DNA of 64,000 nt, taken from the NCBI GenBank assembly GCA_000091205.1, contig AP006492.2; one strand, given 5' to 3'. How positions within the stretch are numbered: the first letter of the stretch is position 1; every line of letters begins with the position of its first letter. The notes below the pieces were generated by a model. The model was not told the DNA's origin. It ran no database searches and worked only from the letters and a program-made list of their open reading frames with translations. The DNA comes from Cyanidioschyzon merolae. Lineage: Eukaryota. Shown piece after piece: positions 1 to 64,000 of this stretch. The position numbers and the translations under genes are program-made.

Positions 1-18
1 CCCCCCATTCCCCCATTC
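1..18. repeat. Two degenerate units of CCCCCCATT (complement AATGGGGGG); telomere-type repeat remnant at the window edge
   Basis: Sequence begins ccccccatt cccccatt, followed by a more degenerate ccccatt. AATGGGGGG is, to my recollection, the telomere repeat of Cyanidioschyzon merolae. Only about 2 units are visible. Confidence 0.3.
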
Positions 19-169
19 GACGCAATGCCCCATTACTGCGGTGTTCTCAGAGCAAAAGCATCTGTCAGAGCGATGTCTACCAATCCAGGTTCGTTCGGGT
101 ATTTTTCCGGCGGTACGATCTGAGCAAATACGCATCTGTCTTATCTACATCCAGCACACCAGTGCCCTT

Positions 170-3100
170 ATGGATCTCCTTCCAGCGCTTTGCTTTTGTT
201 TGTTTCGACAGAGCCTGTTTTACTGACCAGACGCCGAGATTGCCGGATTGATACTTGTTTCGGAAAATCCTTCGTCACGCTGGACAATTTCGGTGATTTT
301 TGTCGCATTTACCTAATCTCGGCTGTACTGATTGTATCTGACTTTCTATCGTGCGCCGTTTACCTACCTTGAGCACCCGTTGTAGCCTCTCTATCGCCGC
401 TGTGGGTGCTCTCCGGAAGCAGGGCTGCTCTGACATACCACTGGGCGCGTTGGAAGGGGCTTGGTTCATGCTACATGGGATCAGGGAGATTTATTTTCTT
501 TGGAGCCTCCAAGCGGATCTTGCAGACGATTTGCATGCGGTAGCGTAAAACGGCGTACTATCTGTTCACCGCGACGGTGTTAGCGCTCAGACGCAGCATG
601 CCTGCTCCTAGTCCCGAAATTAATTGCGTTTTGGATGAGTTGCCCAAGTGTCTCATATCACTCTCCACTGAAAGTCACACGGAGGGCAGGCCGGTAGTCT
701 CGCGGCACGCAGACCTTCCGATTAAATGTAACACTTTGACCATACGCGAAATCATCTTCTTTACGTTTACACTAGGTTGCAATAGTACTTGCTATCCTGT
801 TTGTGCATATTGGTTAATTTTTTTGCATTTTCTCTGTCGTGCGTCCTGGTAACGCATCGCGAAATCTGGCCGTCACGTCACCCAACGTGCGCCTCTCCGA
901 TCAAGAAAAACGCGGTAATGACCTCTTCTGGAGCGACTGCTCTATCGGGGCCACTTGTATTTGCGATCGAATCGTAGCAAAGTATAGTTTTGGCTTCAGT
1001 GGCGTTCCAATCTTAAAGTAACTCTATTCACCAGATTCTCGCCGTTCAAAGCAGAAGCGTCCAATGAGATGTTCTCCCAAAAAATCTGACACTTATGTAG
1101 TATGATGTAGTGGGTTTGGGGTGGCCGGTGCTGCCGGGTGTCAGAATGAAATGAGACATATTGCCTAGCGAAGAGGGTCAGGAAAAGAAGAAGAAGCAAC
1201 ATGGGGGGCCTTACATCGAAGGCCGAAATTGTGACTTCTGTACGACAAGATGGTGGTGGAATCTTATCTTCTCCAACATATCAATGATCCGTACGACTGA
1301 TTGTTGCGAGACGCTATCAGAAACCGTGGCGGATCGTAGGCCGGGTATGTTTGGAGCTTTTCTTTAGGACGTTGGCATTTGGACAGCGACCTGCATCGGG
1401 ACGTAACGCTTATTGCGAAAATGATGTTTCCGGAAAAATTTTTCCAAAAGACTTTCATCAACTACCTGATTGTTTTTAATGGGAAAACATCGGGGATAAG
1501 TGAGCGAGTGCATGCCTTTCTCAAAAATTACGCCAAATTCCTCGTCTTCCGTGCTGAACACAGGGGTGACGCAGACATTTACGAATACAGGGCAAAGAGG
1601 TGCCTTATGAATGTGAGGAACCATAAAATGGCAAACCTCGATTGTTTCATGATACGCGTCGTCTTTGTGCTGTACCCGGGCACATTTCGCGAAGTGATGC
1701 TTGCAATCATCGATGGTATGAAGAACGATCGCCAGCATGGACAGGAGATCAGACTCGTCGACAAGAGGACATCACGCAGGATAATGAATGATGCTTCTGT
1801 AATTCGCGCCACTATTCTAAAACATCGTTCGGTCTTGGGTCATGTCAACCCAAGAGAAAACTCTCGGATATGAGAAACGACGGAGAGAGTTGTTACTCCC
1901 TCATCCTGCCCTGCTTCATGTTTTCGGTCCGAGACCTCGACCGCAGAGCCGACATGGGGCTGAGTGAGGAAAAAATGACGAGTGGGAGAAACGACATTGA
2001 AGTCTTCTCCAGATGCGCTTCAATGTCGGTCAGTTATGCGAGTCCAAGTCACATTTTGTGAGTAACCACTCCATAGTACTTCACGACTTCACGATAGAGA
2101 TTTGTCCAGAGCTCGATGTAATCAACAAATAGGTCTCCGGTGAAGATCGGGACGCCTACGAGAAGAATATCTTCGATTTCAAGCGTCCCGAACCGGCCAA
2201 AAAAAGTTTATTCACTGGAACAATCGATCTCGATGTGGCGCACATATGTGTACACCATCAGCGGTTGAAGGCAGCTCGTCCTATCCCGTCTTCGTTACGG
2301 GCGTTGCCGAAGAACGAACACAGGTTGACGGGCTATGGAACGTATAAGCCCCATGAAAACCACTTTGGCGTCGGCCTTAGTCCCTGGTGCACGAATATCA
2401 TAACCATCGCTGTTCCTAAGCGAAGGGAAGATTGCACTGACTGCACCTTACGTCACAAACATATGCTTCTGCTGAGGTTTTCGAGAGAGAGATACAATCG
2501 AGAATCCGGTATAACGAATGCAAGGAAGAAGATGGTTACGTGGAATGTAGGAATGAAGGATCACCTGGAAGCTTTGAGCGTGGTGACGAGCTGACGAGCG
2601 GACATTCAAGCTTTTCTGAAATTCATGGAAGTTCGTGTTGCTCATTCCGTGGCGCTGTAGGGCGAGTATACAAAGCACCGCTGGGCACGTTTGCGTATGA
2701 ATCTGTGCCGTGGTAAGCATCACGCATTCGCGAGCTTTTTCAATCGATTGAACGCCTTGAAATAGGATCAAGTCAGAGGCTCGTTGTTACATATGGTGTA
2801 GGGAGCTGGGCTCCGAAAAAAAGGGACTCCACCAGCTCCAACGGCAGGAATGGGCAAGGAGTGCGCACTGGGTCTCGCTACGGTACCTGTGGGTGGGTTC
2901 CGAACATCGTATACACACCACGAGTTGGGATGTACTCTTCAGAAGATGGAGATTGAAAAGTGCCCGCGGAGTCGTCATGATATAAAAAAGTAAGGGATAG
3001 CTGACGGGAGAGGAAATGGAAAGGAGGGAAGAAGCTCGTGGACTACTTGCATTAGTAAGTACGACTACCATCGGCAAGAAACGTATGGAGTTCGCGAACC

Positions 3101-3375
3101 GAGTCTTTAACGCTGCAATCAATCTACGGAGATGTGCGGGAATAGACAAAAGACTCCCAGCGGTGACACGAGAGTCCATTGTTGGACAACCTCTTAAACT
3201 GGAACTATATGAGAAACAATGGTGTCCGCAGTAGGTGGCCGGTCGAAAAAGGCGGGAAGGCGTCTGCACGTCAGTTGGCGACTTCTTGTCTAGGGCGCGG
3301 TTGCCGCCACTACTGTACACTGTCGGCAGCAACGTTTTTGTTTCGAAAGATGTTTGTTGTCGTCGGCTGCGGTGG
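170..3375 (+). mobile_element. Fanzor/TnpB-like element, copy A (most degenerate of the three long copies)
   Basis: Collinear DNA similarity to copies B and C over the left end, the ~1 kb non-coding leader, the decayed nuclease ORF and the 3' conserved block (ggcgtctgcacgtcagttgg ... ctagggcgcg ... gccgccactactgtacac). Boundaries are approximate (+/-30 bp), judged by loss of inter-copy similarity. Confidence 0.6.
1199..3330 (+). pseudogene. Fanzor/TnpB-like RuvC nuclease pseudogene (copy A); multiple frameshifts, an internal deletion and an in-frame TAG
   Basis: ATG at 1199 in Kozak-like context (aagaagaagcaacATGG), conserved with copy C. Fragments in three frames match copies B and C: RFNVGQLCESKSHF, TNIITIAVPKR (RuvC-I region), FRTSYTHHELGCTLQ, RMEFANRVFNAAINLRRCAG (RuvC-III). 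In-frame TAG at 2658-2660 where copy B has TGG. Confidence 0.55.
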
Positions 3376-4508
3376 TCTTACGAGACGTTTCGGTCTCAGA
3401 AGCTCTAGCCGACGCTTCCAAGACACTGCAATACCGTTCTGCTTTTGAAGCATAACCACAATAGCTGCGTACGGAACGTCTCGGTGCAAGTTTGCGGAAG
3501 GCAGGGCTTCCGAAGGAGCGCTGCATCAGCGCCTGTGCTGCATAGAGCGAAACTTTGTACCAGAATTTCTGGGACGCGAGAGGGACGTCAGAGAAGCTGG
3601 AGGCACATTCCTGTTCACTAGAAGCGCTGACGCGACTCGGACGTTTCGGCACGATTTCGCCTCTACCGCACTGAAGCGCTTGTGCAGCCGCTCTCAAGGC
3701 AGAAGCTGTGCCATCATACCTACCTCAGGGTATTCGGTTCGTTCCACTTGCATCGTTAGGTCACTGTTCGTACGTCGCTTTAAGGGTTTTATTCGTCGCC
3801 CATGCGTGCTGATGCACACTTCCGGCTCGTGTTTTCCAGATCCATACGCATAGAGCAAAGTCTGTCACGGTCATACTCGGAAACTAAGCCTTCGGCGCCG
3901 CGCCCAGGTTCGTGGAGCGTTGCGATGCCGTCCAGCCAACATCAGTGAACGTTAAATCATGGCATACTTTTATCCTGCGGTTTAGGATGGTTGACCTGAA
4001 CCAGGGAATCTCGGGTCAGGCGCGATACATATCGGCATCCGGGTAAGCGTACGTTATGCCGTACCAGACCCGCAACTTTCGCCAGCTTTCATCCACGCAT
4101 CGCTTTGGAGAATTTTGAGTCAGTTGATTTGATCCTTGTTCGCTGTTGCGGATGCGAACTCCAGCACATCCGGTATCCATGACACGACTAGCAGGTTTCA
4201 ATGATGATAGTAGGCGAACGCTACTCTGCAGCTGCAATTCTGGTGCCACCTTGTCCTTCAGCAATGCTGTCCATTTGGAACAAGCTCGCCGAGATGGTTA
4301 CGGACGCTCCCCTCCACACCTTTTGTACGGTGCCAAGACCTACCAGTTTGGCATAGGTATCCAGCATATCTCAGTCCTCCTTGTCCATCCGCTTATTTTG
4401 AGTACAGACCGAGCACGCTTGTGCAGAGCCCGCACTTCGACGAGGCATTTGATTAACGTCCCTGTAAACGATGCGCATCCAACGCGTTACCATGCGCAGG
4501 CAACATGC

Positions 4509-5585
4509 TCAAGATGCTTTCTTCGGCGTGCTCTGGAGTGCCTCTATACTGGATTGGAGGTCTTCTTTCTCGTCACTTTCCATGAACGGCAGTATTTGTA
4601 GTACTTCAACGACACCATTCCGACCTAGCACACATGGCAACGACAAGAATACATCCGCCGACTCGAGGCCTCGCAACGAGCCCGCATGCGTCGTTATTGG
4701 CAGCACTTTGCGCCGATCATGCACAATCGTTGTAACGATGCTTCCAACAGCGCTGCCAATGGCCCAGTTGGTGTAGCCTTTCAGCTTAATGACCTCGTAA
4801 GCCGCGGCTACAACTTGCTGATGGACACCTTTCACCAGATCATAGAATGCTGTGGACGCGCTCGCAGCGTCGGTCATGCGCTCGAAGCATGTTCGCAACG
4901 GTACGCCACCAACCGTAATACCACTCCGGTACACGAACGAGGAGTCTCCGTGCTCGCCCAGTACCATGGCCTGGACGGAAGCGGTATCGATGCCCAGCCG
5001 CTGCGCCAGAAGTGTGCGGAAACGCGAAGAGTCCAAATATGTCCCTGAGCCAATCACACGTTCGCGGGGCAAGCCACTCATCTGCCACGCTAGATGTGTC
5101 AGTAGATCAACGGGGTTACTCACAACCAACAGGATTGTGTTCTGCGAATACTGCACCAGGGGCGGAATAATGCCTTTGAACAATGCGGCATTGCGATCCA
5201 TGAGCTCAAGACGACTTTCTCCGGGCCGCTGACGCACACCTGCCGTTATAATACATACTGCCGAATGTGCTGTATCCTCGTAGGACTCGGCAGCCCGGAT
5301 GCGGGTGCTGTAGAACGCACCTCCATGCTGCAAGTCCATAACTTGACCCTTGAGTTTGTCCTTGAGAACGTCCACCAGTACCAGCTCACTACAAATATCT
5401 CGGGTCAAAATATTATAGGCGCAAGCAACGCCAACGTCACCAGCTCCAACCACGGTGATGCGGACGGGGTACGAACGTGCAAGCGCCGCACCCGGCGTGT
5501 CGATCGCAGGCGAGACCTCCCCAAAGAGACTTCCCTGAAGCTCAGCCGCCGCCTCGTCGATCCCTGACGTCGTTCCAAAGAGCAC
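4509..5585 (-). CDS. L-lactate dehydrogenase (LDH/MDH superfamily, LDH-type)
   Basis: 358 aa single ORF with Rossmann motif VVGAGDVG. The segment TAGVRQRPGESRL aligns to LDH Q102...R109. IGSGTYLDSSRFR and VLGEHGDSS are LDH signatures (catalytic His in EHGDS). Stop codon is TGA. Confidence 0.85.
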   Translation of the reverse strand: MLFGTTSGIDEAAAELQGSLFGEVSPAIDTPGAALARSYPVRITVVGAGDVGVACAYNILTRDICSELVLVDVLKDKLKGQVMDLQHGGAFYSTRIRAAESYEDTAHSAVCIITAGVRQRPGESRLELMDRNAALFKGIIPPLVQYSQNTILLVVSNPVDLLTHLAWQMSGLPRERVIGSGTYLDSSRFRTLLAQRLGIDTASVQAMVLGEHGDSSFVYRSGITVGGVPLRTCFERMTDAASASTAFYDLVKGVHQQVVAAAYEVIKLKGYTNWAIGSAVGSIVTTIVHDRRKVLPITTHAGSLRGLESADVFLSLPCVLGRNGVVEVLQILPFMESDEKEDLQSSIEALQSTPKKAS

Positions 5586-7774
5586 AGTTCCACGATTTGC
5601 TTCCTTGCCAGACAGATCCTCGAAAAAGTCCGACTACAGGTTTCAGATCGCCCGAGCTGCGGTGCAGGGTTGTTTCCAGCACTGGTGCCGAGATCGCTAC
5701 AAACCCGTGATCGTTTTGTTCTCCAGCACTATAGGCCTCGCCAAAACTAGGTACAGTGCTCTTTGATAACACAGCTGTCGGATCCACGAAGGTATTGCTT
5801 TAAGTCAGAGGGAACGCTCGAGACTGAGCGCCCCGAATAAATCATGCTATCCGTTGAGGACACAAAGATGCACTTGAGGGCTTTCGCGATCGCCCAGAAG
5901 CGCCTTCCGGAGATTCGATCCAGAGCGATGCGCGTCTCGATGACGAGTCCGCCTCGGGGCGTTTTTTTCTTTTTGATGAAAAAACGTTTGCATTGACAAT
6001 GCATCCCAGAATTTGGAACGCACGATGGCTTCCGGGGATATCTCGATCATAGTGCACCTGTCCTCAAGTCCCATTATCCATACTACCTCTCTGATATATT
6101 GGTCGTTTCGTATGTTCTATCGAGCGCCGAGCCTGTTGTGAGCACCCGCTGTAGCGCTTATACCGCTGAAGCAGGTGCTGCACAGAGACAGAACGGCTTT
6201 GCCATACCACTAAGGGCGTCCGCTCGAGGAATGATTCACCTGAAACGGAATCAGGGCTATTTGTCATTCTGGGAACATGCAAAATGCGCAGACAGACCTA
6301 CTACCTGCGACAGCGCGAAGTGCTGTACTAGGATTCCACTGCGACCAGTGCGAGGCCCAACGCAGCGTCCTGTGCATATTCTCAGGATAAAATGCGTTGT
6401 GAACGAGCTGCGCAGGTCTTGCAGCAGCAGCAGCAGCAGCGGCAGCGGCCACTTTAGAGGCATACCGAGCTCTAGCCCGGTAGACTCGACCGGCTCGCGG
6501 GACCTTCCGCCTCGAACATAAGCTTCCGATAATACGGCGATCTATTTCCCCTTAAACGCTTATCGTAGAGCGGGAAAAAATTTTATATCGTTTCTTGTAA
6601 ATCGTAGGTCACTGTCCTTTTTCCTGTATGGCGCGCTCGATACGTGCATCTCCAAGTATGGCACTTACGAGACACGACGCATCTGTCGCCTTTGAAGAGA
6701 AACGCGACCGTGACGACACGTTTTCTTGATGTTCTAACGGGCAAGCTGTATTTGCGTGGAAGTCGTAACAAAATATAGTTTCCAGTTCGATTGTGTCTCA
6801 ACCCTCAAGTAAACATATTCAATTGATTTCTCGCAGTATATAATAGAAGGGTTCAAAGAGCGTTCTTTTTCACACAAAAAAATGAAAAGAAAAGCTATGA
6901 AAAAGCAAGTTGACGATCCTGGAGGCCCAGTGTCGCCTGCTGCCAGAAATAAAAACAAAAAACAGAGCCGAGTCCAGAAGAACAGGAAAAGAAGAAGAAG
7001 CAAAAGGGGAGGCCCTAAGTCGAAGGCGGCAAGAAAGACGACTGTTCGACGAGATGATGGTGAAAGCCTGTCTTCTTAAACAAATCAAGCATCCTTACAG
7101 GGAAAATTTGCGAGACGCTATCAAAAAACGATTCGATTCGTACTCCATTGGTATTTTCAAGGCGTTGTCAAGACTGATGCATTTGGCGAGGGAGATGTAC
7201 GAAAACGTGGCGCACTTGGAAACGGTCGAGATTCCGGACGATTTTTTCGGTAAGACATTTATTCGACACCTAATGCTTGGCACAGCGGAAACGCGGAGGG
7301 AAAATGTGCTAGTGCATGGCCTTTACGAAAAACATCCCCTCTACAGCTTCAACAGTACTCTGTACAGGGGTGATTCGAATGTTTACGTATAAGGGGCGAC
7401 GAAGTACATCACGAAACTGTGGTTCACGTGATCGTGAAACTCGAACGTTTCATGATACGCGCCGTGTTTGCGCTGTACCCGGGTATCTCTCGCAAAGGAA
7501 TATGGGAGATTATCAACGGCATCAAGAACGATCGCAAGCATGAAGGTGAAGTCGAATTCGTCGACACGAAGGCGTTTAACGACAGCACGAATGATACTTC
7601 TGTAATCCATTCGGTTATACAAGAGCACCGTGCAATCTTGGGGCCGGCGAATCCAACAGACAAGACATCAGAGTTGAAAAAAGATAAGGAAAGATACTAT
7701 CGTCTTATTCTGCGCTATTTCATGTTTCTCGACCGAGAACTCGAGCGAAATGCGGAGATGAAGCTGAGTGAAGA

Positions 7775-7781
7775 AAAAAAG
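7775..7781 (+). other. Candidate -1 programmed ribosomal frameshift site: slippery heptamer A_AAA_AAG at the junction of upstream and downstream reading frames of the copy-B nuclease gene
   Basis: Frame-0 codons are gaa|aaa|aag (7773-7781). The downstream conserved frame (frame 2) opens after TGA at 7769-7771 and codes EDWERRKAVLMGKRFNVVPM, conserved with copy C (EELGRRKAAIVGKRF). The upstream frame ends at TAA 7809-7811. Copies A and C change frame by -1 at the same place. Confidence 0.35.
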
Positions 7782-8128
7782 AAGATTGGGAGAGACGGAA
7801 GGCTGTCCTAATGGGTAAGCGCTTCAACGTGGTTCCAATGTGCAGCATCAAGTCACATTTCGTGAATATCGATTCGGACGTGTTTTACGGCATCATGAAG
7901 GAGATCAGTCCAGTGTTCACTGTTATCAGGGATGACTTCACCGGTGAAAACCGGGCGACGTACTTGAAGAACATCTTCAATTTCAAACGGCTCAAAGTGA
8001 GAAGCCAAAAGGTATTCACTGCGTTGATCGAGACCGATGGAGTAACCTTGTATGTACACTATCGGCGCTTGAAAGTGGACCGTCCGATTGTGCCTTTCGC
8101 TTCGCCCTCTGCGAAGCATTAAAAAATC

Positions 8129-8428
8129 AAAGAAGCGGATCCTGCGACACAGGAGGTGCAGGATGACGACTTTGTCGCTGACGCGGTGAAGGATGAAAAA
8201 GAGAAAGAGGCGGAACCTGTGATGCAGAAAGTGCAGGATAACGACCGTGTCGTTGGCGCGGTGAAGGATGAAGGTCAGAAGGAGGCGGATCCTGCCGAAC
8301 AGAATGTGCAGGATAACGACTTAATGGTTGACGCGACGAGGCATCAAGGAAAGAAAGAGGCGGATCCTGCCATACAGGAAGTGCAGGATAAAGACATTGT
8401 GGTTGGCGCGGATCCTGGGAACACGAAT
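8129..8428 (+). repeat. In-frame 75-bp tandem repeat, 4 units, inside the copy-B nuclease ORF just upstream of RuvC-I
   Basis: Units encode KEADPATQEVQDDDFVADAVKDEKE / KEAEPVMQKVQDNDRVVGAVKDEGQ / KEADPAEQNVQDNDLMVDATRHQGK / KEADPAIQEVQDKDIVVGADPGNTN. Copy C has a single unit (YEKEADPAIQKLQDSDFVVGLNPWNTN). Confidence 0.8.
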
Positions 8429-10585
8429 ATCATCACCATCGCAGCACCGAAGCGTGCGGAAGATGGCATGGACGGTAATTTACGCCAGAAAGACATGCGT
8501 CTGCTGAGGTTCTCGAGAGCGAGATACCATCGAGAATCCGTTGTAGTGAATGCAAGGATGATAATCGTTACGTGGAATGCAGGAATAAAGCATCACCTGG
8601 AAGCTTTGAGCGAGGCGACGAGCCGCGGAGCGGTCTATGAAGCTTTTCGGAAATTCATGGAATTTCGTGTTGCCCATTGGGATGCGCTGTGGGAGGAGTA
8701 TAAAAAGCCCCGGTGGGCTCGTCTGCGAATGAATCTATACGGTGTGAAGCAGCGGGCGTTTGCGAATTTTTTCAATCAGTTGAGCGCCTTTGAGGGGGAT
8801 GACCGTCAGAGGCTCGTAGTAGCGTATGGAGCAGGGCGCTGGAAGAACAGAAAAGGAACTACGCCAGCTCCAGCGACGAAGCTGTACAAGGAGTGCGCCC
8901 GGCGTCTCGTTACGATACCTGTATATGAGTTCCGGACGTCCTATACATACCAGGAACTGGGCTGCACGCTTCAGAGGGTAGAGATGGAAAAGTGCCAGAA
9001 GAGCGCTGAGGAAATTGCAAAAGTACGGACCGCTGGCGGAGGAGCAACTGTAAAGGAAGGCGAAAGTTCAAGGGTTACTCGTATTGGTGAGTACAGCTCC
9101 CAACGGCACGAAATGTATGGAGTTCGTGAACCGAGATTTTAATGCCGCTATCAATATACGGAGATGTGCGGTGCTGGAGAAAAGACCTCCAGACTGGACA
9201 CAAGAGGATTTTATTGGACAACCTCTCAAAGTCGAACTATATGAGAAAAAATGGAAGCAGACGTTGGTGGCCGGTCCAAAAAAACGGGGAGGCGTCTGCA
9301 CGTCAGTTGGAGACCCCTTGCCTAGGGCGCGTTCGCCACTACTGTACACGGCCGGGGGCAACGTTTGTCTTTTGAGAGGCGTTCGGTGCGGGCGCGTCAC
9401 GTCGCTTATTCAGAACGTATTTGCGAAGAGTACCTAGAGTATATGTGGTAATAGTTGATGCTTTTCGTGAAGATATTGCTGCCATGGCTGTAACAGGACT
9501 GATGTGACAGAAAATGTGGAAAATGGGCAACTCGAGTTCTTCTGTATTCGATACATCATCCGCTGCCTTGTCGTTTATCTATCTTCCGAGGGTCCTGTGT
9601 CCATTTATTAGCAACGGATCCGTTTACCAATTTGTTTGCAATGATATAGAACAAGATCAATTGTTTAGAATCGATACTGGCCGCTTCTAGAATGCCTCCA
9701 GCTGTGCTCAAGGTGCTGTGGTAATGCTTACATAGCGTACAGCTCGTCTCAGGATGTGACTGCCTGGCATGATGTGCCTCTGGACCGAGTAACGGTAACT
9801 GCGCATCTACGTCTTCACGGCTTACCACCACTTCGTTCTCGTTTTTTTCTAGTGTACAAGACATAAACATAATCCGGAAATCAGCACAACACTTCAGACG
9901 GTTTTATGGACGTAGCCTACGAGCAACGGTAGGCAACAGTGGTGAATATATCGAGACGATGCCTCGACCGCCAGAACAAGCTATAAGCACTTTCAATGTT
10001 AGAGCTATAAGTGCGCTGTGAGGCTGGCGGCCCTGCTTCCATTCGTGCCAAGCGGAGCCGGAGCCCGTAGGCAGGCGTCACGAATATTAGCTTTTCCTCA
10101 AGAGGAATCGGATTTTGGTGAAATTTGCGGTTGTACGGATCGAGTCAAATTTGCTCCAGAACCTCTCCTCAGGACTAGAATGTGCTCAAGTACAACGAAA
10201 CTCAAAAAACAGTTCCAGACGCTCTACTGCAGACATACTCGCTACATGCAACTCGGAAACCGTATTCCGACTACAAAGAGAAGAAAGGGTACCAAGATAC
10301 CGCCATTACCACCAAGGCTATCATCGGGGGCAAGCTCATAGGCATAGGTAATCATTCCTTTACGTTCCAAAAGCAAATTCTGGTCCATTCTTTCTGTTCA
10401 TCAGATCTCTGAATGTCAGCCCCCGAAGAGGACCTCAGATGACACTTCGCGCACAAATATCCACATTAACGCATTCGTTCATTCGTACTCTCGGGTCTTG
10501 TGAACATGAGTGGAATATTGTCGCAACAGAGGATCAGCATAGACGTGATCTAGACTGTGGGCAAATTAACAGTTGAAACGTTCGC

Positions 10586-13500
10586 TCACGCAGTCGGTGG
10601 AGCTGAAGATGTCGCTGATTCCGAGGCGCTCGCAGACGTCGACACAGAAGCTGAAACTGAAGCACTCGCTGATGCACTCGTTGATGCACTCGCAGACACC
10701 GTCGCAGAAGCTGTCGCAGAGACTGTTGCAGACACCGTCGCAGAGGGTGCCGCTGTCACAGCCACGGGACTCGGAGTCGGTGTTGAACTAATCACCACAC
10801 ACTGGTTGTTGATGCACTCCTCGTCAGCGCGGCAGCAACGCACCTTGCTCACAAGGTTATCCGAAGGGATCAGGTACGTCCCGCACTGCTTCGTAGGGTC
10901 CTTGCACACACAGAATGACGGCAGCAGCACCTGTTGTTGCTGCTGTTGCTGCAGTTGCTGCTGCTGCTGCTGGTTGTTGTTGTTGCTGAACGGGTTGTAC
11001 GTGCAGTTCTGCGTCTCGGCGTTGCAGCACTCGGGGCCGCAAGCAATATAGCTCGAGTTCGATACGTTGCTAGTGGTGCCGCTCAGCGAGTTCGACACAT
11101 ACCCGTAGGTCTGGCACACGTACTCGGTCATCGGCTGGAAGCACTCGTTGCTGAGCCCCAGGCAGCAACCAGCCTCCAGACACTGCTGTGGCGAGTAGCT
11201 CGTGCGCTGCGTCCCGTGCTGCTCTCCGTACAGGAGCGTGTTCAGCAGACGCACAAACTGGTTGTTGTTGATGTTATTGTTCAGCTGCTGGTTCTGATTC
11301 ACCGCGTTCGTGCACGGCTGGCGCTCAAACTCGCCCACCGCGCACGTCTTCTCGGGCTGGAAGCAGTACGGGTTCGACTCAAAGTCGCTCTGCTGCTTGC
11401 CGTTCTGCACCCACTGGTTCTGCGCCTGCGAGTCGTAGCAGCAGCCCTGGGCATAGCACGTAAACTGGTTGATACCCGCGTTGCCGCACGGCTGGCGCTG
11501 CGCTCCCGGTGACGGGCAGACGGGTACTGGTGCCTGCACCTCCTGCAGCGCTACAGAGGCCTGCGGTGCATGGTTGATGTCGTAGTAGCACCAGGGTGCC
11601 AGGATGCCGTTTGCCGTTGGCTGCCAGCAGCATCCCGGTATCGCAGTGCACTCGTCGGGATAGATGTAGCTCCAGCCGCAGGGGACGCGCTGCGTCACTG
11701 GAACAGCGCTGCACGCCGCTGAGACGCTCTTCAGGGTGCACGCGTTCGTCTGGGAGTTAAAGCAGCACCCGACTTGCTCGCAAGCGTCCTGGTTTGTGTA
11801 CTGGCCCGGAGAACCGCAGATTTCACTCGTGCAAACTGGTGTTGGCGTTGCACTCGGTGTCGGGGTTATAATAGCAAGTGTCGCACCAGAGGGTAGAATT
11901 GTAGAAAGCTGGTCGGTGAAAGTTTGAAGCACACTTTGCAGTTCACTGGCGAGGGATGTGTCTCCTGAGATCTTAATCACATAGGTCACAACACTGCCGC
12001 CCGAAGTGCGCACCAATGCTCGTTCCAGACGAAGATTGCTCTTGTCTAATGTGGTGGCGAGGCGCCTTGATGTGCCCGAACCGAAGACCGTGTCGCAGTT
12101 ATCAGTCACGCTGACATTCACTACCTGGCCCGTGAAGCGAGCCTCGAGATCGTTCTGCAAATCCGTCGCCACGGCCAAACAAAGAGAAAGATTCTGAACG
12201 GATATCGCAATCGAGGTGGAAATCGTCGTCGGCACGATTGTTGGTGACGTTGTTGCAGTTGGAGTCATCGTCGGCGTCATCGTCACTGTCGTTGGAGACT
12301 CTGTTACAGTAATCGTTGGCGATGATGTAATTGTCGGAGTCATCGTCGCAGTCGGTGTCGGTGTAGGTGTAGGTGTAGGTGTCGGTGTCGGTGTCAGTGT
12401 AGGTGTCGGTGTCAGTGTCGCAGTCGGTGTCGCAGTCGGTGTCGCAGTCGGTGTCGGTGTCGGTGTCGGTGTCGCAGTCGGTGTCGGTGTCGGTGTAGGT
12501 GTCAGCGTGGGTGTCGGGGTCGCAGTAGCAGTTGGCGTAATCGTTGGTGTCAGAGTTGGCGTTGATGTTGGCGTAGGCGTAGGGGTAGGCGTAAAGAACG
12601 TTTCACTCAGTGCGAAAACATCATTGAGATAGCCAGGAATGCTAGTGTTTGAGTATCCAAATCCGCCAAACATGACCGGATCAGTCCCACTTGTGTTCCA
12701 GAAAACTGACCCAGTTCGACCGCCAGGCGAAACACTAGGGCTGGTCTTATTCAAAAATCCATATACGGAAAGTGCAAATCCATTTTGGCTGCCATTGATC
12801 CACGCCCACTGACCCAGTGTCATATCAAATACCCACAAATCGTTCAAATCACCGGGGCTCTCACGAGTATTCCCATATCCTTCACCACCAAAAAGTAGCA
12901 GATTACCCAAAGAATCCACGAAACTCACGCCTGAGTCTCTTGCACCAGGGTAACTGGTTGGGGCGAAAGCACCGAGACTTCCATAAGATCCTGGATTGTT
13001 AATAGTGGTATTCCCTGCGATAAAAATCCATACAGATTGACTTATGTTGTAGACCCAGAGATCATTCAACTTCCCTTGTCCTGGTGCTGTGCTGTCGCCG
13101 TAGCCAAGACCACCGAACATCCAGAGATTTCCTTCAAAATCTGTCCAGGTATTCGCGACGATGCGCGCACCTGGTGCACTCGAATTGTTCGCCACGCCAG
13201 GTGCGCTATAGTTGCCAGGCTGGTTAGCAAGTTGTGATCCGCCTCTGTATGCCCATTGCAGTGTAGTGGGATTAAATGACCACAGATCGGAGACAGAATC
13301 CCCAAGATTATTTTCACCACCAAACAACCAAAAAGTACCGTCAGCACCCAACCAGAATGATGCACTGCCTCGGGACCCAGGATTGTAGGAAGGACCAAAG
13401 ACGCCCTCCGCTCCATATATCGTGCCGGCATTTACCGTATCATTCCCGCTGACCCAAGTCCAGACTCTGCTTTCTGTATCGTACATCCACATGTCGTTCA

Positions 13501-14011
13501 TGGGGCCAAAGTTTGCATTCCGATCATAACCGAGGCCACCAAACAACCAGAAATGCTGCTCGTCCATCTGCCAGTACGCGCTTCGATAACGACTGCCAGG
13601 TGTATTGGCTGGGCTGCCTGTGCCGACTGTGCCGTACACTCCTGGTTGGTCGGCTTCTGAGGAACCTCCTATCCACGTCCATTCATGTGAGGTCAAGTTG
13701 AAGGTCCATAGATCATTAAAGTAGCTCAGATATGGGTTTCCACCCCCAACCCCGCCAAACAAGTATACCAAGCTCGAACTTCCGACCCAGGCTGCAGAAT
13801 CGTAACGGCCACCTGGAACACTATCTGCTGAAGTCTGGTTCAGCGTTCCATAATTACCAGGATTATCTCTACCCGTCTCTCCACCTATCCAGGTCCAGCT
13901 AACCGTACTCACAGGCGACAACGCAGCTACAAGCGACACGGAAAACGTGGCCGCCAACAATAGACAAACAGCAACAACCAGGCCACGTACCAGAGAGCGA
14001 GCTCGAAACAT
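10586..14011 (-). CDS. Secreted multidomain protein: signal peptide, Kelch/galactose-oxidase-like beta-propeller repeats, Thr-Pro-rich mucin-like linker, 3-4 trefoil (P-type)-like Cys domains, polyQ, and a Ser/Ala/Val-rich tail
   Basis: 1141 aa single ORF. The N-terminus [30 protein letters not shown] is signal-peptide-like. Recurrent ...YLFGG / WLFGG ... NDLW(T/S/V)F blades indicate Kelch repeats. (TPTPTP...)n lies at about 12240-12600. Trefoil-like modules show R-x-x-C-G-x9-C-x4-C-C-[YFW] ... P(W/Y)C(F/Y): [23 protein letters not shown]...APWCYY and [22 protein letters not shown]...NPYCFQP. Confidence 0.7.
12240..12600. repeat. Low-complexity (ACN-CCN)n coding repeat (Thr-Pro linker); mirrored on the plus strand as the spurious (GV)n ORF 12216-12632
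   Basis: gtcggtgtcggtgtaggtgt... periodicity; encodes [11 protein letters not shown]... on the minus strand. Confidence 0.8.
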
Positions 14012-17000
14012 CTCGTTCGACGCTCTCTCAGTCCAATAAATACGGGTATTTGTTCTTTCTTGCGTGAATATATCTTCACTATTGTTTTTTCGTTATGGTC
14101 AACACGAACGTAACCACCGTGTGTTGTGAAAGCCAAAACAACAACGCACAAAGTGATAGCGCCAAAAACGCGAAACGCGCGCGCGCACTGCAGAGGAATT
14201 TGAATTGGGGTCATCATGATGCGATGAAGAATTCACGTTGATGTCGAGACTGGAGCGTAACGGACGTAGGGAATTCGGGGTACATAGTCCGAAATATTCA
14301 AGTTGAAAGAGGTACTGAAAGCTATATATAGGCTAGTGGGATTTCATTCGAATGAGTAACTCCCGAGTACTGCTCCTTCCAGGTGCGAGTCAGCAGGGTT
14401 CAGCAGGTCACGGCTCTAGGTAAGAAGGATAGCGAATAACGAACTATCAGTTGCTGAGGCTCGTCCACCACCCGAAACGCAGAAGTACCCCAATAGCGTA
14501 TTTTCTATCTCTTTTTTGCGAAATGATCATATTGGAAATATTCCGTGGTACTGCGAGTGTTTTGCAGTCCTTTTCTGGTGCAGACACCGAAGCAGAGTAG
14601 TTGGAAGGTTTGTGTAGGTCTGTACCATTGGTGTTTGTTTTAGATACGAAACATCGAATAATGAGCTCCTGCGTCTCTATTGCGAGGAAAACTAAGAAAT
14701 ATTTCTCGCGTGGGAAGTGGTCTCTCTTTAGGGACAGGCCGTCGTCGTTCGAAGTGGAACGCATATACGCGTACCCATGCTTCGACCTTCAACCTACGAA
14801 GCGAGAATTCGTAGGTGTTTTCTTCATCTAACCTCGTTCGGCCTAAGCTTGGAGCCATGTGTATCAACCGCTTCTGGCAAGCCGAGCACCAACAAGCATT
14901 TTCAAGGCTCGCGCAGACTGGTGATCCGCGGAGGATGCTGGCCCAATCGGAGACTTCATAACTTTTCATCCAGTTTTCCAACAAACGCTCCGTGTCATAT
15001 ATTTTTATATCTGCTACCTGCAAAGAAGGATCCGTTGCTGCAGATGACTCTATCTAGTTGAGTGTCAGCCTCACGGTAGCGCACCTACCCCATAGTTTCT
15101 CGGTACCGATCAATACCTAGTCTCGCATTTCCGAGTGGGATCTCCGTTGGACTTTGGAAACTCCATAGTCTGAATTGGTCTTTCGAAAGCAGCCAAAGCT
15201 ATTCTTCTACGTCTGCGGATTTGTTAATCGAGAATTGAGCATGCTTGCCTGCTTGATCAGTGTCGTTTTATGTGGAGCAGCTTTTACTTGAAATTGTCTG
15301 GTATGATGTCCAATCATATTCCCAGAAGCGTCGCTCCATCTCTATTTGGGTGACTAGCGGGCAGGTTAGAGCCACCAATACATGCCCTCCTCTACACGAC
15401 AATTTCCCCAGCAAAATCCCGGAATGTCTCCATGTAGTTATCGATCCATCAGCTGGACAGGGCCATCAAGTCTACAGACCAATTCCATTTTGAATTTCCA
15501 CCTTACTCGGTTTATGATGCCAGCACTTGTTTCGCAATGTGCTTTTCATACAGCACATTCCCCAGTACACATCCTATTTCCCAGAACTCTCTATCCGGAA
15601 ACCTTGCCCCGGATTCCTTGTTCTCTTTTGTCGACGTACTTGCGCGAGGCACGATCACTAGCTCTGTCAGTCAGCGGAGACATTATTCAATATCTTGGCC
15701 TCTCGCATTGATTTCTGTTCGATGCCTCGCTGCGACCGCTTCATCGGAGGTTATTCGGAGTTTCTCGCATATGAAGGCGCTTTCGAGGGTGGAGAGCTTC
15801 CTCATGCTATTATTCAGCGTCTGCAATATTGTGTGCAATCTAGCTTGCGGGCTGCTTGCGTGGTTCAGCTGCTTGCCCTGCTGTATTCTGTATGGAAAGA
15901 AAACAGATGCTCAATCCGTTCTTGCAACTTGATATTTGGCAGTTATCCCCGGCAGTAGAAGATGAATGCCTAAAACATCCTTCTATTTAACAATTTACCT
16001 TCTCGGGAGAATCTGCCTCCATCCGGTAAAAGCTGTAGAGGTGGTGCATCTTGCTTCCTCGCCGTGGTGGCAGTTTTCAAACACGACACACGTTGCTCTC
16101 CGTCAGCACTGCCTTCCCCTTACACACGGGGAAGACGCCGACGGTCTTCATGGCATCCTCGTAGTCCAGCTCCTTCGTTCTCGACTCTCGGTTGCTTTCG
16201 TTCGGCATAAGCATTCTACTGATATATCCTGAAGCAGCGTCCGGATGCTAAGACGCACTTGTGCGAAAAGATGGAGTACTCTGGAGCTCGTAGTACCTGC
16301 GTATACTCGGAAGTTGCCGCTCTTCTTTTCCATTGTACGCATGCAGCTCTTTCCGTGCCGGGATATTCTGGTGCGATACATACGTCATACGCCCGAAAAG
16401 AATCACCGAAAGCATGTTATATTATGTACCAGATCACACAATGAGCTCCAACAATAGAGATGCCCAATTCTGAGCGCTTTACTCTATATTCCAGAGCAAA
16501 TGCGCTCTCTGCAGTTGCCGCAAATGTGCTCTTCTCGGATGACGACCGCCTTCAGCATTCTCTGGCGCATTCAGTGCGAAGCAGTTCATAGCTATCACTA
16601 TACTAATCACTATTGCAGTACGCTTTATGACTTGCGAAGCATTGTTGGCTCTTCACATCAGGAGGAGCGCCCTCTCACTCGTTTAATATCCGATCGAATG
16701 TGCGGCAGGCCGCCTACTTGGTTCACCGTTGCTCCCACATCCGTCCTTGATGCAGCGATGTGCGCTCCGAAGGCGCCTCTCATCTTCGAAGCCATGAAAC
16801 TTCAGACAAGGGCCAAGATATTCGACTTTGGGCCTCGCCGCCGTAACGGCTGGTCCACAACGTCAAGATTCAGTTCGTATAGCTGATCTGCCTTGTCGAT
16901 TTCGTACGTTGGTTCAATAACCTGCGGTTTCGTCTTCTCTCGACCTTCCGTATATTCGCCACGCCACTGAAAATACGAGCCCGAGTCCGAGAAGCGCCCC

Positions 17001-17047
17001 TGGGTCGCCACTTCGACTACGCGGCGGCTGGCCTCCTCATTCGGAAT

Positions 17048-18061
17048 CTATTCCCGAGTGATGTACTTCTGAAGAATCGGGAAGAATATGTTGCGGAACC
17101 TGCCACGCTTTTCACGTAAGAGGTTGCTATCGGCGACACATCCCGGGAAAATCGCCACAGGGGTCACCCCGTCGCGGCCGTATCGATCACTGAGCGCCTT
17201 CATTGTCAATACGTTGGCGGCTTTGGCGTCTTTGTAGGCTTTTGTGGGCTCAAACGGACTATTCTCTTCCATGCCAGTCGTCCGCGGTCCGAGTCTTGCG
17301 TCGACACCAGACAAATCACCAAGACGAGCCTGCGGGGGGATCTTTCCCGGCAGCGAATTCGGCGAGTGGGTCTGAGTCGTCAAGAACACAATGCGCCCGC
17401 GCAATATTTTCAGCTTCGGCAACAGCTCCCGACATAGAAGCAAATGGCTCAGATGGCAAACCTGTATGGCCTTCTCGATGCCGTCCACCATGAAACGCGG
17501 TTTCTTGTCCCGCGGATGCCATATTGCGGCATTGCAGATAAGGGCATCCAGGTGATCGACGCGCGCCACACTCGATAGCTCTCTCATAGACTTCAACACA
17601 GAGGCGAAATCAGCCAGATCACAATGCAGCACTGTATAGGCGTCCTTTGGGAGGTTCACGCTGTTTGCTGTGCGTTCCGCCTGACCAATGTCACGACATG
17701 CCATGACGATGTGCCAATTGCCCTTGTTGATCAGAGCGCGAGCTGCATACAGACCGACCCCAGAGGACGCGCCAGTGATCACGGCGATCTGCGACTGTTT
17801 CGGGCCCATACGAAGATGCAGCATACGATGCCGGCGCGTTACAGGCGATCGCTGCACCATCAAGGGTAGCGGATGCTGGAAATGGTGACGATGTACAGCT
17901 GTGAAGCACCTGTCACGTGCGGTACGCAGCGGAAACGGTGCTCGAGTTGCAGCGGGTGCGCCAACTATGTGTTTTTCCTGGCACAGCGGAAAACAAACCA
18001 ATACGTCTTGCAGTTTTTTGGGATAGATTTTCTTTGGTGGTAAAGCTGCCAACTTCATCAC
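17048..18061 (-). CDS. Light-dependent protochlorophyllide oxidoreductase (LPOR)-like short-chain dehydrogenase with N-terminal transit-peptide-like extension
   Basis: 337 aa: IAVITGASSGVGL (NADPH Rossmann motif), NAAIW, YKDAK (SDR catalytic Y-x-x-x-K). The C-terminus GVTPVAIFPGCVADSNLLREKRGRFRNIFFPILQKYITRE closely matches the LPOR C-terminus (...YPGCIATTGLFREHIPLFR.LFPPFQKYITKG). Related RDH/WWOX-type SDRs are not excluded. Confidence 0.7.
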   Translation of the reverse strand: MMKLAALPPKKIYPKKLQDVLVCFPLCQEKHIVGAPAATRAPFPLRTARDRCFTAVHRHHFQHPLPLMVQRSPVTRRHRMLHLRMGPKQSQIAVITGASSGVGLYAARALINKGNWHIVMACRDIGQAERTANSVNLPKDAYTVLHCDLADFASVLKSMRELSSVARVDHLDALICNAAIWHPRDKKPRFMVDGIEKAIQVCHLSHLLLCRELLPKLKILRGRIVFLTTQTHSPNSLPGKIPPQARLGDLSGVDARLGPRTTGMEENSPFEPTKAYKDAKAANVLTMKALSDRYGRDGVTPVAIFPGCVADSNLLREKRGRFRNIFFPILQKYITRE

Positions 18062-18363
18062 CGACTAAAGTCGTTCGCGTACGCATACATTTCCAGGGAG
18101 AAATCTCTTTTTCGTTGCTGCACGAGTGATCGCCCATCAATTGCGCAGAGTCCGACTTGTAACTCCCGTAGACTGTCTAGCGTTGAGCGCATCGAGCACA
18201 AGCGCTCAATGTCTTCCACAGAGACTAGGCGAAACTCGCGGTTTGCCGTGCAATAATCTCGTCAGTACTGGTAACTCAGTGCTCCGCATTGTTGCGCTCA
18301 GATAGCGCAAAGATCGTAGTGGCACGATGCTGCACCCCGGGGTACGGCGCCGCGGACACGCAA

Positions 18364-18530
18364 GGGAATTCCCTCCGGCGGGATGATTTCGGTGCATACG
18401 CATCTGGTAAGGCGATGGTTCGAACAGCAGAGCCATTAGGGAATTCCCTCCGGCGGGATGATATCGGTGCATACGCATCTGGTAAGGCGATGGTTCGAAC
18501 ACCAGAGCCATTAGGGAATTCCTTCCGGCG
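18364..18530. repeat. 75-bp tandem repeat (about 2.3 units) abutting the 5' end of element copy C; the unit shares its first ~17 nt and a ggttcga(a)cag motif with the element left terminus
   Basis: Units start at 18364 and 18439 (gggaattccctccggcgggatgat(t/a)tcggtgcatacgcatctggtaaggcgatggttcgaaca(g/c)cagagccatta). A third partial unit gggaattccttccggcg runs directly into the element (ttatgcttttttggttcgacagaacgtttctactgacc). Confidence 0.8.
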
Positions 18531-21500
18531 TTATGCTTTTTTGGTTCGACAGAACGTTTCTACTGACCATGCATCCCATGTTTCCGGGTCGATATTGGCT
18601 TTCGGGAAAGCGTCCATCATGTTGGACTACTTCTGCACGTTACATCGCTTTTGCTTACTCTCTGCTGTACTGGTCGTCTCATTTTTTCTATTGTGCGCCG
18701 GTTGCCTGCCATGAGCACCCGCCGTAGCATCTCTATCGCTGGTGCGGATGCGCTACGAAAACAGAACAGCTTTGGCATACCACTGAGCGCGTCGGAAGAG
18801 GCATTGTACAAGCGATACGGAATCAGGGCTATGTATATTTTTGGGAGCCTCCAATCTGGACAGGCTGACCTTCTGCCTGTGGTAGCGGGAAGCGGTATTG
18901 TAGGATTCCTCCGCAACCAAGGTGATGCCCAGACCCAGTATACGCGCTCCTAGTGCCAAAATCAAATGCGTTTCGGACGAGGTGCTCAGGTGCGTCACAT
19001 CACCCACCACCGCAGAGTCACACGGCGTACAAGCCGGTAGAGTCTCGCGGCTTGCAGACCTCGCGCCTAAAAGGCAACTGTTTGACCAAACGCAAAAACA
19101 TCCTGCTTTGAACGTTTATTGTAGATGGCAATAGAACTTGCTATTCCGTTTGTGGATATTGGTTAGTTTTCGGCATTTTCTATTTCGTGCGCCCTGGCAA
19201 CGCATCTCGGAATCTGGCCGTCACTTCACACGACGTTCTTCTCGCCGATGATGCGAAACGCGGTAATGACCTCTTTTGGAGCTATCGCTCTATCGGGGCC
19301 AGTTGTATTTGCGCTCGAATCGTAGAGAAGGATAGTTTCGGCTTCAATTGTGTTTCATACTTCATGTAAGGATATTTAAGTGATTTCAGCCGTTCAAAGC
19401 AGAAGCGTCCAATGTGTTCTCCCCCAAAAAACAAAAGGTAGACTCATGTAATTGGAAGTAGAGGGTTTTGGATGGCCGGTGTTGCCCGAAGTTAGAAGAA
19501 AACGAGGAACAGTGCCTCGCAAAGAGAAACAGGACAGGAAGAAGAAGCAAATGGGGGAGGCCTTTTGTCGATGGCTGCAAGAGTGACGTCTCTACGATGA
19601 GATGGTGGTGGAATCCTGTCTTCTTCGACGTATAAAGGATCCGTACGAGGGAGAGTTGCGAGACGCTATGAGAAACCGTGTCGACTTGTACTCCATGAGT
19701 ATTTCCAAAGCGTCGTCACGACTGATGCATTTGGCGAGGGAGATGTACGAAAACGTGGCGCACTTGGGAACGGCCGAGATTCCGGCGATTTTTTCGATAA
19801 GACCTTTATTCGACACCTGATGCTTGCCACAGCGGAAACGCGGAGGGAAAATGTGCTAGTCCATGGCCTTAACGAAAAACATCCCTTTTACAGGTTCGAG
19901 GCTACTCGATACAATGCTGACCGGGATATTTACATGTACGGAGCGATGAAGTATATCACGAACCTGAAGAATCTTTTGGCAGTGAACCTCGAACGTTTCA
20001 TGATACGCACCGTGTCTGCACACTGCCCGGGCATCTCTCGCAAAGGAGTATGGGCGATTATCAATGGCATCACGAACGATCGTAAGCGTGAAGATGAGGT
20101 CGAATTTGTCAGGGAGAAGGCGTCATGCAGGAGTACGAATGGACTTCTGTAATCCGTGCGGCTATACAAGAGCACCGCGCAGTCTTGGGGTTGGCGAATC
20201 CAACAGACAAGATGTCAGACTTGAAAAAGATAAGGAAAGATACTATCGCCTCATCCTGCACTATTTCGTGTTTTTAGACCGTGAACTCGAACGCAAGGCA
20301 GCGATGAAGCTGAGTGGGGAAAAAATGAAGAGTTGGGGAGACGGAAGGCGGCCATAGTAGGGAAGCGCTTCAACGTGGTTCCAATGCGCAACATCAAGTC
20401 ACAATTTGTCACCATCGACTCCAGAACCCTTCATGGCATCATGAGAGAGATCAGTCCCGAGTTCAATGTTAACAGGGCGGAGGTGACCCGTGAAACCCGC
20501 GAGACGCACTGGAAGAATCCCTTCGATTTCAAACGTCACAAAGTCAGCAAACAAAAGAAATTCACCGGGATGATCGAAACCGATGGATTAGCCATGTGTG
20601 TACACTGTCGGCGGTTGAAGGCAAATCGTCAAGTTCCGTCTTCGATATTGCCCGTTACGAAGCATGAATATGAGAAGGAGGCGGATCCTGCGATACAGAA
20701 ACTGCAGGATAGCGACTTTGTCGTCGGCCTTAACCCCTGGAACACAAACATTATAACCATCGCTGTACTAAAGCGTCCGGAAGATTGCACCGACGGCAAC
20801 TTACGTCAGAAATATATGCGTCTTCTGAGGTTCTCGAGAGCAATATACAATGGAGAATCCGGTATGATCAATGCAAGGAAGAAAATCGAGACTTGGACTT
20901 CAGGAATGAAGGATCAAATGGAAGCTTTGAGCGAGGTGACGAGCCGCGGAGCGGACTTTGAAGCTTTTCTGAAATTCATGGAAGTTCGCATTGCGCATTG
21001 GGATGCGCTGTAGGAGGAGTATACAAAGCCTCGGTGGGCTCGTTTGCGTGTGAACTTGTACTGCGGGAAGCAGCGTGCATTCGCGAACTTTTTGAATGAA
21101 TTGAGTGCCTTGAAGAAGGATGAAAGTCAGAGGCTCGTAGTATCGTATGGGGCAGGACGCTGGGCGTCGAAGAAAGGGACTACACGTGCTCCAACCACAA
21201 GACCGTACAGGGAGTGTGCACGACGCTTCGTTACGATACCGATAGATGAGCTCCGAACATCGTATACTCACCATGAACTGGGACGTACACCTCAAAAAGT
21301 CGAGATGGAAAAGTGTCAGCAGAGCCCTGAGGATATAAAAAAGTACGGACCGCTGACGGAGGAGCAAATGGAAAGGAAGACGAAAGTTCGTGGACTCCTT
21401 GCATTAGTAAGTACAACCAATAATGGCAAGGAACGTATGGGGTTTGTGAACCGAGACTTTAACGCCGCCATCAATATCAGGAGATGCCCTGTGATGGAAA

Positions 21501-21718
21501 AAAAAAGACCCCCAGAGTCGACACGAGAGAGAATTCTGTTGGACAACCACCCAAAGTGGAACTATATGAGAAAAAGCTGGAATAAGTCGTACGTGGCCGG
21601 TCCAAAAAAACTGGGAGGCGTCTGCACCTCAGTTCCAAACGTTCTGACTAGGGCGCGTTTGCCGCCACTGCTGTACACCGCTGGCGACGTTCGACTTTAG
21701 AACAGCGTTGATGGTGCT
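18515..21718 (+). mobile_element. Fanzor/TnpB-like element, copy C
   Basis: Collinear with A and B across leader, ORF and 3' block. The right end (...gcgacgttcgactttagaacagcgttgatggtgctgcg) is shared with fragment E up to ...gttgatg(g/a)tgct and ends within about 4-8 bp of the WD40 gene ATG (21722). Confidence 0.65.
19551..21700 (+). pseudogene. Fanzor/TnpB-like RuvC nuclease pseudogene (copy C)
   Basis: ATG at 19551 (caaATGGGGGAGG). In-frame TGA at codon 12. Frameshifts near 19815 and 20100, plus the family-wide -1 junction at about 20320. In-frame TAG at 21011-21013 (copy B has TGG). The C-terminal part is continuous: IDELRTSYTHHELG...GKERMGFVNRDFNAAINIRRCPVM (RuvC-III). Confidence 0.6.
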
Positions 21719-21721
21719 GCG

Positions 21722-23482
21722 ATGAACCGCGTCCTCCTTGATCGTCTCTTTCCTTTTGTTCGAGCGCAGGTTCCGGAACAAGTCGAGTTCTCGCTGAGCG
21801 AGCACGGTACGGGTCGTTGTTTCGCTTTTACACCGCTCTACGGGAACGTTCTTGCAGTCGGACTCGCTGACGGCACCATTGCGTTATATGACCTCGTAAC
21901 GAGAGCGCTTGCCAAAAAGCTCTACGGACACACGAGCGACGTGTTCTCGCTAAGCTTTGTGCCACGCTCTACCTGGCTGTTGAGTACGTCTCTGGACGGC
22001 AGCCTGCGCCTTTGGGATGTATCTCAGCTGCGCTGCATTGTCTGCGTGCGCTTCGAGGCACAACTTGCGAGAGCTTCCGCACATCCACGCTTTCGGCAGA
22101 ATCGCCTGTGTTGCGTCTCACAGACTGGCCAACCGGTTCTTCTGGTACAGCTGCCTGTCGAACCAGGAGAGTACCATGTGACTCAGTGCCCGTCTGTTTG
22201 GGTGCTGTGGTCGGGCCCCGCATCCACGCTGACGATGAGTGCGCAGGAGCGGACTCCGACTGAGACTTTACAAGTACCGGAGTGTGCACACGTCCATGCT
22301 TCAGACACCGAGGACGGCAACTCGGTCTGTACGCGGAACTCGGATGCGCTCCCACCGGTACCTGAACGTGCACCACTGCTTCGAGAGCTCGGTACGCACG
22401 GCGCTGTGGAGTTGCCGCCGACGCTGACGGGAAGCATCACGATGCCAGTAGCGTACTTGGCTGCTGAATTCGACCCCACTGGTGCCTACATCATCACACA
22501 TGCTGCAGAGCAACCTGGTCTCTTGAAGGTTTTCAAGATCGAGCGCGCTACAGAGGCAGGCTCGGGTCCGAGGCTCACCGTTCACTGTTCCGCATCGTTC
22601 GCACTGCCGCCCCGTGCATTCGTGAAACAAATACAATTTGCTGAACGAGGGGACCTGTTCCTGGTTGTGGCGCATGATCGAATTGTTCGGGTTTTTGAGT
22701 GGAAACCGTTCGAACCGAACAAAGTAAGACTCTGGCGAGAGCTGAAAGATCGCGTTTCCTCAGTACAATGGCGATGGGCTGCATTCGCGAGCCACGACGA
22801 ATTTCTAGTTGCTGGAACAGCGGCAAGCGCTGACCATCGCCTCTATATTTGGGATCTGAAGGCGAATCAATTAGTGAAACAATTGGATGGGCGCCCCAAA
22901 GAGTCCCTCAGTATGCTAGCGTACCATGCGAATCTTCATGCACTGCTAGTCCTGGTGTATCAGAGTGGCTCCATTCTTGTCTATCACAAGACCGTAGCGG
23001 AGAACTGGAGTGCATACGCACCATCATTTCGAGAAGTATCTGAAAATGTCGAGTATGTGGAGGCAGAGGATGAATTCGACTTTGACCCCGACGGGAGCAG
23101 CGTATATGATCGCCGTCGTCGCAAACATTTCGCTCCAGCTGATGAGGATGCTACCGTGGTCGACATAACCGGGAGGCTCCCCGATTCTGATCCTGGATAC
23201 CAGCGATTCGCGGAAGCCGGCTGGAACGCGTCGTCATCGTCGTCCATGTCGTCGTCCAATGAGGAGCTGCTCTGTCTACCGGTAGACATCCCGCTGGATC
23301 TACCTCCGTTAGCATCAGAGGCTTCCTGGATCGGCGAGTATCGCGCGCTACGCAGACACGAATCGGAACAGCAAAGCTGCAGCGCAACGACGCTTCGACA
23401 AGACGATGCGTCGGCAGGTACCTCAAGTCAGGCAGTCATGCGCACTGTACGTGATGATCCTGCCGGCCAGCTGGCCAAATAG
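21722..23482 (+). CDS. WD40-repeat protein
   Basis: 586 aa. It contains GLADGTIALYDL...GHTSDVFSLSFVP...STSLDGSLRLWDV and a later ...DHRLYIWDL, which are typical WD repeats. No further family assignment. The start codon abuts the element C terminus. Confidence 0.7.
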   Translation: MNRVLLDRLFPFVRAQVPEQVEFSLSEHGTGRCFAFTPLYGNVLAVGLADGTIALYDLVTRALAKKLYGHTSDVFSLSFVPRSTWLLSTSLDGSLRLWDVSQLRCIVCVRFEAQLARASAHPRFRQNRLCCVSQTGQPVLLVQLPVEPGEYHVTQCPSVWVLWSGPASTLTMSAQERTPTETLQVPECAHVHASDTEDGNSVCTRNSDALPPVPERAPLLRELGTHGAVELPPTLTGSITMPVAYLAAEFDPTGAYIITHAAEQPGLLKVFKIERATEAGSGPRLTVHCSASFALPPRAFVKQIQFAERGDLFLVVAHDRIVRVFEWKPFEPNKVRLWRELKDRVSSVQWRWAAFASHDEFLVAGTAASADHRLYIWDLKANQLVKQLDGRPKESLSMLAYHANLHALLVLVYQSGSILVYHKTVAENWSAYAPSFREVSENVEYVEAEDEFDFDPDGSSVYDRRRRKHFAPADEDATVVDITGRLPDSDPGYQRFAEAGWNASSSSSMSSSNEELLCLPVDIPLDLPPLASEASWIGEYRALRRHESEQQSCSATTLRQDDASAGTSSQAVMRTVRDDPAGQLAK

Positions 23483-24763
23483 TTTTCAAGTAAACGCTCG
23501 AATTGATCGAGTGTGGCTCTATGAGCAACAGGCATTGCCAAGAATTTACTTCGATGTCGAAGAAAGGTCGTGACCGACGCTCCATACGTTGCTTCCACAA
23601 AGTCCGGATGCTCCCGTATACTTCCCGTTACCGATTTGCTTTTTCGTGTGCCTGTTACAGTTTTCCTTTTCAAGTCATGGATGCTTTGTTCATACCAAGC
23701 AACCGAATTCGAAGCCGGCATACGCAAAGGCAATGGAACGCCCAACAATCCCGGGTCGATTTCCATGTGCATCAGTTGCTGGAGCTGGACCGCAATCTTG
23801 CACTGCATACGCACAGGCAACTGGTTCACGAAGTGCGCAAGGATTGTTTAGAAAATCGTGTCAACATATCGCCAGTCGGAGGACCTCGAGGCCGGCAAGC
23901 ATCACTAGCCGCACCTGAAGCGAAAGGTTCCTGAATCCGTGGGCTAGCATCCATCCATTGACGGCGGACAAGTGATCACGATCCACGACAAGCGCGCTCT
24001 GGAATCGAACAGAGCACACTGCGCGACAAATGGTCGTCCAGTAGACAACTTTTCTGCGGCTTCGAGATCGCTTTCTAGAAACGTTCACCTGGTCCTCGAG
24101 AATGGCGATGAGGTCCGAGAAACCGGCTTTGGATTCCTTAGGACTGTACGTGCCCAAGCGTCACCTTGAGAGAAACAAATCGGAAACTTCAAGAATTCAT
24201 GATTCGAGCATGCTACGCGTAACGACCGGACAGCTCATGAATCCCATACGTATGAATCGGGAAATGATCGGGCTCATTTTACACACGCTGCTTCACGGGC
24301 GTCACGGAGCATCCTGATGCTGGCGATGTACCACACAGTCCGGCGGTAAAGAGGCGAAATCGCCACTTTGGAAAGACAAATGTGCAGACGAATTCACTGC
24401 GTAAATGCGTAAGCCGTTCATGTTGCACTTTGAGTGTCGAGGCTGAATATATAGGAAAGCTTAGCGCCGAAATCGAAAGCCAAGAACTGAACGACTATTT
24501 CAGTGCTCTATTTCCCTCAGAAATGGAGGCATCAGACGCTACCGGGCGAAAACCTGGTAGCGATTTGACCCATTTGCATGCCGAGCTTTGGCGGTAACCC
24601 CACAAGTCCTAGCACGCTCCTGTCGCACGCTCCGCAGTACATCATGAAGTTCGTCTCTCGATACCGGATGCCTAGAGCGCGTTCACCTGCACAGTGGCGC
24701 AGAGCAAGATTCATGTTCATGATCCAGTTGAATCACGTCACCAAGCGCATACGTGGTGCATCC

Positions 24764-27220
24764 TCAGGCCACCAGGTCCGTCTGCAGGGCACGGCGATAC
24801 CGTCCCAGGGCCCAAATCGCAAAAACCGTCTCGTAGTTGTACGTGATCATGCAGTTGCGATTGAAGACGCCCCTGATAAGCTGCTGATCCCACGAGCCAT
24901 CGCTTGTGCGTTGTGCGGACATGAGCACACGCGCTGCACGGTGGACAAGTTCCCGTTGTTCCGGACCGCGTTGATACCAACGCGCCGCGAGCAGCGTCAT
25001 CAGCGCCCAGGCGGTGTTGACTGTCTGTATTTCGGGAGAATGGTGCCAACGTTTCTTGCTGCAGCTCTCAAAGGTCTCGCCCCAGCCACCGAGACCGCTG
25101 GGGTGCTGGTGCTCTTCCAGGAACTGGCATGCGCGTTCCAGCGCTGGACACGAGTCAAGTCGCTCACCGGCGTCTACGAGCGCCTCGACAGCGAACCAGG
25201 TACCGTAGGTGAAGCACACACCCCAGTTCCCGTACCAGCTGCCGTCAGGTAGCTGGATTCGCTTCATGAATTGGACACCCCGCCGGATTGCTGTAGCAAT
25301 CTCAGCAGTCCGCGGATGATTCGGATAAGCTTTCAGAAAGACAATGAGCGTGCGCACACAAGCACTCGTGCACTCTACGTGATCCCAGTCAATCATAATA
25401 TCACTGAAGACCTCGCTTGGATTCAGGTATTCAAGCCACGGATAGCTGCGGGTGTTCTCATACGTTGCCCAACCGCCGGACGGGTTCTGGAAGCTCAGTA
25501 TCACGTTCACCGCATCGAAGATGCGCTCGTCGTTGATCGGTGGCTCCAGAAGCGCCTCCTTGCCGCGCTCTCGGAAGAGCGCACGAATGGCTAGCACGGC
25601 GCGAAGACCTTCGGCGGTGCAGTCGGAGATGGGCCACCCATGATCCCTGGTACTGAAGGGCCAGGCCCCCTTGCTGATATGACGATAGAAACGAGCCGCT
25701 TCCGGAACATCCTCGAGAACCTGAGACATCTCGAGGTAACGCCAGCAAGCGAGAAGCACGCGCTCCAGGCACGAGTCTGTGTCGAGAAAGAGGTCGGCGC
25801 TCTCTGCGTATGCCTGTGCGGCAAACGCCGTATCCCACAGCTGCGACCCATTATAGCCCTGCATTTTCATTCCGTCCTCAGCTACCCAGAGATAATCTTT
25901 CACTCGATCTTGATGCGCTCGAAAATGTGCTTCCGCGTCAGACGAGGTGCGATCATACCAGGCAACGAGCATGTTAATGGCCTTATTCACAGGACCGATG
26001 CAAATCCATTTGGTGTTATAATCCTCCTGACGCACCTGGAGCAACGTCTCTTGCAGGGCTCGCGGCCGAAGCCACCGATCACGTAGACGACGAATAAGCG
26101 GGTTGTTGCTCCACTCGTACACATAGAGCACATCCCAGAGCCATTTCTGCACTCGCGGACGATGCGTATACTCATCCAACGAGCTGCAGACGTGTCGGTA
26201 CCGCGGCCAATCAATCTGATCATAAGGCTCAATGTACAGCTCCTCACGCAATGCAAGCACGAGCGGCGTTTCTGGACCACTGGCACGCTTTCCGTATATG
26301 TGGCTCATGGGTAGGTACACCACCCGACAGTGGCACCAGTAGCGTGCCGGCATAATCGGATTTGCGAACCAGCCAATCGCCGGACGGGTGCTACCCGTAG
26401 GATCACCGCTTCCGTACGGCAGCAGCCACATCTCCGGAGTCAGCGGATTCATGCCTCGCCAACTGTAGCAACCAAGGCAGGCCAGCCAGAACTTGCCCCA
26501 GGACGGTGTCATAACAGCACCACCGTGTTCATGAATAAAGCGGCGAGCGGAGACCAGCGGCTCCTCGGAGGCCTCCATACCCAGCAGACGCAGCGCAACA
26601 TAGTTCAGCACAGTACCAAACATTCCCGAGGGCGCTTCAATGTGAAGTCCCCAGCCACCATCCGGATTCTGCATGTTCAAGAGATAACGACGCATTTCCA
26701 CACGATAGGGCTCAGGCAAAGCGGTGCGAGAGATATAGCACACAATCAACAGACCAGGCAAAAGAAACATAGGTCCGCCGTAGTCACCGGGCCAGTGTCC
26801 GTCGGGTTGCTGCAGTCGAGCGTACCAACAGAAGCCTCGCCACAACGTCGCGTCAAGCTCACCTAGCGTTGCTGCTTTCGCATACTCCTCAGAGAGTTCC
26901 GCGTTGCTCAGCACGCCCTGGGCACGCAAGAGCGCTTGGATCCTATATACCTGATCCGCTGCCTGTTTTCGCTCAAATCGGTGCTCGTGGAAGGTCCTTC
27001 TGGCCTCCTCGATGAGCGCAGCTTCCTTTGCAAGCGCTGGGTCATCAAGGTTCGTCTCTGCGTCACTGGTCGAGAAAGTCCACCATTGCCTGCCGTGGTC
27101 GCTGTGCAAGCGCCACATGCTCCGTGACAGAGTGACGCTAAACAGAGACACGCTACGAGACGAGGCACTTACGCCCCGAGCGACCTTTTTTGTCGGCGCT
27201 CGTGCTCCGCTTGCAGCCAC
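24764..27220 (-). CDS. CAS: Oxidosqualene cyclase, cycloartenol-synthase type
   Basis: 818 aa single exon. QW repeats and DCTAEG active-site motif (RDHGWPISDCTAEGL). Diagnostic residues by A. thaliana CAS1 numbering: MKMQGYNGSQLWDTAF (Tyr at the 410 position; lanosterol synthases have Thr) and DHGWPISD (His477/Ile481-type). The probable true start is the conserved MWRL at about 27118; the 34-aa upstream in-frame extension is uncertain. Stop is TGA. Confidence 0.9.
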   Translation of the reverse strand: MAASGARAPTKKVARGVSASSRSVSLFSVTLSRSMWRLHSDHGRQWWTFSTSDAETNLDDPALAKEAALIEEARRTFHEHRFERKQAADQVYRIQALLRAQGVLSNAELSEEYAKAATLGELDATLWRGFCWYARLQQPDGHWPGDYGGPMFLLPGLLIVCYISRTALPEPYRVEMRRYLLNMQNPDGGWGLHIEAPSGMFGTVLNYVALRLLGMEASEEPLVSARRFIHEHGGAVMTPSWGKFWLACLGCYSWRGMNPLTPEMWLLPYGSGDPTGSTRPAIGWFANPIMPARYWCHCRVVYLPMSHIYGKRASGPETPLVLALREELYIEPYDQIDWPRYRHVCSSLDEYTHRPRVQKWLWDVLYVYEWSNNPLIRRLRDRWLRPRALQETLLQVRQEDYNTKWICIGPVNKAINMLVAWYDRTSSDAEAHFRAHQDRVKDYLWVAEDGMKMQGYNGSQLWDTAFAAQAYAESADLFLDTDSCLERVLLACWRYLEMSQVLEDVPEAARFYRHISKGAWPFSTRDHGWPISDCTAEGLRAVLAIRALFRERGKEALLEPPINDERIFDAVNVILSFQNPSGGWATYENTRSYPWLEYLNPSEVFSDIMIDWDHVECTSACVRTLIVFLKAYPNHPRTAEIATAIRRGVQFMKRIQLPDGSWYGNWGVCFTYGTWFAVEALVDAGERLDSCPALERACQFLEEHQHPSGLGGWGETFESCSKKRWHHSPEIQTVNTAWALMTLLAARWYQRGPEQRELVHRAARVLMSAQRTSDGSWDQQLIRGVFNRNCMITYNYETVFAIWALGRYRRALQTDLVA

Positions 27221-30200
27221 GACTGGAGGCGTTCGTGGCCGGAAACAGCGGCGATTGCAGCGCCGGCTTCGGAGCCAACGCTCCTGAGGAGCATCGCTGC
27301 ACGAAGAATTCGCAGGGTGCTTTGAGGCATTCGCTAGACGCGTGACATGTTGAAGGGATGTGCTCAGCAGTCCAGGAGCGTGGAAGATGGTGTTCGTTCA
27401 ACAACCGTCCAGGATACCTGGGCGTGCTGCATGTATGAGGCGCTTCAGCTGTGCTGAATCTCACTGATCTGTTTTGTACCAGTGGCTTGGATTCCAGGCG
27501 AGCATGCGATCCGCCAGCTCTTCTGACTGCTCATTTTTGTTTATCACAGCCCTTCAATGATACACCATGATGTTTCTAGTGAATGCTGAGGAGATTCCCG
27601 GAATGTTCATGCCACAAATAAGCGACTGGACTGTCATACCGCGCTGCACATATCCAGATGTTGATCTGGGCATGCAACTCGCGGAGCAGGGCATGCTTGC
27701 GAGCCCGTTGCTACAGGGTGGAATCATCCCCAAGCGGGTCTTTCACCCTCATTTTTCTTCGATATCTGGCATTCACTGAGCTTACCGTACACCATCTCTC
27801 GCATTCGGCTCTGTTTTACTGGCTTCTTCTCTTCCAGTTTCAGCGCGTACCCGTGCTCGTGTCGGATATGTGTCGTCCCGTATGCATTGAAAAGGATTTC
27901 GTACAGAATCGATTTCCGCACTCGTCGCAAGCGCTCTGCGATGGTCTCCGAGTCCAGATCTTGGGCGCTACTGCAGGTCTTTCGCCACAGGCTGCAAAAC
28001 TAGAAGGTGACGTCTCGGTTATTTCCGTCTGCGACTCATTCAACAGATTGACGACCTCCGTTCGCGTTCTGATGTACTCCAGTCGACTATCGTCTTCGTG
28101 AGCCATTGAGGTGTTCACGTACGATCTGAAGCGAAGAATCTCTTCCGTCGCATCGCGATTTTCGGGAACGCGAAGGTGAGGCTGCGAACCCAGCAGTGTG
28201 TGCGCTCCATAAAGCGTCGAACGTTGACCTGAATTTTGTTCTTGTTCTTAGGGTTGGCTGCAGACCTGTTCGCACGTTGGCAGTGAAAAGCTTTCTCAAT
28301 CCATAAAGTTGCGCGGCAACACGTTGAGGACATCTCTGAAGCATTTGTGCAAATACGTAAATCTGCTCTCAGATCGTATTGAATCCTCTGTCCCGCGTAT
28401 CGACTGCCTTGCGACACCAAGGTTTGATCGACGCACTCGAAATGAACGTGAACAGCTGACAGGCCAGCGTCCGGAACGCAGACGAACAGTTGCTTGGAGA
28501 CGTCCATAGAGACTGGGGTGGAAGACGTGTTTTCGAAGCTCGATTTTACTGAAAACTGCGTCACAAATGCGAACGTCCCTTCTATATCTATGTATTCGTG
28601 AGCGTCAAAACGGGGTTTTTAAACAAAAATGACGCCTTCGACTGCACTGAACAAGGCAGCACATACTGGAAAAAGAGCAGCGAAACGCCGATGGCGGCTG
28701 CGTGTTTCTTAATGGCTCTTTGAGGAACGGAGTGCAACGCGATCCAATAGCAGGACAGAGGAATTCGGGTTGGAAATGCCCCGAAGCGTGCTTCGGAAAA
28801 GGACGACGTTTTGGACGATTCTGCGCGTTTGGCGATTCATTGGCAACTACACCGCTGAGTCGACGCAAGGGCTCATGTCGTCGTCACGCTTGCTTGTTCC
28901 TTCTCTAAGAGCAGCTGTTCGGGCTGCTGTGAGTACGACTGCGAAGGTTTTATATGCTTCACCATAAAGTGGAATCGGCTGAGACGGATATTCGTGGCTC
29001 CTCTGATACGCATTCGGGTCTCGGTACGAAATCGCAAGTGTGTAGCTCAGCGCATGATTTTCTCCCATCGAAGCACTCTTCGTCCTGTGCACGTCCGTTT
29101 CGATGTAACTCCATTTGTATCAAATGTGCGGATACATCGCATCCTGTGTCGTCCTTGATAGTTTGGCAGAGAAAATGTACGCGTTTGACTGGATTGACGG
29201 GCGGGAGTCGTCCAGATACCAAGTTATAAGTTCTGGCTTGTGTGCAAGAATTTAGGGATCAGGACCATGAAAAGCCCGATTCATGTACGAGCTTACGGCA
29301 GAATAACTATACATAAGACGCAAAGGCTGTTTTGTCGCAAGCTGATCGTAACAACGTAAATCTATCACGGGAAGTTTGCCCAGTCTGCATGATCCATTGC
29401 TATTGTTCAATGTCCGCGACAGAAACAAACGATCAACAAGGATTTGCTGATCAAGATGTTCCAGAACTTGCTGCTCTGAATAGGATGCCCAATGCCCCTG
29501 TGCGGGGTGATTCGAAAAGGACACGATCTATTCAACAAGGACGTGGACTCAAGGTACGCTTCGGGTCGTGCTCAGTGCTGCTGTCGCCCAAATTAACAGA
29601 GCGCGACGGACGTTAGCTATTGCAGCATGCTGCACCTCAAAAAGACGATACGCTGTCTCGAGTGATGACATGAATGAGACCTGCGTCTTTTGTCGTCGTT
29701 TTTTCCCAAGTGATCCAACACCAGAGGATGCTCAGGGACTGAATTTGCGACGGGAGCGCCGTTCTGTCTGGAGACAGTCACCGCAACTTTACAAGATCGA
29801 TTGTATCTGTGTGCCCTGGAGAGCTACGACCTAAATTGCTGTGGAATACGCATGCTTCCGCGGAAAAACATGGGTTGAAGCAAGCTTACAACCGGCTGTC
29901 TTGCACTAGGTGGGGTCCGATTTGTTTCGTGCATTTAGCGCCAAAGAATTCTCACCACGTCGCACAGCGTTCCCTACGCTGCCCGGATTAGATACACACA
30001 GCACAAAGCCGAGTCTTTTGGGGTGAGCATCGGATGCGAGGCTGCTTCACACATTTGCGCATAGCATAGAGGTTTGGGCCCTAACGCCACTGGTGTCGGG
30101 AGAGCTAGCTTCATGCCACAGTCCATTCCTGACCTCCCGCTCTGGTGAACTCTTCGATGAGCGGAGCACGCGGCCGTCAGAGCAGCCTCGGTGCCGGTTC

Positions 30201-33200
30201 CGAGGGCGACTAAATCCGTTGAGCAAGTGCATCCAAAGGCCGAGCAAGCTCGTTCGTCCTTTGCCTCCACACTATCGTTCGCTGAGTAGCGTCATTGCGA
30301 CGAGCACTCCCCGCGGCACACGACCTCCTTCTCCGCGTCATACATGGACTCTAAATGTCTGTAATGCTTTCGCTGATTGGACAGAAATGCAGACAAGCCA
30401 GGTACGCAATGAGCGGCAGAATTGACGGCCCCGGCCCCGCAGAGCACGATGCATGCGCTCTTAGTACGCTGCAAAGACTGGCGACCTGAGACCTCCAGCG
30501 CAAACGAGATTGGAGGCTTGTAGGTGTTCGCGAACCCAAGCGAGCGCTGCCCAGATGCTTGCTGTCGCTCGAGGCCCGCACCCCTGATACGTAGAAGGGT
30601 GTGCACGATCGGTCTAGCAGCGAAAGCATTGCGTCCGAACCGCGCTCAGTGAGGCCGCCAGCCAGCGGGTACGCAACCAGTTATACGCAGGACCTCCAAC
30701 GATCACCGCAAATTCCATGCATGAGATGAGAGAGCTCCGGCGTTCTACTTCGTGTTCGGATATAGCGGCCAAGAGAAGCACCAAAGATGCTGCACATGAA
30801 GAGACGCCTTAGCGCGCACGCAAGTTGGCCAGCGGATCCGTCCGCGTTTGCAAAGTAGCTGATAGCGTCGCGACGCTTTTCGAAGCCGCTCCAGTAGACG
30901 CAAGGTCCCTAGCGAAGAATGCCCTATGGCTACTCGGGAGACATGAATCTCCGGGAGGCACACTAGCCAAGAGGCTTGCTCATTCACGTACTCAGCGAAA
31001 AGAAAACAAACTGCCCGCGTTCAGCGCAAGCTCATGGTTTTCGCAGCGATCGCGTTTCGCGTATCGTCAACGTGCATTCCGCAACGGTAGTGACCCGCCA
31101 CCACTCCTGTTACCGCTCTCAAGGCGAGCTTCACAACTGTTGCTTGTCGGGTATCGTACGCGACCGCACCGGAACGACCTGGGACTGACTGCTGACAAGT
31201 CCATAAGCTCAATGGCCGGAACTCTTCAAATGGTGAGTCTCTCGAAGTTCACCCCATACATGAACACGCAATTGTCGTCTCCCAGGGTCCGATCCCGCAT
31301 TCGATGCTTCTGTGCAGCTCGAGCACATCACTCGATCCAGCCCTGCAATCGGGCAATAGTTTCCAGACAGTCCAGTATTACCTCCTGTTGCTCTTCTGCC
31401 TTCGCATCAGACTCCAAGAGCGCCCGGAAACGTGCCGTGGGGCGTGTCTCGGCGAAACGTCGGCGACATTGTGGAGGCTTCTCATGAAAAACCACAGCGC
31501 TAGCGACGCTCTCCGATATATTGGATTGTGCAGCAGCACTCCCAGGCCTATTTCTCTCGAAGCATGCCTCGTTTCCCGGTAAAACGTCACGCGAACTTGA
31601 GGGCTGACCAATAGAGCTCGCGGGCCCCGCCCGCTCCCTGGGGGTTACCGACGAAGACGTGCTGGCAGCCTCAGTCGAGTTCCGCGCTGCTGCTTCACTA
31701 GTCTCTGCGTCGAGACGTGGCCACCGCCGCCGACGCTCCCTGAGATACGCATCCAGCACCTCAGGTGGTGCGTCTCTGGTTGGAGGCTGAGGCATCGTCC
31801 CGCCGGCGCCGTGTGGCTTGCGGCCTGGAGGCCACCACTGCGGACCAGCGCCTCCGGCACAGCCCCGTCGCCAGCGCTGCTGTAACCCGCTCTCCGTGGG
31901 CATACGGAGCGGTCTCCGAACTTAACAAGGGCCAATACACGCCTTACGAGATCCACGGACGACCCTGAGGCGGCAAGTCTCGTCCAAGGCGACTGCTGGT
32001 CATGGAAAACTGCTCCGGCGGAATCACACGTTTGCGTCAACGAACCGCCGTATAGATTGCAAAGCAAGCGTCACCTCGGCGTTACCTAGGAAAGCAACGT
32101 CTGACTGTAAACGGGTTTCTTTCTGGCGGGCCGTTTCCGACCTGCCAACAGCGCTAACGAACGAAAATCTATAGCGTTGCTGTTGCGGCAGGATCTATGC
32201 ACCTCTTTCGTAGATGGGATGGAGCCTCTTTCATGACCTCTTCATGGGCTTTCCGTTCAAATTGTTCTGCAACAAGGTACGTTGAGCAGCAGAAGATGGA
32301 CTTCAATATGCAGTGTACTCTATAGATCGTAGAAGAATTGCTTGTAGGATACACATTCTTTCCTGAAGAGTTCCAGGAGAACTCGAATTCTCCTTCGGAT
32401 GAGTCTTAACACAGTACACAGATGCGTGATTCACACGGAAAGAAAGAATCAGATGCGCTCCGCTCCAGAAACCGATATTTTCAGAGACTTTTTGAGGTCA
32501 CTGGTAGAGAACAACTGATTGATCGCTATAGAGAAAACCCGAGCGGCGAGCATGGACACCACGGGAGTCTCTGTTTCTCAACAGCTCGTTCCCGGGATCC
32601 TGAAAACACTGGGATACAGTCGGAAAAATGAATCCTATTTCAAGCACGGCCGTCTTGCACGGAAATCGCAACGGTAGCATTCCTGGAAAGCCGCTATCCG
32701 GAGAAAGCACCGGAACGTCGGTTTGTTTTTCAGTCGATGACACTTGCTTCGGATGAAACGGTCAGAACGTATATTGGTAATCGCGGAGACAGAGCATGTT
32801 ATCTGTACGAGTGAGCTCGAAGAGAACAAAGATATCATCATCGATTCTAGCTAGAGTGGATACACTCGGCGGCGTCAGTCGCGCTCGTGGAGCAGGCTCG
32901 CTCGACAGCACCCATTGGCCTAATAATTGAATACTTTTCACCTGAGGTCTGGTGACGTCCTTCTATTGAACAACGTAGCATTTCGCCATCCACTTGCGGT
33001 TGGGATTCTGCCGATTCGATCAAGGGTTAGAGTAGCTTTCCATTCCTGCGCACACTCCATGTTTCAACCCTATTGCATGAGTGTTTTCTATTGTGAATCC
33101 TATTGATCGCTTCAGTGGGCAAATCGCAAAATCGCTCTGTACAGGGTGACACTCTGGCACATGGTGTCTTTCATCCGCATTGACCATCTCCTCCGGCAAG

Positions 33201-33229
33201 GCCCTCATATAAGGGTATATAGAAGCGCG

Positions 33230-33660
33230 TTCATTTCCAAAAAAAAAATAAGGAATGAGCCGCAGTGCGCACTTCAGTAGGCCGAGATGGAGCGCCGGCA
33301 GCCAAGCGCATCGGTAATAGAGAAGCACGCAGAGCTGACAGAGCCCCAAATGGTACTAATGGCACGAGTTCGAGGAATCGGTGTACTGATGAGTTCCATT
33401 AGAGGCAATGCACGCATGGAATTCATAAACCGAGGCGTCAACGCCGCCACCAACATCAGGAGATGTTCAGCGCTCCAGACGAGACCTGCGGAGCATTCGC
33501 GAGCGAACGTTATCGTGATGCTTCTCAGGCTCCAAGTTTGCATGGAGAAACTGTAACCGATAGCAGGGAGCCGGTAAAAAAGGCTGAAAGGCGTCTGGGC
33601 ATACCTATTAATTTCCATTAGATGCTCGTGAAACGTTGTCGCTCCATCGGGCATATTCCA
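33230..33660 (+). mobile_element. Short 3'-end derivative of the Fanzor-like element (fragment D)
   Basis: ORF 33287-33556 encodes ...TEPQMVLMARVRGIGVLMSSIRGNARMEFINRGVNAATNIRRC, a decayed RuvC-III NAAINI region, followed by a diverged ggcgtctg block. It shares a subfamily-specific sequence and the same 5' breakpoint (...cacttcag(t/a)aggccgagatgg) with fragment E. Confidence 0.5.
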
Positions 33661-34809
33661 AGATAGATACTTTTTACTCATACGTTTGATATCAGGGCCA
33701 GGGGTCGTTTACACAGCGGTGCGACGTTCATCTGCAAGACGATATACGTCGATGCTCGCAAAGTGCTTCAGAAAGCGCTGCACAAAAGCGCATAGCGAGT
33801 CTGAACGTTGACGATGAAGTCGTCAGCGGCACCTGTCCGCAAAGGCCACGACACCCAAGTAACATGGACGACAAAACGCTTCAGGAGCCAGCCATCTGCA
33901 AAAATCTCTGTTCCTCGAACGTCTCCTGAGTGCTCTGCCCGACAGCAGAACAGGCGACAACCAGTACCCTGATGGGATTCATTGCGGAAACATAGGTACA
34001 TTGTCGCCGCCAAGGCATTCTGAGGTGCAATGAGCGAGGTGCGTTGTCTGACAAGCGTTTGCAAGACAAAAGTTGTGCATGCGAACGCCTCGAATGCTAC
34101 CGTCTACGTGCCCGCCTCATTCGAAGACTCGGCATACGCTAGTCGCAACGTGTCCAATACGGTACACGCACCGCGTTTATCATGTTGGCACTGCCGCTGT
34201 CCCGAAGCTGTCGTCTCGAACGAGGCGTCTGTAGTGATTCCTCGTGGTACGCGGCACCCGTCTGCATACGCGTAGCAGCTGCTGGCGCAATCCATGGGCA
34301 CTCGAAGTGGATTCCCTCCAAAAGATGCAGGATATCACGATCATGCACCGTACTAGACGTATGGGCATCGGGAAGTGCTGTATCTACGGCCGAAGCGGCA
34401 CTGTACGAGACCGTAACACCATGAGCACAGGTTCTGGGAGGAATACTCGTCCGGAATCTATGCAAATTCGGAGGTGCAGTGCAATGAAACTCCAAAGATT
34501 TTCAGATCTTTATGCGTTGCTCGGGACGCCTGCGCTTCACTAGATCCCGGCTTTCGGGGCGTTAACGCGCCATCAGTTTTCTCGGTCCACGATGCATCAA
34601 GCGTCTCTCGACGACAGCAGACTACAGCGTGATCCAGGCCCGCGCACAGACTGCGGGGCAAGAGCAGCTCTGTTCCAGAGTTGCTAGGCTGAAAACACGC
34701 ACCACCAGGCGCGAGAGCACGAACTACGTTTTTCCATTAGAGCCCACCGCATCCGAACGAATATACGTCGCCATTACTAGTGCATACTGCTCGCAAAATG
34801 CAGATGGTG

Positions 34810-35946
34810 CTAAGGCGATTCCGCACTTCGCATTGCAAGCTTGTACTGTGCATGCCGCAGCTGTCGGACAACAGGGGCGCGGGCGCACCACATAGCTCCG
34901 TATGATGGAATTTTCACGCTGGGATCCGAGCTGAACCGGTGCGGATGCGGCGTCTGGTCGTCGCCAAGTGGCTGACACAAAAAGCCACGCACGACGAGGT
35001 ACGGTACCACTTCACGATACACTGGTGTATAACTATTCACCTCGAGTACGAGATGGTCGACCTTTTGGAGCCACCGCTGTCCAAGCGAGCGTAACGCATT
35101 CATATCATGGCCTTCGACGTCGATCTTCATGAAGAATATACCCTGGATGCGTTCGCCGCTCTGGCGCTGCCAACGATCCAGTAGTGTGTCAAGGCGAATG
35201 CTCTCCACTGATATAGACTGAACGGTGTCCTCAGAGTCATCCGCAGACTTAATATGTGCCATGCCAATGTTGCCCTCGTAGCGAGCGTAATGCACGTCCT
35301 TGCTTGGCTTTTCATCGATGGCATACTGGTGGATAGTCAGACGCTGAGCAATGGCAGTATTGAGGCGCGCGGAAAGGGCGACAGTAGCGGCGACATCTGG
35401 TTGCATCTCAAAGCTGTGCACCCGATGACCGAGCGCTGCCGCGAAGAGCGCAAACGATCCATAGTTCATACCGACGTCCATGACAATCTTGCCACGGCCG
35501 GCGGTCGGCTTCGATAGCCGTCGAACCAACGTAAAGACATTGTGCACGAACTCTCGGTCCCAGAAACCCCCATTACTCAGCATGCTGTCGCAAACGAGAT
35601 CAGGAGTCACGCACAGGAATGTATACGGATTGGGACGCTCTGTTGCGGGGAGCTCGGTGTCGTTTTCGGGCACATATCGGCCGAGCCGGTACTGCGACCA
35701 GCGCTCATTCGGTAAGCCCAAGAGGTACTTGAACGATTGCGTCTCCGAGTTGCTGATAATATTTCTGATCGCACGCGCGTCTACATACTCAGAGAGACGA
35801 TCTCTCGAGCTCGCCGTCAGCTGAGACGCTGGGAAGACCGCAAGCAGAAATACAACGGAGAACAAAACAAAAAACGAAAGCGCCTGGCGGTGCCACCTGC
35901 TGCGGTTCTTGCGGTAAGTTCGAAGCAAGATTTCCAAAATATTCAT
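34810..35946 (-). CDS. FkbM-family methyltransferase with N-terminal signal-anchor (type II membrane topology likely)
   Basis: 378 aa. Hydrophobic N-terminal segment ALSFFVLFSVVFLLAVF. The FkbM core VMDVGMNYGSFALFAAALGHRVHSFEM (SAM-binding motif I-like) ... FFMKIDVEGHDMNAL ... LVLEVNS. Confidence 0.65.
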   Translation of the reverse strand: MNILEILLRTYRKNRSRWHRQALSFFVLFSVVFLLAVFPASQLTASSRDRLSEYVDARAIRNIISNSETQSFKYLLGLPNERWSQYRLGRYVPENDTELPATERPNPYTFLCVTPDLVCDSMLSNGGFWDREFVHNVFTLVRRLSKPTAGRGKIVMDVGMNYGSFALFAAALGHRVHSFEMQPDVAATVALSARLNTAIAQRLTIHQYAIDEKPSKDVHYARYEGNIGMAHIKSADDSEDTVQSISVESIRLDTLLDRWQRQSGERIQGIFFMKIDVEGHDMNALRSLGQRWLQKVDHLVLEVNSYTPVYREVVPYLVVRGFLCQPLGDDQTPHPHRFSSDPSVKIPSYGAMWCARAPVVRQLRHAQYKLAMRSAESP

Positions 35947-36076
35947 GCCTGCGCACGAAAAGTGCCGAAGAAGTACAAAATGTTGACTCCGAAAAACGTC
36001 AATCCAAAAGTTGCAACGTGAGCATGCTCAGAGCTCCGCTGTGCGATGCAACGCAGCACTGCCGCCCGGTGCATGC

Positions 36077-36392
36077 GTTCCAGTCCGTGCGGTAAAATCG
36101 ATGCGGTAAGCAACATATTATGAGACACGAGTGGACAGTAATGGATCGATTGCCTTGCATGCCGTGCGGTAAGATTGATGCGGTAAGTATCCAATTATGG
36201 GACAAGAATGGTCAATAATCGATCGATCATGATGCATGTCGTGCGGTAAGCTTGATGCGGTAAGTATCCTATTATGAGACACTAGTGAACGACCATCCAT
36301 AGATTGCCTTGCATGTCGTGCGGTAGGAACGATGTGGTTAGCATCATATTATGAGACAATCATGATCAATAATCGATCGATCACCTCGCACG
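36077..36392. repeat. Tandem repeat, about 80-bp subunits x4 (alternating two subunit types, effectively ~160 bp x2), in the 5' flank of the FkbM methyltransferase gene
   Basis: Recurrent gtgcggtaag(a/c)ttgatgcggtaag(t/c)a...attatgagaca... with the alternating blocks ggatcgattgccttgcatg and gtcaataatcgatcgatca. It generates the spurious overlapping ORFs 35943-36300. Confidence 0.8.
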
Positions 36393-37575
36393 CTAACAAG
36401 AGCACACTTCTCACAGACACGCACATCCCGCAGCTGGCAACTATACAGTAACACCAAAGCGATACTGGATTTGCATATCGCTACAGACGCGTACCGATAC
36501 CTGTCTTGGACTCAAAAGGATAATGTATTCTTGAGCAGAAGCGGATTCAATGGGAATCAATCCTGTTTCCGTACCAGGATGCCCTCTGCGCTGTACGAGC
36601 GCCTCGAAAGCATGTTCCCGCGGCGCAGAAGCGCGCCTGCGCAAGGCGATCAACGAGGGCGAGGTTGTCCAGTGGCCACCAGCTGTCGCGAAATTCAGCA
36701 CGCGTCCACGCGACTGTGTGGATCACGTGCCCGACTTCGTGCGTCGTGGCATTCCTGGTAATGCATCTGTGCTTGATACCATGCGCGTACATACATGAAA
36801 GTGCTTCATCTCGACGTTGCACCCAGAGCACGGGAGCCTGTGTCCTTGGCGCAGCACGGACCGGAGACGCAACCGTTCCAGGCGCCTCGTTGTCACAGAT
36901 GCAGCTCGAGCGCACGCGTCGGCTCATGCATGCGCAATGGAGAGCATCTCGAATACGTGCAAACGGCATACCAGCAACGAATTAAGATGCAACGGGTGCG
37001 CGGAAACTCGGCAACTGCAACGAGGGCGCCTTGCGCATGGATACAGTCGCACGGGGTGCGCTCCTGGAAATGGTATCCTAGAGCGCGCACCGTGCATTGC
37101 CAGCGTTGCCTAAACTCAACGTTTTCAGAGCAATTACTCCCTAGCTGCATGCAGCTACCAGCATGCCTCTTCGGAACACCGGCCTCTGCTCGACATCGCA
37201 TCATTTACCTCGGTGGTACCAGTTCAAAGTTCTCGGGCGGTGTTGCTCAAGAACGACTGCCGCCGGAAGTCCACGCTGCTGCAAGATTCGTGACCGTTCC
37301 TCTGTAGATGCTCTGAAAGAACGGGCGCGTCATCATAGAACATTCAAAATCATGCCAGTATCGCCAAATGGACGCCAAACCGCCTACCAGTACTGGGGAC
37401 GCATTGGAGCACCAGAGGCTTGATCAGCCCCGGACGTGTACGTCAACATCGCGCTGACGTGAGCATCGCATACCTGGGTGGACGCAAAACGCCCGGATCG
37501 TGGTGACCATGTCTCCAGATAAACCGATGCGACTTCAAGTCCGCAGCCTAAATACGCGATTCATGATGCATACGA

Positions 37576-38412
37576 TTAAACAATACGCTCCAGACCGCGT
37601 ATATACTCCATGGTGCGACTGACGGCTTCTTTCGCCAGCAGATATTGTGATGGTGCTTCCCTAATGTGATCTGAAGCGATGAAATGCACAGTCTCGTTTT
37701 GAACGACGTACTGCGTACAATCAAGCACACGTGCCAGCAGAGCGGGCACCTGTTCGACCGGCAAAGCTGCCATGCTCGCCAATTCTTCAAGCGTGACATG
37801 CGCATAGGCCTCCGCCCAACTCGTCACCATCTCCTGGATTGTCGTCTCCCGCAGAAGCTCGATAAAAGGCAACCACTCCGCACCTGCCTCAATGTGGAGG
37901 ATTTTCTGATAGCTGCCTTCCGTAAGCGCCTGCTCCACCTGAAAAGGAAAAAGCACGTATGGGTTCTGTTGCGGCTCTGTGGTAGGCAGCAGCTCCAACT
38001 CCATATGGTACTCTGCCAACCTGTTTTGTGCCAAGAGTCGCATCAGATTGAGTCCAACTAGGAGGTCGCGATGTGGCGACTGAATACCGGCTTGCCTGTC
38101 CAGCTCGTAGAGTGGCATTAGCTGCTGGATGTGACGCTCCATTGCCGCCCAGTCGCGTTCCATGACGGCGAGTCGCACACATAGTTCGTGAAACGTGCGC
38201 TCTGCCAGATGATCACCAACTCGGCGAAGCACCAGCTCTCTCTTTAGACTCGTGACCAGGTGATCGGCCTGCTGCTTCTCGGGCCCGCTGAGCGTACCAC
38301 GCTCCACCAAAACCTGCAAATCATGCAGGCTCGTAGTCACCGAAGCTGCTGCTGCTGCTGCTGCAGGTGAATCTGAGCCCGGCACGCCGTCCGTCATCGA
38401 TTCTGGTCTCAT
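37576..38412 (-). CDS. RPN12: 26S proteasome lid subunit Rpn12 (PSMD8), PCI/CSN8 family
   Basis: 278 aa. LLVGLNLMRLLAQNRLAEYHMELELLP, LTEGSYQKIL and the C-terminus ...EYIRGLERIV align closely with human PSMD8 ([26 protein letters not shown] ... LMEGSYNKVF ... EYARQLEMIV). Confidence 0.85.
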   Translation of the reverse strand: MRPESMTDGVPGSDSPAAAAAAASVTTSLHDLQVLVERGTLSGPEKQQADHLVTSLKRELVLRRVGDHLAERTFHELCVRLAVMERDWAAMERHIQQLMPLYELDRQAGIQSPHRDLLVGLNLMRLLAQNRLAEYHMELELLPTTEPQQNPYVLFPFQVEQALTEGSYQKILHIEAGAEWLPFIELLRETTIQEMVTSWAEAYAHVTLEELASMAALPVEQVPALLARVLDCTQYVVQNETVHFIASDHIREAPSQYLLAKEAVSRTMEYIRGLERIV

Positions 38413-39190
38413 GCCGTCAGCCTAGTGTGGTACAAGCGAATGAGCAGCAAAAGAGAAACAGGGATGCGAACGTATTTTCGAAACGCGCGCGTTCGCTAGC
38501 ACTTGGAGTACAGCCCACAGTTCTCCGATCTCGCTGTCTGGTAACACTGTTGTCCTTGCCGCGCCGGCGATGCGTGCGCTCCCTGCCTTGGGTCCGTCGA
38601 GAAGCGTACCAGTTGCGCACTTCTCTCGCTTACGCACCGTAGATGCGCTGCGCGTTGTAACAAAATGAGACGCGCCAGCCACAACGACTTGTTCTGCACC
38701 AAGAGTCTCTGAAACGCTGTGCAGCCCAGACCTAAACGACACCGGTTTTGGGCTCGCTCGCACTTGCGTTTACCTGCGTTTGCGTTTCGTCAACACCACC
38801 GCGAACGCAGAGCGTTTCAGCGACGGGAGCCGCGGCTCTGGTGTCGCGCGTTCCATGCAAGGGTGCATATGGGCGCTTTCTGTTTCCCGTGCATATCGAC
38901 CTGTGCAACACGTACAGTGTCCCATCGTAATGCAATGAATGTCTTGAATCATGTTGAATTGTCTGCTACATTGAAGCAGAGGGTGTTTCAGGATGGAGTC
39001 TCTTGAAAAATAAACCTATCCATATAGGGAACAAATTGTCCTCACGTGTCGCAACGAGTGACTTGCGCCACATGTACACAGCGTCCTATCGTCATGTAAC
39101 GAATATCTTGCAGAATGTCAATTAGTACGTTACATTGAAGCACCAGATTTTTAAAGGCTGAGCATCCCTGAAAAAAAATACGTACTTATT

Positions 39191-40705
39191 TTGCAAAACA
39201 AGCAGAGTACACTCCCGCAACTACCAACTTGCGCGATACCAGCGCTCAAGAAACAAGCACGATCGTACTCGCAGGGACGTTTTCTGTTCTGTTTGTGTGC
39301 CGTGCAACTTTACAACGAAAAAAGCCACTGGTTCACAGCCATCAAACTGTGCCGTATGCTAGGAACAGATCAGCGCATAAATTCTGATACATTGCTGCGA
39401 CGTGCTCCCAGGTTTTACTGTGGAAGCGGGTTCGTGTTTGCGGCGCTGCCGCCGTGGCTGGAGCCACGGACTGCGTGCAAGCACCGTGCCAGGTCGCCGG
39501 TACCACTGCAACGGCATCCGCGGCTGTTCCAGCGCTGCGGTACCTCAGTAAGTCGCCACGCTTTAATTACGCTCCGGGCGAAGAATGAACGACCGTCACC
39601 TCCGTGGCAGCTCATTCTATCGTTCGCGGCGCTCGTGGTGTTTGGTGCCCCACTTGTGAAGCCACTCGTGGATACGCTTGCGACGCACGTTGCACCGGGT
39701 TCTCAGGTGGCGTTAAGGACGTCTAGTGCACTGAGTGAAGAGGAAATTGCTGAAAAACTGCGCGTCATTCCTGTTTTCTGTGTTACGGACCGCGAAGGTC
39801 GACCGATTCTCACAGAAGTTGGGTCGGCGTCGAACACCCCGGCTGGTGCAGCGGCCCAGGCCGAGCTGGACGAACCCGAAACCTTGAGTGGTGCTCTAGG
39901 CTTGCTGGATATCGACTCGCAACAGCGAGTTCAAAAGCGGAGAGCAGGGCCTGCCACGGCGCACCGCATCGGCAGCTTTTACCTGAGCTATGACGATGCC
40001 TCGCGTTTCCTAGAACAGCTCTCGGAACGAAGCGCACAAGACAAGCAGAATCTCATTCGGGATGCTCGTATTGTCGTTGTTCCCCTCGATGAGGCGCTTA
40101 GCTTCGTGACGCCACGCGAAGGTGGCCGTGGCAAAGTGCCAGACCCGTCCGATGAGTTTCACCTTGTACCAAGTGAGCAGAGCGTGCGTTTTGCGGAGCG
40201 GGTGCTCAAAGCAAACGGGGCCCTAGGGGTGAATGCGCGCATACGAGGCGTCCCTCTGTTTACCATCCGCGGCTTTGCACTGCAGCGAGTCGTCGAGAAG
40301 GATGCTGGGGCGGGTTCAGAAGCGACCCAAGTATCTGAGACCGCGAACCTGTCAACCGAACCTTTGTTGCTCACACCAGTTTTCTTCACCCTGGATGATG
40401 TGCAGTTCGCATGGGATCGGTTGCGTCAAGTGAGCAATAATCAAGGAACCGCGCTGCCGTCGAAACTTCCTCTCGATCGAGTTTACGTAACGGATCTGCG
40501 TACGGTTATACAGGGAATGCGGCAAGGCTCGAGTGCCCTGGAACTCACCGACGGTAGCGCCGACTACCATTCCGTGGTGTTCTTGCCTTCGCGCTCCGCC
40601 ATGCCCGGAACACGCACGGATGCGAGCGGTTCGCAGCGTACAGACGCTCAGCCCGTTCTAGAAACGAGGGCTACCACTGAGCGCCATGATGGAGCCGGGC
40701 GCTAG
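39191..40705 (+). CDS. Tic22-like protein (plastid intermembrane-space import component family); start codon uncertain
   Basis: Four Tic22-type repeats: LRVIPVFCVTDREGRPIL, GSFYLSYDDASRFLEQL, RGVPLFTIRGFAL, LLTPVFFTLDDVQFAWDRL (compare Tic22 V-P-V-F-t-v and P-V-Y-F-s-x-e-D). The N-terminal ~190 aa of the ORF is probably 5' UTR or targeting sequence. Confidence 0.4.
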   Translation: MQNKQSTLPQLPTCAIPALKKQARSYSQGRFLFCLCAVQLYNEKSHWFTAIKLCRMLGTDQRINSDTLLRRAPRFYCGSGFVFAALPPWLEPRTACKHRARSPVPLQRHPRLFQRCGTSVSRHALITLRAKNERPSPPWQLILSFAALVVFGAPLVKPLVDTLATHVAPGSQVALRTSSALSEEEIAEKLRVIPVFCVTDREGRPILTEVGSASNTPAGAAAQAELDEPETLSGALGLLDIDSQQRVQKRRAGPATAHRIGSFYLSYDDASRFLEQLSERSAQDKQNLIRDARIVVVPLDEALSFVTPREGGRGKVPDPSDEFHLVPSEQSVRFAERVLKANGALGVNARIRGVPLFTIRGFALQRVVEKDAGAGSEATQVSETANLSTEPLLLTPVFFTLDDVQFAWDRLRQVSNNQGTALPSKLPLDRVYVTDLRTVIQGMRQGSSALELTDGSADYHSVVFLPSRSAMPGTRTDASGSQRTDAQPVLETRATTERHDGAGR

Positions 40706-42497
40706 AACCGCCTCGCGTGCCGCACAGAGCATCGGGACGCTGGATGGAATGTACGTTTTGCGGACGGGTGCTCCGTCTTGAACTCATACAACCAACATGT
40801 GGAACCGTCGTTTATCTTGCATGAAAGACGCAGAGTCATCTCCGAGCAGGTCGCTGAGCGTGTCATGCTCCAGAAAAACAGACTAGCTGGGACACTCGAC
40901 GGGACGAGCGTACCAGTCCCTGAGCTGGAAACGCGATCGCATCTTGTTTTATACATGAACGCCAGCGGCGACATATGGCAAATGTGGAGACTGTCGTGGT
41001 TTCGACCGTCTACGCAGCAGCACGCTGTATACCATAGCGGCAGCTTGTACCCTATCTTGAGCCGGACGAAAACGTACGCGCAACAAACGTAAACATTCCA
41101 GGGGTGTGTACCATCCGGTGCACATGCTTTCGCACGGCTTGCACGGAGACGAGCCTTAGGCGCCAAAGTGCGCTATGGTGCCTTACGGTACGCTAGCAGG
41201 TGCTCAATAACAGGATAAATGTGCACGTGTCATCAAGAGGTTCCTCAAGCTCCGCGAAGGTCAGGCAATCTCCGCTCCACTCGGGGATCGCCTGCGACAA
41301 GAGCGCAGCTCGGAGGCGCACGCTTTTCAAGGCGAAGCGCCTCCGGCCGGCATTTACCAAACTCAAAGGTTGCATAGATGCCAGCGCAATCGAGGGGAAC
41401 GTGCTACCAAGCTGGACTTCACGGCAGTGCACGTGTTCGGCAGCAAAGGCAACCACGAGCACCCGTCCGCGAACTGGGCGAAAACACGAAGGCAAGTACG
41501 CTTTTCGAACAGAAACTCGGATGCTTGGATGATGCCGGCTCCGTACCAACGCTCCATCACGTGTGCGTCGCTGCGCGGTCGATGAGACACCTGTCCATGA
41601 AGGCATGGAGCACTTCATGCGCCAGCGAACGCCACGATACAGCGAGATGAAGCGCGCGATCATGCGCACGAACAAGACGATCCGATGAGATTTGCCCTTG
41701 CGACAATATGGGATAAATTGATAACGCAGACGCCACGATCTGATGAGATTTGCCCTTGGGACAATGATGTACAAGCATGACATCGCATGAACGCAAACGC
41801 AACTTTTGGATGCCTGATATTGTGAACGATACGGCCGTACCAAGCAGCAGCAGCAGCAACCATTGCAAGTGACCTCTGTACACCCGCAATGAGTACGCAA
41901 CAGCCGCCAGTGGCAAAGGAACAACGCACTGTTGGGTATCGGGACGCTCCGTGCAAGTCGCAGTGCGAACTCATATACAGCAACGACCGCTGTCGCCTCT
42001 GCTGCAGGCCGGATAGAGCGTCCGATTCCTGTGCTGTCGCATGACGCTGCAGCCGCGAACGCGCCTACATCAGAAAGCCATGGCGGTTTTATGGATTGCG
42101 CTTCAGTCCGGAGCGCAACCGCGCCTCCTGGACAGATCACAGAATCATCGCTGGTGCCGGCTCAGCGTGTCCTGCTCATGACAGTAGCAACGACCATGGA
42201 CTCACAAGAATACAACCCAGTGAGTGTATAGCGTCGTCAGCTAGCAATCAGTTCAACATTTGCTGCGGAAACAGCGCACTTCATAAAGAGATGACCAGCA
42301 AAAGCGGTGCGCACGCGCTCACAAACATCGCTTCATCCCGGCGTTTGGCGTACGCCCGTGCACACCCGTGCAACGCGCTGCGTAACGATCTCAGTTGTGC
42401 AGGAATCCCAACAGCTTACTCGCTATCCTGCGAGTCCGGCTCCTGAATCAACAACACACAACTCAAAAAAGCAGCACAGGACGCGTTTCGTGAATCC

Positions 42498-44363
42498 TCA
42501 CTTGCACGCCGCCATCATTTCACGCAACTCCGCTTCAGTGAGAAATCCACGCATCAAATTCGGAAGCGTACCAGCGTTCGCAAACGGCTTCAGCGACCAG
42601 TTATGGAGATCAAAGTACACCAGCTGGTTACCGCTCGATGAAATGGACTTGGCATCAGACGGATCTGGAGCAAGGCTCTCGACGCCTGGTCCCGATCGTG
42701 CAAACCACGTCTTGAGCTCCTTGTGATACCGCCAACCTCGATTGAACAACTCCAGTGCAGCATATACTTGTACCAAATCACGCGGATATCCGTAAAAGAT
42801 AAGGATTAACGTCTCCGTTGAAAAGCGTTTGAAATGCGCAGGTTTCAAGCTCACTGTGCATGCGCTGTAACAAGACGGCAGAGCCGCAAATGCATCGAGC
42901 GAGTTGCCCACAGTCTCATCTGTTCGGGTATCCTCCAATGGTGCACCATTTCGTGATAAATCGGGACCAAACGGAGACGAAAACGAAGGATACAACGGCT
43001 CCGCGCTGTTCAGATTCAGACCCAGGGCCGTCAGGTCTACCCCGTGCGCCAATAGCGACAGGTCCGCATTCTGCGAGCGAATCGTCGCCAAGAGTCCCAG
43101 CATGCCGTACGGTGAGCCCCAGGTGCCGTTCTCCGCACCTGCCGCCTGACCCGACGCAGTCCCCGAGCCGTGGGCCAAGTTCAAGAGATTCAGCGCCATG
43201 GACGTCGCGCTGGCCGCAGCGGTCCCAGCTGCAGAGAAGACGCCCGACCGAGCACCAGCTTCAGTGGAAAACTGGCCCATTCCTAGTCGTGCACTCGGAT
43301 TCGGCTCGGCATTGAGTCGCGTACTCCACTCTGGGGCATCGGAGCGTGATCCTGCCGGGCCCGAAGACGACGACGCCGACGACGTTGTTGTTGTTGTTGT
43401 TGTTGCAAGCGATGCCAGCGTCGGCAAGGATGGAGGCGTTGCCAGCGGTGCTGAGGGTAACGGCGGTGGCGCTGATGGCGTTGCTGGTGCTGGCCCTGCT
43501 GCGTACGGCGGCAGCGAAGTGGGCGCTGTCGATGATCCCGTGGCGGATGGTGCTCCAAGGAAGCCGACCGTCGATGTCGACGACGCCGGCGGTATCGACA
43601 TCGCCGCCAGAGCACCGGTACCCGAGGCTCCGTTCCCGGCACCTGCTCCAGTACCAGCAACGAAGGAGTTGGGCACTGCGCCAGCCGTCACGTTGCCACC
43701 TATGGTTCCCAAGGATGGGTTCAGTCGAGAATGGACACCGAGCGTGGCCGGGTTCTGGAGTTTTGATCCCAGCGCCGGAAAGTCTCGCGCAGTAAGCTCC
43801 ACCCGCTGCGACATCGAATACGGGCTCCCCAGAACCCGACCGTACCCCATCATTGCATTGCCAGCTCCCGAGTTGTTCGCTGACTCTCCAAGAGAAGCCT
43901 GCGACGTTGCACCCTGCCCATGATTCAGCATCATTCCCACACCAAGAGCCGGGAAATCCGTCAGGTCGAAAACTGCAGTCTGTTGGCCCATGTGTGACTC
44001 ACTTGACGCGGGCGGTGTTTGGCCCAGTGGCGGAAACAGAGGCGAGCCACTGGTCAGGAGTGCAGGCGACACCGTCAGACCAGCGCTCGTTGTTGCTGTT
44101 GTTGTTGTTGTTGCTGCTGCTGCTGAGGCGTTGAGCGGGCCGCTCCCAAACCCAGCGTTGGAGTCATTAGCAGGGCCAGCTGAAGCCGGCGGTGTGGTCG
44201 CTAACGCGCCGCTTGCTAGCGCAGACGGCCCGTGTAGCTGTTGTGCGAACGACTGGAAGCGCCCAAGAAGCGGCGGGCTCCATCCAGCGCTCCCCGAAGT
44301 CGTCAGACCCTGGCCTCCGCCAGCGCCAGCGTTCGTTGGCATAGCGATGTTACCAGCCCTCAC
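42498..44363 (-). CDS. NOT2: CCR4-NOT complex subunit NOT2 (CNOT2-like) with long low-complexity N-terminus
   Basis: 621 aa. The C-terminal NOT box LTALGLNLNSAEPLYPSFSSPF...FKRFSTETLILIFYGYPRDLVQVYAALELFNRGWRYHKELKTWFAR matches human CNOT2 LTTLGLNLNSPENLYPKFASPW...LLFYLYYMNGGDVLQLLAAVELFNRDWRYHKEERVWITR. Confidence 0.8.
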   Translation of the reverse strand: MRAGNIAMPTNAGAGGGQGLTTSGSAGWSPPLLGRFQSFAQQLHGPSALASGALATTPPASAGPANDSNAGFGSGPLNASAAAATTTTTATTSAGLTVSPALLTSGSPLFPPLGQTPPASSESHMGQQTAVFDLTDFPALGVGMMLNHGQGATSQASLGESANNSGAGNAMMGYGRVLGSPYSMSQRVELTARDFPALGSKLQNPATLGVHSRLNPSLGTIGGNVTAGAVPNSFVAGTGAGAGNGASGTGALAAMSIPPASSTSTVGFLGAPSATGSSTAPTSLPPYAAGPAPATPSAPPPLPSAPLATPPSLPTLASLATTTTTTTSSASSSSGPAGSRSDAPEWSTRLNAEPNPSARLGMGQFSTEAGARSGVFSAAGTAAASATSMALNLLNLAHGSGTASGQAAGAENGTWGSPYGMLGLLATIRSQNADLSLLAHGVDLTALGLNLNSAEPLYPSFSSPFGPDLSRNGAPLEDTRTDETVGNSLDAFAALPSCYSACTVSLKPAHFKRFSTETLILIFYGYPRDLVQVYAALELFNRGWRYHKELKTWFARSGPGVESLAPDPSDAKSISSSGNQLVYFDLHNWSLKPFANAGTLPNLMRGFLTEAELREMMAACK

Positions 44364-47023
44364 ACCAGTTCGCTTGGCCTTCGGCTAGGGGCGTCCAACA
44401 AACAAAACCGTTTGTAAGGTGCAAAGGTTACCACGACTATGAAACCAGGAGCGATACGCACACCGTAGCGCTGCTGTTGCGCTCGACAGCGTGTCCAGGT
44501 CGCTGGCCTCGAACAAACCCCGAGTACCTGCAGTGGCAACAACGCTGCGAAGTTGTGCAGAGCACTGTAGCTGCTGCGGACTCGAGTCCCAACGTTTCGT
44601 GGACGTTACCTTTTAGCTGACAGCGTCCCTGCTCACGTCCAGGGCAGGTCGAAACCAGGGTCAGTGAACGTGGGTGTTATACAGTCCAGTGTAGAAGCAG
44701 CGGTCTGCCGTGCGCTCTCAGGGCGCAAAAACAGCACCACTGCCCGCTAGCGCCAGTTCAACGCCTGGACGACCACTGTTCGCCGGGCGCCAAAAGCACT
44801 GTACCCAGGTGAGCGCTGCCGAACGGTACAGAAACCTGCGGATGAACGTTCGGAGACCGGAAGACCTAACAACTCTTCCAGTAAGCTGGATGCGTCGCGT
44901 GTCCACTGCAAGTGCCGGACGCAGCACACGCAGCAGGAGCGTTTCGCGGAAACAGCTCAAGTCGACTGCCGGTCGCTGTTGCTGTCGGGGAGAACTTGCC
45001 AGCTTTAAGTTTTTTTTTCGGTGAACCGGAGAAAACTTATGAGTCGTAACTATGTTTCCTTCCTGTAAAGATGGAGGCGGGGACGAACTGGAGCCGCAGC
45101 TGCCGCTGCACGCACTCAAGATCCCGGACTCGTGTACGCTACAGCTTGACAAGGCGGGCTTGGGCAAACGCGTCTCCAGAGACGCTCACTCCAGCAGCAT
45201 CAGTATCGAGCGGTCTAGAGCTTGCCTAGTTTCTCTTCGACGAAAGAAAGCGCCGGCGACTTGGTGTGCACGCGCTCATGGACGCTCCCAGAGCGATAAA
45301 GTGCGCTGCGTGTGCAGTGTTCCCGGCATCGAAACACCTTTTCACTTGATGTATCTGGAATGCAGCGATTCATGCAATTGCATCCGCATGTACCCCGAAT
45401 ACTGTTTCGGCATCCATATCAGACGATAATGGAACGAGTCCTTTGGGTCATTGGGAAATTCTAATTTGTTGGGTCTCTTTCCATTGTCATCAAAAGCAGC
45501 TTTTGCGAGCTGGTGCTGCAGCTACCTCCTTTTGCCTTTCATATCTCCGGCTTTCGAGTCGCCTATCTCTCCTATCCATGCAGCTCCATTGTTTTACCGG
45601 TCGAACGAGCTTGATGTCACCGTGAACCTCCGGATTTCGCATCTTCCGGCTGTAGTCCACGCTTCTGGTGGATTGGAGGATGTTGCAATCCTCATTTCGC
45701 TCGCCATTTTCAGTCTACGTTTATGTACAGCCTTGATACGCCCGTCGCAGCGGTGAAACTTGAAGATCATCAGTTGTTCGCACATATCTACAACACCTTC
45801 GACTCCTCTGCATGCTGCCCTGTCGAGTGGGACGCTTGCTGCATCCCTAGGTACATGCCTCTTGGCGAGTGAAGACGATTTTTTCAATATCCCTTTCCGT
45901 TTCGACGCCAAGCACCGTGCGCTAGAATCACGGGCTTCTTCTGGGTGACTCCCGCAGCGCGTACGTTGTCTGCCGCTTGGCCAAGCTCACGCTTTGCCTT
46001 TTCATGGACGAGTGGTGTAACGCGATGATGTGCACAGTCAAAAACGTTCTGTAAGGAGAATCCGCTCTGAATATATAGCGGAGAAATCTCGATCCGTATA
46101 CGCTAGCTTTACCCAAAGCAGTGACCCACGATTGACTGGAATCGATCTCTGCAATGACTCCAGTGCAATTCCGGGACCCTTGTCTGTGCCAGAAGAATAG
46201 CCAAGAGTCCTGGAAGCATATCCCCTATCAAGAATGATACTGAAGTAGACTTGGATTCCGTTGATAGGCGCCGAGCGAAGAGCACTTGTTTTTCAAATAC
46301 AATCGATGATTTGGCGTGCCATACTCATTGATGTTCAGAAACGAGCTCGTTCACAAGTCGTCCATGGACAACATCGAGCATCTTTCGTCGTCAGTCTAAC
46401 TTTGCGAGTTGCTGTGGCCATGAGCAGCCCAGAAACTGGAAGATGCAATCGCTGAAGAAAGCCTGATTTGCGCATGCTACACTAATGCAAAGCGGTAACG
46501 TGCGTAACCTTGAACGTATGAACTGGAAAGTGATAACGCTTCATTTACGAACCTCGAGTCGAGCGCGTCGCGATGCATCTTGATTCCGGTAACGTCCATA
46601 ACTTCAGCGGCAGCGCGTCGCATGCGGTATTCCGAAACAAAAACGATCAAGAAACCTGAAGCTACGCATGAAGCCCCAAACCCATCCAGCTGTACTTGTT
46701 CGTTCGAGGCTGCATATCTAGAAAAACGCCGTAAGAAATCGCAAGACCGGAAAGGATCCAACAGTGCACTGTTCCATTGTAATCTGACACGAGTCGAGAA
46801 GCGAGTAAGGTTCCAGGTTTTAGTACCGCGCAAGCAACACCATTCTCAATACGTTTGGCAAGACGTTGTTCGGCAGATCCTTCTCTCCCACAAGCGTACG
46901 AGTACTGGTTGCAACAACGGTACGCGAGTCGTTCTGCTGTGGTTGTCTTCTGACCTCGAAACTGCTCACTGGACCCGCCGCTCCGCTCCGTGCAAACCGC
47001 AAGAGGCGCGCGATCCACGAAAA

Positions 47024-48493
47024 ATGGCTTCGACATGCTGCTCCGCAACAGCAATCGACACAACGCAGATCGTCATTCTGGGCAGCGGGGGAGCAGCCAT
47101 GGCAGCAGCGATAACCGCTGCAGAGCGGGGTGCTCAAGTGCACGTGGTAGAGCGAGGTACCATAGGCGGCACGTGTGTGAACGTGGGCTGCATCCCGTCA
47201 AAACACCTCGTCCGATGCGGTCAACTGGAGCACTGGTGCGAACTGCACAAGCACCAAACCGTGTCCAACGCAGTGAACGGTTGTCCCTGTCCCGGTATGC
47301 TCGACGCCCCTAAACTGCGTACCGCTCGACAAGCGCTCGTAGAACAGCTTCGCTATCAAAAGTATGAGCGGGTGCTCGGTGAGAACCCCCGAATCACAAC
47401 TTGGCACGGAGAGGCGCGTTTTCACGATCCTCAGAGCGTCTGGGTACGAACCACTGCAGATGACGGCAGTCGTGTCGACACCCTGCTGCGCTTTGATCGT
47501 TGTCTGATTGCTGTGGGTGCTGCACCCTGCATACCGCCGATTGACGGACTCGCAGAGGTCCCTTTCTGGACGTCAACGGAAGCACTGGCGAGCGACCAGA
47601 TACCGCGGAGACTCGCGGTCATCGGGTCGTCTGCTGTAGCGCTCGAACTGGCCCAGGCTTACGCACGTCTGGGTAGTCGCGTCTGGATCCTCGCTCGCCA
47701 TGGACTATGCACGCGAACTGACCCGCTCGTTGGCGATACACTGGGTGCGGCTCTGGTAAGTGACGGACGCATTGAGATCCGCTGCCATACTCGGGTCGAG
47801 CGGGTCCGGTATCGGGACGGCCTGTTCACGATGACGCTGGACTCGCAGGAAACGAGCGTGGAGGTAGACGCTTTGCTGGTTGCGTGTGGGAGACGTCCGA
47901 ACACTGCCGCACTGCAGCTCGATGCAGCTGGTGTGCACTGGGATGCGGCCTCGGGCACTGTCCCAGTCAACGATAGGATGCAGACGAATGTACCAAACAT
48001 ATACGCAGCAGGTGACTGTACGAACATGCCGCAGCTGGTGTATGTGGCGGCTGCAGCTGGTACCCGTGCCGCAATCCAGATGACCGGCGGTGACGCCAAA
48101 CTGGATTTGTCGCTGGTGCCTTGGGTGATCTTTACGGATCCACAGGTGGCGGCTGTGGGTCTCACAGAGGCGGAGGCACATGCGCTTGGTCTCCAGACGC
48201 AGGTGCGCACGCTCCCGGTCACGAATGTGCCACGGAGCATCGTGCACGGCGAAAAGTACGGATTTTTGAAAGTCGTCGCGGATATAACGAGCAAGCGTAT
48301 CCTGGGGGCTCAGGCGGTGGCATCGGAAGCCAGCGACATGATTGCCACCGTCGCGGTTGCCATGCGCGGTGGTCTAACTGTCCCGGATCTGGCGGAGCTG
48401 TTGATACCATACCTCACCGCGAGCGAGGCAGTCAAGCTGGTTGCCCAGTCATTCACGCGTGATGTCCAGAAGCTGTCGTGCTGCGCTGGCTAG
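47024..48493 (+). CDS. merA: Mercuric reductase (MerA) core enzyme, bacterial type, lacking an NmerA metal-binding domain
   Basis: Class I pyridine-nucleotide disulfide oxidoreductase: VILGSGGAAMAAAI (FAD), redox-active GGTCVNVGCIPSK, second Rossmann AVIGSSAVALELA. The C-terminus ...FTRDVQKLSCCAG is near-identical to Tn501/Tn21 MerA ...DVKQLSCCAG (C-terminal Cys pair). The in-frame ORF extends upstream to 46580; Met at 47024 (MASTCC...) gives a MerA-core-sized protein of 490 aa. Stop is TAG. Confidence 0.85.
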   Translation: MASTCCSATAIDTTQIVILGSGGAAMAAAITAAERGAQVHVVERGTIGGTCVNVGCIPSKHLVRCGQLEHWCELHKHQTVSNAVNGCPCPGMLDAPKLRTARQALVEQLRYQKYERVLGENPRITTWHGEARFHDPQSVWVRTTADDGSRVDTLLRFDRCLIAVGAAPCIPPIDGLAEVPFWTSTEALASDQIPRRLAVIGSSAVALELAQAYARLGSRVWILARHGLCTRTDPLVGDTLGAALVSDGRIEIRCHTRVERVRYRDGLFTMTLDSQETSVEVDALLVACGRRPNTAALQLDAAGVHWDAASGTVPVNDRMQTNVPNIYAAGDCTNMPQLVYVAAAAGTRAAIQMTGGDAKLDLSLVPWVIFTDPQVAAVGLTEAEAHALGLQTQVRTLPVTNVPRSIVHGEKYGFLKVVADITSKRILGAQAVASEASDMIATVAVAMRGGLTVPDLAELLIPYLTASEAVKLVAQSFTRDVQKLSCCAG

Positions 48494-49183
48494 CACCCCG
48501 ATAACTAGTCCCTGATCCGCCCAATGCGATTCTTGTTGGAAATATGCGACCAGGCATACCTGGTTTCCAGTGCATGCTGCGCCAGCTGTTGACGCCAACG
48601 CCCTGGATACGTGGGATTCGCCATCAAACCGAGTCCAAGGCGGTATCCGTAAATCCGTTCGTTTTCAAACCTAAAAGTCTGGAAATGTTTCAAGTAGTAT
48701 CGACGGCACTGAGGAGCGTCGCACACACGCGCATCCCAACTGGAGTCGCGTACGGGCGACGCGTGTGCGACGCTCCTCAGTGCCGCCTTGTTTGCATCGG
48801 CCAACTGTGCAGTGCCGGCCTGCGACGTACATTAGTATCGTATCGCATCGTATCGTGGCTAGGCTAGGCGAGGCGAAGGACAATGCTTGATGGTGCTCCA
48901 TCGGTGCATCCAAGAGGCTCCCCATGCAGCGCGTTCTCGTTCAATGATCAAGCACGAGGCCTCGTGCCCTTTGAAGACGCTTCAACAAAACCCACATCCA
49001 CCGGTTCAGTCTTCCTGTCGAGCGTAGAAGCGACGCTTTCGACACGCTGCGGTCGCCAACTTGCCGTATCGTGCACCCTGCCTCATATCGCATAGAGTCC
49101 CGAAGCGCTAGACGTTCGCATACGCATCCGGTTGCCTCGAATACAACGCAGCTGTTGGTGGAACGCTACGCTCGCGATACCAG

Positions 49184-50383
49184 TCAAGGAAGAAGCCGAC
49201 GCTCGCCGCGCACCACGCCGTGGTCTGTAAATATCCGAATACCGTGCGTTTCGCTGATTTCAAGCACCTCGCAAGCGCCACCATACGCGGCACTCATGCC
49301 CGTGTCGACACGCCACACGCGACCCCGACACGCTCCATTGATGACGACTTGCGGTGTATGGCCTACAACCATGCGTCGTACACCAGCGCGGCGCAACGTC
49401 TCCTCGAGCTCGCGACAAGCGTCCGAGTCAGAACGCAAATGCGGCGCCGAGTATGTTCGCATCCATACCGGGGAGCGCGAGCCCTTCAGGAACTCTGGCT
49501 TAGATGAGACGTCTGCTGCTGCTGCTGCTGCTGCTGCTGTGGAGCCAAAGCGCGCAACCCCGACTCTGGGGACACTTTCGGTGATGCGCGGTATCGTGGC
49601 CTTCCAGGGATTCATCGGCAGCCGTGTCGACCATGCCGCTGCCGCACGTCGCTCCATCCAGGCACGAGTCTCGGCGTTGAGCCGCTCGAGGCCATACGCC
49701 ACGTGATCCGGACGCAGGCCACCGTGCACAAACAACGTGTCGCCAATGATCAGCACGAGCTGTCCGCGTTCCGCCAAAAGTCGGGCGGTTGGGCACCCCG
49801 GAGCAAGCGCCATCGCGCGGGCACGCTGCTCTCGGGGTAGCGCCTTGACGCGCTGACGCAGCACCGGCGGCAACTCTCGGTAGGCCTTCTCGAGGGCGCG
49901 ACCGGCGAGCTCCCAGTCCCGCCGACGGAACTCGGCAAAACCACCAGGCGTCACGTATCGAAAGTCCAGGTCTACATTCATGACCTCGTGATTTCCGAGC
50001 AGTCGATAGACGGCGCCGCCACGCTCACGCGCTTGCCTGTCGAGGGTGTCGAGAAAGTGCAAGACTGCCCGCTCAGCGTCGCCACGATCGAAGACGTCGC
50101 CGACTTGCACCACGACGGCATCCCCACCGATCCACTCACCATTTTCATTGATCACATTCGCCAGCGATAAACACTTTCGCAACGAAGCCAAGTCACCGTG
50201 AACGTCACCGAGCGCCAGGAGCCTGCGTACGGCGGGGCGGCGTACGCTGGGGCCAGCTGCCGTCACCCGCGCGAACGCTGGGCGCACTTTCCACAACGAA
50301 GCGAGCACATCTGCTCGCAAACGGTGCAAGGCATCTTCACAAGTTCGCTTCCAGTCCACCAGGGTAAGTCCGGCAGATGCCAT
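49184..50383 (-). CDS. Shewanella-like protein phosphatase (SLP/Shelph), calcineurin-like metallophosphoesterase of the PPP family
   Basis: 399 aa. LALGDVHGDL (GDxHG), VGDVFDRGDAE (GDxxDRG), LLGNHEVMN (GNHE). It includes an in-frame (GCA/GCT)n Ala run at about 49510-49540. Confidence 0.7.
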   Translation of the reverse strand: MASAGLTLVDWKRTCEDALHRLRADVLASLWKVRPAFARVTAAGPSVRRPAVRRLLALGDVHGDLASLRKCLSLANVINENGEWIGGDAVVVQVGDVFDRGDAERAVLHFLDTLDRQARERGGAVYRLLGNHEVMNVDLDFRYVTPGGFAEFRRRDWELAGRALEKAYRELPPVLRQRVKALPREQRARAMALAPGCPTARLLAERGQLVLIIGDTLFVHGGLRPDHVAYGLERLNAETRAWMERRAAAAWSTRLPMNPWKATIPRITESVPRVGVARFGSTAAAAAAAADVSSKPEFLKGSRSPVWMRTYSAPHLRSDSDACRELEETLRRAGVRRMVVGHTPQVVINGACRGRVWRVDTGMSAAYGGACEVLEISETHGIRIFTDHGVVRGERRLLP

Positions 50384-51627
50384 GCGCTCGATTCTTCAAA
50401 AAAGAAAACGGTTCAGCAAGGCGAGAGCACTGGCGGCGTCTCTGGGCTCTCGCAAACCGCTCACGCCGTCCGTAGGTGTAGCAAGTGACCAATTCTTCGA
50501 AAATTCCAAGAGCAATTCGTCTAGTTAGAGGCTAGTGGATGCGTGGTTGTCGTCGGCAACCAGCCTCGAGACCTCGTTCGTCTCTGGAAGCCGCCCTCTT
50601 TGCACAAGCCCCAAGCAAACCCTTCGTCAAGGATGAGATGCACTGCCTGCAGCGTGCTGTGAACGATGTGCAGCGAAGGGCACGCGTCCCGCTGAGGCCG
50701 CCGTCTATTGACGGCTATGCAGGCAGAGCGTATCTCCGTTTTGCTCTTTGAAGGTTCGTTGAACCTAACCAGCGATTCCGGACTGTGTCATCAATGGGAG
50801 CGTTTAGAGAAACAGCCAGGATGAAACTCGATATCTCCGAATTCGAAATTGCACGACCCGGGCTTGTCTTCGGACGCCAGACTGCTTTTAGGAAATACTG
50901 GGGTGAAGCGGCGCTAGCGTCGAGCGACGTACATGGAGCGGGTAACGGGCTGCTCACAGAACGTGGTAATTAGATCCGGCCTCTATTCTAGACCGGAGCA
51001 CGGTCTGCGGGCCCTGGAACGATATGACGTCTGCTACCAAAGAATGCTGTCGCCTGCTTGATAGCCGCCAGCACGCACGTATCCAGAGGATTCCGGCATG
51101 ACACTCTGGATCCGCACAACTGGAGCATCGTGGCGGTACGCGCCGAGAACGCCCCCGGGAACGGCTTCGCACTGCCGCCTGACGCAACTGCTGCGCAGCG
51201 GGACTTCACCGCATACGATGCACAGAGACGCATGGAGCACGCGCAATGCACGCCTGTGAACCGCTGGTCACACCATGGATACTATGCTTTATCCGGGAGC
51301 AAACCATAGCCTGAATGGACGCCGCAGGGTGCTGATTTCTGGGTCCCGTCGAGAATCGCAGCCGGGAACGTCGCTCGGTGGTGCCAGGCAGGCGCCGGAA
51401 CGCGTCCAACAGGAGCGCGCCTTTCGCGCACGCATGGCGATGCTTGCACCGCAGGCGCCATCGCCATCAAAAAGAGGTAAAAGAGACAAAATGGTCGCTA
51501 TGTCGACTGTCATCAGAAAGAGAAATACATAGATAAAACGGTCGCTACGGCGATCAAAACCAGAAACCCAAAAACGACGGTTGTCATGCGTTCGTAGCGC
51601 GGCGGACACGCGCTCGAAGCGCCGGCG

Positions 51628-53568
51628 ATGGATGCATTGCATACCGCAGGCGGTTGCTCCAGCAGGAACGTTCGTCGCAGCGTGCCAGCACAGCGCACTA
51701 GGAGGTCGTGTTTCTTTTCCTCTCGACGACAAGGTCATATGCACTCCGCTTTACAACCAGCCGCACAGCCGTGTTTTATCCTGGCGCCCGGTTTGACCAG
51801 TAACCGAAATGGGTTGACGCGTGCTTCGTGCGCGCACGAGCTGCGGCGAGCGCCTTGCGTCTGGCTCGCAAGGCGTCGCTTTCCCCGGCAAACAGCAGGC
51901 CCACAGCACGATGCAAGTTGTCTGGTGCCAAGCTTTCATCGACAGGAACTCCATCGCCAACGAGTTGTTGCGCTATCGCGCCGTCGTACGAAGCGCACTG
52001 CCCCACTAGACATAGTGGCTGAGCGAAGCGACTCGGGCAACGCCCAGGCCGTTTCCGGAACCCAGTTTCAGCAGGAAGCGACTCCGACAGGCGCTCCCGG
52101 CAAGGTCTATGACCGTGTCGTGTGCAAGTTTGGTGGCTCTTCTGTCGCCGACGCGGAACGTATGCGTGAGGTAGCGCGACTTGTGCGGCGTCAGATTGAG
52201 CTGTCCCGCCAGTACCCAGTGGTGGTGCTGTCGGCGATGGGCTCGACCACAAACGACCTCATTGCCGCCGGAGACGCCGCACTTTACGAAGGTATCGTTG
52301 ACTCGACAGTGGTCCGAAACCGCGCCTACGCGGTCTGTGATGCTCTCGGCCTGGACCGGGAGGCGCTCGTGGACCCCCTGCTCATGCAACTGGACCAGCT
52401 GCTCATGGGTGTCAAGTTCATTCGGGAGCTCTCGCCGCGAACCCGAGACTACCTGGTCTCGTTTGGCGAGCGGCTTTCGGTTCGCATTTTCGCAGCGCAT
52501 CTGCTGTACAATGAAGGACTACCTGCACGCGCCTTCGATGCGTTTGACGTCGGCTTTCGAACGGACTCGAATTTTCAGAATGCGGAGATCCTCGAAGAGA
52601 CCTACGACCTTATCCGAAGCTTTTTCGAGCGGGTTGTAAGCAACCAGACCCTAGCGGTGATCACCGGTTTTATTGCGAAGGACAATGAGGGTCACGTTAC
52701 CACTCTGGGGCGCGGAGGCTCCGACTTGACTGCCACCACGCTGGGTGCAGCGCTGGGCGCCACCGAAGTCCAAGTCTGGAAGGACGTCGACGGTATCATG
52801 ACAACGGATCCGCGTCTAGTGCCGAATGCGATACCCGTGGCTGAAATGTCTTTCGAAGAAGCCGCCGAGCTCGCTTACTTTGGCGCCAAGGTTCTGCATC
52901 CGGTGGCGATGCAACCGGCGTTGCGCTTCAATATACCGGTGCGCGTGAAGAACTCGTACAATCCGGAAGCACCGGGCACTGTGATTCTTCGACGGGAGTC
53001 CGCGACCATGGATCGCCCTGTCACAGCGCTCAGCGTGAAACGCGGAGTCCAGTTGGTGGATATTGTATCCACGCGTATGGTCGGTGCATACGGTTTTCTG
53101 GCGCGGGTGTTCGCGTGCTTCGCGACCCACCAGTTAAGCGTGGACGTTATCGCTACATCGGAAGTGAGCCTATCGCTGACACTGGACGCAAACGCCTGCG
53201 ATATGACGCGGCAGCAGCGCATCATTAAGGAACTGCAACAGATCGCACAGGTGAGCTTCAGCTCCGGACGCGCCATCATTAGCATCATCAGCAACGTTCG
53301 GCGGAGTAGCGAAATTCTGGCCAGAGCGATGAAAGTGCTCCACGAGCAGAACATCGAGGTACAAATGATATCCCAGGGAGCTTCCAAATTCAATATTAGC
53401 TTGGTAGTCCACAACGACGAAGCTATCACTGCAGTGCGCGCCTTGCACGATGAGTTCTTCCATTGCTCGCCGTCGGCAAGCAACGGAACGTCGACGTCGG
53501 CGACGGCAGCAGCAGCTGCTGCAGCAGCAGCGAACGCAGACGGCGTCCGCGTCGCGGGTGCCGCTTGA
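51628..53568 (+). CDS. Aspartate kinase (monofunctional, two C-terminal ACT domains), with long Arg/Ser-rich N-terminal extension (transit-peptide-like); true start may be downstream
   Basis: The core begins VVCKFGGSSVADAERM ... VVVLSAMGSTTNDL ... and ends with ACT-like LSVKRGVQLVDIVSTRMVGAYGFLARVF ... ISQGASKFNISLVV. Stop is TGA. Confidence 0.85.
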   Translation: MDALHTAGGCSSRNVRRSVPAQRTRRSCFFSSRRQGHMHSALQPAAQPCFILAPGLTSNRNGLTRASCAHELRRAPCVWLARRRFPRQTAGPQHDASCLVPSFHRQELHRQRVVALSRRRTKRTAPLDIVAERSDSGNAQAVSGTQFQQEATPTGAPGKVYDRVVCKFGGSSVADAERMREVARLVRRQIELSRQYPVVVLSAMGSTTNDLIAAGDAALYEGIVDSTVVRNRAYAVCDALGLDREALVDPLLMQLDQLLMGVKFIRELSPRTRDYLVSFGERLSVRIFAAHLLYNEGLPARAFDAFDVGFRTDSNFQNAEILEETYDLIRSFFERVVSNQTLAVITGFIAKDNEGHVTTLGRGGSDLTATTLGAALGATEVQVWKDVDGIMTTDPRLVPNAIPVAEMSFEEAAELAYFGAKVLHPVAMQPALRFNIPVRVKNSYNPEAPGTVILRRESATMDRPVTALSVKRGVQLVDIVSTRMVGAYGFLARVFACFATHQLSVDVIATSEVSLSLTLDANACDMTRQQRIIKELQQIAQVSFSSGRAIISIISNVRRSSEILARAMKVLHEQNIEVQMISQGASKFNISLVVHNDEAITAVRALHDEFFHCSPSASNGTSTSATAAAAAAAAANADGVRVAGAA

Positions 53569-53879
53569 GAAGTAGCACCAGGTAGCGCGCTACGGCGGTA
53601 GAGGTGCGCGACGCCACCTCGCGTGGCACGCCCGTTGTTGACCCAATCGATAGGAACGATCGGATAAACTCTGACTTGATCGCACGATGCGGGTGTTCGC
53701 TCGTTTGTAGCCGAGCAGCAGTGAGCGTCAATCGATGCAGCGCGTGACGCGCGACGCAACACGCAGTTGATGCGCTGGGTGAATCGGACGCGCTACGTCA
53801 CTGTGCGGTGAAGCGGCACGTACACAGATGTTCCAGAGAAAGCGCACTGAACGCCGGCCAGCTTCAGACATGATGTCAT

Positions 53880-56800
53880 TCAAGCTGAATCGGCACAGGG
53901 CGCGAATTCGCTGCTCCTGATCTGCGTCGTACAGGCGTCGACAGTGCTCTCGGTCGCATCTGATAGCAGCACTGGGCGGCTGGGGCGCATACCTCGACGA
54001 TCGCGCATGCGAGCGGCGAGCCCATTGGCGGGCGCACGTGCGGTCGGCGCTGCAAGGGCATCCACGCCACGAGCGTCTTTCGGGGCGGGGGGTGTCGTCA
54101 ACATCAGAGGCGACGACGACGATGAAGATGATGACGGCGAGGACGCAAACCATGAGGTTGGCTGCGTTCGCTCGTCCGCTACGGTACCGGTCGGTGGTTG
54201 GCCAAGCGACTGTCCAGCAGTCGACGGTACGGTCAAGTGTCGGTCTGGAGACGCACTGCTTCGGGGCGGCGCTCGATGCATTGCTAATGATTCCCTCGCC
54301 TCCGAGACCGCGGCTGGGCGACCCTTACAACGACCAATCAGCGCCTCGATAAGGAGCAACGGGCGCTCAGCCAGCCGTTTGCGCCAAGCAGAGGCAAGCG
54401 TCCTGCTCAGCTGCACCATATCGTCGAGCGCCGACGCTGCATCCCGGCACGCGGACAGGCGCAAACCGCTCTGGGATCGCTGGTGGTCGGCGCGCCTCTC
54501 GAATGCTGCGCTACAGACGAGCAGCGCATGCCAACTGAACATATGCGATGAAACTGCTGCAGTAGCGGGCTCAGCGTCGCCAAAAGCAGCTGCAGCGGTC
54601 CAGCACTGAGCCAAGAGGTCCAGCGCGCGCAGCCAGCCGCTGGTTTGATACAACGGCGCCGGCCAAGTCTGCACCAGCACCTCGTAGAGCGGTAGCAAAA
54701 GGCAGTGCCCTAGTCGTGGCAATCCGTAGATGCACCGCGCGAACTCGTGATTCTCTGCAGGTGTACATGCGTCCAAATCGTGATGCGGCCGAGGCAGCAC
54801 ACACTTACCGACGAATGCGAAAAGCCACAACAGACTGAACGCTCGATCCAGGTACAGGCGCGAGCACCGACGCCCATCCAAGCGCGGGATCGCGCGCGCC
54901 ACGGTGCATACTGCGGTGCGATTGGCACAGCAGAAAGCAGCGAGACGGCGTAGGCCGTCCACTTCAGCGAGTAGCGCCCGCCATTGAAGGAACACGAATC
55001 GCATGATGGTCTCGGGCGGCACCAGGTAGGCTACCGCCAGAACAGGAGGCTCGGACTCGGTACCGAAGCTGTCCTGCTCCCAGGCATCCTGGTGCTCCTC
55101 TGCTGCCGCCGAGCGTCGCCGACATCCCCCCGAGTGCACGCGAATGCAGGCACAGAGAATCTGGAGAGCAGCTTGAAGTGGCACATCGCCCAGCAAAGCG
55201 TCCATCAATGCCTGTTTCCATTTGCTGTTGGGCGGTGCATGCTGAGTAAACCGCTCACCGGTGCTCGCTTCTGGCAAAGTCGGCCTCTGATCCCGATAGA
55301 AACGCTGGGTTAATTCGTGATGCAACTTGTCAGCGATATCGCTGTCGTGGACCATCTCGGACAGGCACAAAGACGGCCATGCACTGAGGTCGTCCGGCAC
55401 ACGGCCATATCCGTGCGCCTCCAGCAGCAGCAAGACTGCGCGGCTTCGGGCGCACCAGGTTGGCTCAGCGACCTGCGCGGCCTGTTCCCAAAAGTGAAAC
55501 TGCATGATCGCAGACGCGAGTTCAAGAAAAGCTGGTAACTCTGACCAGGGCGCTGCACTTGGGTTGCGCACAGCTCGCACGAGCTGACGCAGCCCATACT
55601 GCCCTAACTCGTAGAGCGCGAGTCCGGCTTGGCGGACCCACAGCGCCCACGCGGCAGCCGCCTGCGGGCTGCTGTCGACGGTGGTGCCCGCGTGCCTCAC
55701 CAGCGGGCCGAGTCCGGGTTCGGTTTCCGTTGCCGACAGGGCGGCGAGGCGGGTCCAGCTTGGCGGTAACGTTCCTACTCGCTTCGAAGGGTTGTAAAAG
55801 ACGGAGGCGTTCTCGGGCTGCAGCGTCCCCAGGTCGCTGCGGCGCGCTCGCTCGCCGTGCCAGTCGCCTGCTCGACCGCATCGCCTCAGCGCCTGCTGGA
55901 AACAGGGTGCGTCTTGCTGCAGTTCAGACCAGAGGTCATCGGGGTCGAGCGCGACGCGCTTCCGACTCGTGCCAGTGCCGCGAATACCGTCTGAAGGGGA
56001 GCATTTTGGAACGACAATCCAGGTACTAGGACGCTGTGCCGCCCAGCGAGCGGTGCGCATTAAGCCGTGTCTGTTCGCCCTCTGGTCACGTTCACGATCG
56101 AGCCTCGCCTGCAGTGGTTGCCAGCCATCAAGGAAGGCCTTACGCGCATGATCAACTGGCGTACCGCACTCCGTGAAAACATGCTCAGCAAAATGTTCTA
56201 CTGGAAAGAAACGCACCCATGCCGCATGGTAAATCTCGACTGCAGCATTCATCACAGAATCCGTCATGCTGCACGTAGTCGTGGCCGTTGCACTTTCCAG
56301 GTGCGGCGCCTGCATGACAACCGCATGAATAAGGCGGAAAAGATCGAGCTCCTCGGGACACATCAGCTGCAGAAGCAGTTCCTGGGCGATCGACTGCGCT
56401 TCCCGATGCGTTGCCAGTCGAGCTTCCCGATCGAAAGCCGCGGGAATGTGCTTTTTCGACCAAGGCGTCGGCCGATCAAGGCATGCTGGTTCGCGGATAA
56501 ATGCCGAGAAGAGGAGCAGGCAGAGCTCCACATCGGACCACGTGGCCGGCAACGCACGAACGGCACTAACGAACATATCCGCGATCCAGTCCAGCGCAGA
56601 GAAGGGAGCATCTTCGCCGGCACTTCGTTGATGCGTGCGGTGGCGCACCAGAAGCGCTCCAAGCTGCAGCACTGCTGCGTGGATCTCATCGAGCGCTTCA
56701 CGAAAAGCAAGCGCTGCTACCACAAGAGGCGACGAATTCGGTATGGACGCGTCGGCGAAATCCGTCTCCGAGGCTCGGCTCGGTCGCTGTTGCGGTGTTT

Positions 56801-57587
56801 GCTGGAGTACGTTCGCGATCTGGCGTATAAGCGATGCTGGCGGAGGCAGGATGACTGCAACAATAAGTTTCATGAAGCTCCTGAGCAGATGCATCAGAGC
56901 TTCCAGACGCGCATGACACGCAGCTGCGGCTGAACTTGTCATGTCCATGTCTGGGAAGCTTCGCGTCGGTGGCGGTAGATACGCAAAGCTCTCAAGGGCG
57001 ACGCCCAGCACACCAGTACGAAGAAGGCCGCGGCGCGCAGCCAGCGGCGCCAGACCGGCCTCCGCCACCACCCCGTCAGCGTCGACGTACCAGTCCAGCG
57101 TTGGAACGGGCGGCGCTCCATCGGTATCGACCTCACCACCGTAGGAGGGATTTAGAAACTCATCCCATTCACCGAGGAACGCGAGCAGGTCTTGGACCAG
57201 GCTCGAGAGCGCTCCCAGATCCACGTCCTGGCTCCCGGCCTGGGTTATTAACAGACACGGGCTCGCGTGTTCCACCGGAACGCCCGAAGCGTCCCAGCTG
57301 CCAGGTGGTGCAGTCCCCAAAGCCGGCAAACTCTCGTTGCTGCCAGCACCAGTGGCGGTCGCGCCGGCGTCGCGCGAGTTCGCAGCCTGTACCTGGACGA
57401 GAACCCTCAGACCTCGCACAATTTCGGAGGTCGTGCACGAGAGCGCCTCGGCTGCTTCTCTGGGTAGCAACGCATCCTCGGGTGCTGCCTCGGTAGCACG
57501 ACGTCGCATCTGTACAGTGCCAAAAGCGCTCCGTGAGGGGTACGTACCAACGCGTTCAGCAGTGCACGCACCAGCACCCAAGCACAC
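53880..57587 (-). CDS. Large hypothetical protein (1235 aa), predominantly alpha-helical, no family recognised
   Basis: A continuous 3.7-kb ORF in DNA with a standard genetic code is very unlikely by chance. The C-terminal region is Ser/Pro/Arg-rich. It overlaps smaller opposite-strand ORFs that I regard as artefacts. Confidence 0.5.
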   Translation of the reverse strand: MCLGAGACTAERVGTYPSRSAFGTVQMRRRATEAAPEDALLPREAAEALSCTTSEIVRGLRVLVQVQAANSRDAGATATGAGSNESLPALGTAPPGSWDASGVPVEHASPCLLITQAGSQDVDLGALSSLVQDLLAFLGEWDEFLNPSYGGEVDTDGAPPVPTLDWYVDADGVVAEAGLAPLAARRGLLRTGVLGVALESFAYLPPPTRSFPDMDMTSSAAAACHARLEALMHLLRSFMKLIVAVILPPPASLIRQIANVLQQTPQQRPSRASETDFADASIPNSSPLVVAALAFREALDEIHAAVLQLGALLVRHRTHQRSAGEDAPFSALDWIADMFVSAVRALPATWSDVELCLLLFSAFIREPACLDRPTPWSKKHIPAAFDREARLATHREAQSIAQELLLQLMCPEELDLFRLIHAVVMQAPHLESATATTTCSMTDSVMNAAVEIYHAAWVRFFPVEHFAEHVFTECGTPVDHARKAFLDGWQPLQARLDRERDQRANRHGLMRTARWAAQRPSTWIVVPKCSPSDGIRGTGTSRKRVALDPDDLWSELQQDAPCFQQALRRCGRAGDWHGERARRSDLGTLQPENASVFYNPSKRVGTLPPSWTRLAALSATETEPGLGPLVRHAGTTVDSSPQAAAAWALWVRQAGLALYELGQYGLRQLVRAVRNPSAAPWSELPAFLELASAIMQFHFWEQAAQVAEPTWCARSRAVLLLLEAHGYGRVPDDLSAWPSLCLSEMVHDSDIADKLHHELTQRFYRDQRPTLPEASTGERFTQHAPPNSKWKQALMDALLGDVPLQAALQILCACIRVHSGGCRRRSAAAEEHQDAWEQDSFGTESEPPVLAVAYLVPPETIMRFVFLQWRALLAEVDGLRRLAAFCCANRTAVCTVARAIPRLDGRRCSRLYLDRAFSLLWLFAFVGKCVLPRPHHDLDACTPAENHEFARCIYGLPRLGHCLLLPLYEVLVQTWPAPLYQTSGWLRALDLLAQCWTAAAAFGDAEPATAAVSSHMFSWHALLVCSAAFERRADHQRSQSGLRLSACRDAASALDDMVQLSRTLASAWRKRLAERPLLLIEALIGRCKGRPAAVSEARESLAMHRAPPRSSASPDRHLTVPSTAGQSLGQPPTGTVADERTQPTSWFASSPSSSSSSSSPLMLTTPPAPKDARGVDALAAPTARAPANGLAARMRDRRGMRPSRPVLLSDATESTVDACTTQIRSSEFAPCADSA

Positions 57588-59336
57588 GCAGATGCGTGCT
57601 TTCGCGGGAACGCGGTGTCATGCATCCGAGGTGTCGCTGCGCCTTTTGTGCATCCGTACGGGGGGCGTGCGCGCGATCGCTCTTCGGCAGCGCGGGAAAT
57701 GGGGCAGCATGCGTGCGTGCGTGCGTGCGCCGCGGATCATCTGCGCAGCGGCGCTTTCGATTCGTTGGTATCGGCAGCAGCAGCAGCTGCTGCACCAGAA
57801 GCAGACGAGCCCCTGACGCCTTCAAAGCAGCATCCTCACTAGATTACAAGTGCTAACTAGACTTTTACTGGCAACTGGCATCCATATTGAACGTCACAGC
57901 AACTACTGATACTCGTTGTTGGTCCGGCATTAAATAATATGGACGTACGAGGGCTCGCGGGACGCAGGGTTCGTGGCGCGCGTTCCTGGCTCCAGTCATG
58001 CTGCATCGAGCAGACGCCCGCCGGGCCATCACCAAGCCGTCCAGTGTCTGTCAAACGTCTCGGGGAGCGAACTTCGTGCTGCAGGAATGTATGACTGGGT
58101 ACGGGGTGGCGTGCACGGTTTCAGCAGCCGATGCCTCCGGTTCCGCAGGCACCGCTGTGCTGTCAGAGATGGCGACATATCGCATCGTTCGCCGCGAGGG
58201 CCAAGCGGAGGCTCTGACATTTGGCTACATTCGCGTATCCAGAAACGCTCTAGTTGGCTCATTGCTCCTGTCCAAAAGAAAGAAAATGGATGACTCTAGC
58301 TGGCCCTCGTCGCCAACCGGGAGAGACCGATTCTTTCGGAATTCTTGGGAGCGTCATTCCTTGACGTTCGTTGCCTTCCGTGCGCTCCTGTGAGCGAATC
58401 TGTAAACGTATGCAGTCTGTTTCATGGGTCTGGAAGTGTCGGTACTCGCAAAACGACATCAATGCTGGTGGATGGCGCGCCAAGTGCTTCGTCCGGCTGG
58501 ACGAACTTTCTCAAGCACTAGTCTCTGTGTGAGATCCATGAGACAATCCAGATTGCACCGGATATATAGTTATCATCCGCAACCAGGCAAGTGACTGCAG
58601 ACTCTTTCCAGATGCATCTGCGTTCGACCACACCGGCGTTACGCGAGAGTTGCTGTCGCACACAGGGCATTGTGCCACAGACGTTTCGGGGCGGCGGTAA
58701 TCCCAGGTGGTCTTGTCGACCCTGGATGCGTCGTGGCTGTTCCCAGACAGAGATAGAACGGTATCTGTCGCCTTTACGCACGTTGGCCTGAGGCTCTGCA
58801 GCCAATGATACAGAAAACACAGCCGAGTTTTTGCGTACAGATCATGTAAAGCGTGCAGCGTATAACGACTTTAAATGGTTCATGTGAGTAACTCCTGCAT
58901 CCATATGCGCCGGGTCTGCGCCTTTTTCACTTCCCCGAGAGCCCAGCTGCGCACGCTAGAGTCCGCAGCGCAGACATGGAGCGTGGTGCAAACCAGAGCG
59001 CTTTCAAACGTACTCATGTGCCATCACTCCGGAAAACCCAAGCTTCACGTAAAAACACAGCACCGATGCATTCACAACAAGTTCCGTAAACGTTTACGAT
59101 GCAAGGCAAAGCATGCCGATCTTTTCGTGACCGTAGGCGCTGCTTGGACGCCTGCGTATCCAGCTCCAGGACCAAAGGCACTGCTCCTTGGACCCAAGCT
59201 GCATCCCGGTCGGCGTGAAGCGCATCCATACTCGCCGCAGACGATTACGGTGTGATCGCAGTAGCCAACACAATGCAAGTCACGCTGAAACTACCAGCGA
59301 GCTATCGCAAAGCGCATCGAGAAACACGTTAAGAGC

Positions 59337-60306
59337 TTACAGAGCAACCTCGGAAGCCAATGAAACAGTATTCACGCTCAAGCTACCAGCAGAGGGCAAT
59401 GCCGTGTTCGCGGGAAGATACCCCCCGACCTGCAACGGGATCGGTAGCGTCACCAAACGCAGCGGGTTGCGGCCCTGGTTTGAGTCGTCCTCAGAGGCTC
59501 TTTGCCCGGTATCTGACACTCGTACCAGGAAGTGGATGCTCAGAGTCCATCGCACCTGCACAACGCGAGTCGCAAAACTAACCGGAGTATCTTCCTCAGA
59601 CGGAATCCGTGGCGTCCAGTGCCACCTACAAAGGCCTGCACAAGGCTCGGCGCGCTCTGCGTACCTCCGCCGATGGCACAGGGTCGCACGCTTGCGCCTC
59701 TTAGGAGGCACTCGTGCGCATTTTTCGAGGCTGCTTTTCGAGAAATCATTTGCACATTCAGGATGCAGGATTTCCAGTGCGTCCAGCGTTCCTCGAATGT
59801 AAACACAGCTTGAAGTCGCCACGCTCAAGTCAATAGACACAGGCACCAGCTCTCCGAGCACGAATCCACGGCGCTGTAAGTGTACCGTGGCGATCCGACC
59901 CAGCCCGGTCGCCTCGACGCGTGCTATAAAAGGCATCCATACAGATTCGAGTTGGTCCAGCGGTGCTGTCGTAGGCGAGACGCTCCCGCTCCGTAGACCA
60001 CTGGCTTGCGTCGTACCATCCACAACCGGTGATGTACCCGAGTTCGTGCCGTCAGCCGCATGCGATCGACTTGCGATTCCGCTTTTCCCCGGCAACGTGT
60101 CCAGTATTGTCGAGTCGTCCCATTCGCTCGGCGTCGTTACCGGGTAGGCTGTCAGTCGACTGTTTGAGGTCGCGGACAGGATAAATTCAAGGTTGTTGGA
60201 GATCTCCAAAGCCACCTGGAAAGCCTTCAGCTCCATGCGGAGCGGCGCATCGGCATTTCCCGCTGCGTGCTCCTGTGGCGGCTCGCCTCGTGTAGAGACT
60301 TGTTCC

Positions 60307-60337
<31 letters not shown>

Positions 60338-61547
60338 GCAGGAACTCGGGCATAGCAGGCGAGCGTGGCACAGATGCCGACAATGTCAGGAGCGACGGCG
60401 AGGAGATACGGCGCTCCGACCAGGTAGGCGACATCTGCGGTAACGGTGGTGGCGATGCCGAGCCCGTGGAGCTCCCCGCGGCACGAGCCCCCGCTGCAGA
60501 GGCCGGTCTGATCACTTCTGCCATCATCCTATCCGGTCTCGTAACTGCAGCGCGCGACACTGCATCCAAGCGTACGCGCAGGACCTCGTTTGGATCCTGT
60601 AGTGGAGGCATCCCGTCGGCTCGCGACGCATCGCGTTCGTGATCACGTAGCGCCGCCACGGGAGCAGCAGCAGCAGCAGCAGTAGCAGCAGACATAGCAT
60701 CCGGCGCGGAGAGTACCGGTACCTTTGCCATTCGAGAGCTAATCGGAGGATGAATGCGGAACCGCAGGTGGAGCTTTACTGGCGCAGAGCCAGTTCGCTG
60801 GGCAACCACAGCGACGCCATACTCGTACCGTACATAAGTGCCGTCGAACGAGGGTGGTATCATCGACGGCAGGCATCCACGCACCAGGAACGCCAACAGT
60901 TTGTCACGCTCCAGACGAAGCTTCCTGGCGACACAACAGGCTCGACTCGCAAACACCAGTCCGTGATGCGCTGGAAGCTCAGAGTGCTGACTGCCCTGCG
61001 CCGAGCGCACCGGGTAAGCGTTCGCTTCAAGCAGGTCCCAGAGGGCAGCGAGCCAAGGCATCGCTTCCGCTGGTACCGCATCCTCTGGTCCGTCCAAGAG
61101 GTCCGGGGCCAGCTCTTCGCCTTCCCAGTCCCAGAAAGTGGTAGCGAAGCGTTTGGTCCGCTCCGCCTCAACTAGACCTGGAGCGGTTGACGGTTCGTGT
61201 TCGCCGTTCGCTTTTGCTTGCCCTGTTACTACAGCGGCAGTTGCAGGGCGCCGATGAGCCTCTGGCTTGGTCCAGCGAGCATCGCTTCGCCAGGCGCCAG
61301 CCACAGCACAAGCCAGAAACTCTAGCTCGTGTTCTGGGACGGGAACTTGGCGAGCCGTGCCAGTCGGCTCGTTCCCTGTCGTGTCGAGTACCAGCACGAG
61401 GCAGAATAGCGAACCAGGTTCGAGGTTCTGCGGTGCAATCCTAGCGTGAAGCCGCATGCTTTTTCGGAGGATCGCAGCACTGCGCTCTGCAGGAATGCCG
61501 CCACAGACTGCTGTAGCAGCCACGAAAACGATCGGCCCCCGGAACAC
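59337..61547 (-). CDS. Hypothetical protein (736 aa), no family recognised
   Basis: Long uninterrupted ORF with an (Ala)n run near the C-terminal third. Opposite-strand ORFs 59188-59802 and 60193-60642 are probably artefacts of GC-rich sequence. Confidence 0.45.
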
Positions 61548-62742
61548 GGCACGGTGGTAGTCTTTAAGGACTTCAACTTCGGTACATAGGGTCAGCGGAG
61601 AGCGTCAGTCCAGCAAGGTACGAACCGTGGTCCACAGAAGCCCAAAGCGGCAGTGTCCTGTCTCCGTGGACCTTAACCAACGTCGTTATTAGCTGCTTGA
61701 AACCGAGGCGTTGCGCTCGACGCAGCACGACCTGTGGGAACGCGTTCCGGTGTCGTCGTAAAGTGCGATGTGCAACTGCCAAACAAGACAAGCTGGCAGA
61801 CTCGAAATGGAAGATAAGACCGTGTATGGAGCATGGACGATAACGTCCACAGAGAATTGCATTGGTTTTTAGGTATGTTTTACTGATGTGCTCGGTTGCA
61901 TTCAATCCTCCTGGAGCATTCACTGTGTATATCCAGGGCATTCCCTGGGCGCACGAAGGAGTCGACAATGCGTCGGGGCCTCTGATCCGGATGCGATATC
62001 CTCGTTCGCTGCACATCCTCTCTTGGGATGGATGAATGGATGGATGGATATGCAGGGCGCTTGTTGTTGAAAGAACTGCAGGAGAAGTGCACCAGGTACA
62101 TTTAGGTGTCAAACACATGATCCCCATTGAATACGATCATGTGTACGCGACAAGTCCCAGAGATCATTCGTGTAGTTTGAACCCGAGAGCAGCGACACAA
62201 GCCCGCCGCCGCGTCTAGCACAGGCGCAGAACTGGGCATCAAAAGTGATGCAGTCGACGCTCGATGTATTCCAAACGCGGAGACGCGCCTAAAGAAATTG
62301 CAGGTTCAAAGGACTGCATGGAGGGCCCCGGCGGTGCGCAACATCCCCGCAGAGCCATCCAGGCTCGATGTCTCAGTCTACGACCCCGAAAAGCGATCGC
62401 GAATTTGTTTCCTAACCGTCGATGCTCGTGCACTCGACACCCATATCCGCAACAATGGGGCAACGCGGAGCCTTCATCCACTGATGTCATCGGAAGGGCG
62501 AGACGGTGCCTACGATCCGCTCGGAGACGAGGCACCCGACTGCGTCGGGTGATTCAGCGCTTGACCTCTGCGAGACCCTGGACTCATTTAATGAGCGGCA
62601 ATGGTATGCTTCTCCGGCAGACCCGATCTACTTGGGGCATGCTCATTTCTGACGCGGTCTATACACTGCAGTATGGACACAACAGAACGTTGTCTAACGC
62701 GGCGTTGATGAGGTTCCGCACGACAGGGCCTGCTGCTCAGCC

Positions 62743-63435
62743 TCATCGCGAGTCGTCCGTTTCGGTACCCCATACACGATAGGGTCGCTTCTGCAGCGCG
62801 GAATTGTAGTATCGTTCGTCGAGTGTGACCTCGTCCGCCAACCAGGTCGGCCGCTCAAACGCCGTCTCGGGGGTTGGCAGCTCGATCTCCGCGAGGATAA
62901 GAGGAGCATTATCACCCAAGAACTCATCGATCTCCCAAACAAGGCCAGCTTCCTTTGCCGGTATTCGATAGCGCACTTTTTCGATAAGTGGCTGTACACA
63001 GAGTGTGTTCAACAACTCTCGAGCGTCCTCGACTGGGATCGGGTACTCGTACTCGGCCCGCGTGCAACCGTGGGTGCGTCCCTTGATCGTCAAGAAGCCG
63101 CTCATGCCAGCAACACGGACGCGTACGGTGCGGTCGGGTTCACTGCACAGGTAGCCTTGCGCGAGATGTGTGCCCTGCGAAGTGCACAACAGCCGACGAA
63201 CTTGGTCAGCGTGCACCAGAAACTTGCGCTCAGTCTCGCGGTTCGCTGCGCGGTTCACCCCACCGTGTTGCATTCGCGGAGCACTGGATCCTAAAAGCAC
63301 CGAGATTTTCGAATCTAGCTTTAGAGTGTGAACTCGAGGAGGAGGAGACCACCTGAACGTGGTGCGCCCAAGAAACGGCCGTGCAGCAGGCACGAAGAGC
63401 ATCATCAACGTCGTTCGAAAGTCGAACGACGTCAA
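62743..63435 (-). CDS. CYTH-domain protein (CyaB/thiamine-triphosphatase-like triphosphate tunnel metalloenzyme)
   Basis: ETERKFLV (the CYTH hallmark E-x-E-x-K near the N-terminus) ... RVRVAG...FLTIKG ... EYEYPIPVEDARELL ... LVWEIDEF ... LILAEIELP. The likely start is Met at 63273 (MQHGGV...), giving about 176 aa; the upstream 54 in-frame codons are uncertain. Confidence 0.7.
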   Translation of the reverse strand: MTSFDFRTTLMMLFVPAARPFLGRTTFRWSPPPRVHTLKLDSKISVLLGSSAPRMQHGGVNRAANRETERKFLVHADQVRRLLCTSQGTHLAQGYLCSEPDRTVRVRVAGMSGFLTIKGRTHGCTRAEYEYPIPVEDARELLNTLCVQPLIEKVRYRIPAKEAGLVWEIDEFLGDNAPLILAEIELPTPETAFERPTWLADEVTLDERYYNSALQKRPYRVWGTETDDSR

Positions 63436-63890
63436 CGGTGTACAGTAGTGGCGAGTGACCCGCCCTAGTCAGAACGTCTCCAACTGACGCGCAGAAGCCC
63501 CACAGTCCTTCACAACCGGCCACCTACTACTGCGTCCAACTTTCTCTCAAATAATTCCACTTTGAGAGATTGTCCAATAAAGTTCATTCTTGTCGAGTCT
63601 GGAGGTCTCGTCTGCAGCACCGCACATTTCCTTCTATGGATAGCGGCATTCAAGTCTCGCTTCACAAACTCCGTACGTTTGTTGCCCCCGTTGTTTGTAC
63701 TTACTAATGCAACAGGCCCTCGAACTCGCGCCCTTCTTTCGATTTGCTGCTCAGTCACCTCTTCGTGCTTTTCTACCGCCGATGCGCTCTGCAGCCTGCT
63801 GCCCATCTCGACCTTCTGAAGTGTGCATCCCAGCTGATCCCTTATGTTTTCAAATTAACGCAAAGCTTTATGCGGTTAGGTGAGAACAGT
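63398..63890 (-). mobile_element. Short 3'-end derivative of the Fanzor-like element (fragment E), minus strand, same subfamily and 5' breakpoint as fragment D
   Basis: ORF 63510-63806 (-) encodes ...VEKHEEVTEQQIERRARVRGPVALVSTNNGGNKRTEFVKRDLNAAIHRRKCAV (RuvC-III region). The reverse complement of 63436-63510 matches the 3' conserved block (gcgtcagttggagacgttctgactagggcg...gccactactgtacacc). The terminus ...cgttgatgatgct is shared with copy C. Confidence 0.5.
63408..63432. other. Perfect 11-bp-stem / 3-nt-loop palindrome (aCGTCGTTCGA aag TCGAACGACGt) at the subterminal right end of fragment E
   Basis: Read directly: 63409-63418 cgtcgttcga, loop 63419-63421 aag, 63422-63431 tcgaacgacg, with flanking a/t extending the stem. 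The homologous position in copy C (cgacgttcgactttagaacagcgtt) is a degenerate version. Confidence 0.7.
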
Positions 63891-64000
63891 CCCCGAGGGA
63901 GTCGGACCTGCGCAGGAAAGACAAAACGTGCCACCGGTTTGTATCCGTGTGCTGGAAGCCGCATTGATTCGCCCAGTGGATCGATCATTCCGTTGCACGA

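Follow-up and report, generated by a model that had tools for sequence, protein, structure and literature searches.

The first 17 bases of the window, by which the whole 64,000-nt stretch of DNA analysed here is meant, are almost certainly the innermost stretch of telomere at the left terminus of Cyanidioschyzon merolae 10D chromosome 10, in the PCR-collapsed form in which that end entered the 2007 reference. The analysis itself shows the motif and its orientation, the host and its chromosome, the order of the genes and the sites of the primers. The telomere edge of this chromosome is an already known feature: a 2007 publication gives the telomere repeat and all 40 ends, and the literature also describes the LDH, trefoil and POR paralogs of the subtelomeres. 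Recognising a chromosome end correctly from 17 bases, with no tools, is useful for calibration and small as a discovery. One lead alone has a measure of novelty: telomere-adjacent copies of a repeated element fall in a clade of their own, which may be new. Two caveats concern users of assembly ASM9120v1. PCR has collapsed the units at the terminus, which may in part stem from a primer, and the primers used to amplify the last few hundred bases are common to paralogous ends. The coordinates of the features are collected in Table 1.

Table 1. Features of the 64-kb window, ordered by position.
Feature	Coordinates	Strand	Basis and remarks
Perfect telomere unit CCCCCCATT	1–9	+	C-strand of AATGGGGGG
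Innermost, five-C telomere unit CCCCCATT	10–17	+	One C short; sequence reading and TRF
Element copy A	18–3349	+	Self-BLAST, tblastn; 5′ end directly against the telomere
CmT2 primer site	361–381	-	Zero mismatches; directed toward base 1
CmT3 primer site	1157–1178	-	Exact match, within element copy A
L-lactate dehydrogenase (LDH) paralog, BAM80157.1	4509–5585	-	Annotated part 4509–5339 (exact protein identity to BAM80157), 276 aa, from Met83
Element copy B, internal subfamily	6087–9383	+	Self-BLAST, tblastn; 5′-truncated relative to copy C
Kelch + trefoil (K+TFF) secreted-type gene	10586–14011	-	1141 aa; Pfam Kelch and Trefoil hits
Truncated protochlorophyllide reductase (POR) paralog	17048–18058	-	TIGR01289 LPOR positions 2–250 of 315
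Element copy C, internal subfamily	18363–21709	+	Self-BLAST, tblastn; inner edge of the subtelomeric zone
BAM80159 (RBBP5-like WD40), first single-copy housekeeping gene	21722–23482	+	Exact protein identity
BAM80160	24764–27118		Exact protein identity
Element fragment	33275–33517		Self-BLAST, tblastn
BAM80162 (RPN12)	37576–38412		Exact protein identity
BAM80163 (CMJ012C)	39356–40705		Exact protein identity
BAM80164	42498–44342		Exact protein identity
BAM80166	49184–50383		Exact protein identity
BAM80167	51739–53568		Exact protein identity
BAM80168 (CMJ018C)	53880–57509		Exact protein identity
BAM80169 (CMJ019C)	59337–61457		Exact protein identity
Element fragment, reversed	63398–63835		Self-BLAST, tblastn

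Telomere units at base 1

Window 1–41 reads CCCCCCATT, CCCCCATT, cgacgcaatg, ccccatt and actgcgg. The unit AATGGGGGG is therefore present as one perfect copy followed by a five-C variant, 1.9 units in all, and TRF scores 2–18 as 2.1 copies of CCCCCATT. At this left end the C-strand forms the top strand, so that the G-rich strand runs 5′ to 3′ toward the terminus. A search of both strands of the whole 64-kb window finds the perfect 9-mer, as CCCCCCATT or AATGGGGGG, at base 1 only, and the exact 17-mer CCCCCCATTCCCCCATT (1–17) has a single occurrence. The motif at 1–17 is thereby confirmed as real. A chance origin is ruled out, the exact 17-mer being found in none of 100 dinucleotide-preserving shuffles. 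When three mismatches are tolerated, 11 of the 100 shuffles do contain a match, and the weight consequently rests on exactness and position, not on C-richness.

The original prediction had counted two to three telomere units within the first 40 bases. Two of them hold (1–17), while the third, CCCCATT at 28–34, is separated from the second by the 10-nt spacer CGACGCAATG and belongs to the repeated element described below. It lies within the first of two subrepeats of ~75 nt (18–94 and 95–172), which can be aligned both mutually and to the 5′ subrepeats of element copy C (18363–18530), and it is kept as CCCCATTA in the telomere-adjacent metagenome contigs L012 and L026. Judged by these alignments, the third ccccatt is a part of the subtelomeric element and not a telomere unit, although an ancient and since fixed derivation from the telomere is conceivable.

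Placement on chromosome 10

Exact look-up pairs eleven ORFs of the window with C. merolae 10D proteins that agree at every residue, all of which are on a record of 839,707 bp; Nozaki 2007 (PMC1955436) lists this length for chromosome 10 in its Table 1. The host is thus one that uses AATGGGGGG as its telomere. This motif, which the original prediction had taken for the C. merolae telomere repeat, is published for all 40 C. merolae ends (Nozaki 2007, PMC1955436), and a 2026 comparison table gives it for both C. merolae and Cyanidiococcus (PMC13353863). The identical proteins fall within BAM80157–BAM80169, with accession numbers that climb with window coordinate, and the locus tags CMJ012C, CMJ018C and CMJ019C ascend along the + strand. 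The lowest accession of the series, BAM80157, is the LDH gene 4.5 kb from base 1. The order of accessions and tags, together with the first accession being that of LDH, places the window at the left end of chromosome 10, and base 1 is presumably the first base of the deposited chromosome. The exact ORF at 46622–48493 has no match in the protein collection.

A second line of evidence comes from the primers with which the ends were obtained. CmT2 (AACGGGTGCTCAAGGTAGGTA), listed for end 10L (PMC1955436 Additional file 2), matches exactly and points toward base 1. The physical end of the chromosome is therefore reached indirectly, via the first accession 4.5 kb in and the 10L primer site. The left chromosome end that had been predicted is borne out in that accession order, primer site and C-strand orientation agree.

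Since just two units are visible, the tract could be thought interstitial, the window then starting at an arbitrary internal coordinate and the motif being the leftover of a former end or fusion. This is very unlikely, for the numbering rises away from base 1 starting with the first chromosome 10 accession, the published 10L primer lies 361 nt in, no further CCCCCCATT occurs in 64 kb, and the ends of the reference hold at most 2.5 units by construction. An interstitial tract was rejected on the accession order and the 10L primer site.

Origin of the deposited end

Telomere arrays of C. merolae are 400–700 bp long by terminal restriction fragment and Southern analysis, yet at most 2.5 units were sequenced at any end (Nozaki 2007, PMC1955436). 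This limit accounts for no array being visible upstream of base 1. In the cell, the end would carry ~400–700 bp of (AATGGGGGG)n, the length being that of the literature, and the top strand of a left end would read (CCCCCCATT)n; in 10D, CCCCCATTCGACGCAATG would be preceded by (CCCCCCATT)n. The ends of 2007 were amplified with a telomere primer (...ATTCCCCCCATT-3′) and an end-specific primer (PMC1955436 Additional file 1). Amplification with CmT2 on one side and a primer with the 3′ end ATTCCCCCCATT on the other would collapse the array to the innermost unit or units, and bases 1–9 may be derived from the telomere primer. The unit at 10–17 sits 3′ of the primer match, and therefore this unit and all the sequence beyond it were presumably read from the template.

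The same primers raise the question of which end was amplified. CmT2 is also the nested primer for 1R, CmT3 is the 9R primer and the first primer for 1R, and the PCR template for this end was a pool of chromosomes 9–14 (PMC1955436). The terminal sequence thus appears to be common to at least 1R and 9R, in which case the assignment to 10L rests on the authors' choice of template from the pooled chromosomes. Alternatively, the terminal ~360 bp could be a true telomere junction that comes from a paralogous end, for instance 9R, with bases 1–9 being the PCR primer. The ATTCCCCCCATT end of the telomere primer, the double use of CmT2, the CmT3 match in the same copy A and the pooled template all fit such an origin, but the authors assigned the sequence to 10L, and an unbroken run leads from the CmT2 site through copy A into the chromosome 10 LDH gene (BAM80157.1). 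We regard a paralogous origin as unlikely, and the reading of 1–17 as a telomere edge stands even if it were true.

A search of the window for the remaining 25 published end primers, tolerating as many as 4 mismatches, gave hits of c927tF and 878-4 that are of the chance or low-complexity kind. Apart from these, only primer 882-2, for 16R, gives matches, which are weak, with 4 mismatches, and lie at homologous sites of copy A (3228–3249, - strand) and copy C (21586–21607, - strand). These matches suggest that 16R may carry an element copy in similar orientation, with its 5′ end toward the telomere.

The ~3.3-kb repeated element

Self-BLAST and tblastn recover the five copies of one element family that had been predicted, three of ~3.3 kb and two fragments. 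Identity is 73–82% among the internal copies and 64–77% between these and copy A. Copy C begins with 2.2 subrepeats of 75 nt at 96% identity (18363–18530), whose ends read AGCCATT (18432–18438 and 18507–18513). The core of the 5′ subrepeat of the element is GCGG.A.GAT.TC.G.GCA.A.GCATCTG. Copy B carries another 75-bp repeat at 8129–8411, of which there are 3.8 copies in frame with the ORF, encoding 25-aa units KEADP..QKVQDND.VV.A.KDE; copy C has one unit of it.

The CCATT-like ends of the subrepeats, agccatt in copy C and ccccatt at 28–34 in copy A, might lead one to take the CCCCCCATT units for the terminus of the element itself. The internal copies B and C, however, have neither CCCCCCATT nor CCCCCATT at their 5′ ends, and in metagenome contigs the perfect units run to the contig end while the junction with the element varies in sequence and length. 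An element terminus is hardly credible in view of these 5′ ends and variable junctions, and was rejected. The units at 1–17 are instead best read as telomere against which the element abuts.

Two published descriptions resemble the element. One is a 3.2-kb interspersed repeat with 253 copies and a truncated WSV486-like ORF (Nozaki 2007, PMC1955436), and the other is the Fanzor1 element CMe-1A, ~3 kb long with ~150 copies at ~80% to the consensus (Bao & Jurka 2013, PMC3627910). The copies in the 64-kb window have the ~3-kb size and the many diverged copies of CMe-1A and the WSV486-like repeat. We infer that the element is the WSV486-like repeat of Nozaki 2007 and take it as Fanzor1-type CMe-1A; size and abundance fit both descriptions, and the Fanzor assignment itself rests on Bao & Jurka 2013. 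By eye, the ORF remnants contain the TnpB-like motifs GLNPWNTN, DEFRTSYT and NRDFNAAINI. Pfam gives PF07282 as the sole hit on the element consensus (E=0.013, below cut-off) and no hit on the single element ORFs. Sequence and profile searches of the PDB with the element ORF returned no meaningful match.

Telomere junctions in metagenome contigs

A metagenome scan with (CCCCCCATT)3 returned 24 stretches, the contigs being thus fetched via their telomere arrays. In 14 of the 24, an array of (CCCCCCATT)≥3 lies at most ~50 nt from the contig end, and the polarity of these 14 telomere-ended contigs is uniform: left ends show the C-strand and right ends the G-strand. In eight of the 14 (L011, L012, L013, L019, L020, L022, L025 and L026), a homolog of the element (window 18–3330) follows directly after the array, its 5′ subrepeat end turned toward it, with 68–77% identity to the window over long alignments. 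Beyond the element, the flanking sequence differs among these eight contigs. Degenerate innermost units are found at the junctions of L011, L012, L013 and L026, such as TTCCCTCC in L011 and L012. Past the junction, the conserved element sequence is ...CCCCATTA.TGCG.TG.T.C.AG.GC.A.AGCATCTG... A separate metagenome scan with the exact junction 26-mer of the window (21–46) gave zero matches.

In the ten other stretches (L009, L014–L016, L021, L023 and L028–L031), which have no similarity to the window, (CCCCCCATT)3 is internal. L014 (JRYG01000776.1), for instance, holds 4+2 internal units at 90–152 of the stored stretch.

A possible telomere-associated clade

A neighbour-joining tree was built on a common region of ~810 nt from a small sample, biased by the retrieval of contigs through their telomere arrays. 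Two clades are seen in it. The terminal clade contains window copy A and six copies from hot-spring metagenome contigs (L012, L013, L019, L022, the terminal copy of L025 and L026), with 73–84% identity between distinct lineages and 93–96% for the near-duplicates L013/L019 and L022/L025. The internal clade contains window copies B and C and the internal copy of L025, with 79–82% identity. Across the two clades, identity over the ~810 nt is 60–67%. It is possible, but as yet a tentative reading of these sequences, that the telomere-touching copy represents a separate subfamily of the Fanzor1-type repeat, one associated with telomeres. That CmT2 and CmT3 were usable as end-specific primers fits with interspersed copies that lack A-type sequence.

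Such a subfamily could be a Y′-like element held at the ends by end-to-end recombination. More speculatively, the element may insert into telomere repeats, or a CCATT-bearing 5′ end may seed telomere addition; base pairing between a subrepeat end with CCATT and the template of telomerase is conceivable.

Extent and genes of the subtelomere

The adjacent 60 kb had been described as rich in decayed repeats, as is typical of subtelomeres. The subtelomeric zone is real, but it spans only ~21.7 kb, in which three element copies accompany decaying paralogs of the classes L (LDH), T (Kelch+trefoil) and P (POR). Beginning at 21,722, the window carries common housekeeping genes, namely those for an RBBP5-like protein, cycloartenol synthase, RPN12, NOT2 and aspartate kinase. 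Similarly, the satellites mentioned in the original prediction exist as minisatellites detected by TRF, most of which are contained in genes or in the element. At 12351–12522, a 6-bp array is coding sequence for the PT-rich linker of the K+TFF protein. A minisatellite at 36085–36381, of 77 bp x 3.9 with 75% matches or alternatively of 154 bp x 1.9, sits in the spacer between an FkbM-type gene and the RPN12 gene.

L, T and P are end-associated gene classes according to the legend of Fig. 3 of Nozaki 2007 (PMC1955436). The block next to the telomere accordingly carries paralogs of end genes (LDH, Kelch+trefoil and an LPOR fragment), and it may be homologous to other 10D ends, as is suggested indirectly by the exact 1R/9R primer sites of copy A and by near-identical LDH paralogs.

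The LDH of the window is 99% identical to three C. merolae 10D LDHs (chromosomes 1, 3 and 11). Its codon 5 (5571–5573) is ACG where the paralogs have their ATG start, and it has also the substitution P148Q. BAM80157.1 is without the GAGDVG NAD-binding motif. The full-length LDH, of 354 or 358 aa, was negative by exact look-up in the protein collection, where only the form from Met83 is present. CMJ002C is listed as the chromosome 10 LDH gene (mBio, PMC6606799), and the window LDH is presumably CMJ002C. CmLDH4 was reported to be ~80 residues shorter and probably inactive (PMC11387445), and its shortness is explained by the ATG to ACG substitution of the start codon. Seven short JGI metagenome contigs (L001–L007) are 97–99% identical to window 3382–5862 and have intact LDH genes of 354 aa; three of them (L001–L003) have extra tandem copies of a ~250-bp segment, equivalent to window 5548–5799, directly upstream of LDH.

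The Kelch+trefoil class is known to be subtelomeric in Cyanidiophyceae (PMC13353863), and exact look-up of the 1141-aa ORF in the protein collection was negative. The POR paralog scores 239 bits versus the TIGR01289 cut-off of 331 and is thus sub-threshold. Exact look-up of the POR-like ORF in the protein collection was likewise negative, and because of this absence the POR fragment is probably an unannotated subtelomeric pseudogene. The ORF of an FkbM-family methyltransferase (34810–35946, - strand, 378 aa) is found exactly in JGI/Logan assemblies and has no NCBI 10D accession. For the FkbM and Kelch+trefoil ORFs, the reference entries BAM80161 and BAM80158 are likely to start at a different codon or to deviate in some other respect.

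Proposed structure of the end

In the proposed structure, telomerase would add AATGGGGGG onto the 3′ end of the G-strand, giving a canonical telomere, which would adjoin the 5′ end of the ~3.3-kb element, with the ~21.7-kb subtelomere coming next. The innermost telomere units are not re-synthesised and hence drift. Such drift would explain why the window has a five-C unit and the relatives have degenerate ones. The C. merolae TERT is CMD110C, and the candidate telomerase RNAs are CMM123T and CMP131T with the template CCCCCCAUU (PMC1955436). A search of the whole window with Rfam (gathering thresholds) and ARAGORN detected no telomerase RNA or other known RNA. Subtelomeric transposable elements in C. 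merolae have been reported to be repressed by H3K27me3/PRC2 (bioRxiv 10.1101/2022.10.24.513474).

Comparison with known systems

The window agrees with the C. merolae 10D telomere (Matsuzaki 2004; Nozaki 2007, PMC1955436) in the unit, the end 10L, the orientation and the limit of at most 2.5 units. No difference of substance is seen; the second unit has five Cs and not six, which is what an innermost unit, or the reading of a homopolymer, would be expected to give. The subtelomeric homologous elements of C. merolae (T/P/L/H, Nozaki 2007 Fig. 3) are also telomere-adjacent, and L, T and P of that figure are shared with the window. Compared with them, the window has an L without its start codon and a truncated P, while the 1R/9R primer sites are common. 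The ~21.7 kb of the window are in keeping with the subtelomeric scale of 'up to 20 kb' published in the same paper (Nozaki 2007, PMC1955436).

Among relatives, the telomere unit AATGGGGGG of Cyanidiococcus yangmingshanensis is that of the window, whereas AATGGGGGGG of Cyanidium caldarium is one G longer (PMC13353863, PMC9812998). Cyanidiococcus and Cyanidium have conserved subtelomeres of 20–30 kb with duplicated genes that include the Kelch/trefoil/Hog families (PMC13353863, PMC9812998). The proteins of the window are exact to C. merolae 10D, while the Cyanidiococcus LDH is only 73% identical.

The Y′ elements of yeast are multi-kb subtelomeric repeats that encode a helicase. The ORFs are unrelated, that of the window element being putatively TnpB/Fanzor-like. 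The window differs also in having no tandem Y′-type arrays with telomere tracts between them, and the element family has ~150–250 interspersed internal copies. By analogy, nevertheless, the two may be likened in being multi-kb, in carrying a decayed ORF, in lying against the telomere in a fixed orientation at several ends and in being shared between chromosome ends.

Follow-up and report, generated by a model that had tools for sequence, protein, structure and literature searches.

A “3.2-kb interspersed repeat” of Cyanidioschyzon merolae, with 253 copies on all chromosomes, was described by Nozaki et al. (2007), who reported that the elements are transcribed and that their ORF resembles WSV486 of white spot syndrome virus, the sole similarity found by BLASTX. 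The Fanzor1 family CMe-1A was subsequently named for the C. merolae repeat (Bao & Jurka 2013, Mobile DNA 4:12). Its ~150 copies share ~80% identity with a consensus of ~3 kb; terminal inverted repeats (TIRs) are absent, and a few ORFs are intact, most copies being dead. CMe-1A is what Nozaki et al. had called a “3.2-kbp novel interspersed repetitive element”, and its 5′ 635 bp are treated as a separate element, TE-N2_CMe (Bao & Jurka 2013). Fanzors are recognised by a DPG motif together with a C-terminally shifted Glu ~6 residues ahead of the zinc finger (Yoon 2023). The active site of SpuFz1 consists of D383, N385, E541 and D606, and a CCCC zinc finger is carried by both SpuFz1 and TnpB (Saito 2023). 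In published Fz1 work, omega-RNAs are composed of SL1, variable stem-loops and a 3′ guide, and lie in conserved non-coding DNA that extends to the right end.

We analysed a window of 64,000 nucleotides of C. merolae DNA, and consider with a probability of roughly 0.93 that its repeats belong to Fanzor1 CMe-1A, as three dead copies and a pair of short, chimeric derivatives. As the repeat was published in 2007 and its Fanzor identity in 2013, the sequence-only reading of this DNA was right and the find is not new. What goes beyond the 2013 description is the precise right end and a candidate omega-RNA fold, modular 5′ ends for which related strains show at least four alternatives, recurrent families of chimeric 3′-end derivatives, a CCCC zinc finger that is degenerate clade-wide, and a telomere-adjacent copy.

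Copies and derivatives near the chromosome end

The telomere repeat CCCCCCATT (reverse complement of AATGGGGGG, repeat unit according to Nozaki 2007) was read at positions 1-17, and with degenerate units it fills positions 1-34, a feature to which no strand applies. This places the window at the left end of chromosome 10 of C. merolae 10D, a chromosome of 839,707 bp (Nozaki 2007); proteins encoded in the window match BAM80159 and BAM80166 of strain 10D exactly. Three collinear copies of ~3.3 kb, all on the plus strand and within 22 kb of the telomere, share 65-78% mutual identity in self-BLASTN, confirming the three plus-strand copies of ~3.2-3.5 kb previously proposed at coordinates close to ours. 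Their extents, set by alignment with 56 other 3′ junctions, are ~35/100-3362 for copy A, which adjoins the telomere repeat, ~5900-9391 for copy B, the copy originally flagged, and 18363-21717 for copy C. A (156-3320) and C (18499-21678) are 71.7% identical over 3213 bp, B matches C at 73% (6087-8177) and 78% (8336-9383), and A matches B at 65-76%.

None of the three copies has an uninterrupted ORF: tblastn breaks each over two to five frames. Copy A is the most decayed: its Fanzor-homologous coding part (1208-3234) ends in the native TAG stop (3232-3234), and all three catalytic residues are gone (D>S, E>G, D>V). Copy B keeps the D/E/D residues in a coding part at ~6964-9262 that has at least three frameshifts, one in-frame stop and no native stop codon; it is 80.1% identical over 2729 bp to the intact relative L001. 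Copy C has lost the RuvC-I Asp (D>N), keeps the Glu and the second Asp, carries frameshifts and stops, has its native TAG changed to TAC, and ends 4 bp upstream of the ATG (21722) of an RBBP5-like gene. A majority consensus of the copies restores a ~750-aa ORF with just two frame switches. A sequence search recovered 71 further loci in differing contexts, almost all of them pseudogenes like every copy in the window; among the fetched loci, L001 alone has an intact ORF with D-E-D. The suggestion of a decaying family, for which more copies and an intact one should be sought, is borne out.

No transposase ORF was found in or beside the copies or in the consensus, in keeping with the non-autonomous state proposed earlier, and no TnpA of the Y1 or serine type, such as accompanies TnpB in IS200/IS605 or IS607, was found in the copies, in the consensus or near the intact relative. 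TIRs are absent from the aligned ends, which have only a short ACGT-centred motif in common. The flanks share no target site duplication or TAM, and no empty site was recovered.

The two derivatives lie farther in, at 33 kb and 63 kb. The former, delimited by self-BLASTN and locus comparison, is a 1.35-kb repeat unit without a long ORF on the plus strand (32288-33635), which recurs in five further loci (L010, L013, L030, L056 and L058). Its 3′ part (33243-33514) derives from the last ~85 Fanzor codons and the start of the RNA block, and includes NRGVNAA at 33428-33448. The latter, found by self-BLASTN on the minus strand (63398-64000, its upstream module cut by the window end), comprises Fanzor codons 665-752 with KRDLNAA at 63662-63642, the whole 3′ block and the terminal hairpin. 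The pieces had been taken for 3′-end fragments, and self-BLASTN does recover both (33243-33487, plus; 63398-63850, minus), but they are not plain truncations: they have a common upstream module of their own, joined to the Fanzor sequence at the identical codon (~aa 665).

Fanzor1 identity of the encoded protein

A profile built from 17 homologues of the frame-corrected consensus was run against PDB and matched the Fz1 proteins of Parasitella parasitica (E=2.2e-31), Spizellomyces punctatus (E=2.3e-27) and Guillardia theta (E=1.1e-20), upholding the TnpB/Fanzor-like nuclease assignment; no Fanzor2, TnpB or Cas12 chain appeared at E<=1. The intact homologue P0001 (752 aa, 68% identical to the consensus ORF) gives an AlphaFold2 model with pLDDT 75.6 and pTM 0.70. 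Its sole significant matches in PDB are seven cryo-EM entries of Fanzor1, i.e. SpuFz, PpFz and GtFz (E=2e-16 to 8e-14, target-normalised TM <=0.69), and Cas12 chains match at E>0.02 only. Pfam PF07282 (the TNB domain) is hit weakly by the window pieces (E=0.09-0.25) and over threshold by the distant relative P0072 (27.5 bits). The intact protein combines REC/WED domains, a basic N-terminus and a variable insert of acidic repeats with a RuvC domain whose triad is D-E-D.

The RuvC-I, E-x-x-TS and RuvC-III motifs picked out in the sequence-only reading are all present in the right order. RuvC-I reads GLSPWCTNII in A (2373-2402), GADPGNTNII in B (8405-8434) and GLNPWNTNII in C (20726-20755). RuvC-II reads GFRTSY (2895-2912), EFRTSY (8927-8944) and ELRTSY (21248-21265), respectively. 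RuvC-III is NRVFNAA in A (3097-3117) and NRDFNAA in B (9129-9149) and C (21449-21469), extending to NRVFNAAINL in A and NRDFNAAINI in B and C. D484, E656 and D725 are invariant in the family alignment, as is the D484-P-G486 column, which aligns with D383-P-N385 of SpuFz1. In the profile alignment the three residues fall on D383, E541 and D606 of SpuFz1, so that the motifs do occupy catalytic positions, and the spacing from the Glu to the RuvC-III Asp is 65, the same as from E541 to D606. Against the solved Fanzor1 structures, DPG, DEFRTS, GLLxC and NRDxNAAxN each fall on the corresponding motif. The Glu beside TS had been interpreted as the shifted RuvC-II Glu, which agrees with the Yoon (2023) signature and the SpuFz1 active site; as read from the sequence, the canonical upstream position (VVAYGAGRW) has no Glu.

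The CCCC zinc finger of the TNB/NUC domain is absent: the CMe-1A segment TSYTHHELGC...RGLLALVST has at most one of the four Cys, and the Cys is missing at the first CxxC site in 80 of 114 full-length relatives. The loss is a variation at the level of the clade, and the profile and fold evidence for Fanzor1 membership carries more weight. With the finger missing, even the intact relatives are putative nucleases. With profile homology, the WED/REC/RuvC/TNB fold, DPG, the shifted Glu, the RuvC-III Asp and a multi-copy distribution all found, the Fanzor1 identity of the elements is essentially settled.

In the correct frame the N-terminus is basic (KKNRK...RRRRQER in P0001, KRxRPDRxEKLxxRK in relatives), as the sequence-only reading held when suggesting a nuclear localisation signal (NLS), but the peptide it cited, KNRKRRRSKRGGPKSKAARK from ORF 6882-7079, is off-frame, lying in frame 0 where frame 1 is homologous to the intact protein. 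Immediately upstream of RuvC-I, self-comparison of copy B reveals a 75-bp tandem repeat of 3.8 units on the plus strand (8129-8411) that encodes an acidic ~25-aa repeat (KEADPA.QKVQDND...). One such unit is present in A, one in C and about four in P0001, where the region is predicted to be disordered (residues 374-471, modelled pLDDT <50).

The 3′ block, the terminal hairpin and the 5′ modules

A ~125-nt non-coding block plus a terminal hairpin begins right at the stop codon and reaches the right end of the element; in most copies of the 3′ junction alignment TAG stands directly ahead of the block. The conserved block, a candidate omega-RNA scaffold delimited by junction alignment and folding, lies at 9263-9349 (plus) in copy B, with equivalents at 3229-3320 in A and 21588-21678 in C. 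A linker, the terminal (subterminal) hairpin and a final ~8 nt come after it, placed by junction alignment at 9350-9391 (plus) in B, 3321-3362 in A and 21679-21717 in C. The hairpin has a median dG of -17 kcal/mol, and flanks diverge directly past GGCGTTnGnnG. The block was thought to be the most conserved DNA of the family. It is the sole part common to all five pieces, with a three-way identity of 0.69, but the highest values (0.73-0.78) fall in the coding stretch B 8456-8700.

The block can be closed by a stem, CAGUAGU/ACUACUG, with the stop codon in its 5′ strand, enclosing the hairpins CCGGUC/GACNGG, (GAGG)CGUCU/AGACG(UUUC) and GGCG/CGCC. In these proposed helices 82% of cells pair in register versus 35-57% when slid. 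Folds are more stable than shuffled sequences for the intact-ORF copy L001 (z=-4.2) and for L044 (z=-4.4), none of 200 shuffles equalling them; the window copies B and C show no such advantage over shuffles (z=+0.2 and -0.8). Covariation in the helices is not significant (0.095 versus 0.086 shuffled, 18 of 500 as high), RNAalifold found no structure on the raw alignment, and Rfam has no family matching the block. Its layout agrees with that of published Fz1 omega-RNAs, and by analogy with these it is plausible that the block is an omega-RNA.

At the 5′ terminus of copy C is a 75-bp tandem repeat (18363-18530, plus; 2.2 units, 96% identity, unit AGGGAATTCCCTCCGGCGGGATGAT...), and degenerate 75-bp units also open A (~35-196) and B (~5895-5965). 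The 5′ non-coding module that follows in C (18531-19200, plus) begins TTTTTTGGTTCGACAGAACGTTT and has equivalents at ~197-850 in A and ~5966-6640 in B; it is missing from most related copies and is also found alone elsewhere. The copy C module is probably the counterpart of the 635-bp TE-N2_CMe of Bao & Jurka (2013).

Proposed mechanism, alternatives and known systems

By analogy with Fanzor1 and TnpB, an intact CMe-1A would be a single-gene unit without a transposase that encodes a ~750-aa Fanzor1 and whose 3′ region may be transcribed as an omega-RNA, the 3′ guide being read from the DNA just outside the right end. The resulting ribonucleoprotein would cut matching TAM-adjacent DNA, which could help the element to persist or spread via homing or repair, and mobility would depend on a factor acting in trans. 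Here we infer three things, namely that the block is an omega-RNA, that cleavage is RNA-guided, and the mode of spread. Taken alone, this omega-RNA and homing mechanism seems to us somewhat probable. A less probable alternative is that the 3′ block and terminal hairpin are instead cis-acting DNA transposition signals forming the right end for some transposase (cf. IS200/IS605), not or not only an omega-RNA. The sharp stop in homology ~8 nt past a strong hairpin would fit such signals, as would the retention of the right end in short derivatives and the lack of significant covariation in the RNA fold. The 5′ modules, moreover, open with the ACGT-centred TGACAAAACGTTTAC, which resembles the 5′ arm GACAACGTTTTTC of the 3′ hairpin. 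However, neither the copies nor the DNA beside them encodes any kind of transposase, and the G-U-compatible changes and stable folds of well-preserved copies suit RNA. Since right end and omega-RNA coincide in TnpB/Fanzor systems, the two roles are not exclusive, which counts against setting DNA signals in place of the RNA.

The other alternatives concern the nature of the element itself. Three same-orientation copies within 22 kb of a telomere could suggest subtelomeric segmental duplications or a decaying host gene family, as could their high divergence, which is not RIP-like (transitions approximately equal transversions), and the elements of up to 20 kb shared by C. merolae chromosome ends (Nozaki 2007). 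This very improbable reading is already contradicted by the defined borders at which similarity ends between unrelated flanks, by the derivatives lying off the telomere, and by the differing contexts of the 71 further loci and the copies reported on all chromosomes (Nozaki 2007). We give as little credence to the ORF being the relic of a gene integrated from a large DNA virus rather than part of a cellular transposon. It would account for WSV486 as the only BLASTX similarity (Nozaki 2007), and Fanzors are common in large dsDNA viruses (Bao & Jurka 2013). Yet a Fanzor1 is listed for white spot syndrome virus itself (Bao & Jurka 2013), so shared membership of the family most likely explains the similarity; furthermore the neighbours are ordinary algal genes, with no other viral genes flanking the copies, and copy number and defined ends suit a repeat element. 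Domestication of some members, with protein or RNA serving the host, e.g. at chromosome ends, is unlikely, if not quite to the same degree. It would make sense of intact ORFs surviving in an old family at ~80% identity to the consensus (Bao & Jurka 2013), of transcription (Nozaki 2007), of the telomeric position of copy A, and of an intact relative in which D-E-D is retained and the 3′ block folds well. The survival of a few intact copies would be expected of a selfish element with low activity as well, though, and the prevalence of pseudogenes in the window and among the 71 loci and the lack of a syntenic conserved single-copy locus speak against a host function.

Among known systems the closest is CMe-1A itself (Nozaki 2007; Bao & Jurka 2013), with the same organism, a ~3-kb unit and a TnpB-like ORF; the window copies are members, sharing its published lack of TIRs, separable ~635-bp 5′ module and mostly dead copies. 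SpuFz1 (PDB 8GKH, 9CEU-9CEZ), PpFz1 and GtFz1 are profile and fold homologues that have in common with CMe-1A the RuvC arrangement DPx...E-x-x-TS...NRD with aligned catalytic residues, at ~12-16% identity in structural alignment. SpuFz1 is likewise multi-copy, with Fz-less ‘ghost’ derivatives that retain the ends (Saito 2023), and its omega-RNA lies at the 3′ end and runs to the right end, the counterpart in CMe-1A being the candidate block. Inverted repeats of 30 nt and a CCCC finger are found in SpuFz1, whereas CMe-1A has neither TIRs nor CCCC and carries an acidic tandem-repeat insert ahead of RuvC-I. More distantly, TnpB of IS200/IS605 (e.g. ISDra2) represents the ancestral RuvC nuclease family of the CMe-1A protein. 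There, a guide RNA is encoded at the 3′/right end with a subterminal hairpin, and CMe-1A has a subterminal hairpin and a candidate RNA block. CMe-1A differs from IS200/IS605 in having no TnpA, a eukaryotic host, and a larger protein with an extended REC domain, with DPG where TnpB has D-hydrophobic-G and the RuvC-II Glu moved ~50 residues toward the zinc-finger position (Yoon 2023).

The repeat copies and their chromosomal setting

The window starts with CCCCCCATTCCCCCATT, the complement of AATGGGGGG, which is the unique telomere repeat of C. merolae (Nozaki et al. 2007), and two of the neighbouring ORFs are exact matches to the C. merolae 10D proteins BAM80159 and BAM80166; the window is thus the left end of chromosome 10, which has a length of 839,707 bp (Nozaki et al. 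2007). About two units of the telomere repeat CCCCCCATT, followed by degenerate CCCCATT, occupy positions 1-34. Copy A, the first of three long elements A, B and C, begins no more than ~35 bp from the telomeric repeats and runs almost at once into degenerate 5' tandem units; it abuts the 10L telomere and may have been truncated by it.

Self-comparison of the window bears out the sequence-only reading of three collinear plus-strand copies and two short pieces. A (156-3320) is 71.7% identical to C (18499-21678) over 3.2 kb, B (6087-9383) is 73-78% identical to C, and A and B share 65-76% identity; the short pieces lie at 33243-33487 (plus) and 63398-63850 (minus). A three-way MAFFT alignment of A, B and C is collinear throughout, with the sole exception of a 75-bp tandem repeat (8129-8411) that is expanded by 225 bp in B. 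Upstream of RuvC-I is an acidic 25-aa tandem repeat, predicted to be disordered, whose number of units is variable. Transitions are about as frequent as transversions among the copies, which rules out RIP-like mutation as the source of divergence and indicates ordinary old decay. The majority consensus recovers a frame of ~750 codons with two frame switches only, and A, B and C are therefore pseudogenes of one long gene.

As expected of a decaying family, all three are disrupted: A has all three catalytic residues replaced (by S, G and V), B keeps D/E/D but carries at least three frameshifts and an internal stop, and C has N/E/D at the catalytic sites together with frameshifts and stops. The motifs previously cited are present in each copy in the order claimed. 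Two further claims stand in part. The K/R-rich peptide taken for a nuclear localisation signal is off-frame, being in frame 0 (ORF 6882-7079) where the frame homologous to the intact 752-aa relative P0001 is frame 1, although the true N-terminus is basic. The 3' block, described as the most conserved, is well conserved (three-way identity 0.69) and is the only segment common to all five pieces, but the highest three-way identity is that of a coding stretch, B 8456-8700 (0.73-0.78).

The products of the neighbouring ORFs, among them Tic22, NOT2/3/5, Rgp1 and oxidosqualene cyclase, are ordinary proteins of eukaryotic or plastid-related type. A search of the lower-GC 27-35 kb stretch for a hidden transposase found none, the stretch holding only a 1.35-kb repeat unit without a long ORF (32288-33635). 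The 2.5-kb gap between A and B (3363-5900) contains a minus-strand 358-aa ORF (4509-5585) that is unmatched in all 80 fetched metagenome loci. Other repeats are an intergenic 77-bp tandem repeat of 3.9 units (36085-36383, ~75-80% identity, unrelated to Fanzor), shorter 9- and 12-bp repeats at 10657-10988, and ~29 copies of the hexamer GTCGGT (12351-12522). The hexamers lie inside a minus-strand ORF of 1141 aa with Kelch/trefoil domains (10586-14011) and so encode a low-complexity dipeptide tract; a 45-bp stretch matching 44081-44125 is likewise a simple coding repeat.

Identification of the ORF as Fanzor1

Scanned with Pfam and NCBIfam, the ORF pieces and the stitched consensus gave nothing beyond a sub-threshold match to PF07282 (the TNB domain of TnpB/Cas12f) covering NAAINI (E=0.09-0.25), and single-sequence phmmer against the PDB returned no relevant match, so that profiles built from homologues were needed. 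Searching a large protein collection with the consensus yielded 72 relatives, including P0001 (68% identity), full-length proteins at ~30% identity, and a distant relative (P0072) that exceeds the Pfam threshold for PF07282 and has a complete CxxC...CxxC finger. The invariant columns in an alignment of 17 of the 72 include D484 (GxDPG), E656 (DEFRTS) and D725 (NRDxNAAxN). Against all PDB sequences, the profile of this alignment matches the Fz1 proteins of Parasitella parasitica (E=2.2e-31), Spizellomyces punctatus (E=2.3e-27) and Guillardia theta (E=1.1e-20). In these matches, which are to Fanzor1 cryo-EM structures, all four motifs align; the sole other sequence listed (E=0.31) is unrelated. 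With an AlphaFold2 model of P0001 (pLDDT 75.6, pTM 0.70) as query, the seven best Foldseek matches are the same Fanzor1 entries (E=2e-16 to 8e-14), and Cas12 proteins rank far below them.

The active site of S. punctatus Fz1 (SpuFz1) consists of D383, N385, E541 and D606 (Saito et al. 2023). The profile alignment places the family's DPG on the SpuFz1 D-P-N, and the distance from the RuvC-II Glu to the RuvC-III Asp, 65 alignment positions, exactly matches that from E541 to D606. DPG combined with a C-terminally shifted RuvC-II Glu ~6 residues before the zinc finger is a mark unique to Fanzor and pro-Fanzor proteins (Yoon et al. 2023). The proposed Fanzor identity therefore holds both in the profile matches and in the alignment of its motifs to catalytic residues, and the repeat copies are a real observation whose Fanzor interpretation is supported. 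A full-depth profile search reached 8,118 representative clusters at E<=1e-3; the wider family is thus large.

The window copies are members of a family that is already described. A C. merolae repeat averaging 3.2 kbp was catalogued, when the genome was completed, as a transcribed sequence making up ~5% of the genome (Nozaki et al. 2007). Fanzor1 and Fanzor2 were both defined by Bao & Jurka (2013), who recognised one Fanzor1 family in C. merolae, CMe-1A, with ~150 copies that have ~80% identity to a consensus of ~3 kb and no TIRs, the 5' 635 bp being 95% identical to a separate element, TE-N2_CMe. Rhodophyta are known to carry Fanzors (Jiang et al. 2023). The demonstration that Fanzors are RNA-guided nucleases dates from 2023. 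Given this record, the finding has little weight as a discovery, and its modestly new leads are confined to an omega-RNA candidate, a clade without the zinc finger, and derivative families.

Right end, 3' block and derivatives

The 3' ends were aligned using 56 distinct junctions, drawn from the window together with 71 related loci in metagenomes. Homology runs ~50 bp beyond "...CACTACTGTACAC" and stops ~8 nt past GGCGTT, placing the right ends of A, B and C at 3362, 9391 and 21717. The terminal hairpin (median dG -17 kcal/mol) occurs in two versions, CGTCGTTCGA-CTT-TCGAACGGCG and AACGTTTTTC-TTTT-GAAAGGCGTT, both of which pair. In most copies a TAG stop, mutated in B and C, directly precedes GTGGCCGGTC, so the ~90-nt block from there to CACTACTGTAC is non-coding. 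The stop codon is part of CAGTAGT, whose reverse complement ACTACTG occurs ~90 nt further downstream, with hairpins nested between the two.

The proposed helices pair in register in 82% of cells, as against 35-57% when slid. Covariation across copies, put forward as a check on the block, is not significant (0.095 vs 0.086; 18 of 500 shuffles as high), since there is hardly any variation in the columns. RNAalifold predicts four pairs and no more from a MAFFT alignment of the 56 ends; a hand-built structure pairs well and includes H2 and H3 as alternative helices. Folding z scores are -4.2 in L001, the sole fetched locus with a full ORF (819 codons stop-to-stop) and catalytic triad, and -4.4 in locus L044; the copies in the window, at -2.3 for A, -0.8 for C and +0.2 for B, are degraded. 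No Rfam family reached its gathering threshold anywhere in the window, which also has no tRNAs. We regard the block with its hairpin as a candidate omega-RNA.

Copy C ends 4 bp upstream of the ATG (21722) of BAM80159, an RBBP5-like WD40 gene, the first codons of which would be the guide if C made an omega-RNA. The same junction is present in metagenome contigs 99.7-100% identical to the window (L073-L080). No empty site for C was found: contigs with the neighbour-gene orthologue at 99.7-100% identity represent the same species and the same insertion, and Fanzor-family sequence also occupies the orthologous spot in an ~85%-identical relative (L004/L035).

The common coding core begins near consensus position ~780, upstream of which at least four alternative modules recur, besides some unique sequences. 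The module of the window copies is probably of TE-N2 type and is preceded by 75-bp tandem units. Each unit holds CCATTAGGGAATTCCC (at 18436 and 18511), in which CCATT flanks a palindromic GGGAATTCCC; it bears a faint resemblance to telomere-repeat halves set head to head, perhaps by coincidence. Several modules open with TTTTTTCAxTGACAAAACGTTTAC, whose ACGT-centred core is similar to the 5' arm of the 3' hairpin. At the 5' side no TIR, TSD or TAM emerges, and the flanks of the 5' junctions have no common motif. GGGAATTCCCTCCGGCGG was rejected as a general terminus, being found only at copy C and the orthologous site in L004/L035.

The short pieces at 33 and 63 kb are derived from the 3' end as proposed, but they are recurrent chimeric derivatives rather than plain fragments. 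Both have a common ~200-bp upstream module of their own, whose junction with the Fanzor sequence falls on the same codon (~aa 665), and this arrangement recurs in L057, L069 and L030; the piece at 33 kb lies within the 1.35-kb repeat unit. Such ORF-less chimeras keep only the last ~85 codons and the candidate RNA block. A mini-element in L004 (894-1029) and L035 (1205-1340), at the site orthologous to the start of copy C (window ~18364), fuses ~20 bp of 5' terminus (AAGGAATTTCCTCCGG) without any spacer to the final ~105 bp of the Fanzor right end, as if derived by internal deletion; ~760 bp beyond it lies a further full core copy.

Mode of spread and comparison with known systems

By analogy with characterised Fanzor1 and TnpB systems, CMe-1A is most likely a transposase-less Fanzor1 unit, in which the 3' non-coding end would supply an omega-RNA with a guide read from flanking DNA. 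The nuclease would then cut matching TAM-adjacent DNA, favouring retention or homing, and mobility would come from a trans-acting factor. The chief competing reading takes the 3' end to be mainly a DNA transposition signal, a role that is compatible with that of an omega-RNA. Segmental duplication is an unlikely source of the window copies, the right ends of which fall at the boundary shared by the aligned junctions. Viral integration also appears improbable as their origin; the truncated ORF of the 3.2-kbp repeat has weak similarity to WSV486 of white spot syndrome virus (Nozaki et al. 2007), and one Fanzor1 of this virus is in the same table as CMe-1A (Bao & Jurka 2013). Some CMe-1A copies are still intact (Bao & Jurka 2013), those in the window are pseudogenes, and domestication of family members is improbable.

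The CCCC zinc finger is degenerate in CMe-1A (TSYTHHELGC...GLLALVST), and the first CxxC site is without Cys in 80 of 114 full-length relatives. It is conceivable, though we think it rather doubtful, that there is a large CMe-1A clade without CCCC, the few intact members of which, such as L001, are RNA-guided nucleases using a ~125-nt scaffold with the stop codon in its closing stem, and with ORF-less derivatives as guide-only "ghosts" served in trans. The host is a thermoacidophile, and if the zinc-finger-less proteins are active, the enzyme could serve as a compact editor with a natural tolerance of heat; an intact relative is available in metagenomes and could be tested for activity. Loci L001-L072 come from JGI metagenomes (Ga0080006, Ga0078972, Ga0207433, Ga0209012, Ga0123519, JGI24721J44947 and JGI20133J14441) with C. 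merolae-like contigs of up to 176 kb, ~85% to 100% identical to 10D and rich in the CMe-1A family, which can be drawn on directly for work on presence/absence and covariation.

What is added to the published description is the exact right end of the element with a concrete omega-RNA candidate, and evidence of a clade without the canonical zinc finger, while the modular 5' ends and chimeric derivatives bear on how transposase-less Fanzor1 elements move. In position and general shape the 3' block agrees with published Fz1 omega-RNAs. SpuFz1 and TnpB have a CCCC zinc finger, whereas that of CMe-1A and most of its clade is degenerate. The chimeric derivatives recall, in a general way, the "ghost" elements of S. 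punctatus, which lack Fz.

Follow-up and report, generated by a model that had tools for sequence, protein, structure and literature searches.

We found that the frame switch located at one A-run in three transposon copies of the window (the whole 64-kb stretch of DNA that was analyzed) is, with a probability of about 0.92, the ordinary loss of one A from a slippage-prone run in pseudogenized copies of the Fanzor1 family CMe-1A. A functional CMe-1A element encodes one continuous protein of ~734 aa, and its open reading frame (ORF) contains at codon 293 an uninterrupted A7 run that would gain or lose single bases via polymerase slippage in DNA replication; in each window copy, a run that is one A short throws the rest of the ORF into the −1 frame. 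Replication slippage is the mechanism we infer, and the lesion is mutational whether it was inherited or recurrent. The switch is ordinary damage in a published transposon family and needs no new explanation.

The window carries decayed copies of CMe-1A

The WD40 gene at positions 21722 to 23482 is identical to XP_005534766.1 / BAM80159.1 of C. merolae 10D, and the host of the window is therefore Cyanidioschyzon merolae 10D. CMe-1A is the single Fanzor1 family described in the genome of C. merolae (Bao & Jurka 2013, Mob DNA 4:12, PMC3627910). It comprises ~150 copies, each ~80% identical to a consensus of ~3 kb, and it has neither terminal inverted repeats nor a transposase of its own, while some of its individual copies still code for intact proteins (PMC3627910). 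The published consensus, available in the supplement of that work, is 3169 nt long and contains a single ORF of 734 aa.

Self-comparison of the 64-kb window revealed three long, same-strand copies of one element together with a short fragment, all of which were aligned by blastn with the published 3169-nt consensus. Copy A (positions 317 to 3349, + strand) is a full-length and heavily decayed element that covers consensus positions 115 to 3166 at 73% identity. Copy B (5975 to 9381, + strand; flanked by MDH and Kelch genes), also full length and decayed, covers positions 2 to 3169 at 81 to 86% identity, and copy C (18548 to 21686, + strand), a third decayed full-length element that ends just upstream of the WD40 gene, covers positions 5 to 3145 at 81% identity. 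The fourth copy, identified with blastn and tblastn, is a 3′-terminal fragment on the − strand (63430 to 63838; consensus positions 2737 to 3145, 80% identity by blastn), and it stops short of the junction at which the frame changes in the long copies. Judged from these alignments, copies A, B, and C are old pseudogenized insertions of the known Fanzor1 family CMe-1A.

At the protein level, a profile of 20 CMe-type proteins was aligned by hhalign with five published housefly Fanzor1 proteins at a probability of 98.2% (E value of 4.9e-14, 508 columns). The alignment takes in the GxDPG and (V/I)DE(F/Y)RTS motifs, and it spans the junction as one polypeptide. Of the candidate RuvC-like catalytic D...E...D motifs, GADPGNTN and VDEFRTS fall on invariant Fanzor1 columns, and NRDFNAAINI was seen by inspection and lies outside the hhalign region. 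A Pfam scan of the stitched copy B protein and the intact relatives yielded no significant family, the sole match being Cas12f1-like TNB at an E value of 0.23, and a profile search of PDB sequences yielded no match at an E value of ≤1. The AlphaFold2 model of P0001, built on a 20-sequence alignment, had a mean pLDDT of 33 and was too poor for fold comparison. In Rfam, nothing relevant was found for copy B, for which one sub-threshold snoRNA match lay outside the region of interest.

One base is missing from an A-run of copies A, B, and C

Three-frame translation and tblastn with an intact relative both bore out the claim of the initial annotation that the three long copies switch to the −1 frame at the same A-run: each of them leaves the upstream frame at one aligned position, and the downstream two-thirds of the ORF lie in the −1 frame. 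The DNA of the three copies is gap-free in the alignment at the junction. When A, B, and C were aligned with in-frame relatives, the missing base fell within the A-run, which is where the shift had been placed.

In copy B, the A-run plus a G occupies positions 7774 to 7781 (+ strand), with A7 at 7774 to 7780, one A fewer than the A8 of its metagenome relatives L022/L023. The run reads GAAGAAAAAAAGAAGAT in copy B versus GAAGAAAAAAAAGAAGAT in L022 (A8, EEKKED, in frame). The upstream frame of copy B reads gaa aaa aag at 7773 to 7781, and the canonical A_AAA_AAG that had been assigned to this junction is present, in the correct phase, at 7775 to 7781. Copies A and C switch to the −1 frame at an A6 run, located at 1970 to 1975 and at 20320 to 20325 (both + strand), respectively, which is one A below the in-frame A7 of the family; copy A reads GAGGAAAAAATGAC versus GAGGAAAAAAATGAA in the consensus. 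The A_AAA_ATG of both copies does not qualify as a slippery heptamer, and X_XXY_YYZ in zero-frame phase is found only in copy B. The aaaaaatg reported for copy C stands at 20320 to 20327 as given, whereas that reported for copy A at 1969 to 1976 is right in sequence but one base off in position (1970 to 1977). The conserved peptides quoted from the two sides of the junction agree with copies B and C, but copy A has degenerated far more (CYSLILPCFMFSVRDLDRRADMGLSEEK / MRFNVGQL).

The consensus and intact relatives cross the junction in one frame

The 734-aa ORF of the consensus crosses this site in one frame: its protein reads ...ELERKAEMELSEEKNEESERRKAALMGKRFNVVPL... and its DNA reads GAGGAAAAAAATGAAGAG, with an uninterrupted A7 run (the ORF across the site, with its A7 run, is also given as MELSEEKNEESERRKAALMGKRF). 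The region of codon 293 is GAG GAA AAA AAT GAA GAG, with the junction run at consensus nt 1783 to 1789. The consensus ORF has just two A7 runs, of which this is one, and the run is among its two longest homopolymers.

Direct inspection in C. merolae 10D covered the window, and the relatives compared with it were metagenome loci and the published consensus. A search with the stitched copy B protein retrieved 50 metagenome proteins, and most of those reaching the site cross it in one frame, e.g., MKLSEENNEEWERRKAFLMGKRF. In the DNA of the best match, L001, the ORF is uninterrupted, and the window copies are one base short of it in the A-rich stretch. A scan of metagenome contigs yielded 80 loci from hot-spring Cyanidiales, 79 of which were scored for the distance between conserved peptide anchors flanking the junction. 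This distance was 108 nt (in frame) in 67 of the 79 loci, and the others had 107 nt (6 loci), 109 nt (3 loci), and 105, 110, and 119 nt (1 locus each). Collapsing near-identical contigs at 97% identity left 47 scorable metagenome clusters. Apart from those in frame, 4 clusters were at −1, 2 at +1, and 1 each at +2, −3, and +11. Only L001/L003 are intact and L021 is nearly so, all of them in frame. The initial annotation had advised asking whether any copy has its two halves in one frame; the two halves are in one frame in the consensus, in L001/L003, and in 38 of the 47 clusters.

Length variants cluster in uninterrupted A-runs

Among the metagenome relatives, the junction sequence comes in two forms, one with an interrupted and one with an uninterrupted A-run. 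No indel was present here in the copies with the interrupted run GAAGAGACAAATGAAGAG, and copies reading GAAGAGACAAATG never shift. Indels at the junction occur mainly in copies with the uninterrupted run, as A6 (−1), A8 (+1), and A9 (+2). The A7 form is in frame in L004, L073, and the 10D consensus; A6 gives the −1 state of L062/63, L080, and window copies A and C; A8 gives +1 in L033, and A9 gives +2 in L078/81. The −1 state has other origins in L065, where a C-interrupted run lost one base, and in L074/76, which have a deletion a few bases upstream of the run.

Among 50 independent copies, the junction is the commonest site of 1- to 2-nt indels. The second commonest frameshift site is another A-run ~100 nt upstream (A6 plus G; 7677 to 7683 in copy B, + strand), which carries 7 independent 1-nt indels among the 50 copies, including that of copy C (~20223). 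Within copies A, B, and C, A-runs of at least 5 nt hold 8 of the 18 frameshifting indels. This clustering of length variants in uninterrupted A-runs is the pattern expected of replication slippage at homopolymers.

The same property bears on the heptamer of copy B, which is not independent of the junction: a shortened A-rich run yields A_AAA_AAN-like sequence by construction. AAAAAAG is not rare in the window either, with 14 occurrences versus 7.4 expected and a second one in copy B at 7677 to 7683. The coincidence of heptamer and junction is weakened on both counts.

The window copies are dead, and their low omega is a legacy

Compared with the consensus ORF, the numbers of frameshifting indels and in-frame stops are 7 and 11 in copy A and 5 and 4 in copy C. 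Copy B has 6 frameshifting indels (near 6949, 7006, 7419, 7780, 9018, and 9251), and 3 in-frame stops (at 7390, 8120, and 9051); a repeat within its ORF has also expanded by 225 nt, in frame. A tandem repeat with a 75-nt (25-aa) unit in 3.8 copies (TRF) is located at 8129 to 8411 (+ strand) in the Fanzor ORF of copy B; about one copy of the unit is present in the consensus, and the number varies among relatives. A single uninterrupted ORF of ~734 aa is present in none of copies A, B, and C. Since each copy bears 5 to 7 frameshifts and 3 to 11 stops, none could give a functional protein via a −1 frameshift, and no window copy can make the Fanzor protein with or without slippage. The same holds beyond the window, where every −1 carrier from the metagenomes is also interrupted by stops or shifts of frame elsewhere, on one side of the junction or on both. 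The initial annotation is silent on the many additional frame breaks and stops in every copy.

For a large part of the family's history, purifying selection genuinely acted on its Fanzor ORF. When each copy was compared with the family consensus by the Nei-Gojobori method, dN/dS was ~0.40 in the true frame, and the two shifted frames gave 0.96 and 1.13; past purifying selection on the family had already been suspected by Bao & Jurka (PMC3627910). Downstream of the junction, omega was 0.30 to 0.49 in −1 carriers, and the median for in-frame copies was 0.33. These low values reflect selection before inactivation, since copies full of stops give the same ones. Ongoing translation in the −1 frame was considered as their source and rejected, given that stop-riddled copies do not differ and the datable branch between copy B and L022 is neutral.

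That branch is accessible because copy B and its nearest relative, L022/L023, are 98.7% identical over 7487 to 9385 (1.9 kb), with the 5′ part and the flanks diverging more. They have two lesions in common, a codon-387 stop and a +1 insertion at aa 686. In the near-identical zone, copy B differs from L022 by 5 synonymous and 18 nonsynonymous changes (omega of 0.99). The older lesions in common and the omega of 0.99 indicate that the run length changed in an already dead, neutrally evolving copy. Copy B owes its A_AAA_AAG to a T-to-A substitution that lengthened the run and that the in-frame L022 carries as well, together with the loss of one A. In an exact-product look-up of the 103-aa ORF of copy B, nothing was on record as its ortholog in other strains.

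Independent losses or a single inherited deletion

With the switch assigned to the loss of one A, separate origins of the three losses are in our view more probable than descent from a single dead source copy. The competing scenario, possible but the less likely of the two, has A, B, and C descend from one dead A6 copy after mobilization in trans or local duplication. It would account for the −1 state of all three window copies, and CMe-1A is devoid of a transposase of its own, so that dead copies could still be copied (PMC3627910). Moreover, copies A and C both have stops at consensus codons 47 and 524, a hint of common descent or gene conversion, and L080 matches copy C in its −1 state, its stop at codon 524, and its deletion in the A6 run. 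One of the A/C stops (TGG to TAG), however, is a recurrent change that several unrelated copies carry. Among the metagenome copies with a pure A-run, those at −1 make up only about a quarter to a half, and the chance of three independent −1 events in one 21-kb stretch is roughly 2 to 10%, which counts against recurrence. The deletions in A and C may be related by descent.

At the locus orthologous to copy C in 99%-identical metagenome strains (L082 and L083), the same A6 is found, which, on this sequence comparison, puts the deletion before the ~1% divergence from these strains; an old deletion of this kind suits an inherited lesion, but it fits a recurrent origin as well.

A single source copy draws no support from the substitutions. 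Derived substitutions common to A, B, and C are not in excess, their normalized values being 0.74 to 1.54 versus medians of 0.88 to 1.39 for random copies, and the value for the pair of copy B and L022 is 5.99. The three copies form no clade in a neighbor-joining tree, none of the other −1 carriers is the nearest relative of any of them, and the nearest relative of copy B has an in-frame run length. Furthermore, +1 and +2 run states occur in other copies. Thus, of the proposal that all copies inherited one inactivating homopolymer indel from an already dead progenitor, the kind of lesion stands, while the pattern of substitutions does not back a single dead progenitor.

Slippage in transcription or translation

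The loss of one A in replication was also weighed against readings in which slippage acts on expression. RNA polymerase stuttering on the A6 to A8 run, partly rescuing out-of-frame copies, is very unlikely. A-runs are known polymerase slippage sites and the junction is a homopolymer, but 6 to 7 As are shorter than the runs usually needed for appreciable transcriptional slippage, and the other stops and frameshifts are beyond repair by slippage at the run. We give as little credence to the A7 run being a reversible length switch, in which slippage of DNA, RNA, or ribosome toggles or partly rescues Fanzor expression, and to out-of-frame copies being a reservoir able to regain the frame, as the A7/A8 pair of copy B and L022 might suggest.

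A programmed −1 ribosomal frameshift at the A-run, giving an OrfA of ~300 aa plus an OrfAB fusion nuclease, was one of the two explanations put forward in the initial annotation, as an ancestral feature of the element, and we regard it as more improbable still. A_AAA_AAG is in the correct phase in copy B, the shift is in the −1 direction in all three copies, and the −1 carriers have an omega of less than 1 past the junction, all of which speak for such a site. This heptamer is efficient in E. coli and weak on eukaryotic ribosomes, and a literature search for Fanzor together with ribosomal frameshifting returned nothing relevant. Programmed frameshifting is not supported, since the consensus, the intact copies, and ~80% of the relatives read the junction in a single frame, the outcome named in advance as speaking against it. 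In addition, the A_AAA_ATG of copies A and C is not slippery, and the substitution behind the copy B heptamer is found in the in-frame L022 as well. Nor would a −1 slip be of use to the copies concerned, as the −1 carriers are all broken further by stops and frameshifts, and the +1 and +2 run variants are beyond rescue by −1 slippage.

The downstream stimulatory stem-loop that had been suggested was absent from the folds of copies A, B, and C. In copy B, the 99 nt that follow the run fold no better than shuffled sequences (z score of −0.51), and the corresponding z scores are −1.76 for copy C and −2.70 for copy A, while that of the in-frame L001 is about as good (−1.84). The three copies are not alike in their predicted folds, and no structure 3′ of the site was either conserved or unusually stable.

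An apparent frameshift due to a sequencing or assembly error in the homopolymer, or to a very short intron, is the least credible reading: homopolymers are error-prone on some sequencing platforms, but the same A6 occurs at the copy C orthologous locus in independent metagenome assemblies, whose agreement rules out sequencing error there, the three runs differ in sequence context, the host genes of the window are uninterrupted, and the in-frame relatives differ by a single base and by no added stretch of sequence, on which ground a short intron was rejected.

Implications and comparison with known systems

For annotation, pseudogenized CMe-1A (Fanzor1) is the proper label for the three loci, in place of a nuclease gene with two ORFs and a frameshift. 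This example also calls for caution, in that a frame break common to repeat copies, even one at a textbook heptamer, can come from recurrent homopolymer slippage; the decisive comparison in such cases is with the family consensus and outgroup copies. At least one copy in hot-spring Cyanidiales is intact by sequence and could supply an active red-algal Fanzor1.

The junction of copy B resembles those of IS1/IS3 transposases and E. coli dnaX in having the identical heptamer in phase and a downstream ORF in the −1 frame. Unlike in those systems, the arrangement in CMe-1A is not conserved, with the heptamer being absent from copies A and C; it is accompanied by no stimulatory stem-loop, both ORF halves are broken, and the host is a eukaryote. 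The published CMe-1A family shares with the window copies the host genome, full-length alignment, and the same protein motifs, and the identity of the window copies to the consensus over its full length (73 to 84%) agrees with the ~80% reported for the family. There is no essential difference between the two, apart from the window copies being dead members that each lack one A at the codon-293 A7. As for the change itself, the counterpart is homopolymer slippage in pseudogenes and decaying transposons, with which it has in common bidirectional one-base variation (A6 to A9), restriction mainly to uninterrupted runs, and recurrence in unrelated copies. We noted no difference from that process, and the other A-runs of the CMe-1A ORF behave alike.

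Selection and stop codons in the Fanzor1 ORF

Among 50 independent copies of the Fanzor1 transposon family CMe-1A, including the decayed full-length copies A, B and C of the window, dN/dS against the consensus was ~0.4 in the true frame versus ~1 in the shifted frames, and this held even in copies with many stop codons. Moreover, stop codons numbered only about one-third to one-half of what we estimated for fully neutral decay. Together, these values indicate that the Fanzor1 of this family was under long-term purifying selection, which preceded the death of each copy.

Family-wide, the same TGG (tryptophan) codons have become TAG or TGA through separate mutations in many copies; one such codon is a stop in 7 of the 50. 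Consensus codon 524 exemplifies these recurrent stops (window 2658 in copy A and 21011 in copy C). Since the same codons were hit independently, stop codons in common are poor evidence of common descent in the CMe-1A family.

Copy B and its surroundings

When window 6700-9385 was compared with positions 1834-4481 of L022, a CMe-1A-type locus on a hot-spring Cyanidiales metagenome contig, the two were ~99% identical over window 7487-9385, whereas identity was only 75-90% in the 5' 0.8 kb, and the 3' flanks were unrelated. Copy B and L022 are mosaic relatives, and this uneven pattern suggests recombination or gene conversion among element copies. L022 also holds a piece of a Kelch gene that is 95% identical to window 11336-12532 and arranged differently.

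Just 5' of the RuvC-I motif, the Fanzor ORF carries a 75-nt (25-aa) tandem repeat (8129-8411 in copy B), which is also present in the metagenome loci and proteins (P0001-P0046). Its unit resembles KEADPATQEVQDNDxVVDAxKxE and is found about once in the 10D consensus, four times in copy B and up to ~6 times in metagenome proteins. Rfam also matches snR75, a C/D-box snoRNA, on the 5' border of copy B (5923-6012, plus strand), at 23.6 bits, below the gathering score of 40 (E = 0.06); this match is probably due to chance.

The chromosome region is unusually rich in CMe-1A, with three full-length copies in 21 kb and two C-terminal fragments (33266-33514, plus strand; 63430-63838, minus strand).

Metagenomic copies

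One metagenome copy, L058, bears an 11-nt net insertion, a GACA-type microsatellite (AGACAGACAGACAGATAGAC), immediately 3' of the A-run at which copies A, B and C switch to the −1 frame. In JGI hot-spring metagenomes, an apparently intact CMe-1-type Fanzor1 was identified at L001 (2800-5256) and L003 (2923-5256), where the reading frame stays open for 819 and 778 codons, respectively, with no stops or frameshifts. This copy from a wild Cyanidiales genome is a candidate active red-algal Fanzor1.

Follow-up and report, generated by a model that had tools for sequence, protein, structure and literature searches.

The closest described system is CMe-1A, a Fanzor1 transposon of Cyanidioschyzon merolae. 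According to Bao and Jurka (2013), it occurs in ~150 copies that are ~80% identical to their consensus, its 5' 635 bp are 95% identical to the entire repeat TE-N2_CMe, which has ~70 copies of its own, and no transposase is known and no TIRs or TSDs are defined for the family. The element consists of a single-exon Fanzor1 ORF of 734 aa preceded by 905 nt, and it probably makes up part of the 3.2-kb interspersed repeat, in 253 copies, that Nozaki et al. (2007) described and found to be transcribed. Both CMe-1A and TE-N2_CMe belong to the ~5% repeat fraction of this model alga, and their mobilisation has been unexplained since 2007/2013.

Three further systems are comparable in part. Chimeric Fanzor1 families (the MCi-2 subfamilies, ESvi-1B/ESv-2 and Sola2-Fanzor) combine a conserved 3' Fanzor part with alternative 5' regions, which often code for, or are descended from, a known transposase superfamily that has TIRs and TSDs (Bao and Jurka 2013). 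CMe-1A-type elements likewise carry alternative 5' regions, either of a TE-N2 type, of an X1 type (~610–680 nt) or of other types, but these modules have no coding capacity and no recognisable termini. The "Ghost" Spu-1 elements of Spizellomyces punctatus (Saito et al. 2023) are ORF-less repeats of ~550 nt with part of a Fanzor1 element in common, which they accompany or exceed in number; this common part comprises the inverted repeats and the guide-RNA region at the 3' end, whereas TE-N2_CMe shares the 5' region and lacks inverted repeats. Finally, a strand-specific imperfect hairpin, a TnpB-family gene and the lack of any defined TIRs or TSDs recall IS200/IS605 elements and Helitrons with their subterminal hairpins. 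However, the CMe-1A hairpin described below lies ~170 nt from the module end, and neither a HUH transposase nor a cleavage motif accompanies it, which leaves a resemblance only.

Three dead copies of CMe-1A at a chromosome end

The window, the whole stretch of 64,000 nucleotides analysed here, is the left end of a C. merolae 10D chromosome: the C. merolae telomere unit CCCCCCATT stands at position 1, and two proteins encoded in it match XP_005534766.1 and XP_005534767.1 of C. merolae 10D exactly. All three of its elements (A, B and C) are dead CMe-1A copies (Bao and Jurka 2013), matching the 3169-bp consensus over its full length with nucleotide identities of 83.6% (B), 80.9% (C) and 72.7% (A), and over consensus positions 1–905, the leader ahead of the ORF, with 80.1%, 73.6% and 65.8%, respectively. 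The front region is already known as part of the published element. The window copies differ from CMe-1A in nothing essential and are degenerate, with a homologous Fanzor1 ORF interrupted by stops and frameshifts in all three and with 75-nt repeat units ahead of consensus position 1 in A and C. The catalytic Asp is retained only in B, which has the RuvC motifs GADPGNTNI and NRDFNAAINI; the first Asp is replaced by S/N in A and C. Searches with single sequences gave no result (Pfam with ORF fragments and phmmer against the PDB with the reconstructed nuclease), so a family profile was needed to reach the Fanzor1 structures; built from 13 family members, it matched PDB 9cf0 (4.3e-31), 8gkh (2.9e-28) and 9cer (1.2e-19). 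In copy B, the body of the ORF extends on the plus strand from 7060 to 9325 and contains four 75-nt repeats at 8113–8412, followed by a 3' tail at 9326–9381. T-rich motifs were seen by eye at both element ends, and the two ends share no inverted repeat of ≥60 nt.

The preliminary description had reported about 1 kb of shared non-coding DNA ahead of the nuclease in A, B and C. A three-way MAFFT alignment and BLAST (E down to 1e-113) bear out the homology, and the sequence blocks quoted for it are present in the alignment. The left ends given then (B 5945, A 170 and C 18515) have to be moved, with consensus position 1 falling on B 5974, A ~206 and C ~18547. The boundary zone in B (5945–5973, plus strand) contains the T-run cgtttttttcttttt and the last part of a degenerate 75-nt unit; such T-runs and partial 75-nt units directly adjoin consensus position 1 and make the placement of the true terminus uncertain. 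The motif GCG..T(7-12)..C..GA precedes every copy of the TE-N2 type, regardless of the sequence further upstream. On the plus strand, consensus positions 1–905 correspond to 206–1094 in A (TE-N2 part ~206–828, hairpin 372–410) and to 18547–19445 in C (TE-N2 part ~18547–19177, hairpin 18714–18752).

With a probability of about 85%, we regard the leader as the composite 5' ~0.9–1.0 kb of CMe-1A, made up of a TE-N2 module, a drifting flank, a TATA-like box with the 5' UTR, and the start of the ORF. The earlier observation stands in part: the homologous ~1 kb and its blocks are real, and the identity values, the start codon in B and the left ends require correction.

An interchangeable 5' module

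The distal part of the leader in copy B, 5974–6619 on the plus strand, is non-coding and independently repeated and aligns to consensus positions 1–635 with 80.1% identity. By this match and by the statement of Bao and Jurka (2013), it would be equivalent to TE-N2_CMe, the 635-bp C. merolae repeat that corresponds to consensus 1–635. A comparable unit occurs solo in related hot-spring metagenome loci, whereas in the window copies it is joined to the Fanzor core. A (CAG)n-type microsatellite insertion at 6418–6450 (plus strand) is confined to copy B and absent from A, C and the aligned metagenome copies.

Modularity was established mainly in metagenome relatives from Yellowstone, with 66 loci compared. 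Homology common to nearly all metagenome copies covers only B ~6630/6671–9385, and upstream of ~6630/6671 at least four different sequences occur among these loci. The module appears as a solo unit of ~660 bp after the 3' end of a core (L012, 2554–3212), inverted against the left end of the core (L004/5, L014, L022–25), or cut down and fused (L038, L054/56), and it is wholly missing in other loci; many Fanzor cores in related populations have no module or the unrelated X1 module instead. A search for target-site duplications around the solo module, available at the single locus L012, yielded only weak, gapped similarity. Partial module copies mostly retain the end with the hairpin, which is A-rich on the antisense strand, and a short A-rich antisense-strand end is found in all module copies. 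T-rich motifs of low complexity, similar to the 3' terminus of the element, flank the module. Regarding a SINE-like head, Rfam and ARAGORN gave no match to tRNA, 7SL or 5S within the module. A tRNA-like A box picked out by eye on the antisense strand (CTCAGTGGTATGGC) was rejected, as it was supported by neither program and lacked a B box at the proper distance.

We propose that the distal ~645 bp are a non-coding TE-N2_CMe-type repeat with its own copy history, which would have become joined to a Fanzor core. In related populations, copies that have the module, that lack it, or in which it is inverted or solo coexist. The Fanzor cores of this lineage bear interchangeable 5' modules of ~650 nt.

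A covarying hairpin on the antisense strand

Within the module, an imperfect hairpin is predicted at 6141–6179 on the minus strand, consisting of two helices separated by a 2x2 internal loop and closed by a 7-nt tip loop. The block gagcacccgctgtagc noted earlier (gagcacccg..gtagc) has proved to be a real signal, forming one arm of the structure. In copy B, the minus strand folds with −28.9 kcal/mol (z −4.2). Over 18 copies, 73% of the cells were paired, compared to 66% in shuffles and 24–49% in slid controls, the covariation score was 0.314 vs. 0.195 in shuffles (reached in 0 of 500), and both sides had changed in 10 of the 17 pairs; these values come from 18 related sequences from which the structure itself was derived, and their relatedness can inflate the shuffle test. 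Among the cells, 37 are G.U and 10 are A.C, an excess which favours the minus (antisense) strand as the one that folds. No block of the module is better conserved than the hairpin, which lies ~170 nt inside the module, away from either terminus, and is the centre of a fold-back duplication in L016. These features suggest that it keeps its pairing through compensatory changes, which may be a new feature: the accessible parts of Bao and Jurka (2013) describe neither the hairpin nor its strand preference nor the A-rich antisense end. Judged by these comparisons, the ~40-nt hairpin is the sole sub-element of the leader with evidence of selection. A counterpart searched for in the X1 module folded no better than column shuffles.

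The hairpin would act in cis, as a single-stranded antisense DNA or RNA structure, for the propagation of the module itself, and it also serves as a point of fold-back rearrangement. Because the antisense end is A-rich and partial copies are apparently shortened from the far end, a retroposon-like or single-strand-mobilised element is possible. In its full form, this proposal is tentative: the TE-N2_CMe-type module would be a small mobile unit that propagates via an antisense-preferring hairpin (ssDNA or antisense RNA) and repeatedly inserts next to Fanzor cores, or recombines with them, at the T-rich junction motif.

An alternative that we consider possible but doubtful is that the module is a functional left arm of CMe-1A, needed to mobilise the composite. 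A transposase, a recombinase or a reverse-transcription machinery would recognise the hairpin in trans, possibly along with the T-rich terminal motif, and TE-N2_CMe would be a non-autonomous derivative keeping just this arm. Such a role would agree with the covariation and conservation of the hairpin and its retention in most partial copies, with a one-strand pairing preference that fits a single-stranded substrate, with the module's own ~70 C. merolae copies and with T-rich flanks like those of the element's 3' terminus. However, many related Fanzor cores do without the module or carry an unrelated one of ~610–680 nt, the hairpin is internal rather than terminal, the T-rich motif is of low complexity, and the family has no known transposase and no defined TIRs or TSDs (Bao and Jurka 2013). 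For the composite, the module may provide left-arm recognition, a homology arm or an antisense transcript.

Conservation of the leader

The leader had been described as 75–80% identical throughout and as unusually well conserved for a 5' UTR. Neither statement holds. Leader identities are 74.8% between A and C, 63.9% between B and C and 58.0% between A and B, with copy B as the most divergent of the three, and no other part of the element is as poorly conserved: among A, B and C, the RuvC half reaches 75–79% and the 3' tail 77–84%. Its conservation equals or falls below that of synonymous sites in the same elements: in the non-redundant metagenome copies, identities at codon positions 1, 2 and 3 of the CDS are 0.859, 0.878 and 0.782, vs. 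0.763 in the leader ahead of the ATG. The 5' flank of the Fanzor core in B (6620–6836, plus strand; consensus 636–848), which contains the blocks tatttgcg..gtcgtaac..atagttt, shows identities of 0.60–0.76 in 20-nt windows and drifts at about the synonymous-site, roughly neutral rate. In the composite proposed here, these ~215 bp follow the module. The similarity between the leaders of A, B and C comes from shared descent, as these are old, dead and decaying members of one repeat family; the leader as such is under no special constraint.

Start codon and putative promoter

The nuclease had been assigned a start codon in the context aagaagaagcaa(c)ATGGGG. This motif exists in A (ATG at 1200) and C (ATG at 19532), where its frame differs from that of the Fanzor body; copy B reads gcaaaagggg at 7000–7009 instead, and ATGGGG is also absent from a 21-copy majority sequence and from the published consensus. 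The consensus start codon (position 906) lies ~105 nt further upstream; B still has it at 6897, and it is gone from A and C. The final ~107 nt of the region previously taken as leader (6897–7003) would therefore be coding, and the Fanzor1 ORF would begin with a basic N-terminal extension at 6897–7059 (plus strand) that continues as far as the MVV.. body. The coding nature of this extension is suggested by the consensus ORF, by the copies whose ATG shares the reading frame of the body (L008, L011, L015, L027, L028 and L037) and by the comparably basic N-terminus of the relative P0052. Identity in the extension is 0.84, with the same value at all three codon positions and hence no codon periodicity. 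An additional in-frame ATG is present in B at 6882, and the reading frame of copy B is broken within a poly-A tract. We considered a programmed −1 frameshift at A AAA AAC, as the frames of the upstream ATG and the MVV.. body differ in L001 and B. Because the length of the poly-A varies and several copies as well as the consensus are simply in frame, indel noise is favoured.

A TATA-like box, TATATAAT, was assigned at 6837–6844 (plus strand) by position and conservation, ~55 nt upstream of 6897. Of 18 non-redundant metagenome copies, 17 have a T/A-rich box here, as does the consensus (TTTATAG); in A and C it has been lost (GTTCAAAGCAG). Between box and ATG lies a presumed A-rich 5' UTR of ~40–50 nt (6845–6896, plus strand). 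To judge from this arrangement, Fanzor transcription is most likely driven by the TATA-like box and the short UTR, ahead of an ORF that would begin at 6897.

The suggestion that the region represents a promoter plus leader thus fits the last ~60–270 nt before the real ATG, which include the TATA-like box, and does not fit the rest. A long promoter and 5' UTR spanning the whole ~1 kb and kept by selection for regulated Fanzor expression is very improbable. It is true that the TATA-like box and the ATG stand at the 3' end of the leader and that the repeat family is transcribed (Nozaki et al. 2007), but sequence upstream of the TATA-like box is conserved at or below the synonymous rate, the distal 645 bp are swapped, inverted or absent in other copies, and the box lies so close to the ATG that the UTR must be short.

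Non-coding RNA and second-gene readings

It is extremely unlikely that the leader, as a whole or in large part, is a structured non-coding RNA, such as a 5' guide or scaffold by analogy with the upstream omega-RNAs of IscB, and this reading is already largely refuted. It could draw on a long non-coding leader common to three copies, on the one real hairpin and on a small local fold at 6836–7055 (−10.4 kcal/mol, z −5.6). However, Rfam 15 gave no leader match above chance (the best being snR75 at 5923–6012 with 23.6 bits against a gathering threshold of 40, E 0.35), ARAGORN found no tRNA anywhere in the window, and the consensus fold of the sense strand is almost nil, reaching −5.6 kcal/mol over 772 columns with a covariation term of −0.17 and −3.6 kcal/mol for the proximal leader. 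A stem earlier suspected around the ccggtag block was rejected, with 71% of its cells paired vs. 75% in shuffles and no compensatory changes. Moreover, the module is dispensable and replaceable, its hairpin favours the antisense strand, and the guide RNAs of characterised Fanzor1 enzymes come from the 3' end of the ORF and the right end of the element. By analogy with these, the guide RNA of the CMe-1A nuclease is expected at the 3' end and not in the leader, and in copy B a candidate guide-RNA (omega-RNA) region is formed by the end of the ORF (from ~9120) and the adjoining 3' tail. On the sense strand, the consensus fold is strongest in the 3' region (−21 kcal/mol, z −5.2, vs. −1.3 to −2.2 in controls), with few compensatory pairs, and no part of the element is better conserved among A, B and C than this region; its sole bearing on the leader is that a guide RNA at the 3' end makes one at the 5' end unnecessary.

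A decayed second gene, e.g. for the original transposase or recombinase, is hardly credible: such a gene often lies upstream in Fanzor/TnpB elements, B has an ORF of 140 aa at 6099–6521, and the leader of L001 contains an inserted antisense ORF of 255 aa, but in six frames of 12 copies none is consistently open on either strand, periodicity is weak at best (per-phase identities 0.60/0.63/0.65), a Pfam search with the longest leader ORFs and the L001 ORF for such relics returned nothing at E ≤ 1, and the published consensus has no ORF ahead of position 906. The remark that the leader holds only short, frame-inconsistent ORFs was essentially right.

Implications for CMe-1A and TE-N2_CMe

The main value of this analysis is one of exclusion: a conserved non-coding leader ahead of a Fanzor gene can be mistaken for a new 5' guide or regulatory RNA, and this leader is instead part of a published composite repeat in neutral decay. 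Window coordinates are now assigned to the real start codon of the C. merolae Fanzor1 and to its likely promoter, and the hairpin provides a concrete, testable feature for the mobilisation of CMe-1A and TE-N2_CMe. If the module is indeed a mobile unit of its own, the Fanzor core of CMe-1A would be hitch-hiking on cis-signals that belong to another element.

Identity of the leader and its elements

The DNA of about 1 kb preceding the nuclease body in the three element copies A (170-1198), B (5945-7003) and C (18515-19550) is the already known 5' region of the Fanzor1 family CMe-1A, and its conservation among these copies reflects their common inheritance as members of a repeat family and does not indicate a long functional leader. 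The copies are degenerate repeats of ~3.3-3.5 kb, all on one strand, and a further 3' element fragment (63398-63838) is inverted relative to them. Their ORF contains the TnpB/Fanzor motifs GADPGNTNIITIA (in B) and FVNRDFNAAINIRRC and is interrupted by stops and frameshifts in all three. We found 75 relatives with a reconstructed protein, mostly from JGI metagenomes, and a profile of 13 of them matched the Fanzor1 structures 9cf0 (4e-31), 8gkh (3e-28) and 9cer (1e-19). In Bao & Jurka (2013), CMe-1A is the one Fanzor1 family described in C. merolae, with ~150 copies that share ~80% identity with a consensus of ~3 kb, without TIRs and with undefined TSDs; its 5' 635 bp are 95% identical to the entire repeat TE-N2_CMe (~70 copies). 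Aligning the 3169-bp consensus from their supplement to the window gave 83.6% identity over the full length of B (5974-9381), 80.9% for C and 72.7% for A. Nozaki et al. (2007) reported a transcribed 3.2-kb repeat of 253 copies with a truncated ORF resembling WSV486 of WSSV, which probably covers the CMe-1A family because a WSSV Fanzor is listed by Bao & Jurka (2013).

The preliminary description had put the identity of the leader at 75-80%. Homologous DNA does lie upstream of the nuclease body, but the values are 74.8% (A-C), 63.9% (B-C) and 58.0% (A-B), making it the least conserved part of the element among these copies (RuvC half, 75-79%; 3' tail, 77-84%). The relatedness of the copies (100-3352, 5974-9381 and 18547-21707) forms a mosaic: the leader is most alike in A and C (75%), the N-terminal coding part is most alike in B and C (83% on the whole and as much as 94% within 100-nt windows), and the three are roughly on a par in the RuvC half, which points to recombination or gene conversion among family members.

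The window is the left end of a C. merolae 10D chromosome, because it starts with CCCCCCATT-type repeats, the reverse complement of the C. merolae telomere unit AATGGGGGG (Nozaki et al. 2007), carries trefoil/Kelch and lactate-dehydrogenase-like genes, which the same authors list as subtelomeric, and encodes two proteins identical to XP_005534766.1 and XP_005534767.1 (cycloartenol synthase) of strain 10D. A lactate/malate-dehydrogenase-like ORF on the minus strand (4509-5585) has no ATG before the NAD-binding domain, the first in-frame one yielding only 276 aa, and may be a subtelomeric pseudogene or use a non-ATG start. Other tandem repeats occur within the Kelch/trefoil gene (12278-12595, 12/18-nt period) and at 36086-36383 (three 77-nt units).

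Modular build of the 5' region

Copy B was mapped onto 66 metagenome loci, each of which encodes the protein's N-terminal half. Homology common to nearly all is confined to B ~6630/6671-9385, and at least four unrelated sequences lie upstream of it, among them an alternative module of ~610-680 nt common to many distinct copies. The distal leader (B ~5974-6620), the TE-N2-type module, behaves as a unit of its own: it is contiguous with the Fanzor-encoding core in some loci, stands solo and full-length ~40 nt past the 3' end of the core in L012 (2554-3212), is inverted with its start abutting the left end of the core in L004/5, L014 and L022-25, lies inverted between two divergent cores in L003, and is joined, itself truncated, to a truncated ORF in L038/45 and L054/56/60/67.

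Most Yellowstone metagenome cores carry the unrelated ~610-680-nt module (L013, L016, L019, L036, L037, L053, L059), ahead of which L053 has the 3' end of a diverged Fanzor-like ORF. Within 33317-33575 of the window, a short remnant resembling a Fanzor 3' end (33317-33487) is accompanied by a 35-nt match (33541-33575) to the region upstream of this module. L001, the only fully intact copy (protein P0001, 752 aa), has ~0.9 kb inserted in its leader (4725-5640; also in L002 and L003), and a 255-aa antisense ORF in this insert had no Pfam match.

At the left side, C is directly preceded by a 75-nt tandem repeat (18363-18512; two units, 97% identical, and a partial third). The true left end of the element, or a preferred landing site, may reach further left, because homologous units precede A (~60-170) and, in degenerate form, B (~5906-5960), all outside the published consensus. 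Similar T-rich motifs occur before the TE-N2 start (5960-5990, GCG-T7-C..GA), at the TE-N2/core junction (6600-6630) and at the 3' terminus (9355-9381, GCGTTTTTCTTTTGAAAGGCG); terminal direct repeats and a motif for insertion are possible readings, as is chance, given the low complexity of the sequence. The T-run at the left end could form a small hairpin with the following A-run.

Start codon and likely promoter

The proposed ATGGGG start is present in A and C, but reads AAGGGG in B and is absent from the majority sequence of the family and from the consensus. The consensus ORF of 734 aa begins at position 906, equivalent to B 6897 (ATGAAAAAGCAAG), and six metagenome loci (L008, L011, L015, L027, L028, L037) read from this ATG into the MVV.. 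body without a change of frame; therefore, we infer that 6897-7003 of the leader is coding and represents a basic N-terminal extension of Fanzor1. A similar extension occurs in the relative P0052. No codon periodicity was found in this extension, so its coding status is put forward as probable. In the remaining copies, ATG and body are out of frame owing to a poly-A tract whose length varies, and we dropped the idea of a programmed frameshift because of this variation and the six in-frame loci. The tract, located soon after the ORF start (B 6946-6963; consensus ~955-975), repeatedly flips the frame and looks like a mutational hotspot.

Pairwise identity across 18 non-redundant metagenome copies was 0.763 in the leader before the ATG and 0.839 in the N-terminal extension. 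The ORF has a modest coding signature, with values of 0.859 at the first, 0.878 at the second and 0.782 at the third codon position. In 20-nt windows, identity was 0.60-0.75 over B 6637-6820 and rose to 0.76-0.85 from B ~6821, covering a TATA-like box, the UTR and the ORF start. Of the 18 copies, 17 retain the box (TATATAAT, B 6837-6844), and A and C have lost it; the position and conservation of the box suggest a promoter.

Tests for RNA or a gene relic

A gene relic finds no backing, as no frame is consistently open across module copies and the longest leader ORFs had no Pfam match. Regarding a structured RNA, Rfam at E≤1 gave nothing beyond a snoRNA-like match below threshold at the left boundary, and ARAGORN found no tRNA. 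For 12 copies of the distal module, RNAalifold yielded -5.6 kcal/mol for the sense and -20 kcal/mol for the antisense strand, nearly all of the latter from a single hairpin; the proximal leader gave -3.6 kcal/mol. The suggested ccggtag stem showed no compensatory change and pairing not above shuffles.

The one conserved sub-element of the leader is an imperfect hairpin (B 6141-6179, A 372-410, C 18714-18752), whose 5' arm is the previously noted block gagcacccg(y)ygtagc. In 18 distinct copies, which are related sequences and the same ones from which the structure was derived, 73% of cells pair (66% in shuffles, 0/500; 24-49% with slid partners), the covariation score is 0.314 vs. 0.195 (0/500), 10 of 17 pairs have changes on both sides, and wobble-type cells (37 G.U vs. 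10 A.C) favour the antisense strand. The B hairpin folds at -28.9 kcal/mol (z -4.2). L016 (4572-4927) contains a fold-back duplication of the module with the strand switch exactly at the hairpin, suggesting that the palindrome promotes rearrangements, which may explain inverted modules beside other cores.

The 3' region

The best conserved part of the copies is the ORF end with the 3' tail (B 9120-9381; 3076-3352 and 21428-21707 in the others), whose sense-strand consensus fold reached -21 kcal/mol (z -5.2 vs. column shuffles; CDS controls, -1.3 to -2.2). Characterised Fanzor guide RNAs lie at this place (Saito 2023, Jiang 2023), and the region is a likely candidate for a guide-RNA (omega-RNA) scaffold. 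On visual inspection, compensatory variants occur in CGTCT/AGACG and GGCG/CGCC stems. Homology between the copies runs ~15-20 nt beyond the published consensus end (GGTGGTGGTGTGTG-like). The ORF also contains a 75-nt (25-aa) tandem repeat that directly precedes the first RuvC Asp on its N-terminal side, with four units in B (8113-8412) and one each in C (20659-20733) and A (~2304-2370); among the metagenome relatives the number ranges from about 1 to 6 (P0001 ~4, P0011 ~6).

Implications

The 5' region of CMe-1A is composed of a TE-N2_CMe-type module, a neutral 5' flank of the core, what is likely a TATA promoter followed by a short UTR, and the first ~35 Fanzor1 codons. As to how the TE-N2 module and the whole family move, the hairpin, the T-rich junction motifs and the A-rich antisense end offer leads rather than answers.

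Follow-up and report, generated by a model that had tools for sequence, protein, structure and literature searches.

The open reading frame at 10586-14011 on the minus strand of the window (the whole 64,000-nucleotide stretch of DNA analysed here) very probably encodes a member of the Cyanidiales subtelomeric family that combines a Kelch propeller, a Thr/Pro/Ala linker and a trefoil part ("trefoil-factor-like"), referred to below as K+T. Judged from its sequence, the product is most likely an adhesin-like wall or surface glycoprotein. The account that joins this family identity, such a mechanism and an exchange of modules among relatives is the best explanation as a whole, with a probability of roughly three in four; the mechanism taken by itself, every step of which is conjectural, is put forward tentatively, at rather less than even odds. 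The sequence-only reading of this DNA had regarded the architecture as unusual for an alga, which it is not: it is the signature of a Cyanidiales subtelomeric multigene family already published for the C. merolae genome (PMC1955436, PMC9812998, PMC12112623), so that the finding itself is already known. No other kind of subtelomeric duplication is as prevalent in Cyanidiales as the K+T genes (Nozaki 2007; Cho 2023; Plant Cell 2026), and the family is described in PMC9812998, PMC1955436, PMC13353863 and PMC12112623. Not found in the published K+T descriptions are the orphan segment of about 120 amino acids, the resolution into six Cys modules, the N/Q insert and the polyQ run discussed below.

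The window comes from Cyanidioschyzon merolae 10D, where it forms the left end of chromosome 10; two of its proteins match 10D BAM80162.1 and BAM80166.1 exactly. The features that mark this position are:

1..17, plus strand: telomere-type repeat CCCCCCATT CCCCCATT, which is the C. merolae telomere repeat AATGGGGGG read on the opposite strand, in about two units
4509..5585, minus strand: subtelomeric L-lactate dehydrogenase gene ('L' gene; Ldh_1_N 9.6e-43, Ldh_1_C 1.8e-26)
10586..14011, minus strand: K+T (Kelch-stalk-trefoil) coding sequence, complete, single-exon, 1141 codons plus stop, from the reading frame and Pfam
17048..18061, minus strand: short-chain dehydrogenase gene (adh_short 4.2e-20), upstream of the K+T gene and syntenic in the related locus L002

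The frame is exactly as had been read, a single unbroken one of 1141 aa with an ATG start and no internal stops. The gene is presumably CMJ003C or CMJ004C. An exact look-up of the 1141-aa protein in the protein collection returned no record, no second K+T protein appeared there, and no K+T paralogue was found elsewhere in the 64,000 nucleotides of the window. The telomere-type repeat, 10.6 kb from the K+T gene, was recognised from the C. merolae repeat given in PMC1955436; a lone 9-mer match to it is expected 0.21 times and is by itself not significant, and the telomere reading is supported because the repeat starts at base 1 and the chromosome has been identified. The lactate dehydrogenase gene is probably CMJ002C, one of five such genes that are >98% identical to one another (PMC6606799). 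The short-chain dehydrogenase gene is probably the subtelomeric 'P' (protochlorophyllide oxidoreductase, POR) gene, an assignment that we infer; 'P' genes belong to the chromosome-end gene content (PMC1955436). A flanking 3.2-kb repeat was also considered as TnpB/Fanzor from motifs seen by eye, and this was rejected, with no support from Pfam, NCBIfam or the PDB.

The order of domains in the protein is a signal-like N-terminus, a Kelch propeller, a Thr/Pro stalk, a segment of about 120 aa, six Cys modules (M0-M5) and a Ser/Ala/Thr tail, all encoded on the minus strand:

13922..14011, minus strand: signal-peptide-like N-terminus, aa 1-30, with a basic n-region, a hydrophobic core and small residues last
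12596..13906, minus strand: six-blade Kelch beta-propeller (K module), aa 36-472, from Pfam, blade motifs and homology
12215..12595, minus strand: Thr/Pro stalk, aa 473-599, from composition, largely a hexanucleotide tandem repeat
11846..12214, minus strand: orphan middle segment, aa 600-722, about 120 aa between stalk and Cys modules, non-Cys
11738..11833, minus strand: M0, aa 727-758, shortened trefoil-type module with a short loop 1, C-x4-C-x11-C-x4-CC-x7-C
11588..11713, minus strand: M1, aa 767-808, canonical trefoil (P-type), C-x10-C-x9-C-x5-CC-x12-C
11363..11518, minus strand: M2, aa 832-883, trefoil with a long third loop, C-x9-C-x9-C-x4-CC-x24-C
11141..11344, minus strand: M3, aa 890-957, degenerate trefoil by homology, PWC motif lost
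11003..11116, minus strand: M4, aa 966-1003, five-Cys module, not recognisable as a trefoil
10931..10993, minus strand: Asn/Gln run, aa 1007-1027, with a period-9 repeat at 10931-10988
10799..10912, minus strand: M5, aa 1034-1071, seven-Cys module, CxC-x6-C-x15-CC-x5-C-x4-C
10589..10783, minus strand: Ser/Ala/Thr/Val-rich tail, aa 1077-1141, 65 aa, with period-12 repeats at 10657-10744

The middle segment, the two non-trefoil Cys modules, the 65-aa tail and the chromosome-end position were absent from the sequence-only reading. Its domain assignments themselves are borne out. The N-terminal signal that it proposed lies in aa 1-37, the sole strongly hydrophobic stretch and the only one with a Kyte-Doolittle window above 1.6, and is collinear with the N-terminus of the Cyanidiococcus K+H proteins. 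The Thr-Pro stalk contains 48% T, 28% P and 6% A, the family average for the linker being 36% T, 19% P and 13% A (PMC9812998); its DNA includes a period-6 repeat of 28.7 copies at 12351-12522. The polyQ run, between M4 and M5, is 62% Gln and is a lineage-specific expansion, missing in the Cyanidium protein P0127. A hydropathy heuristic detected no GPI- or TM-type signal (the maximum 19-residue value outside aa 1-40 is 1.59, and the final 20 residues average -0.1, i.e. there is no hydrophobic end), and the protein carries 17 N-x-S/T sequons. It is thus plausibly a secreted surface or matrix protein with no membrane anchor, which agrees with the published finding that TFF-like genes of the family are active mainly in the walled diploid cells (PMC13353863).

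The propeller behind a signal-like N-terminus, the linker, the C-terminal PF00088, the subtelomeric site and homology to named members were all found here. C. merolae CMR001C and the K+T set of Cyanidium caldarium have the same signal peptide, Kelch region, Thr/Pro/Ala linker and C-terminal trefoil(s), and the same telomere-side setting among LDH and POR-type genes; compared by their descriptions, the K+T genes of Nozaki 2007 and Cho 2023 show no categorical difference from this one.

The preferred mechanism would run as follows. The N-terminal signal would take the protein into the secretory pathway, where the Thr/Pro stalk would be O-glycosylated, as would probably the Ser/Ala/Thr tail, giving an extended rod. 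The six-blade propeller would be shown outward as a non-enzymatic ligand-binding head, and the six disulfide-rich modules would form a protease- and acid-resistant array that, with no membrane anchor, might bind non-covalently to the cell wall or the surface glycan matrix and so retain the protein there. Such a product would be comparable to an adhesin or a wall glycoprotein in the phase that has a cell wall. Cultures of C. merolae 10D are normally of the haploid, which has no wall, so that anchoring to a wall could take place only in the other phase. The fungal FLO/EPA/ALS adhesins are likewise subtelomeric families, in which a ligand-binding head at the N-terminus is followed by a long repeat stalk rich in Ser/Thr(/Pro); the DNA of these repeats drives recombination and changes in length. 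They are a functional analogy only, with unrelated domains, and unlike them the protein described here has no GPI-anchor signal; any anchoring would be via the Cys-rich array.

PF00088 (Trefoil) matches the whole protein at 2.2e-12 over three stretches. Scanned alone, M1, with the motifs RVPCGW...GCCW...APWCYY, scores 5.7e-12 (45.8 bits, cutoff 21, profile positions 1-42 of 43) and M2 scores 1.6e-7 (31.5 bits, above the gathering threshold); M0 falls slightly under the cutoff of 21 at 19.4 bits (E 9.4e-4), M3 is not significant (E 5.9), and neither M4 nor M5 has a Pfam match. The cysteines of M0 are kept in P0127, P0147 and P0200 (the last two being sequences from Logan runs), and M3 lines up Cys for Cys with canonical trefoils (…VPWCYY) of P0147 and P0200, by which homology it is a degenerate trefoil. 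The trefoil modules proposed from the sequence are therefore borne out directly for M1 and M2, narrowly missed for M0 and recovered through relatives for M3. The Asn/Gln-rich insertions in the array had been taken as a sign of ongoing divergence, a reading that was not upheld. Of the two long inserts only that of M3, between Cys2 and Cys3, is lineage-specific, with 43 residues in the window protein against 15 in Cyanidium and 9 in remote relatives; the long loop of M2 is 24 residues both here and in Cyanidium.

The Cyanidium caldarium protein CDCA10G3079 (P0127) has M0-M5 in the same order with every Cys, all 33 cysteines being conserved, and its array is 58-65% identical. M4 is conserved in it and partly in P0200, and M5 is highly conserved in it and recognisable in P0200. 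It is a trefoil-only protein, non-subtelomeric and in another genomic neighbourhood; it has a signal peptide and a Ser/Thr/Ala stalk, lacks the propeller, the middle segment and the polyQ run, has an M3 insert 28 residues shorter and ends directly after M5. For M0-M2 and M3-M5, respectively, dN/dS is 0.14 and 0.29 against L002, and 0.25 and 0.38 against Cyanidium. These comparisons show an array of six modules that is inherited as one unit and is under purifying selection. A profile search for the six-module array outside Cyanidiophyceae gave matches to Cyanidium proteins and assembly sequences only.

The trefoil part matches TFF3 (6v1c, 3.4e-5), TFF1, PSP and MGAM in the PDB by sequence, and beyond the algae its similarity extends to a cnidarian protein (1e-27) and a lizard TFF (1.3e-27). 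For aa 722-1076, AF2 modelling from an alignment of 7 sequences gave a poor result (pLDDT 48); Foldseek with this weak model found trefoil structures only, none at E <= 0.001 (best 1pos, 6.5e-3), with target TM-scores of 0.56-0.72 for TFF1/TFF3. The P-type domains of vertebrate TFF1-3, GH31 glucosidases and ZP proteins share the PF00088 six-Cys pattern and, with M1, R-x-x-C-G, GCC[WFY] and PWC[FY]; those proteins are likewise secreted and associated with Thr/Pro-rich sequence. Vertebrate TFFs, however, are small peptides of one or two trefoils, and the window protein is a multidomain one of 1141 aa. The TFF contacts to GlcNAc-alpha-1,4-Gal are an Asp/Asn right before Cys2 and a Trp before Cys6 (PMC7221086), and the pair was intact in none of M0-M3, which have I/A, P/W, P/Y and P/E. 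The TFF-like carbohydrate binding that had been suggested thus finds both TFF3 sugar-contact residues together in no module, and with the pair broken in every one, glycan binding by the array would be an analogy rather than a conserved site.

The same result bears on the next most probable alternative, the Plant Cell 2026 hypothesis that the array cross-links a glycan layer into a coat against pH 0.5-3, convergently with animal TFFs. The organism is an acidophile, TFF-like family genes are expressed mostly in the diploid, cell-walled phase (PMC13353863), nickel stress induces family members (PMC12112623), and a protein with several modules would be multivalent, like TFF2 or the TFF dimers (PMC7221086). 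Such a coat is nonetheless unlikely: apart from the broken contact pair, the strong similarity to animal P-type domains (5.7e-12 with Pfam, and the cnidarian and lizard matches) points to common descent over convergence, P-type domains occur outside vertebrates as well (Clytia, Oculina and Piromyces GH31), and the propeller would be left with no role.

Relatives of the gene differ mainly by whole modules. The Cyanidiales K+H 'Hog' proteins (CCYA03G1141, F1559_000026) are homologous to the window protein in signal peptide and propeller (50-55% identity, with 55% over 472 aa for the K module of Cyanidiococcus CCYA03G1141) and continue with a Thr/Pro linker; their propeller ends at the same GYLNDVFAL(S/T)E boundary, and the same propeller type is there fused to a Hint domain (PF01079) that processes itself, where the window protein has its trefoil array. 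PF01079 is present in P0003, P0008 and P0009, and Pfam does not find it in the window protein. In L007, as in the window, the last blade continues into the stalk. In the metagenome relative L008, whose DNA is 96% identical to the window from 12508 onward, the propeller is absent and MKPSLFIICFILCSVFPSLVRA is joined to the stalk, middle segment and array, this unit being preceded only by its own signal peptide; the swap point lies inside the Thr-Pro repeat. The family thus diversifies by whole-module exchange at the repeat-encoded linker, as seen for one pair.

Such exchange could also serve a contingency-type surface set for cell-cell, mating-type or microbe recognition, with the propeller as the variable head and subtelomeric recombination generating diversity. 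The subtelomeric site, the multi-copy family, the swapping directly seen in L002, L007 and L008, the last blade of L002 (67.5% identical in DNA between flanks of 89-91%) and the phase bias of members, some haploid and some diploid (PMC13353863), are in keeping with this reading. It is, however, slightly less probable still than the acid coat, as no positive selection was seen (the single comparable blade has a dN/dS of 0.36) and copies within Cyanidium are >80% identical (PMC9812998), that is, homogenised and not diversified.

The middle segment is predicted to be beta-alpha-beta, a disordered loop of about 35 aa, then beta-alpha-beta, with G672-S673-V-V opening strand 3, and may be described as an orphan with a predicted ferredoxin-like fold. 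Neither a word-indexed nor an exhaustive HMMER search found homologues other than near-identical metagenome copies, against which synonymous and non-synonymous changes stand at 1:4 and 1:2, too few for an informative dN/dS. For a SEA domain, the motif and topology seemed to fit; there was no SEA profile match, and the fold matches were generic. A mucin-type cassette of an O-glycosylated Thr/Pro rod, a SEA-like ferredoxin fold cleaving itself between G672 and S673VV, and animal-homologous P-type domains is a doubtful proposal; if true, it would point to an ancient eukaryotic mucin/trefoil toolkit or to transfer between lineages. As part of the same proposal, the propeller may have come from prokaryotes, its closest matches beyond Cyanidiales in the homology search being prokaryotic or metagenomic throughout.

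The Kelch propeller proposed earlier was found in the Pfam scan (whole protein: PF24681 2.1e-26, 93 bits, cutoff 50; PF24981 1.2e-20; Kelch_1, 3, 4 and 6 above their own cutoffs), and the segment alone gave 9e-28 and 4.8e-23 for the first two. Six blade-start motifs begin at aa 39, 111, 184, 253, 328 and 402. Radical copper oxidases such as galactose and glyoxal oxidase have a seven-blade propeller and a Tyr-Cys cross-linked cofactor, which is impossible here as there is no Cys between aa 17 and 610. Of the description "galactose-oxidase-type", therefore, the Pfam family name stands and the enzyme identity is ruled out by the six blades and the missing Cys; NanM/YjhT mutarotase was rejected as well (TIGR03547 29 bits, cutoff 256; PDB 2uvk E 0.36). 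For these reasons a secreted enzyme, its catalytic propeller of either kind targeted to glycans by the trefoil array, is very improbable, despite the Pfam name 'Galactose oxidase, central domain', the JGI label 'N-acetylneuraminic acid mutarotase' on bacterial homologues and the trefoil domains of GH31 glycosidases.

Equally improbable is a decaying subtelomeric duplicate with no function of its own, as which the low-complexity expansions (N/Q insert, polyQ, repeat tail), the state of L002 (propeller, Met and one M5 Cys lost) and the lack of a database record might be read, given the intact 3.4-kb frame with its start and signal sequence, the selection on an array that keeps all its cysteines, the near-identical intact copies in independent metagenomes and the detection of family proteins in the sister genus (PMC13353863).

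The adhesin-like wall or surface glycoprotein thus preferred belongs to a family with a domain that elsewhere is characteristic of the mucosal proteins of animals. In these most streamlined of free-living photosynthetic eukaryotes no gene family has expanded more at the chromosome ends, and this one is phase-specific within a newly found sexual cycle. Three results on the trefoil array narrow the hypotheses testable in the genetically tractable C. merolae: the six modules are a unit under purifying selection, the vertebrate sugar-contact residues are lost, and the propeller is optional through exchange at the linker repeat.

The K+T gene (Kelch plus trefoil) is one uninterrupted reading frame of 1141 codons at window positions 10586-14011 (-), opening at the earliest possible start codon downstream of the preceding stop. 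The features of the encoded protein are as follows; the trefoil profile PF00088 (cutoff 21 bits) was scored on each cysteine module scanned singly.

aa 1 to ~30: N-terminus, basic and then hydrophobic; the sole segment with a 19-residue Kyte-Doolittle average >1.6
aa 36-472 (window 12596-13906, -): Kelch propeller, six blades
aa 473-599: stalk, 48% Thr and 28% Pro
aa 600-722: middle segment, without cysteine pattern or low complexity
aa 727-1071: six cysteine modules, named M0 to M5 from N to C
aa 727-758: M0; PF00088 19.4 bits, 9.4e-4, slightly below the cutoff
aa 767-808: M1; PF00088 45.8 bits, 5.7e-12, full profile covered
aa 832-883: M2; PF00088 31.5 bits, 1.6e-7
aa 890-957: M3; PF00088 E 5.9, not significant
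aa 966-1003: M4; no PF00088 match
aa 1007-1027: Asn/Gln run, between M4 and M5
aa 1034-1071: M5; no PF00088 match
aa 1077-1141: tail of Ser/Ala/Thr/Val, with no hydrophobic stretch at its end

The DNA encoding the stalk is largely a hexanucleotide repeat (window 12351-12522), and the only cysteine in aa 1-610 is located in the signal segment. Over the whole protein, Pfam detected PF24681 (2.1e-26), PF24981 (1.2e-20), four classical Kelch families that exceed their gathering scores, and Trefoil PF00088 (2.2e-12, three stretches); these domain assignments exceed chance. The sequence-only reading had described an unusual secreted protein made of a Kelch domain, a Thr-Pro stalk, trefoils and polyQ, and its domains are borne out, with the Kelch families and PF00088 above the Pfam cutoffs and the stalk and Asn/Gln run present. 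The middle segment was absent from that description.

The architecture had also been called unusual for an alga, which it is not: Kelch-trefoil proteins are the hallmark chromosome-end family of C. merolae (PMC9812998, PMC13353863, PMC12112623). Nozaki et al., 2007 listed the recurrent chromosome-end genes of this organism as those for trefoil factor (T), protochlorophyllide oxidoreductase (P), L-lactate dehydrogenase (L) and hedgehog protein (H), with a protein O-mannosyltransferase gene also among the subtelomeric genes (PMC1955436). Cho et al., 2023 described Kelch fused to trefoil (K+T) or to Hint (K+H) via a Thr/Pro/Ala-rich linker as the commonest gene duplication of Cyanidiales subtelomeres; each species has 12-24 copies, of the types K, T, H, K+T and K+H, and a role of the linkers in promoting divergence was proposed at the protein level (PMC9812998). 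A 2026 study in Plant Cell counted 15 TFF-like genes in C. merolae, most of them expressed in the cell-walled diploid phase (PMC13353863), and a 2025 transcriptome study reported the architecture of a P-type trefoil with a ~500-aa Kelch region in C. merolae, regulated under nickel (PMC12112623). The gene studied here is very probably a member of the Cyanidiales K+T family.

Its position is that of a chromosome-end gene. The window opens with CCCCCCATT CCCCCATT (1-17), the reverse complement of the C. merolae telomere repeat AATGGGGGG, of which at most ~2.5 units are sequenceable at any chromosome end (PMC1955436). One 9-mer telomere match is expected 0.21 times per window and is not significant alone, but this one is located at base 1; the window therefore begins at a chromosome end, and the distance from the left telomere of strain 10D chromosome 10 to the K+T gene is 10.6 kb. 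RPN12 (BAM80162.1) and BAM80166.1, also encoded in the window, are identical to strain 10D proteins. An LDH gene at 4509-5585 (-) fits, and is probably, CMJ002C, a name that denotes the second gene of chromosome 10 and that belongs to one of five LDH genes >98% identical near chromosome ends (PMC6606799). The short-chain dehydrogenase gene at 17048-18061 is probably the P gene, so that the order runs telomere, L, K+T, probable P. Neither the 1141-aa K+T protein nor any other C. merolae Kelch protein was found in the protein collection searched, where the flanking 10D proteins are present with NCBI accessions; this suggests that the missing K/T/H subtelomeric genes reflect an annotation gap in the deposited protein set, not biology.

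A ~3.2-kb element is present in three direct copies, 72-78% identical (156-3320, 6087-9383 and 18499-21709), and in partial form, inverted, at 63398-63835 and 33243-33487. The direct copies flank the LDH, K+T and dehydrogenase genes, and a 94%-identical copy adjoins a T-only gene in metagenome locus L008 (JGI Ga0080006_1201739). The ORFs of the element are broken; RuvC-like TnpB/Fanzor motifs were picked out by eye (GADPGNTNIITI, YEFRTSYTYQ, NRDFHAAINV), a reading given no support by Pfam, NCBIfam or PDB sequence searches. Within the element are 75-bp tandem repeats (8129-8411, 3.8 copies; 18363-18530, 2.2 copies) that encode ~25-aa repeats in an ORF at 8156-9142 (+), which has no Pfam match. 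Elsewhere the window contains an intergenic 77-bp tandem repeat (36085-36383; 3.9 copies, 75% matches) beside an FkbM-type methyltransferase gene, and a 1235-aa ORF at 53880-57587 (-) with no Pfam match at E <= 1e-5.

The six blades of the propeller start with the motif W[TAI][WYF]xxG at aa 39, 111, 184, 253, 328 and 402. It is 55% identical to, and collinear with, the K module in a K+H protein from Cyanidiococcus, as far as a common GYLNDVFAL(S/T)E boundary preceding the linker. An oxidase with a Tyr-Cys cofactor, as implied by the earlier description of a galactose-oxidase-type propeller, is ruled out by the six blades and the lack of an available cysteine; identity with the YjhT/NanM mutarotase is likewise ruled out (29 bits, cutoff 256), and neither oxidase nor mutarotase function found support. 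Among the best 120 matches, in a database dominated by prokaryotic metagenomes, the named relatives besides Cyanidiales are all prokaryotic (35-42% identity): Acidobacteria, Bacteroidota with T9SS sorting domains, Aminicenantes, Deltaproteobacteria and Lokiarchaeota. This may hint at transfer of the propeller between lineages.

Compared with solved structures by sequence, M1 matched TFF3 (6v1c, 3.4e-5) and also TFF1, pancreatic spasmolytic polypeptide and maltase-glucoamylase. In the remote relatives P0147 and P0200 (~30% identity), the counterpart of M3 is a canonical trefoil ending VPWCYY that aligns with it Cys for Cys; M3 is thus a trefoil by descent, which gives four trefoil-derived modules and two conserved cysteine modules of another type. 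The predicted structure of the region is poor (pLDDT 48), and its structural matches were exclusively trefoils, none at E <= 0.001. In Cyanidium caldarium CDCA10G3079, a trefoil-only, non-subtelomeric outlier according to Cho et al. (PMC9812998), the order of M0-M5 is identical and every cysteine is kept at 58-65% identity; P0147 and P0200 also keep the order M0-M3, and P0200 has M4- and M5-like modules. A profile search with the array found further trefoil-only proteins of ~380-400 aa, including Cyanidium CDCA20G4839, and no named organism outside Cyanidiophyceae carrying all six modules. The array is a unit, and it is under purifying selection: dN/dS is 0.14 for M0-M2 and 0.29 for M3-M5 against a 91%-identical metagenome relative (L002), and 0.25 and 0.38 against Cyanidium.

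The Asn/Gln-rich insertions had been taken as a sign of ongoing divergence, but they differ in age. The insert of M3 is lineage-specific, measuring 43 residues against 15 in Cyanidium and 9 in the remote relatives, and the long third loop of M2 keeps its length of 24 residues in Cyanidium; the polyQ run is missing there. Carbohydrate binding had also been put forward, and binding of the TFF kind does not fare well. TFF3 contacts GlcNAc-alpha-1,4-Gal solely via Asp20 (Asn in TFF1 and TFF2) and Trp47, and mutation of either abolishes mucin binding (PMC7221086). The equivalent residues are I/A in M0, P/W in M1, P/Y in M2 and P/E in M3, so that the Asp/Asn plus Trp pair is incomplete in each; M3 of P0147 and P0200 retains it, as D/W and N/W. 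The vertebrate lectin site is not conserved in the array.

Outside Cyanidiophyceae, TFFs have been said to occur in vertebrates only, and the origin of the algal genes has been called unclear, with convergence on vertebrate TFFs for acid protection suggested (PMC13353863). An exhaustive search linked the array to multi-trefoil proteins of the cnidarians Clytia and Oculina as well as a GH31 enzyme from the fungus Piromyces, and a profile search linked it to a lizard TFF (1.3e-27). Because of these matches and the full-profile match of M1, the evidence points to common descent with the animal domains rather than convergence. Such similarity is normally taken as common descent; short cysteine-rich domains call for caution. 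It would fit either an ancient origin or a transfer of the trefoil domain.

The middle segment is an orphan, with no Pfam match and none among 1.84 billion representative proteins, all 99 matches of that search lying on the trefoil part. It is real: two independent metagenome contigs carry it at 97-98% identity. A single-sequence model (pLDDT 58.5) predicts beta-alpha-beta, a ~35-residue disordered loop and beta-alpha-beta, with G672-S673-V-V beginning strand 3. This resembles G|SVVV, at which mucin SEA domains cleave themselves, but SEA cleavage needs a tight hairpin and the model has the long loop there instead; no SEA profile or structure matched, and a SEA-like character is a tentative lead.

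Exchange of modules is directly visible in metagenome loci. L007 has the arrangement of the window between the last Kelch blade and M1, stalk and middle segment included (94% DNA identity). L008 (4620-5891) has the stalk, middle segment and array, with 96% DNA identity from window 12508 onward and 98% protein identity over the common part, but opens with a signal peptide of its own, MKPSLFIICFILCSVFPSLVRA, and lacks the propeller, a trefoil-only variant that diverges from the window within the Thr-Pro repeat. L002 (JGI Ga0504776_005757; 1717-3213) is syntenic on both flanks (89% and 91%) and is without blades 1-5, stalk and middle segment, one remaining blade (67.5% DNA identity) being joined directly to M0; its frame has no Met and has lost one M5 cysteine. 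L002 probably represents a copy that has decayed or been rearranged, or else a chimeric assembly. With the K+H relatives included, these loci show three cassettes, namely the propeller, the stalk-middle-trefoil unit and the Hint domain, that recombine at the repeat-encoded linker. A different Kelch gene begins downstream in L002, at 3896. In a 389-aa JGI protein, P0128, the region from the middle of M3 to the tail, M4 and M5 included (87% identity), follows a ribosomal L39-type N-terminus, a C2 domain and a Gly-rich stretch; P0128 is either a further product of shuffling or an artefact of gene calling or assembly.

The K+T gene is intact; its product has an N-terminus of secretory type and lacks a membrane-anchor signal. 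In the mechanism we propose, at a probability of about 0.4 as a whole, the protein would be secreted, its stalk and tail O-glycosylated and extended; the propeller would act as a binding head, and the cysteine array would retain it non-covalently in the matrix of the wall or surface, chiefly during the walled diploid phase. Fungal subtelomeric adhesins have a similar plan, but the K+T domains are unrelated to theirs and there is no GPI signal. A mucus-like coat acting as an acid barrier, in line with the published suggestion of acid protection, is unlikely as the principal role and partly compatible with matrix retention. A variable recognition family is more doubtful still. A glycan-targeted enzyme is highly improbable given the blade number, the missing cofactor cysteine and the YjhT/NanM score, and a decaying duplicate, such as L002 may be, is just as improbable for this intact gene. 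Retention of a secreted, glycosylated rod is the reading preferred here, for a gene family that is not new, having already been described, in the genome where it was first mapped; what the present analysis adds to it is the module-level anatomy, the loss of the lectin residues, the orphan middle segment and the directly seen exchange of cassettes.

Follow-up and report, generated by a model that had tools for sequence, protein, structure and literature searches.

Two short sequences, here called copies D and E, resemble the 3' end of a long element that occurs three times in the window (the whole stretch of 64,000 nucleotides that was analysed). They raise the question of whether both descend from a single truncated progenitor that was itself copied, and whether what was copied is a guide-RNA-only derivative of a TnpB/Fanzor element, as the original prediction held. 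The window looks eukaryotic, having a GC content of ~0.55 and long open reading frames on both strands. Comparison of the window with itself by blastn and tblastx identified A, B and C as direct copies of one element, ~3.2 kb in length and 72–78% identical to each other:

193..3377, plus strand: long element A, a degenerate Fanzor1 element with an approximate 5' boundary
5965..9383, plus strand: long element B, a Fanzor1 element that keeps GADPGNTN, EFRTS and NRDFNAAINI in a broken frame
18537..21718, plus strand: long element C, a Fanzor1 element with a mutated RuvC-I (GLNPWNTN), the window copy nearest to E

All three RuvC motifs are found in B; those of C are partly mutated and none is recognisable in A.

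The parent elements A, B and C encode Fanzor1. Pfam scans assigned no family to the window ORFs or to full-length homologues, two distant relatives having sub-threshold matches to PF07282, and a PDB search with a single sequence gave no match, so that a profile was needed. Searching the JGI metagenomes with the A/B/C consensus yielded ~200 close relatives, and an exhaustive HMMER search yielded 1,232 relatives, many of them 600–700 aa long at 30–40% identity. In an alignment of 68 family sequences the motifs GxDPG, DEFRTS and RDxNAAxNI are invariant (D484, E656 and D725 of P0008). The profile of these 68 members matches the solved Fanzor1 structures PpFz1 of Parasitella parasitica (9cf0, E 9e-22), SpuFz1 of Spizellomyces punctatus (8gkh, E 1.3e-12) and GtFz1 of Guillardia theta (9cer, E 2.8e-8). 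Additionally, the seven top Foldseek matches in the PDB for an AF2 model of a family protein (pLDDT 81.6, pTM 0.79) are all Fanzor1 (E 4e-16 to 1e-12, TM 0.5–0.73). Because profile matches and fold matches both lead to Fanzor1, the predicted TnpB/Fanzor identity of the parent is confirmed. The C4 zinc finger of the 2013 Fanzor definition is not evident in the A/B/C family. Many homologues (P0001 etc.) bear a precomputed Pfam assignment, PF26935; local Pfam-A gives none for the same proteins.

To sample the family further, we aligned the C-terminal peptides, used this alignment to scan contigs of the JGI metagenomes and kept 79 loci (numbered with an L below). This sample is biased, since matches were ranked by their similarity to E and the best 80 were taken out of at least 480 that tblastn confirmed. 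Loci that overlap the window are 98–99% identical to it, and for this reason the metagenome loci appear to come from the same organism as the window. The Fanzor1 family is very abundant, with three copies in 22 kb of the window and the confirmed matches spread over about six JGI projects. The 79 loci contain 50 non-redundant 3' ends, and most copies are 80–90% identical to the consensus; the expansion is therefore old. At L018 704–800 the last ~49 bp of the element are duplicated in tandem (CCGCCACTACTGTACAC...GCGTTT twice), which may mark the exact 3' terminus or slipped termination.

Homology among independent long copies begins at CGATGACAAAACGTTT.ATTGAC.ATGGATCC and in every case follows a T-rich run, with sampled 5' ends at ~5965 and ~18537 in the window and at ~1184, ~1958 and ~1245 in L067, L010 and L071, respectively. 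The T-rich run could reflect a preferred target or a preference akin to a TAM. There is also a resemblance between the first ~17 nt of the long copies and the 3' terminus GGCGTTTGTTGTTG when the latter is reverse-complemented, and the CGATGACAAAACGTTT start and GGCGTTTGTTGTTG end could form an imperfect terminal inverted repeat. Just 5' of RuvC-I lies an in-frame 75-bp tandem repeat of KEADPATQKVQDNDFVVD-like units (8129–8411 in B), which is present in 1 to ~4 copies per element, occupies consensus positions 2340–2406 in many loci and coincides with the sole low-confidence segment (residues 384–471) of the Fanzor1 AF2 model. A second 75-bp tandem repeat (AGGGAATTCCCTCCGGCGG..., units 96% identical) is located directly 5' of C at 18363–18530, and the 5' flank of A (~100–190) contains sequence related to it; this repeat may be a piece of the element 5' region or a preferred target. 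A 77-bp tandem repeat at 36085–36383 of the window (~3.9 copies, 75–80% identity) is unrelated to the Fanzor elements.

The portions of D and E that derive from Fanzor1 are the following:

33243..33600, 3' limit approximate, plus strand: Fanzor1-derived part of copy D, from blastn/tblastx and nhmmer
33710..33760, plus strand: possible decayed 3' terminal block of D, TACACAGCGGTGCGACGTTC...ACGTCGATG, a weak assignment
63398..63850, minus strand: Fanzor1-derived part of copy E, with the element 3' end at ~63398
63405..63435, minus strand: terminal hairpin of E, ACGTCGTTCGA / CTT / TCGAACGACGT, dG −19.5 kcal/mol on the sense strand

As predicted, D and E are matched to the 3' end alone, with blastn and tblastx aligning them only to the last ~440 bp of A/B/C. 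E 63398–63835 is 74% identical to C 21278–21718 by blastn, D 33255–33520 matches C 21273–21541 at the protein level by tblastx, and D 33243–33487 is 70% identical to E and 68% identical to C. The match between D and E has a blastn E value of 1.6e-23 in the comparison of the window with itself and is therefore not due to chance. In both copies similarity to the long element is lost at C ~21273. At the sequence level D reads MERRQPSASVIEKHAELTEPQ and E reads MGSRLQSASAVEKHEEVTEQQ compared with MEKCQQSPEDIKKYGPLTEEQ in C, and the peptides quoted in the original prediction are all present.

The Fanzor1-derived part of D starts just past the position of RuvC-II, contains an 89-aa ORF at 33287–33556 and has a degenerate RuvC-III, NRGVNAATNI, in which the catalytic D is replaced by G. 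E has a 98-aa ORF (63806–63510, minus strand), the RuvC-III motif KRDLNAAIH and a 3' non-coding tail. This ORF is 97% identical to P0121 (L001 1917–2213), meaning that the Fanzor1 C-terminal relic of E is annotated as a 98-aa gene in a public JGI metagenome; P0121 is probably a false gene call. Both copies had been thought to run to the 3' terminus of the element. E does so, with an intact hairpin at 63405–63435 that is preceded by the conserved block CCACTACTGTACAC (63437–63451, minus strand). D does so less clearly, as its tail matches the nhmmer profile at 33555–33599 (E 4e-5), homology dwindles at ~33600 and no good terminal hairpin is left. Beyond this point there is a weak collinear nhmmer match of 33710–33740 to terminal-block positions 97–126 (E 0.023).

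Similarity between D and E extends further than their similarity to the long element. When D was compared with reverse-complemented E, the alignment went on upstream of the supposed start, up to the end of the window. Exact-protein searches with two other window ORFs gave no record from which to extend the window. P0121, by contrast, led to L001, a contig of JGI metagenome 3300050360 that covers window 64000..53509 at 99.3% identity and carries a further 1,722 bp. L001 1006–2120 aligns with window 32308–33487 at 67–68% identity (blastn, E ~1e-40). Homology between D and E thus reaches ~885–935 bp upstream of the junction with Fanzor1 sequence, and adds the following features:

32308..33242, plus strand: 5' part of copy D, ~0.9 kb of non-Fanzor, apparently non-coding DNA common to E and F (the boundary is perhaps ~30–45 bp further upstream)
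63851..64000, minus strand: last 150 bp of the 0.9-kb 5' part of copy E, the remainder of which lies past the window end and corresponds to L001 1006–1722

The junction falls directly past RuvC-II, with ...DEFRTSYTHHELG on its 5' side in the parental reading and CTLQKVEM... on its 3' side. The 0.9-kb 5' part has no match to A/B/C by blastn, tblastx or phmmer with full-length family proteins, and nhmmer detected no homology to the ~45 long copies. A profile of the parental 5' 700 bp has no nhmmer match in D, E or F, and nothing at their 5' boundary can be recognised as the parental 5' terminus, in which CGATGACAAAACGTTT comes after a T-rich flank. The possibility that the 5' part is a diverged parental 5' end or internal parental sequence was rejected upon nhmmer searches that were negative in both directions. 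A coding origin was also rejected, given that tblastx shows no preferred frame, no clean ORF emerges from the majority consensus and Pfam gives no match; a codon-position test gave p=0.047 in one sub-window only, in a frame that differs from the longest stop-free frame.

These alignments indicate that the D/E repeat unit is ~1.35–1.45 kb long and is composed of ~0.9 kb of unrelated non-coding DNA followed by the last ~440 bp of Fanzor1. This is contrasted by the ~450-bp unit of nuclease C-terminus, 3' block and terminal palindrome that was originally proposed, since two thirds of the actual unit is unrelated non-coding DNA. The identical 5' breakpoint that had been reported for D and E does exist, in the sense that the match to A/B/C ends at the same base in both, but it is not where the unit starts. 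With the breakpoint being an internal fusion point, no target-site signature is to be expected there.

Two further copies of the unit were found among the metagenome loci. Copy F (L050 3055–~4425, with orthologues L041, L055 and L059) contains the whole unit with the same 5' boundary as D and E, while copy G (L008 384–~975, with orthologue L012) shares with D, E and F the junction plus the 135 bp that precede it, and then diverges. In ~510 kb of sequence comprising the window and the loci, nhmmer with a profile built from the 0.9-kb 5' part detected only the D, E, F and G groups. None of the ~45 sampled long copies has the D/E/F/G junction, upstream DNA or marker substitutions. For example, the marker GAGCGC[AT]TCGG, coding for 'SAS', is present in E, F and G and with one mismatch in D (AAGCGCATCGG), and it is absent from all sampled long copies. 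Nine alignment columns carry a base that is present in at least three of the four copies and in no more than 5% of the other 47 aligned copies, as compared with a mean of 0.12 and a maximum of 3 shared-derived columns in control quartets of randomly chosen long copies. The subfamily-specific substitutions claimed for D and E are thereby borne out.

That junction, upstream DNA and derived substitutions are common to all copies shows that the fusion happened once. Collectively these comparisons support descent of D and E from one rearranged progenitor that was later copied, as opposed to independent deletions, in agreement with the original prediction; the junction, the upstream ~0.9 kb and the substitutions common to D and E are found again in F and G. 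The suggestion that D and E are also set apart from the A/B/C type is true of the marker variants but not of overall identity. Over the Fanzor-derived part E is 73% identical to C and 74% identical to F as compared with 60% to D, and pairwise identity among the four copies ranges from 60 to 74%. All shared-derived sites are located within the first 112 bp past the junction. In a neighbor-joining tree of the Fanzor-derived 440 bp, D and G group with 100% bootstrap support, the four copies together receive 22% and F is placed beside C. Either the 3' two thirds of the Fanzor part have undergone gene conversion by long copies or the signal in this region is too weak.

A shared progenitor could also have been multiplied by plain segmental duplication of a chromosomal region that carried a single truncated Fanzor1 relic, in which case the composite would never have transposed. 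The small number and old age of the copies, the lack of an identified TSD or TIR at the 5' end and the slightly fuzzy 5' boundary are all in keeping with this explanation. We nevertheless believe it to be unlikely, as the four copies end at or near the parent 3' terminus (E, F and G stop where the long elements do), three of them start within ~30 bp of each other, and the flanks outside the unit are unrelated between copies. Random duplications would not stop repeatedly at a transposon end. The positions of these boundaries suggest that the composite was mobilised as a transposon. Neither the long elements nor the D/E/F/G composite encodes a transposase.

Without RuvC-I and RuvC-II, none of the four copies can make a nuclease. 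The original prediction viewed D and E as guide-RNA-only, MITE-like units, and in this case they would be functional ghost loci in which the 3' tail and hairpin form an omega-RNA scaffold, the 3' flank provides the guide, and the Fanzor1 of intact elements uses both in trans. E, F and G, which have no nuclease ORF, do keep the entire 3' non-coding tail and hairpin, where an omega-RNA scaffold may lie (that of D is degraded). Furthermore, in 45 of 47 family copies the terminal hairpin has the lower folding energy when read from the sense strand, with means of −13.4 versus −9.6 kcal/mol, although the copies are related and the count is hence not a probability. This strand bias points to a structure formed by RNA or by top-strand single-stranded DNA.

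Conservation of the tail tells against such a function. D and E do not have both parental terminal repeats, nor do they exhibit an omega-RNA region conserved in sequence and structure. A search of the whole window against Rfam gave no match, and in E, F and G conservation of the 3' tail does not exceed that of the dead coding part, while the tail of D has decayed. RNAalifold predicted a 3-bp helix alone from 46 tails. When the helices CCGGUC/GACUGG, CGUCU/AGACG and GGCG/CGCC were specified by hand they were paired in 82–95% of cells, but covariation in these three candidates was not above that of shuffles, with the copies too alike for this to be an informative test; in a second structure string used for the tail helices, one helix was mis-registered. 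The window's own long copies are degenerate, and four old copies that are 60–74% identical, found among the best 80 of at least 480 matches, compare poorly with the 134 conserved loci of S. punctatus. We therefore find it improbable that D/E/F/G are functional guide-RNA loci, and the guide-RNA-only unit of the original prediction is not supported. The four copies instead seem to have drifted apart without detectable constraint, judging from how their sequences differ. Under pure drift, the open reading frames of at least 98 codons that E and F keep at ~25% divergence are somewhat surprising.

Two sequence and register variants of the hairpin occur among the 47 copies, GACGTCGTTCGA-CTT-TCGAACGGCGTT and AACGTTTTTC-TTTT-GAAAGGCGTT, and each has mismatches that can be read as G.U pairs on the sense strand but not on the other. 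Examples in the window are located at 63405–63435, 21670–21705 and 9350–9383. Two readings of the termini, one as Helitron2-like (sub-terminal TGTAC plus the 3' hairpin) and the other as a TIR pairing GATGACAAAACGTTT with the reverse complement of GGCGTTTGTTGTTG, were not adopted, the matches being too short.

Two explanations that assign a protein-coding role to D and E are extremely unlikely. The first, that they represent the final exon, or the C-terminal section, of a complete but diverged Fanzor1 gene with an unrecognised or intron-split upstream portion, can appeal to a superficial likeness between a splice acceptor and the AG found before the junction in all four copies, and to the fact that introns are possible in Fanzor genes (PMC10530073), but phmmer with filters off found nothing before the junction in six-frame translations of the 1.9–2.2 kb upstream of D and E, where the 5' part has no preferred tblastx frame, convincing codon-position signal or Pfam match. 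The second, that the ~90–100-aa ORF (P0121) is the functional product of a domesticated small protein, draws on the ORFs of 89, 98 and >140 codons that are open in D, E and F, but it is opposed by differences among the four copies that are even over codon positions with no codon-position bias, by the in-frame stop in G, by RG in place of the catalytic RD in D, and by the fact that a partial RuvC domain is unlikely to fold alone.

The Fanzor1 family contains other shortened copies. When the loci were mapped to the long-element consensus, other 3'-only fragments were found to start at ~2340, 2457, 2724, 2834, 3068 and 3291. Since these fragments differ in breakpoint, truncation looks to be a general process in this genome, with D/E/F/G as one discrete lineage among its products. 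Heterogeneous breakpoints had been named beforehand as the mark of random truncation of the long element rather than of a discrete short subfamily; they do vary across the family, and D/E/F/G still constitute a single lineage within it. There are also internal-deletion copies that have both ends (L066, L060/68/69 and L007/10), which are more promising than D and E as classical non-autonomous or ghost-type elements. At L066 2832–4434, the 5' 0.55 kb and 3' 0.94 kb of the long element are retained.

Taken together, we consider it likely that D and E belong, with at least two other old paralogues, to a low-copy, chimeric and protein-less derivative of a Fanzor1 element. This derivative originated in a single fusion of ~0.9 kb of unrelated non-coding DNA to a Fanzor1 element just past RuvC-II, with the last ~440 bp, comprising a RuvC-III remnant, ~65 nt of tail downstream of the stop and the terminal hairpin, being kept. 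The composite was probably a product of abortive or 5'-truncating copying, a process that would also have left the other 3'-only and internally deleted copies of this genome. Subsequently the ~1.35–1.45-kb composite was most likely copied as a unit to new sites via the parent's own 3' end, with the machinery for its spread presumably supplied in trans. The present copies, which have no nuclease capacity, have since drifted apart. A more elaborate version, which we regard as very doubtful, is that D/E/F/G constitute a past or present trans-acting guide-RNA cassette in which the foreign 0.9 kb serves as promoter for the Fanzor1 3' scaffold. Each copy would then add its 3' flank as a guide for the genome's Fanzor1 proteins, and the cassette would represent a second, independently evolved form of ghost locus, arising where Fanzor1 has expanded to a very large number of copies.

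The main value of these results is at present one of annotation, in that the D and E loci, including the 98-aa 'gene' of E, are Fanzor1 relics. They also illustrate that a shared breakpoint observed within a 64-kb window may be an internal fusion in a longer repeat rather than the end of an element. The dozens of diverged Fanzor1 long copies with a strand-specific hairpin are a resource for studying Fanzor1 movement. If D/E/F/G were active guide-RNA loci, they would be the second case in nature of Fanzor guide cassettes that encode no protein and would indicate that such cassettes can arise by fusion to foreign DNA, beyond internal deletion.

MITEs and internal-deletion derivatives are non-autonomous elements that arise once and are amplified in trans, and MITEs are typified by short length (under ~800 bp), TIRs, a TSD and high copy number. 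The Fanzor1 family has its counterpart to these in the true both-end internal-deletion copies described above. D/E/F/G differ from MITEs in that they do not show both parental ends or TIRs, are much longer and are barely amplified: the unit is ~1.35–1.45 kb, no TIR or TSD was identified, and four copies were found among the best 80 of at least 480 matches.

Another related system is that of S. punctatus, which has 134 ghost Spu-1 loci of ~550 nt that contain no Fanzor ORF and whose omega-RNAs work with SpuFz1 (Saito et al. 2023, PMC10432273). These loci are bounded by both 30-nt inverted repeats, and the repeats and omega-RNA regions are strongly conserved (PMC10432273). Like ghost Spu-1, D/E/F/G are protein-less, keep right-end sequence of Fanzor1 (degraded in D) joined to sequence other than the Fanzor ORF, and occur in several dispersed copies. 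Unlike ghost Spu-1, they are ~1.4 kb long, number four among the best 80 of at least 480 matches, are 60–74% identical, keep ~330 bp of dead coding sequence, have no recognisable parental left end, and are known from sequence.

The pattern seen in D/E/F/G is the same as that of the chimeric and 5'-truncated Fanzor1 elements described earlier. Sets of chimeric Fanzor elements have one terminal region in common with the rest wholly different (Bao and Jurka 2013, PMC3627910), and among the Chlamydomonas elements CRe-1, 2 and 3, 5'-truncated Fanzor1 copies with over-represented 3' ends sometimes carry a short non-Fanzor 5' sequence (PMC3627910). Those examples either keep the Fanzor ORF or belong to an identified superfamily (Helitron2, Mariner, Sola2 or IS4), in contrast to D/E/F/G, whose common part with the parent is the last 440 bp alone. 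Both protein-less ghost elements and chimeric or 5'-truncated Fanzor1 elements are thus already known from published work, and D/E/F/G are a modest addition to them.
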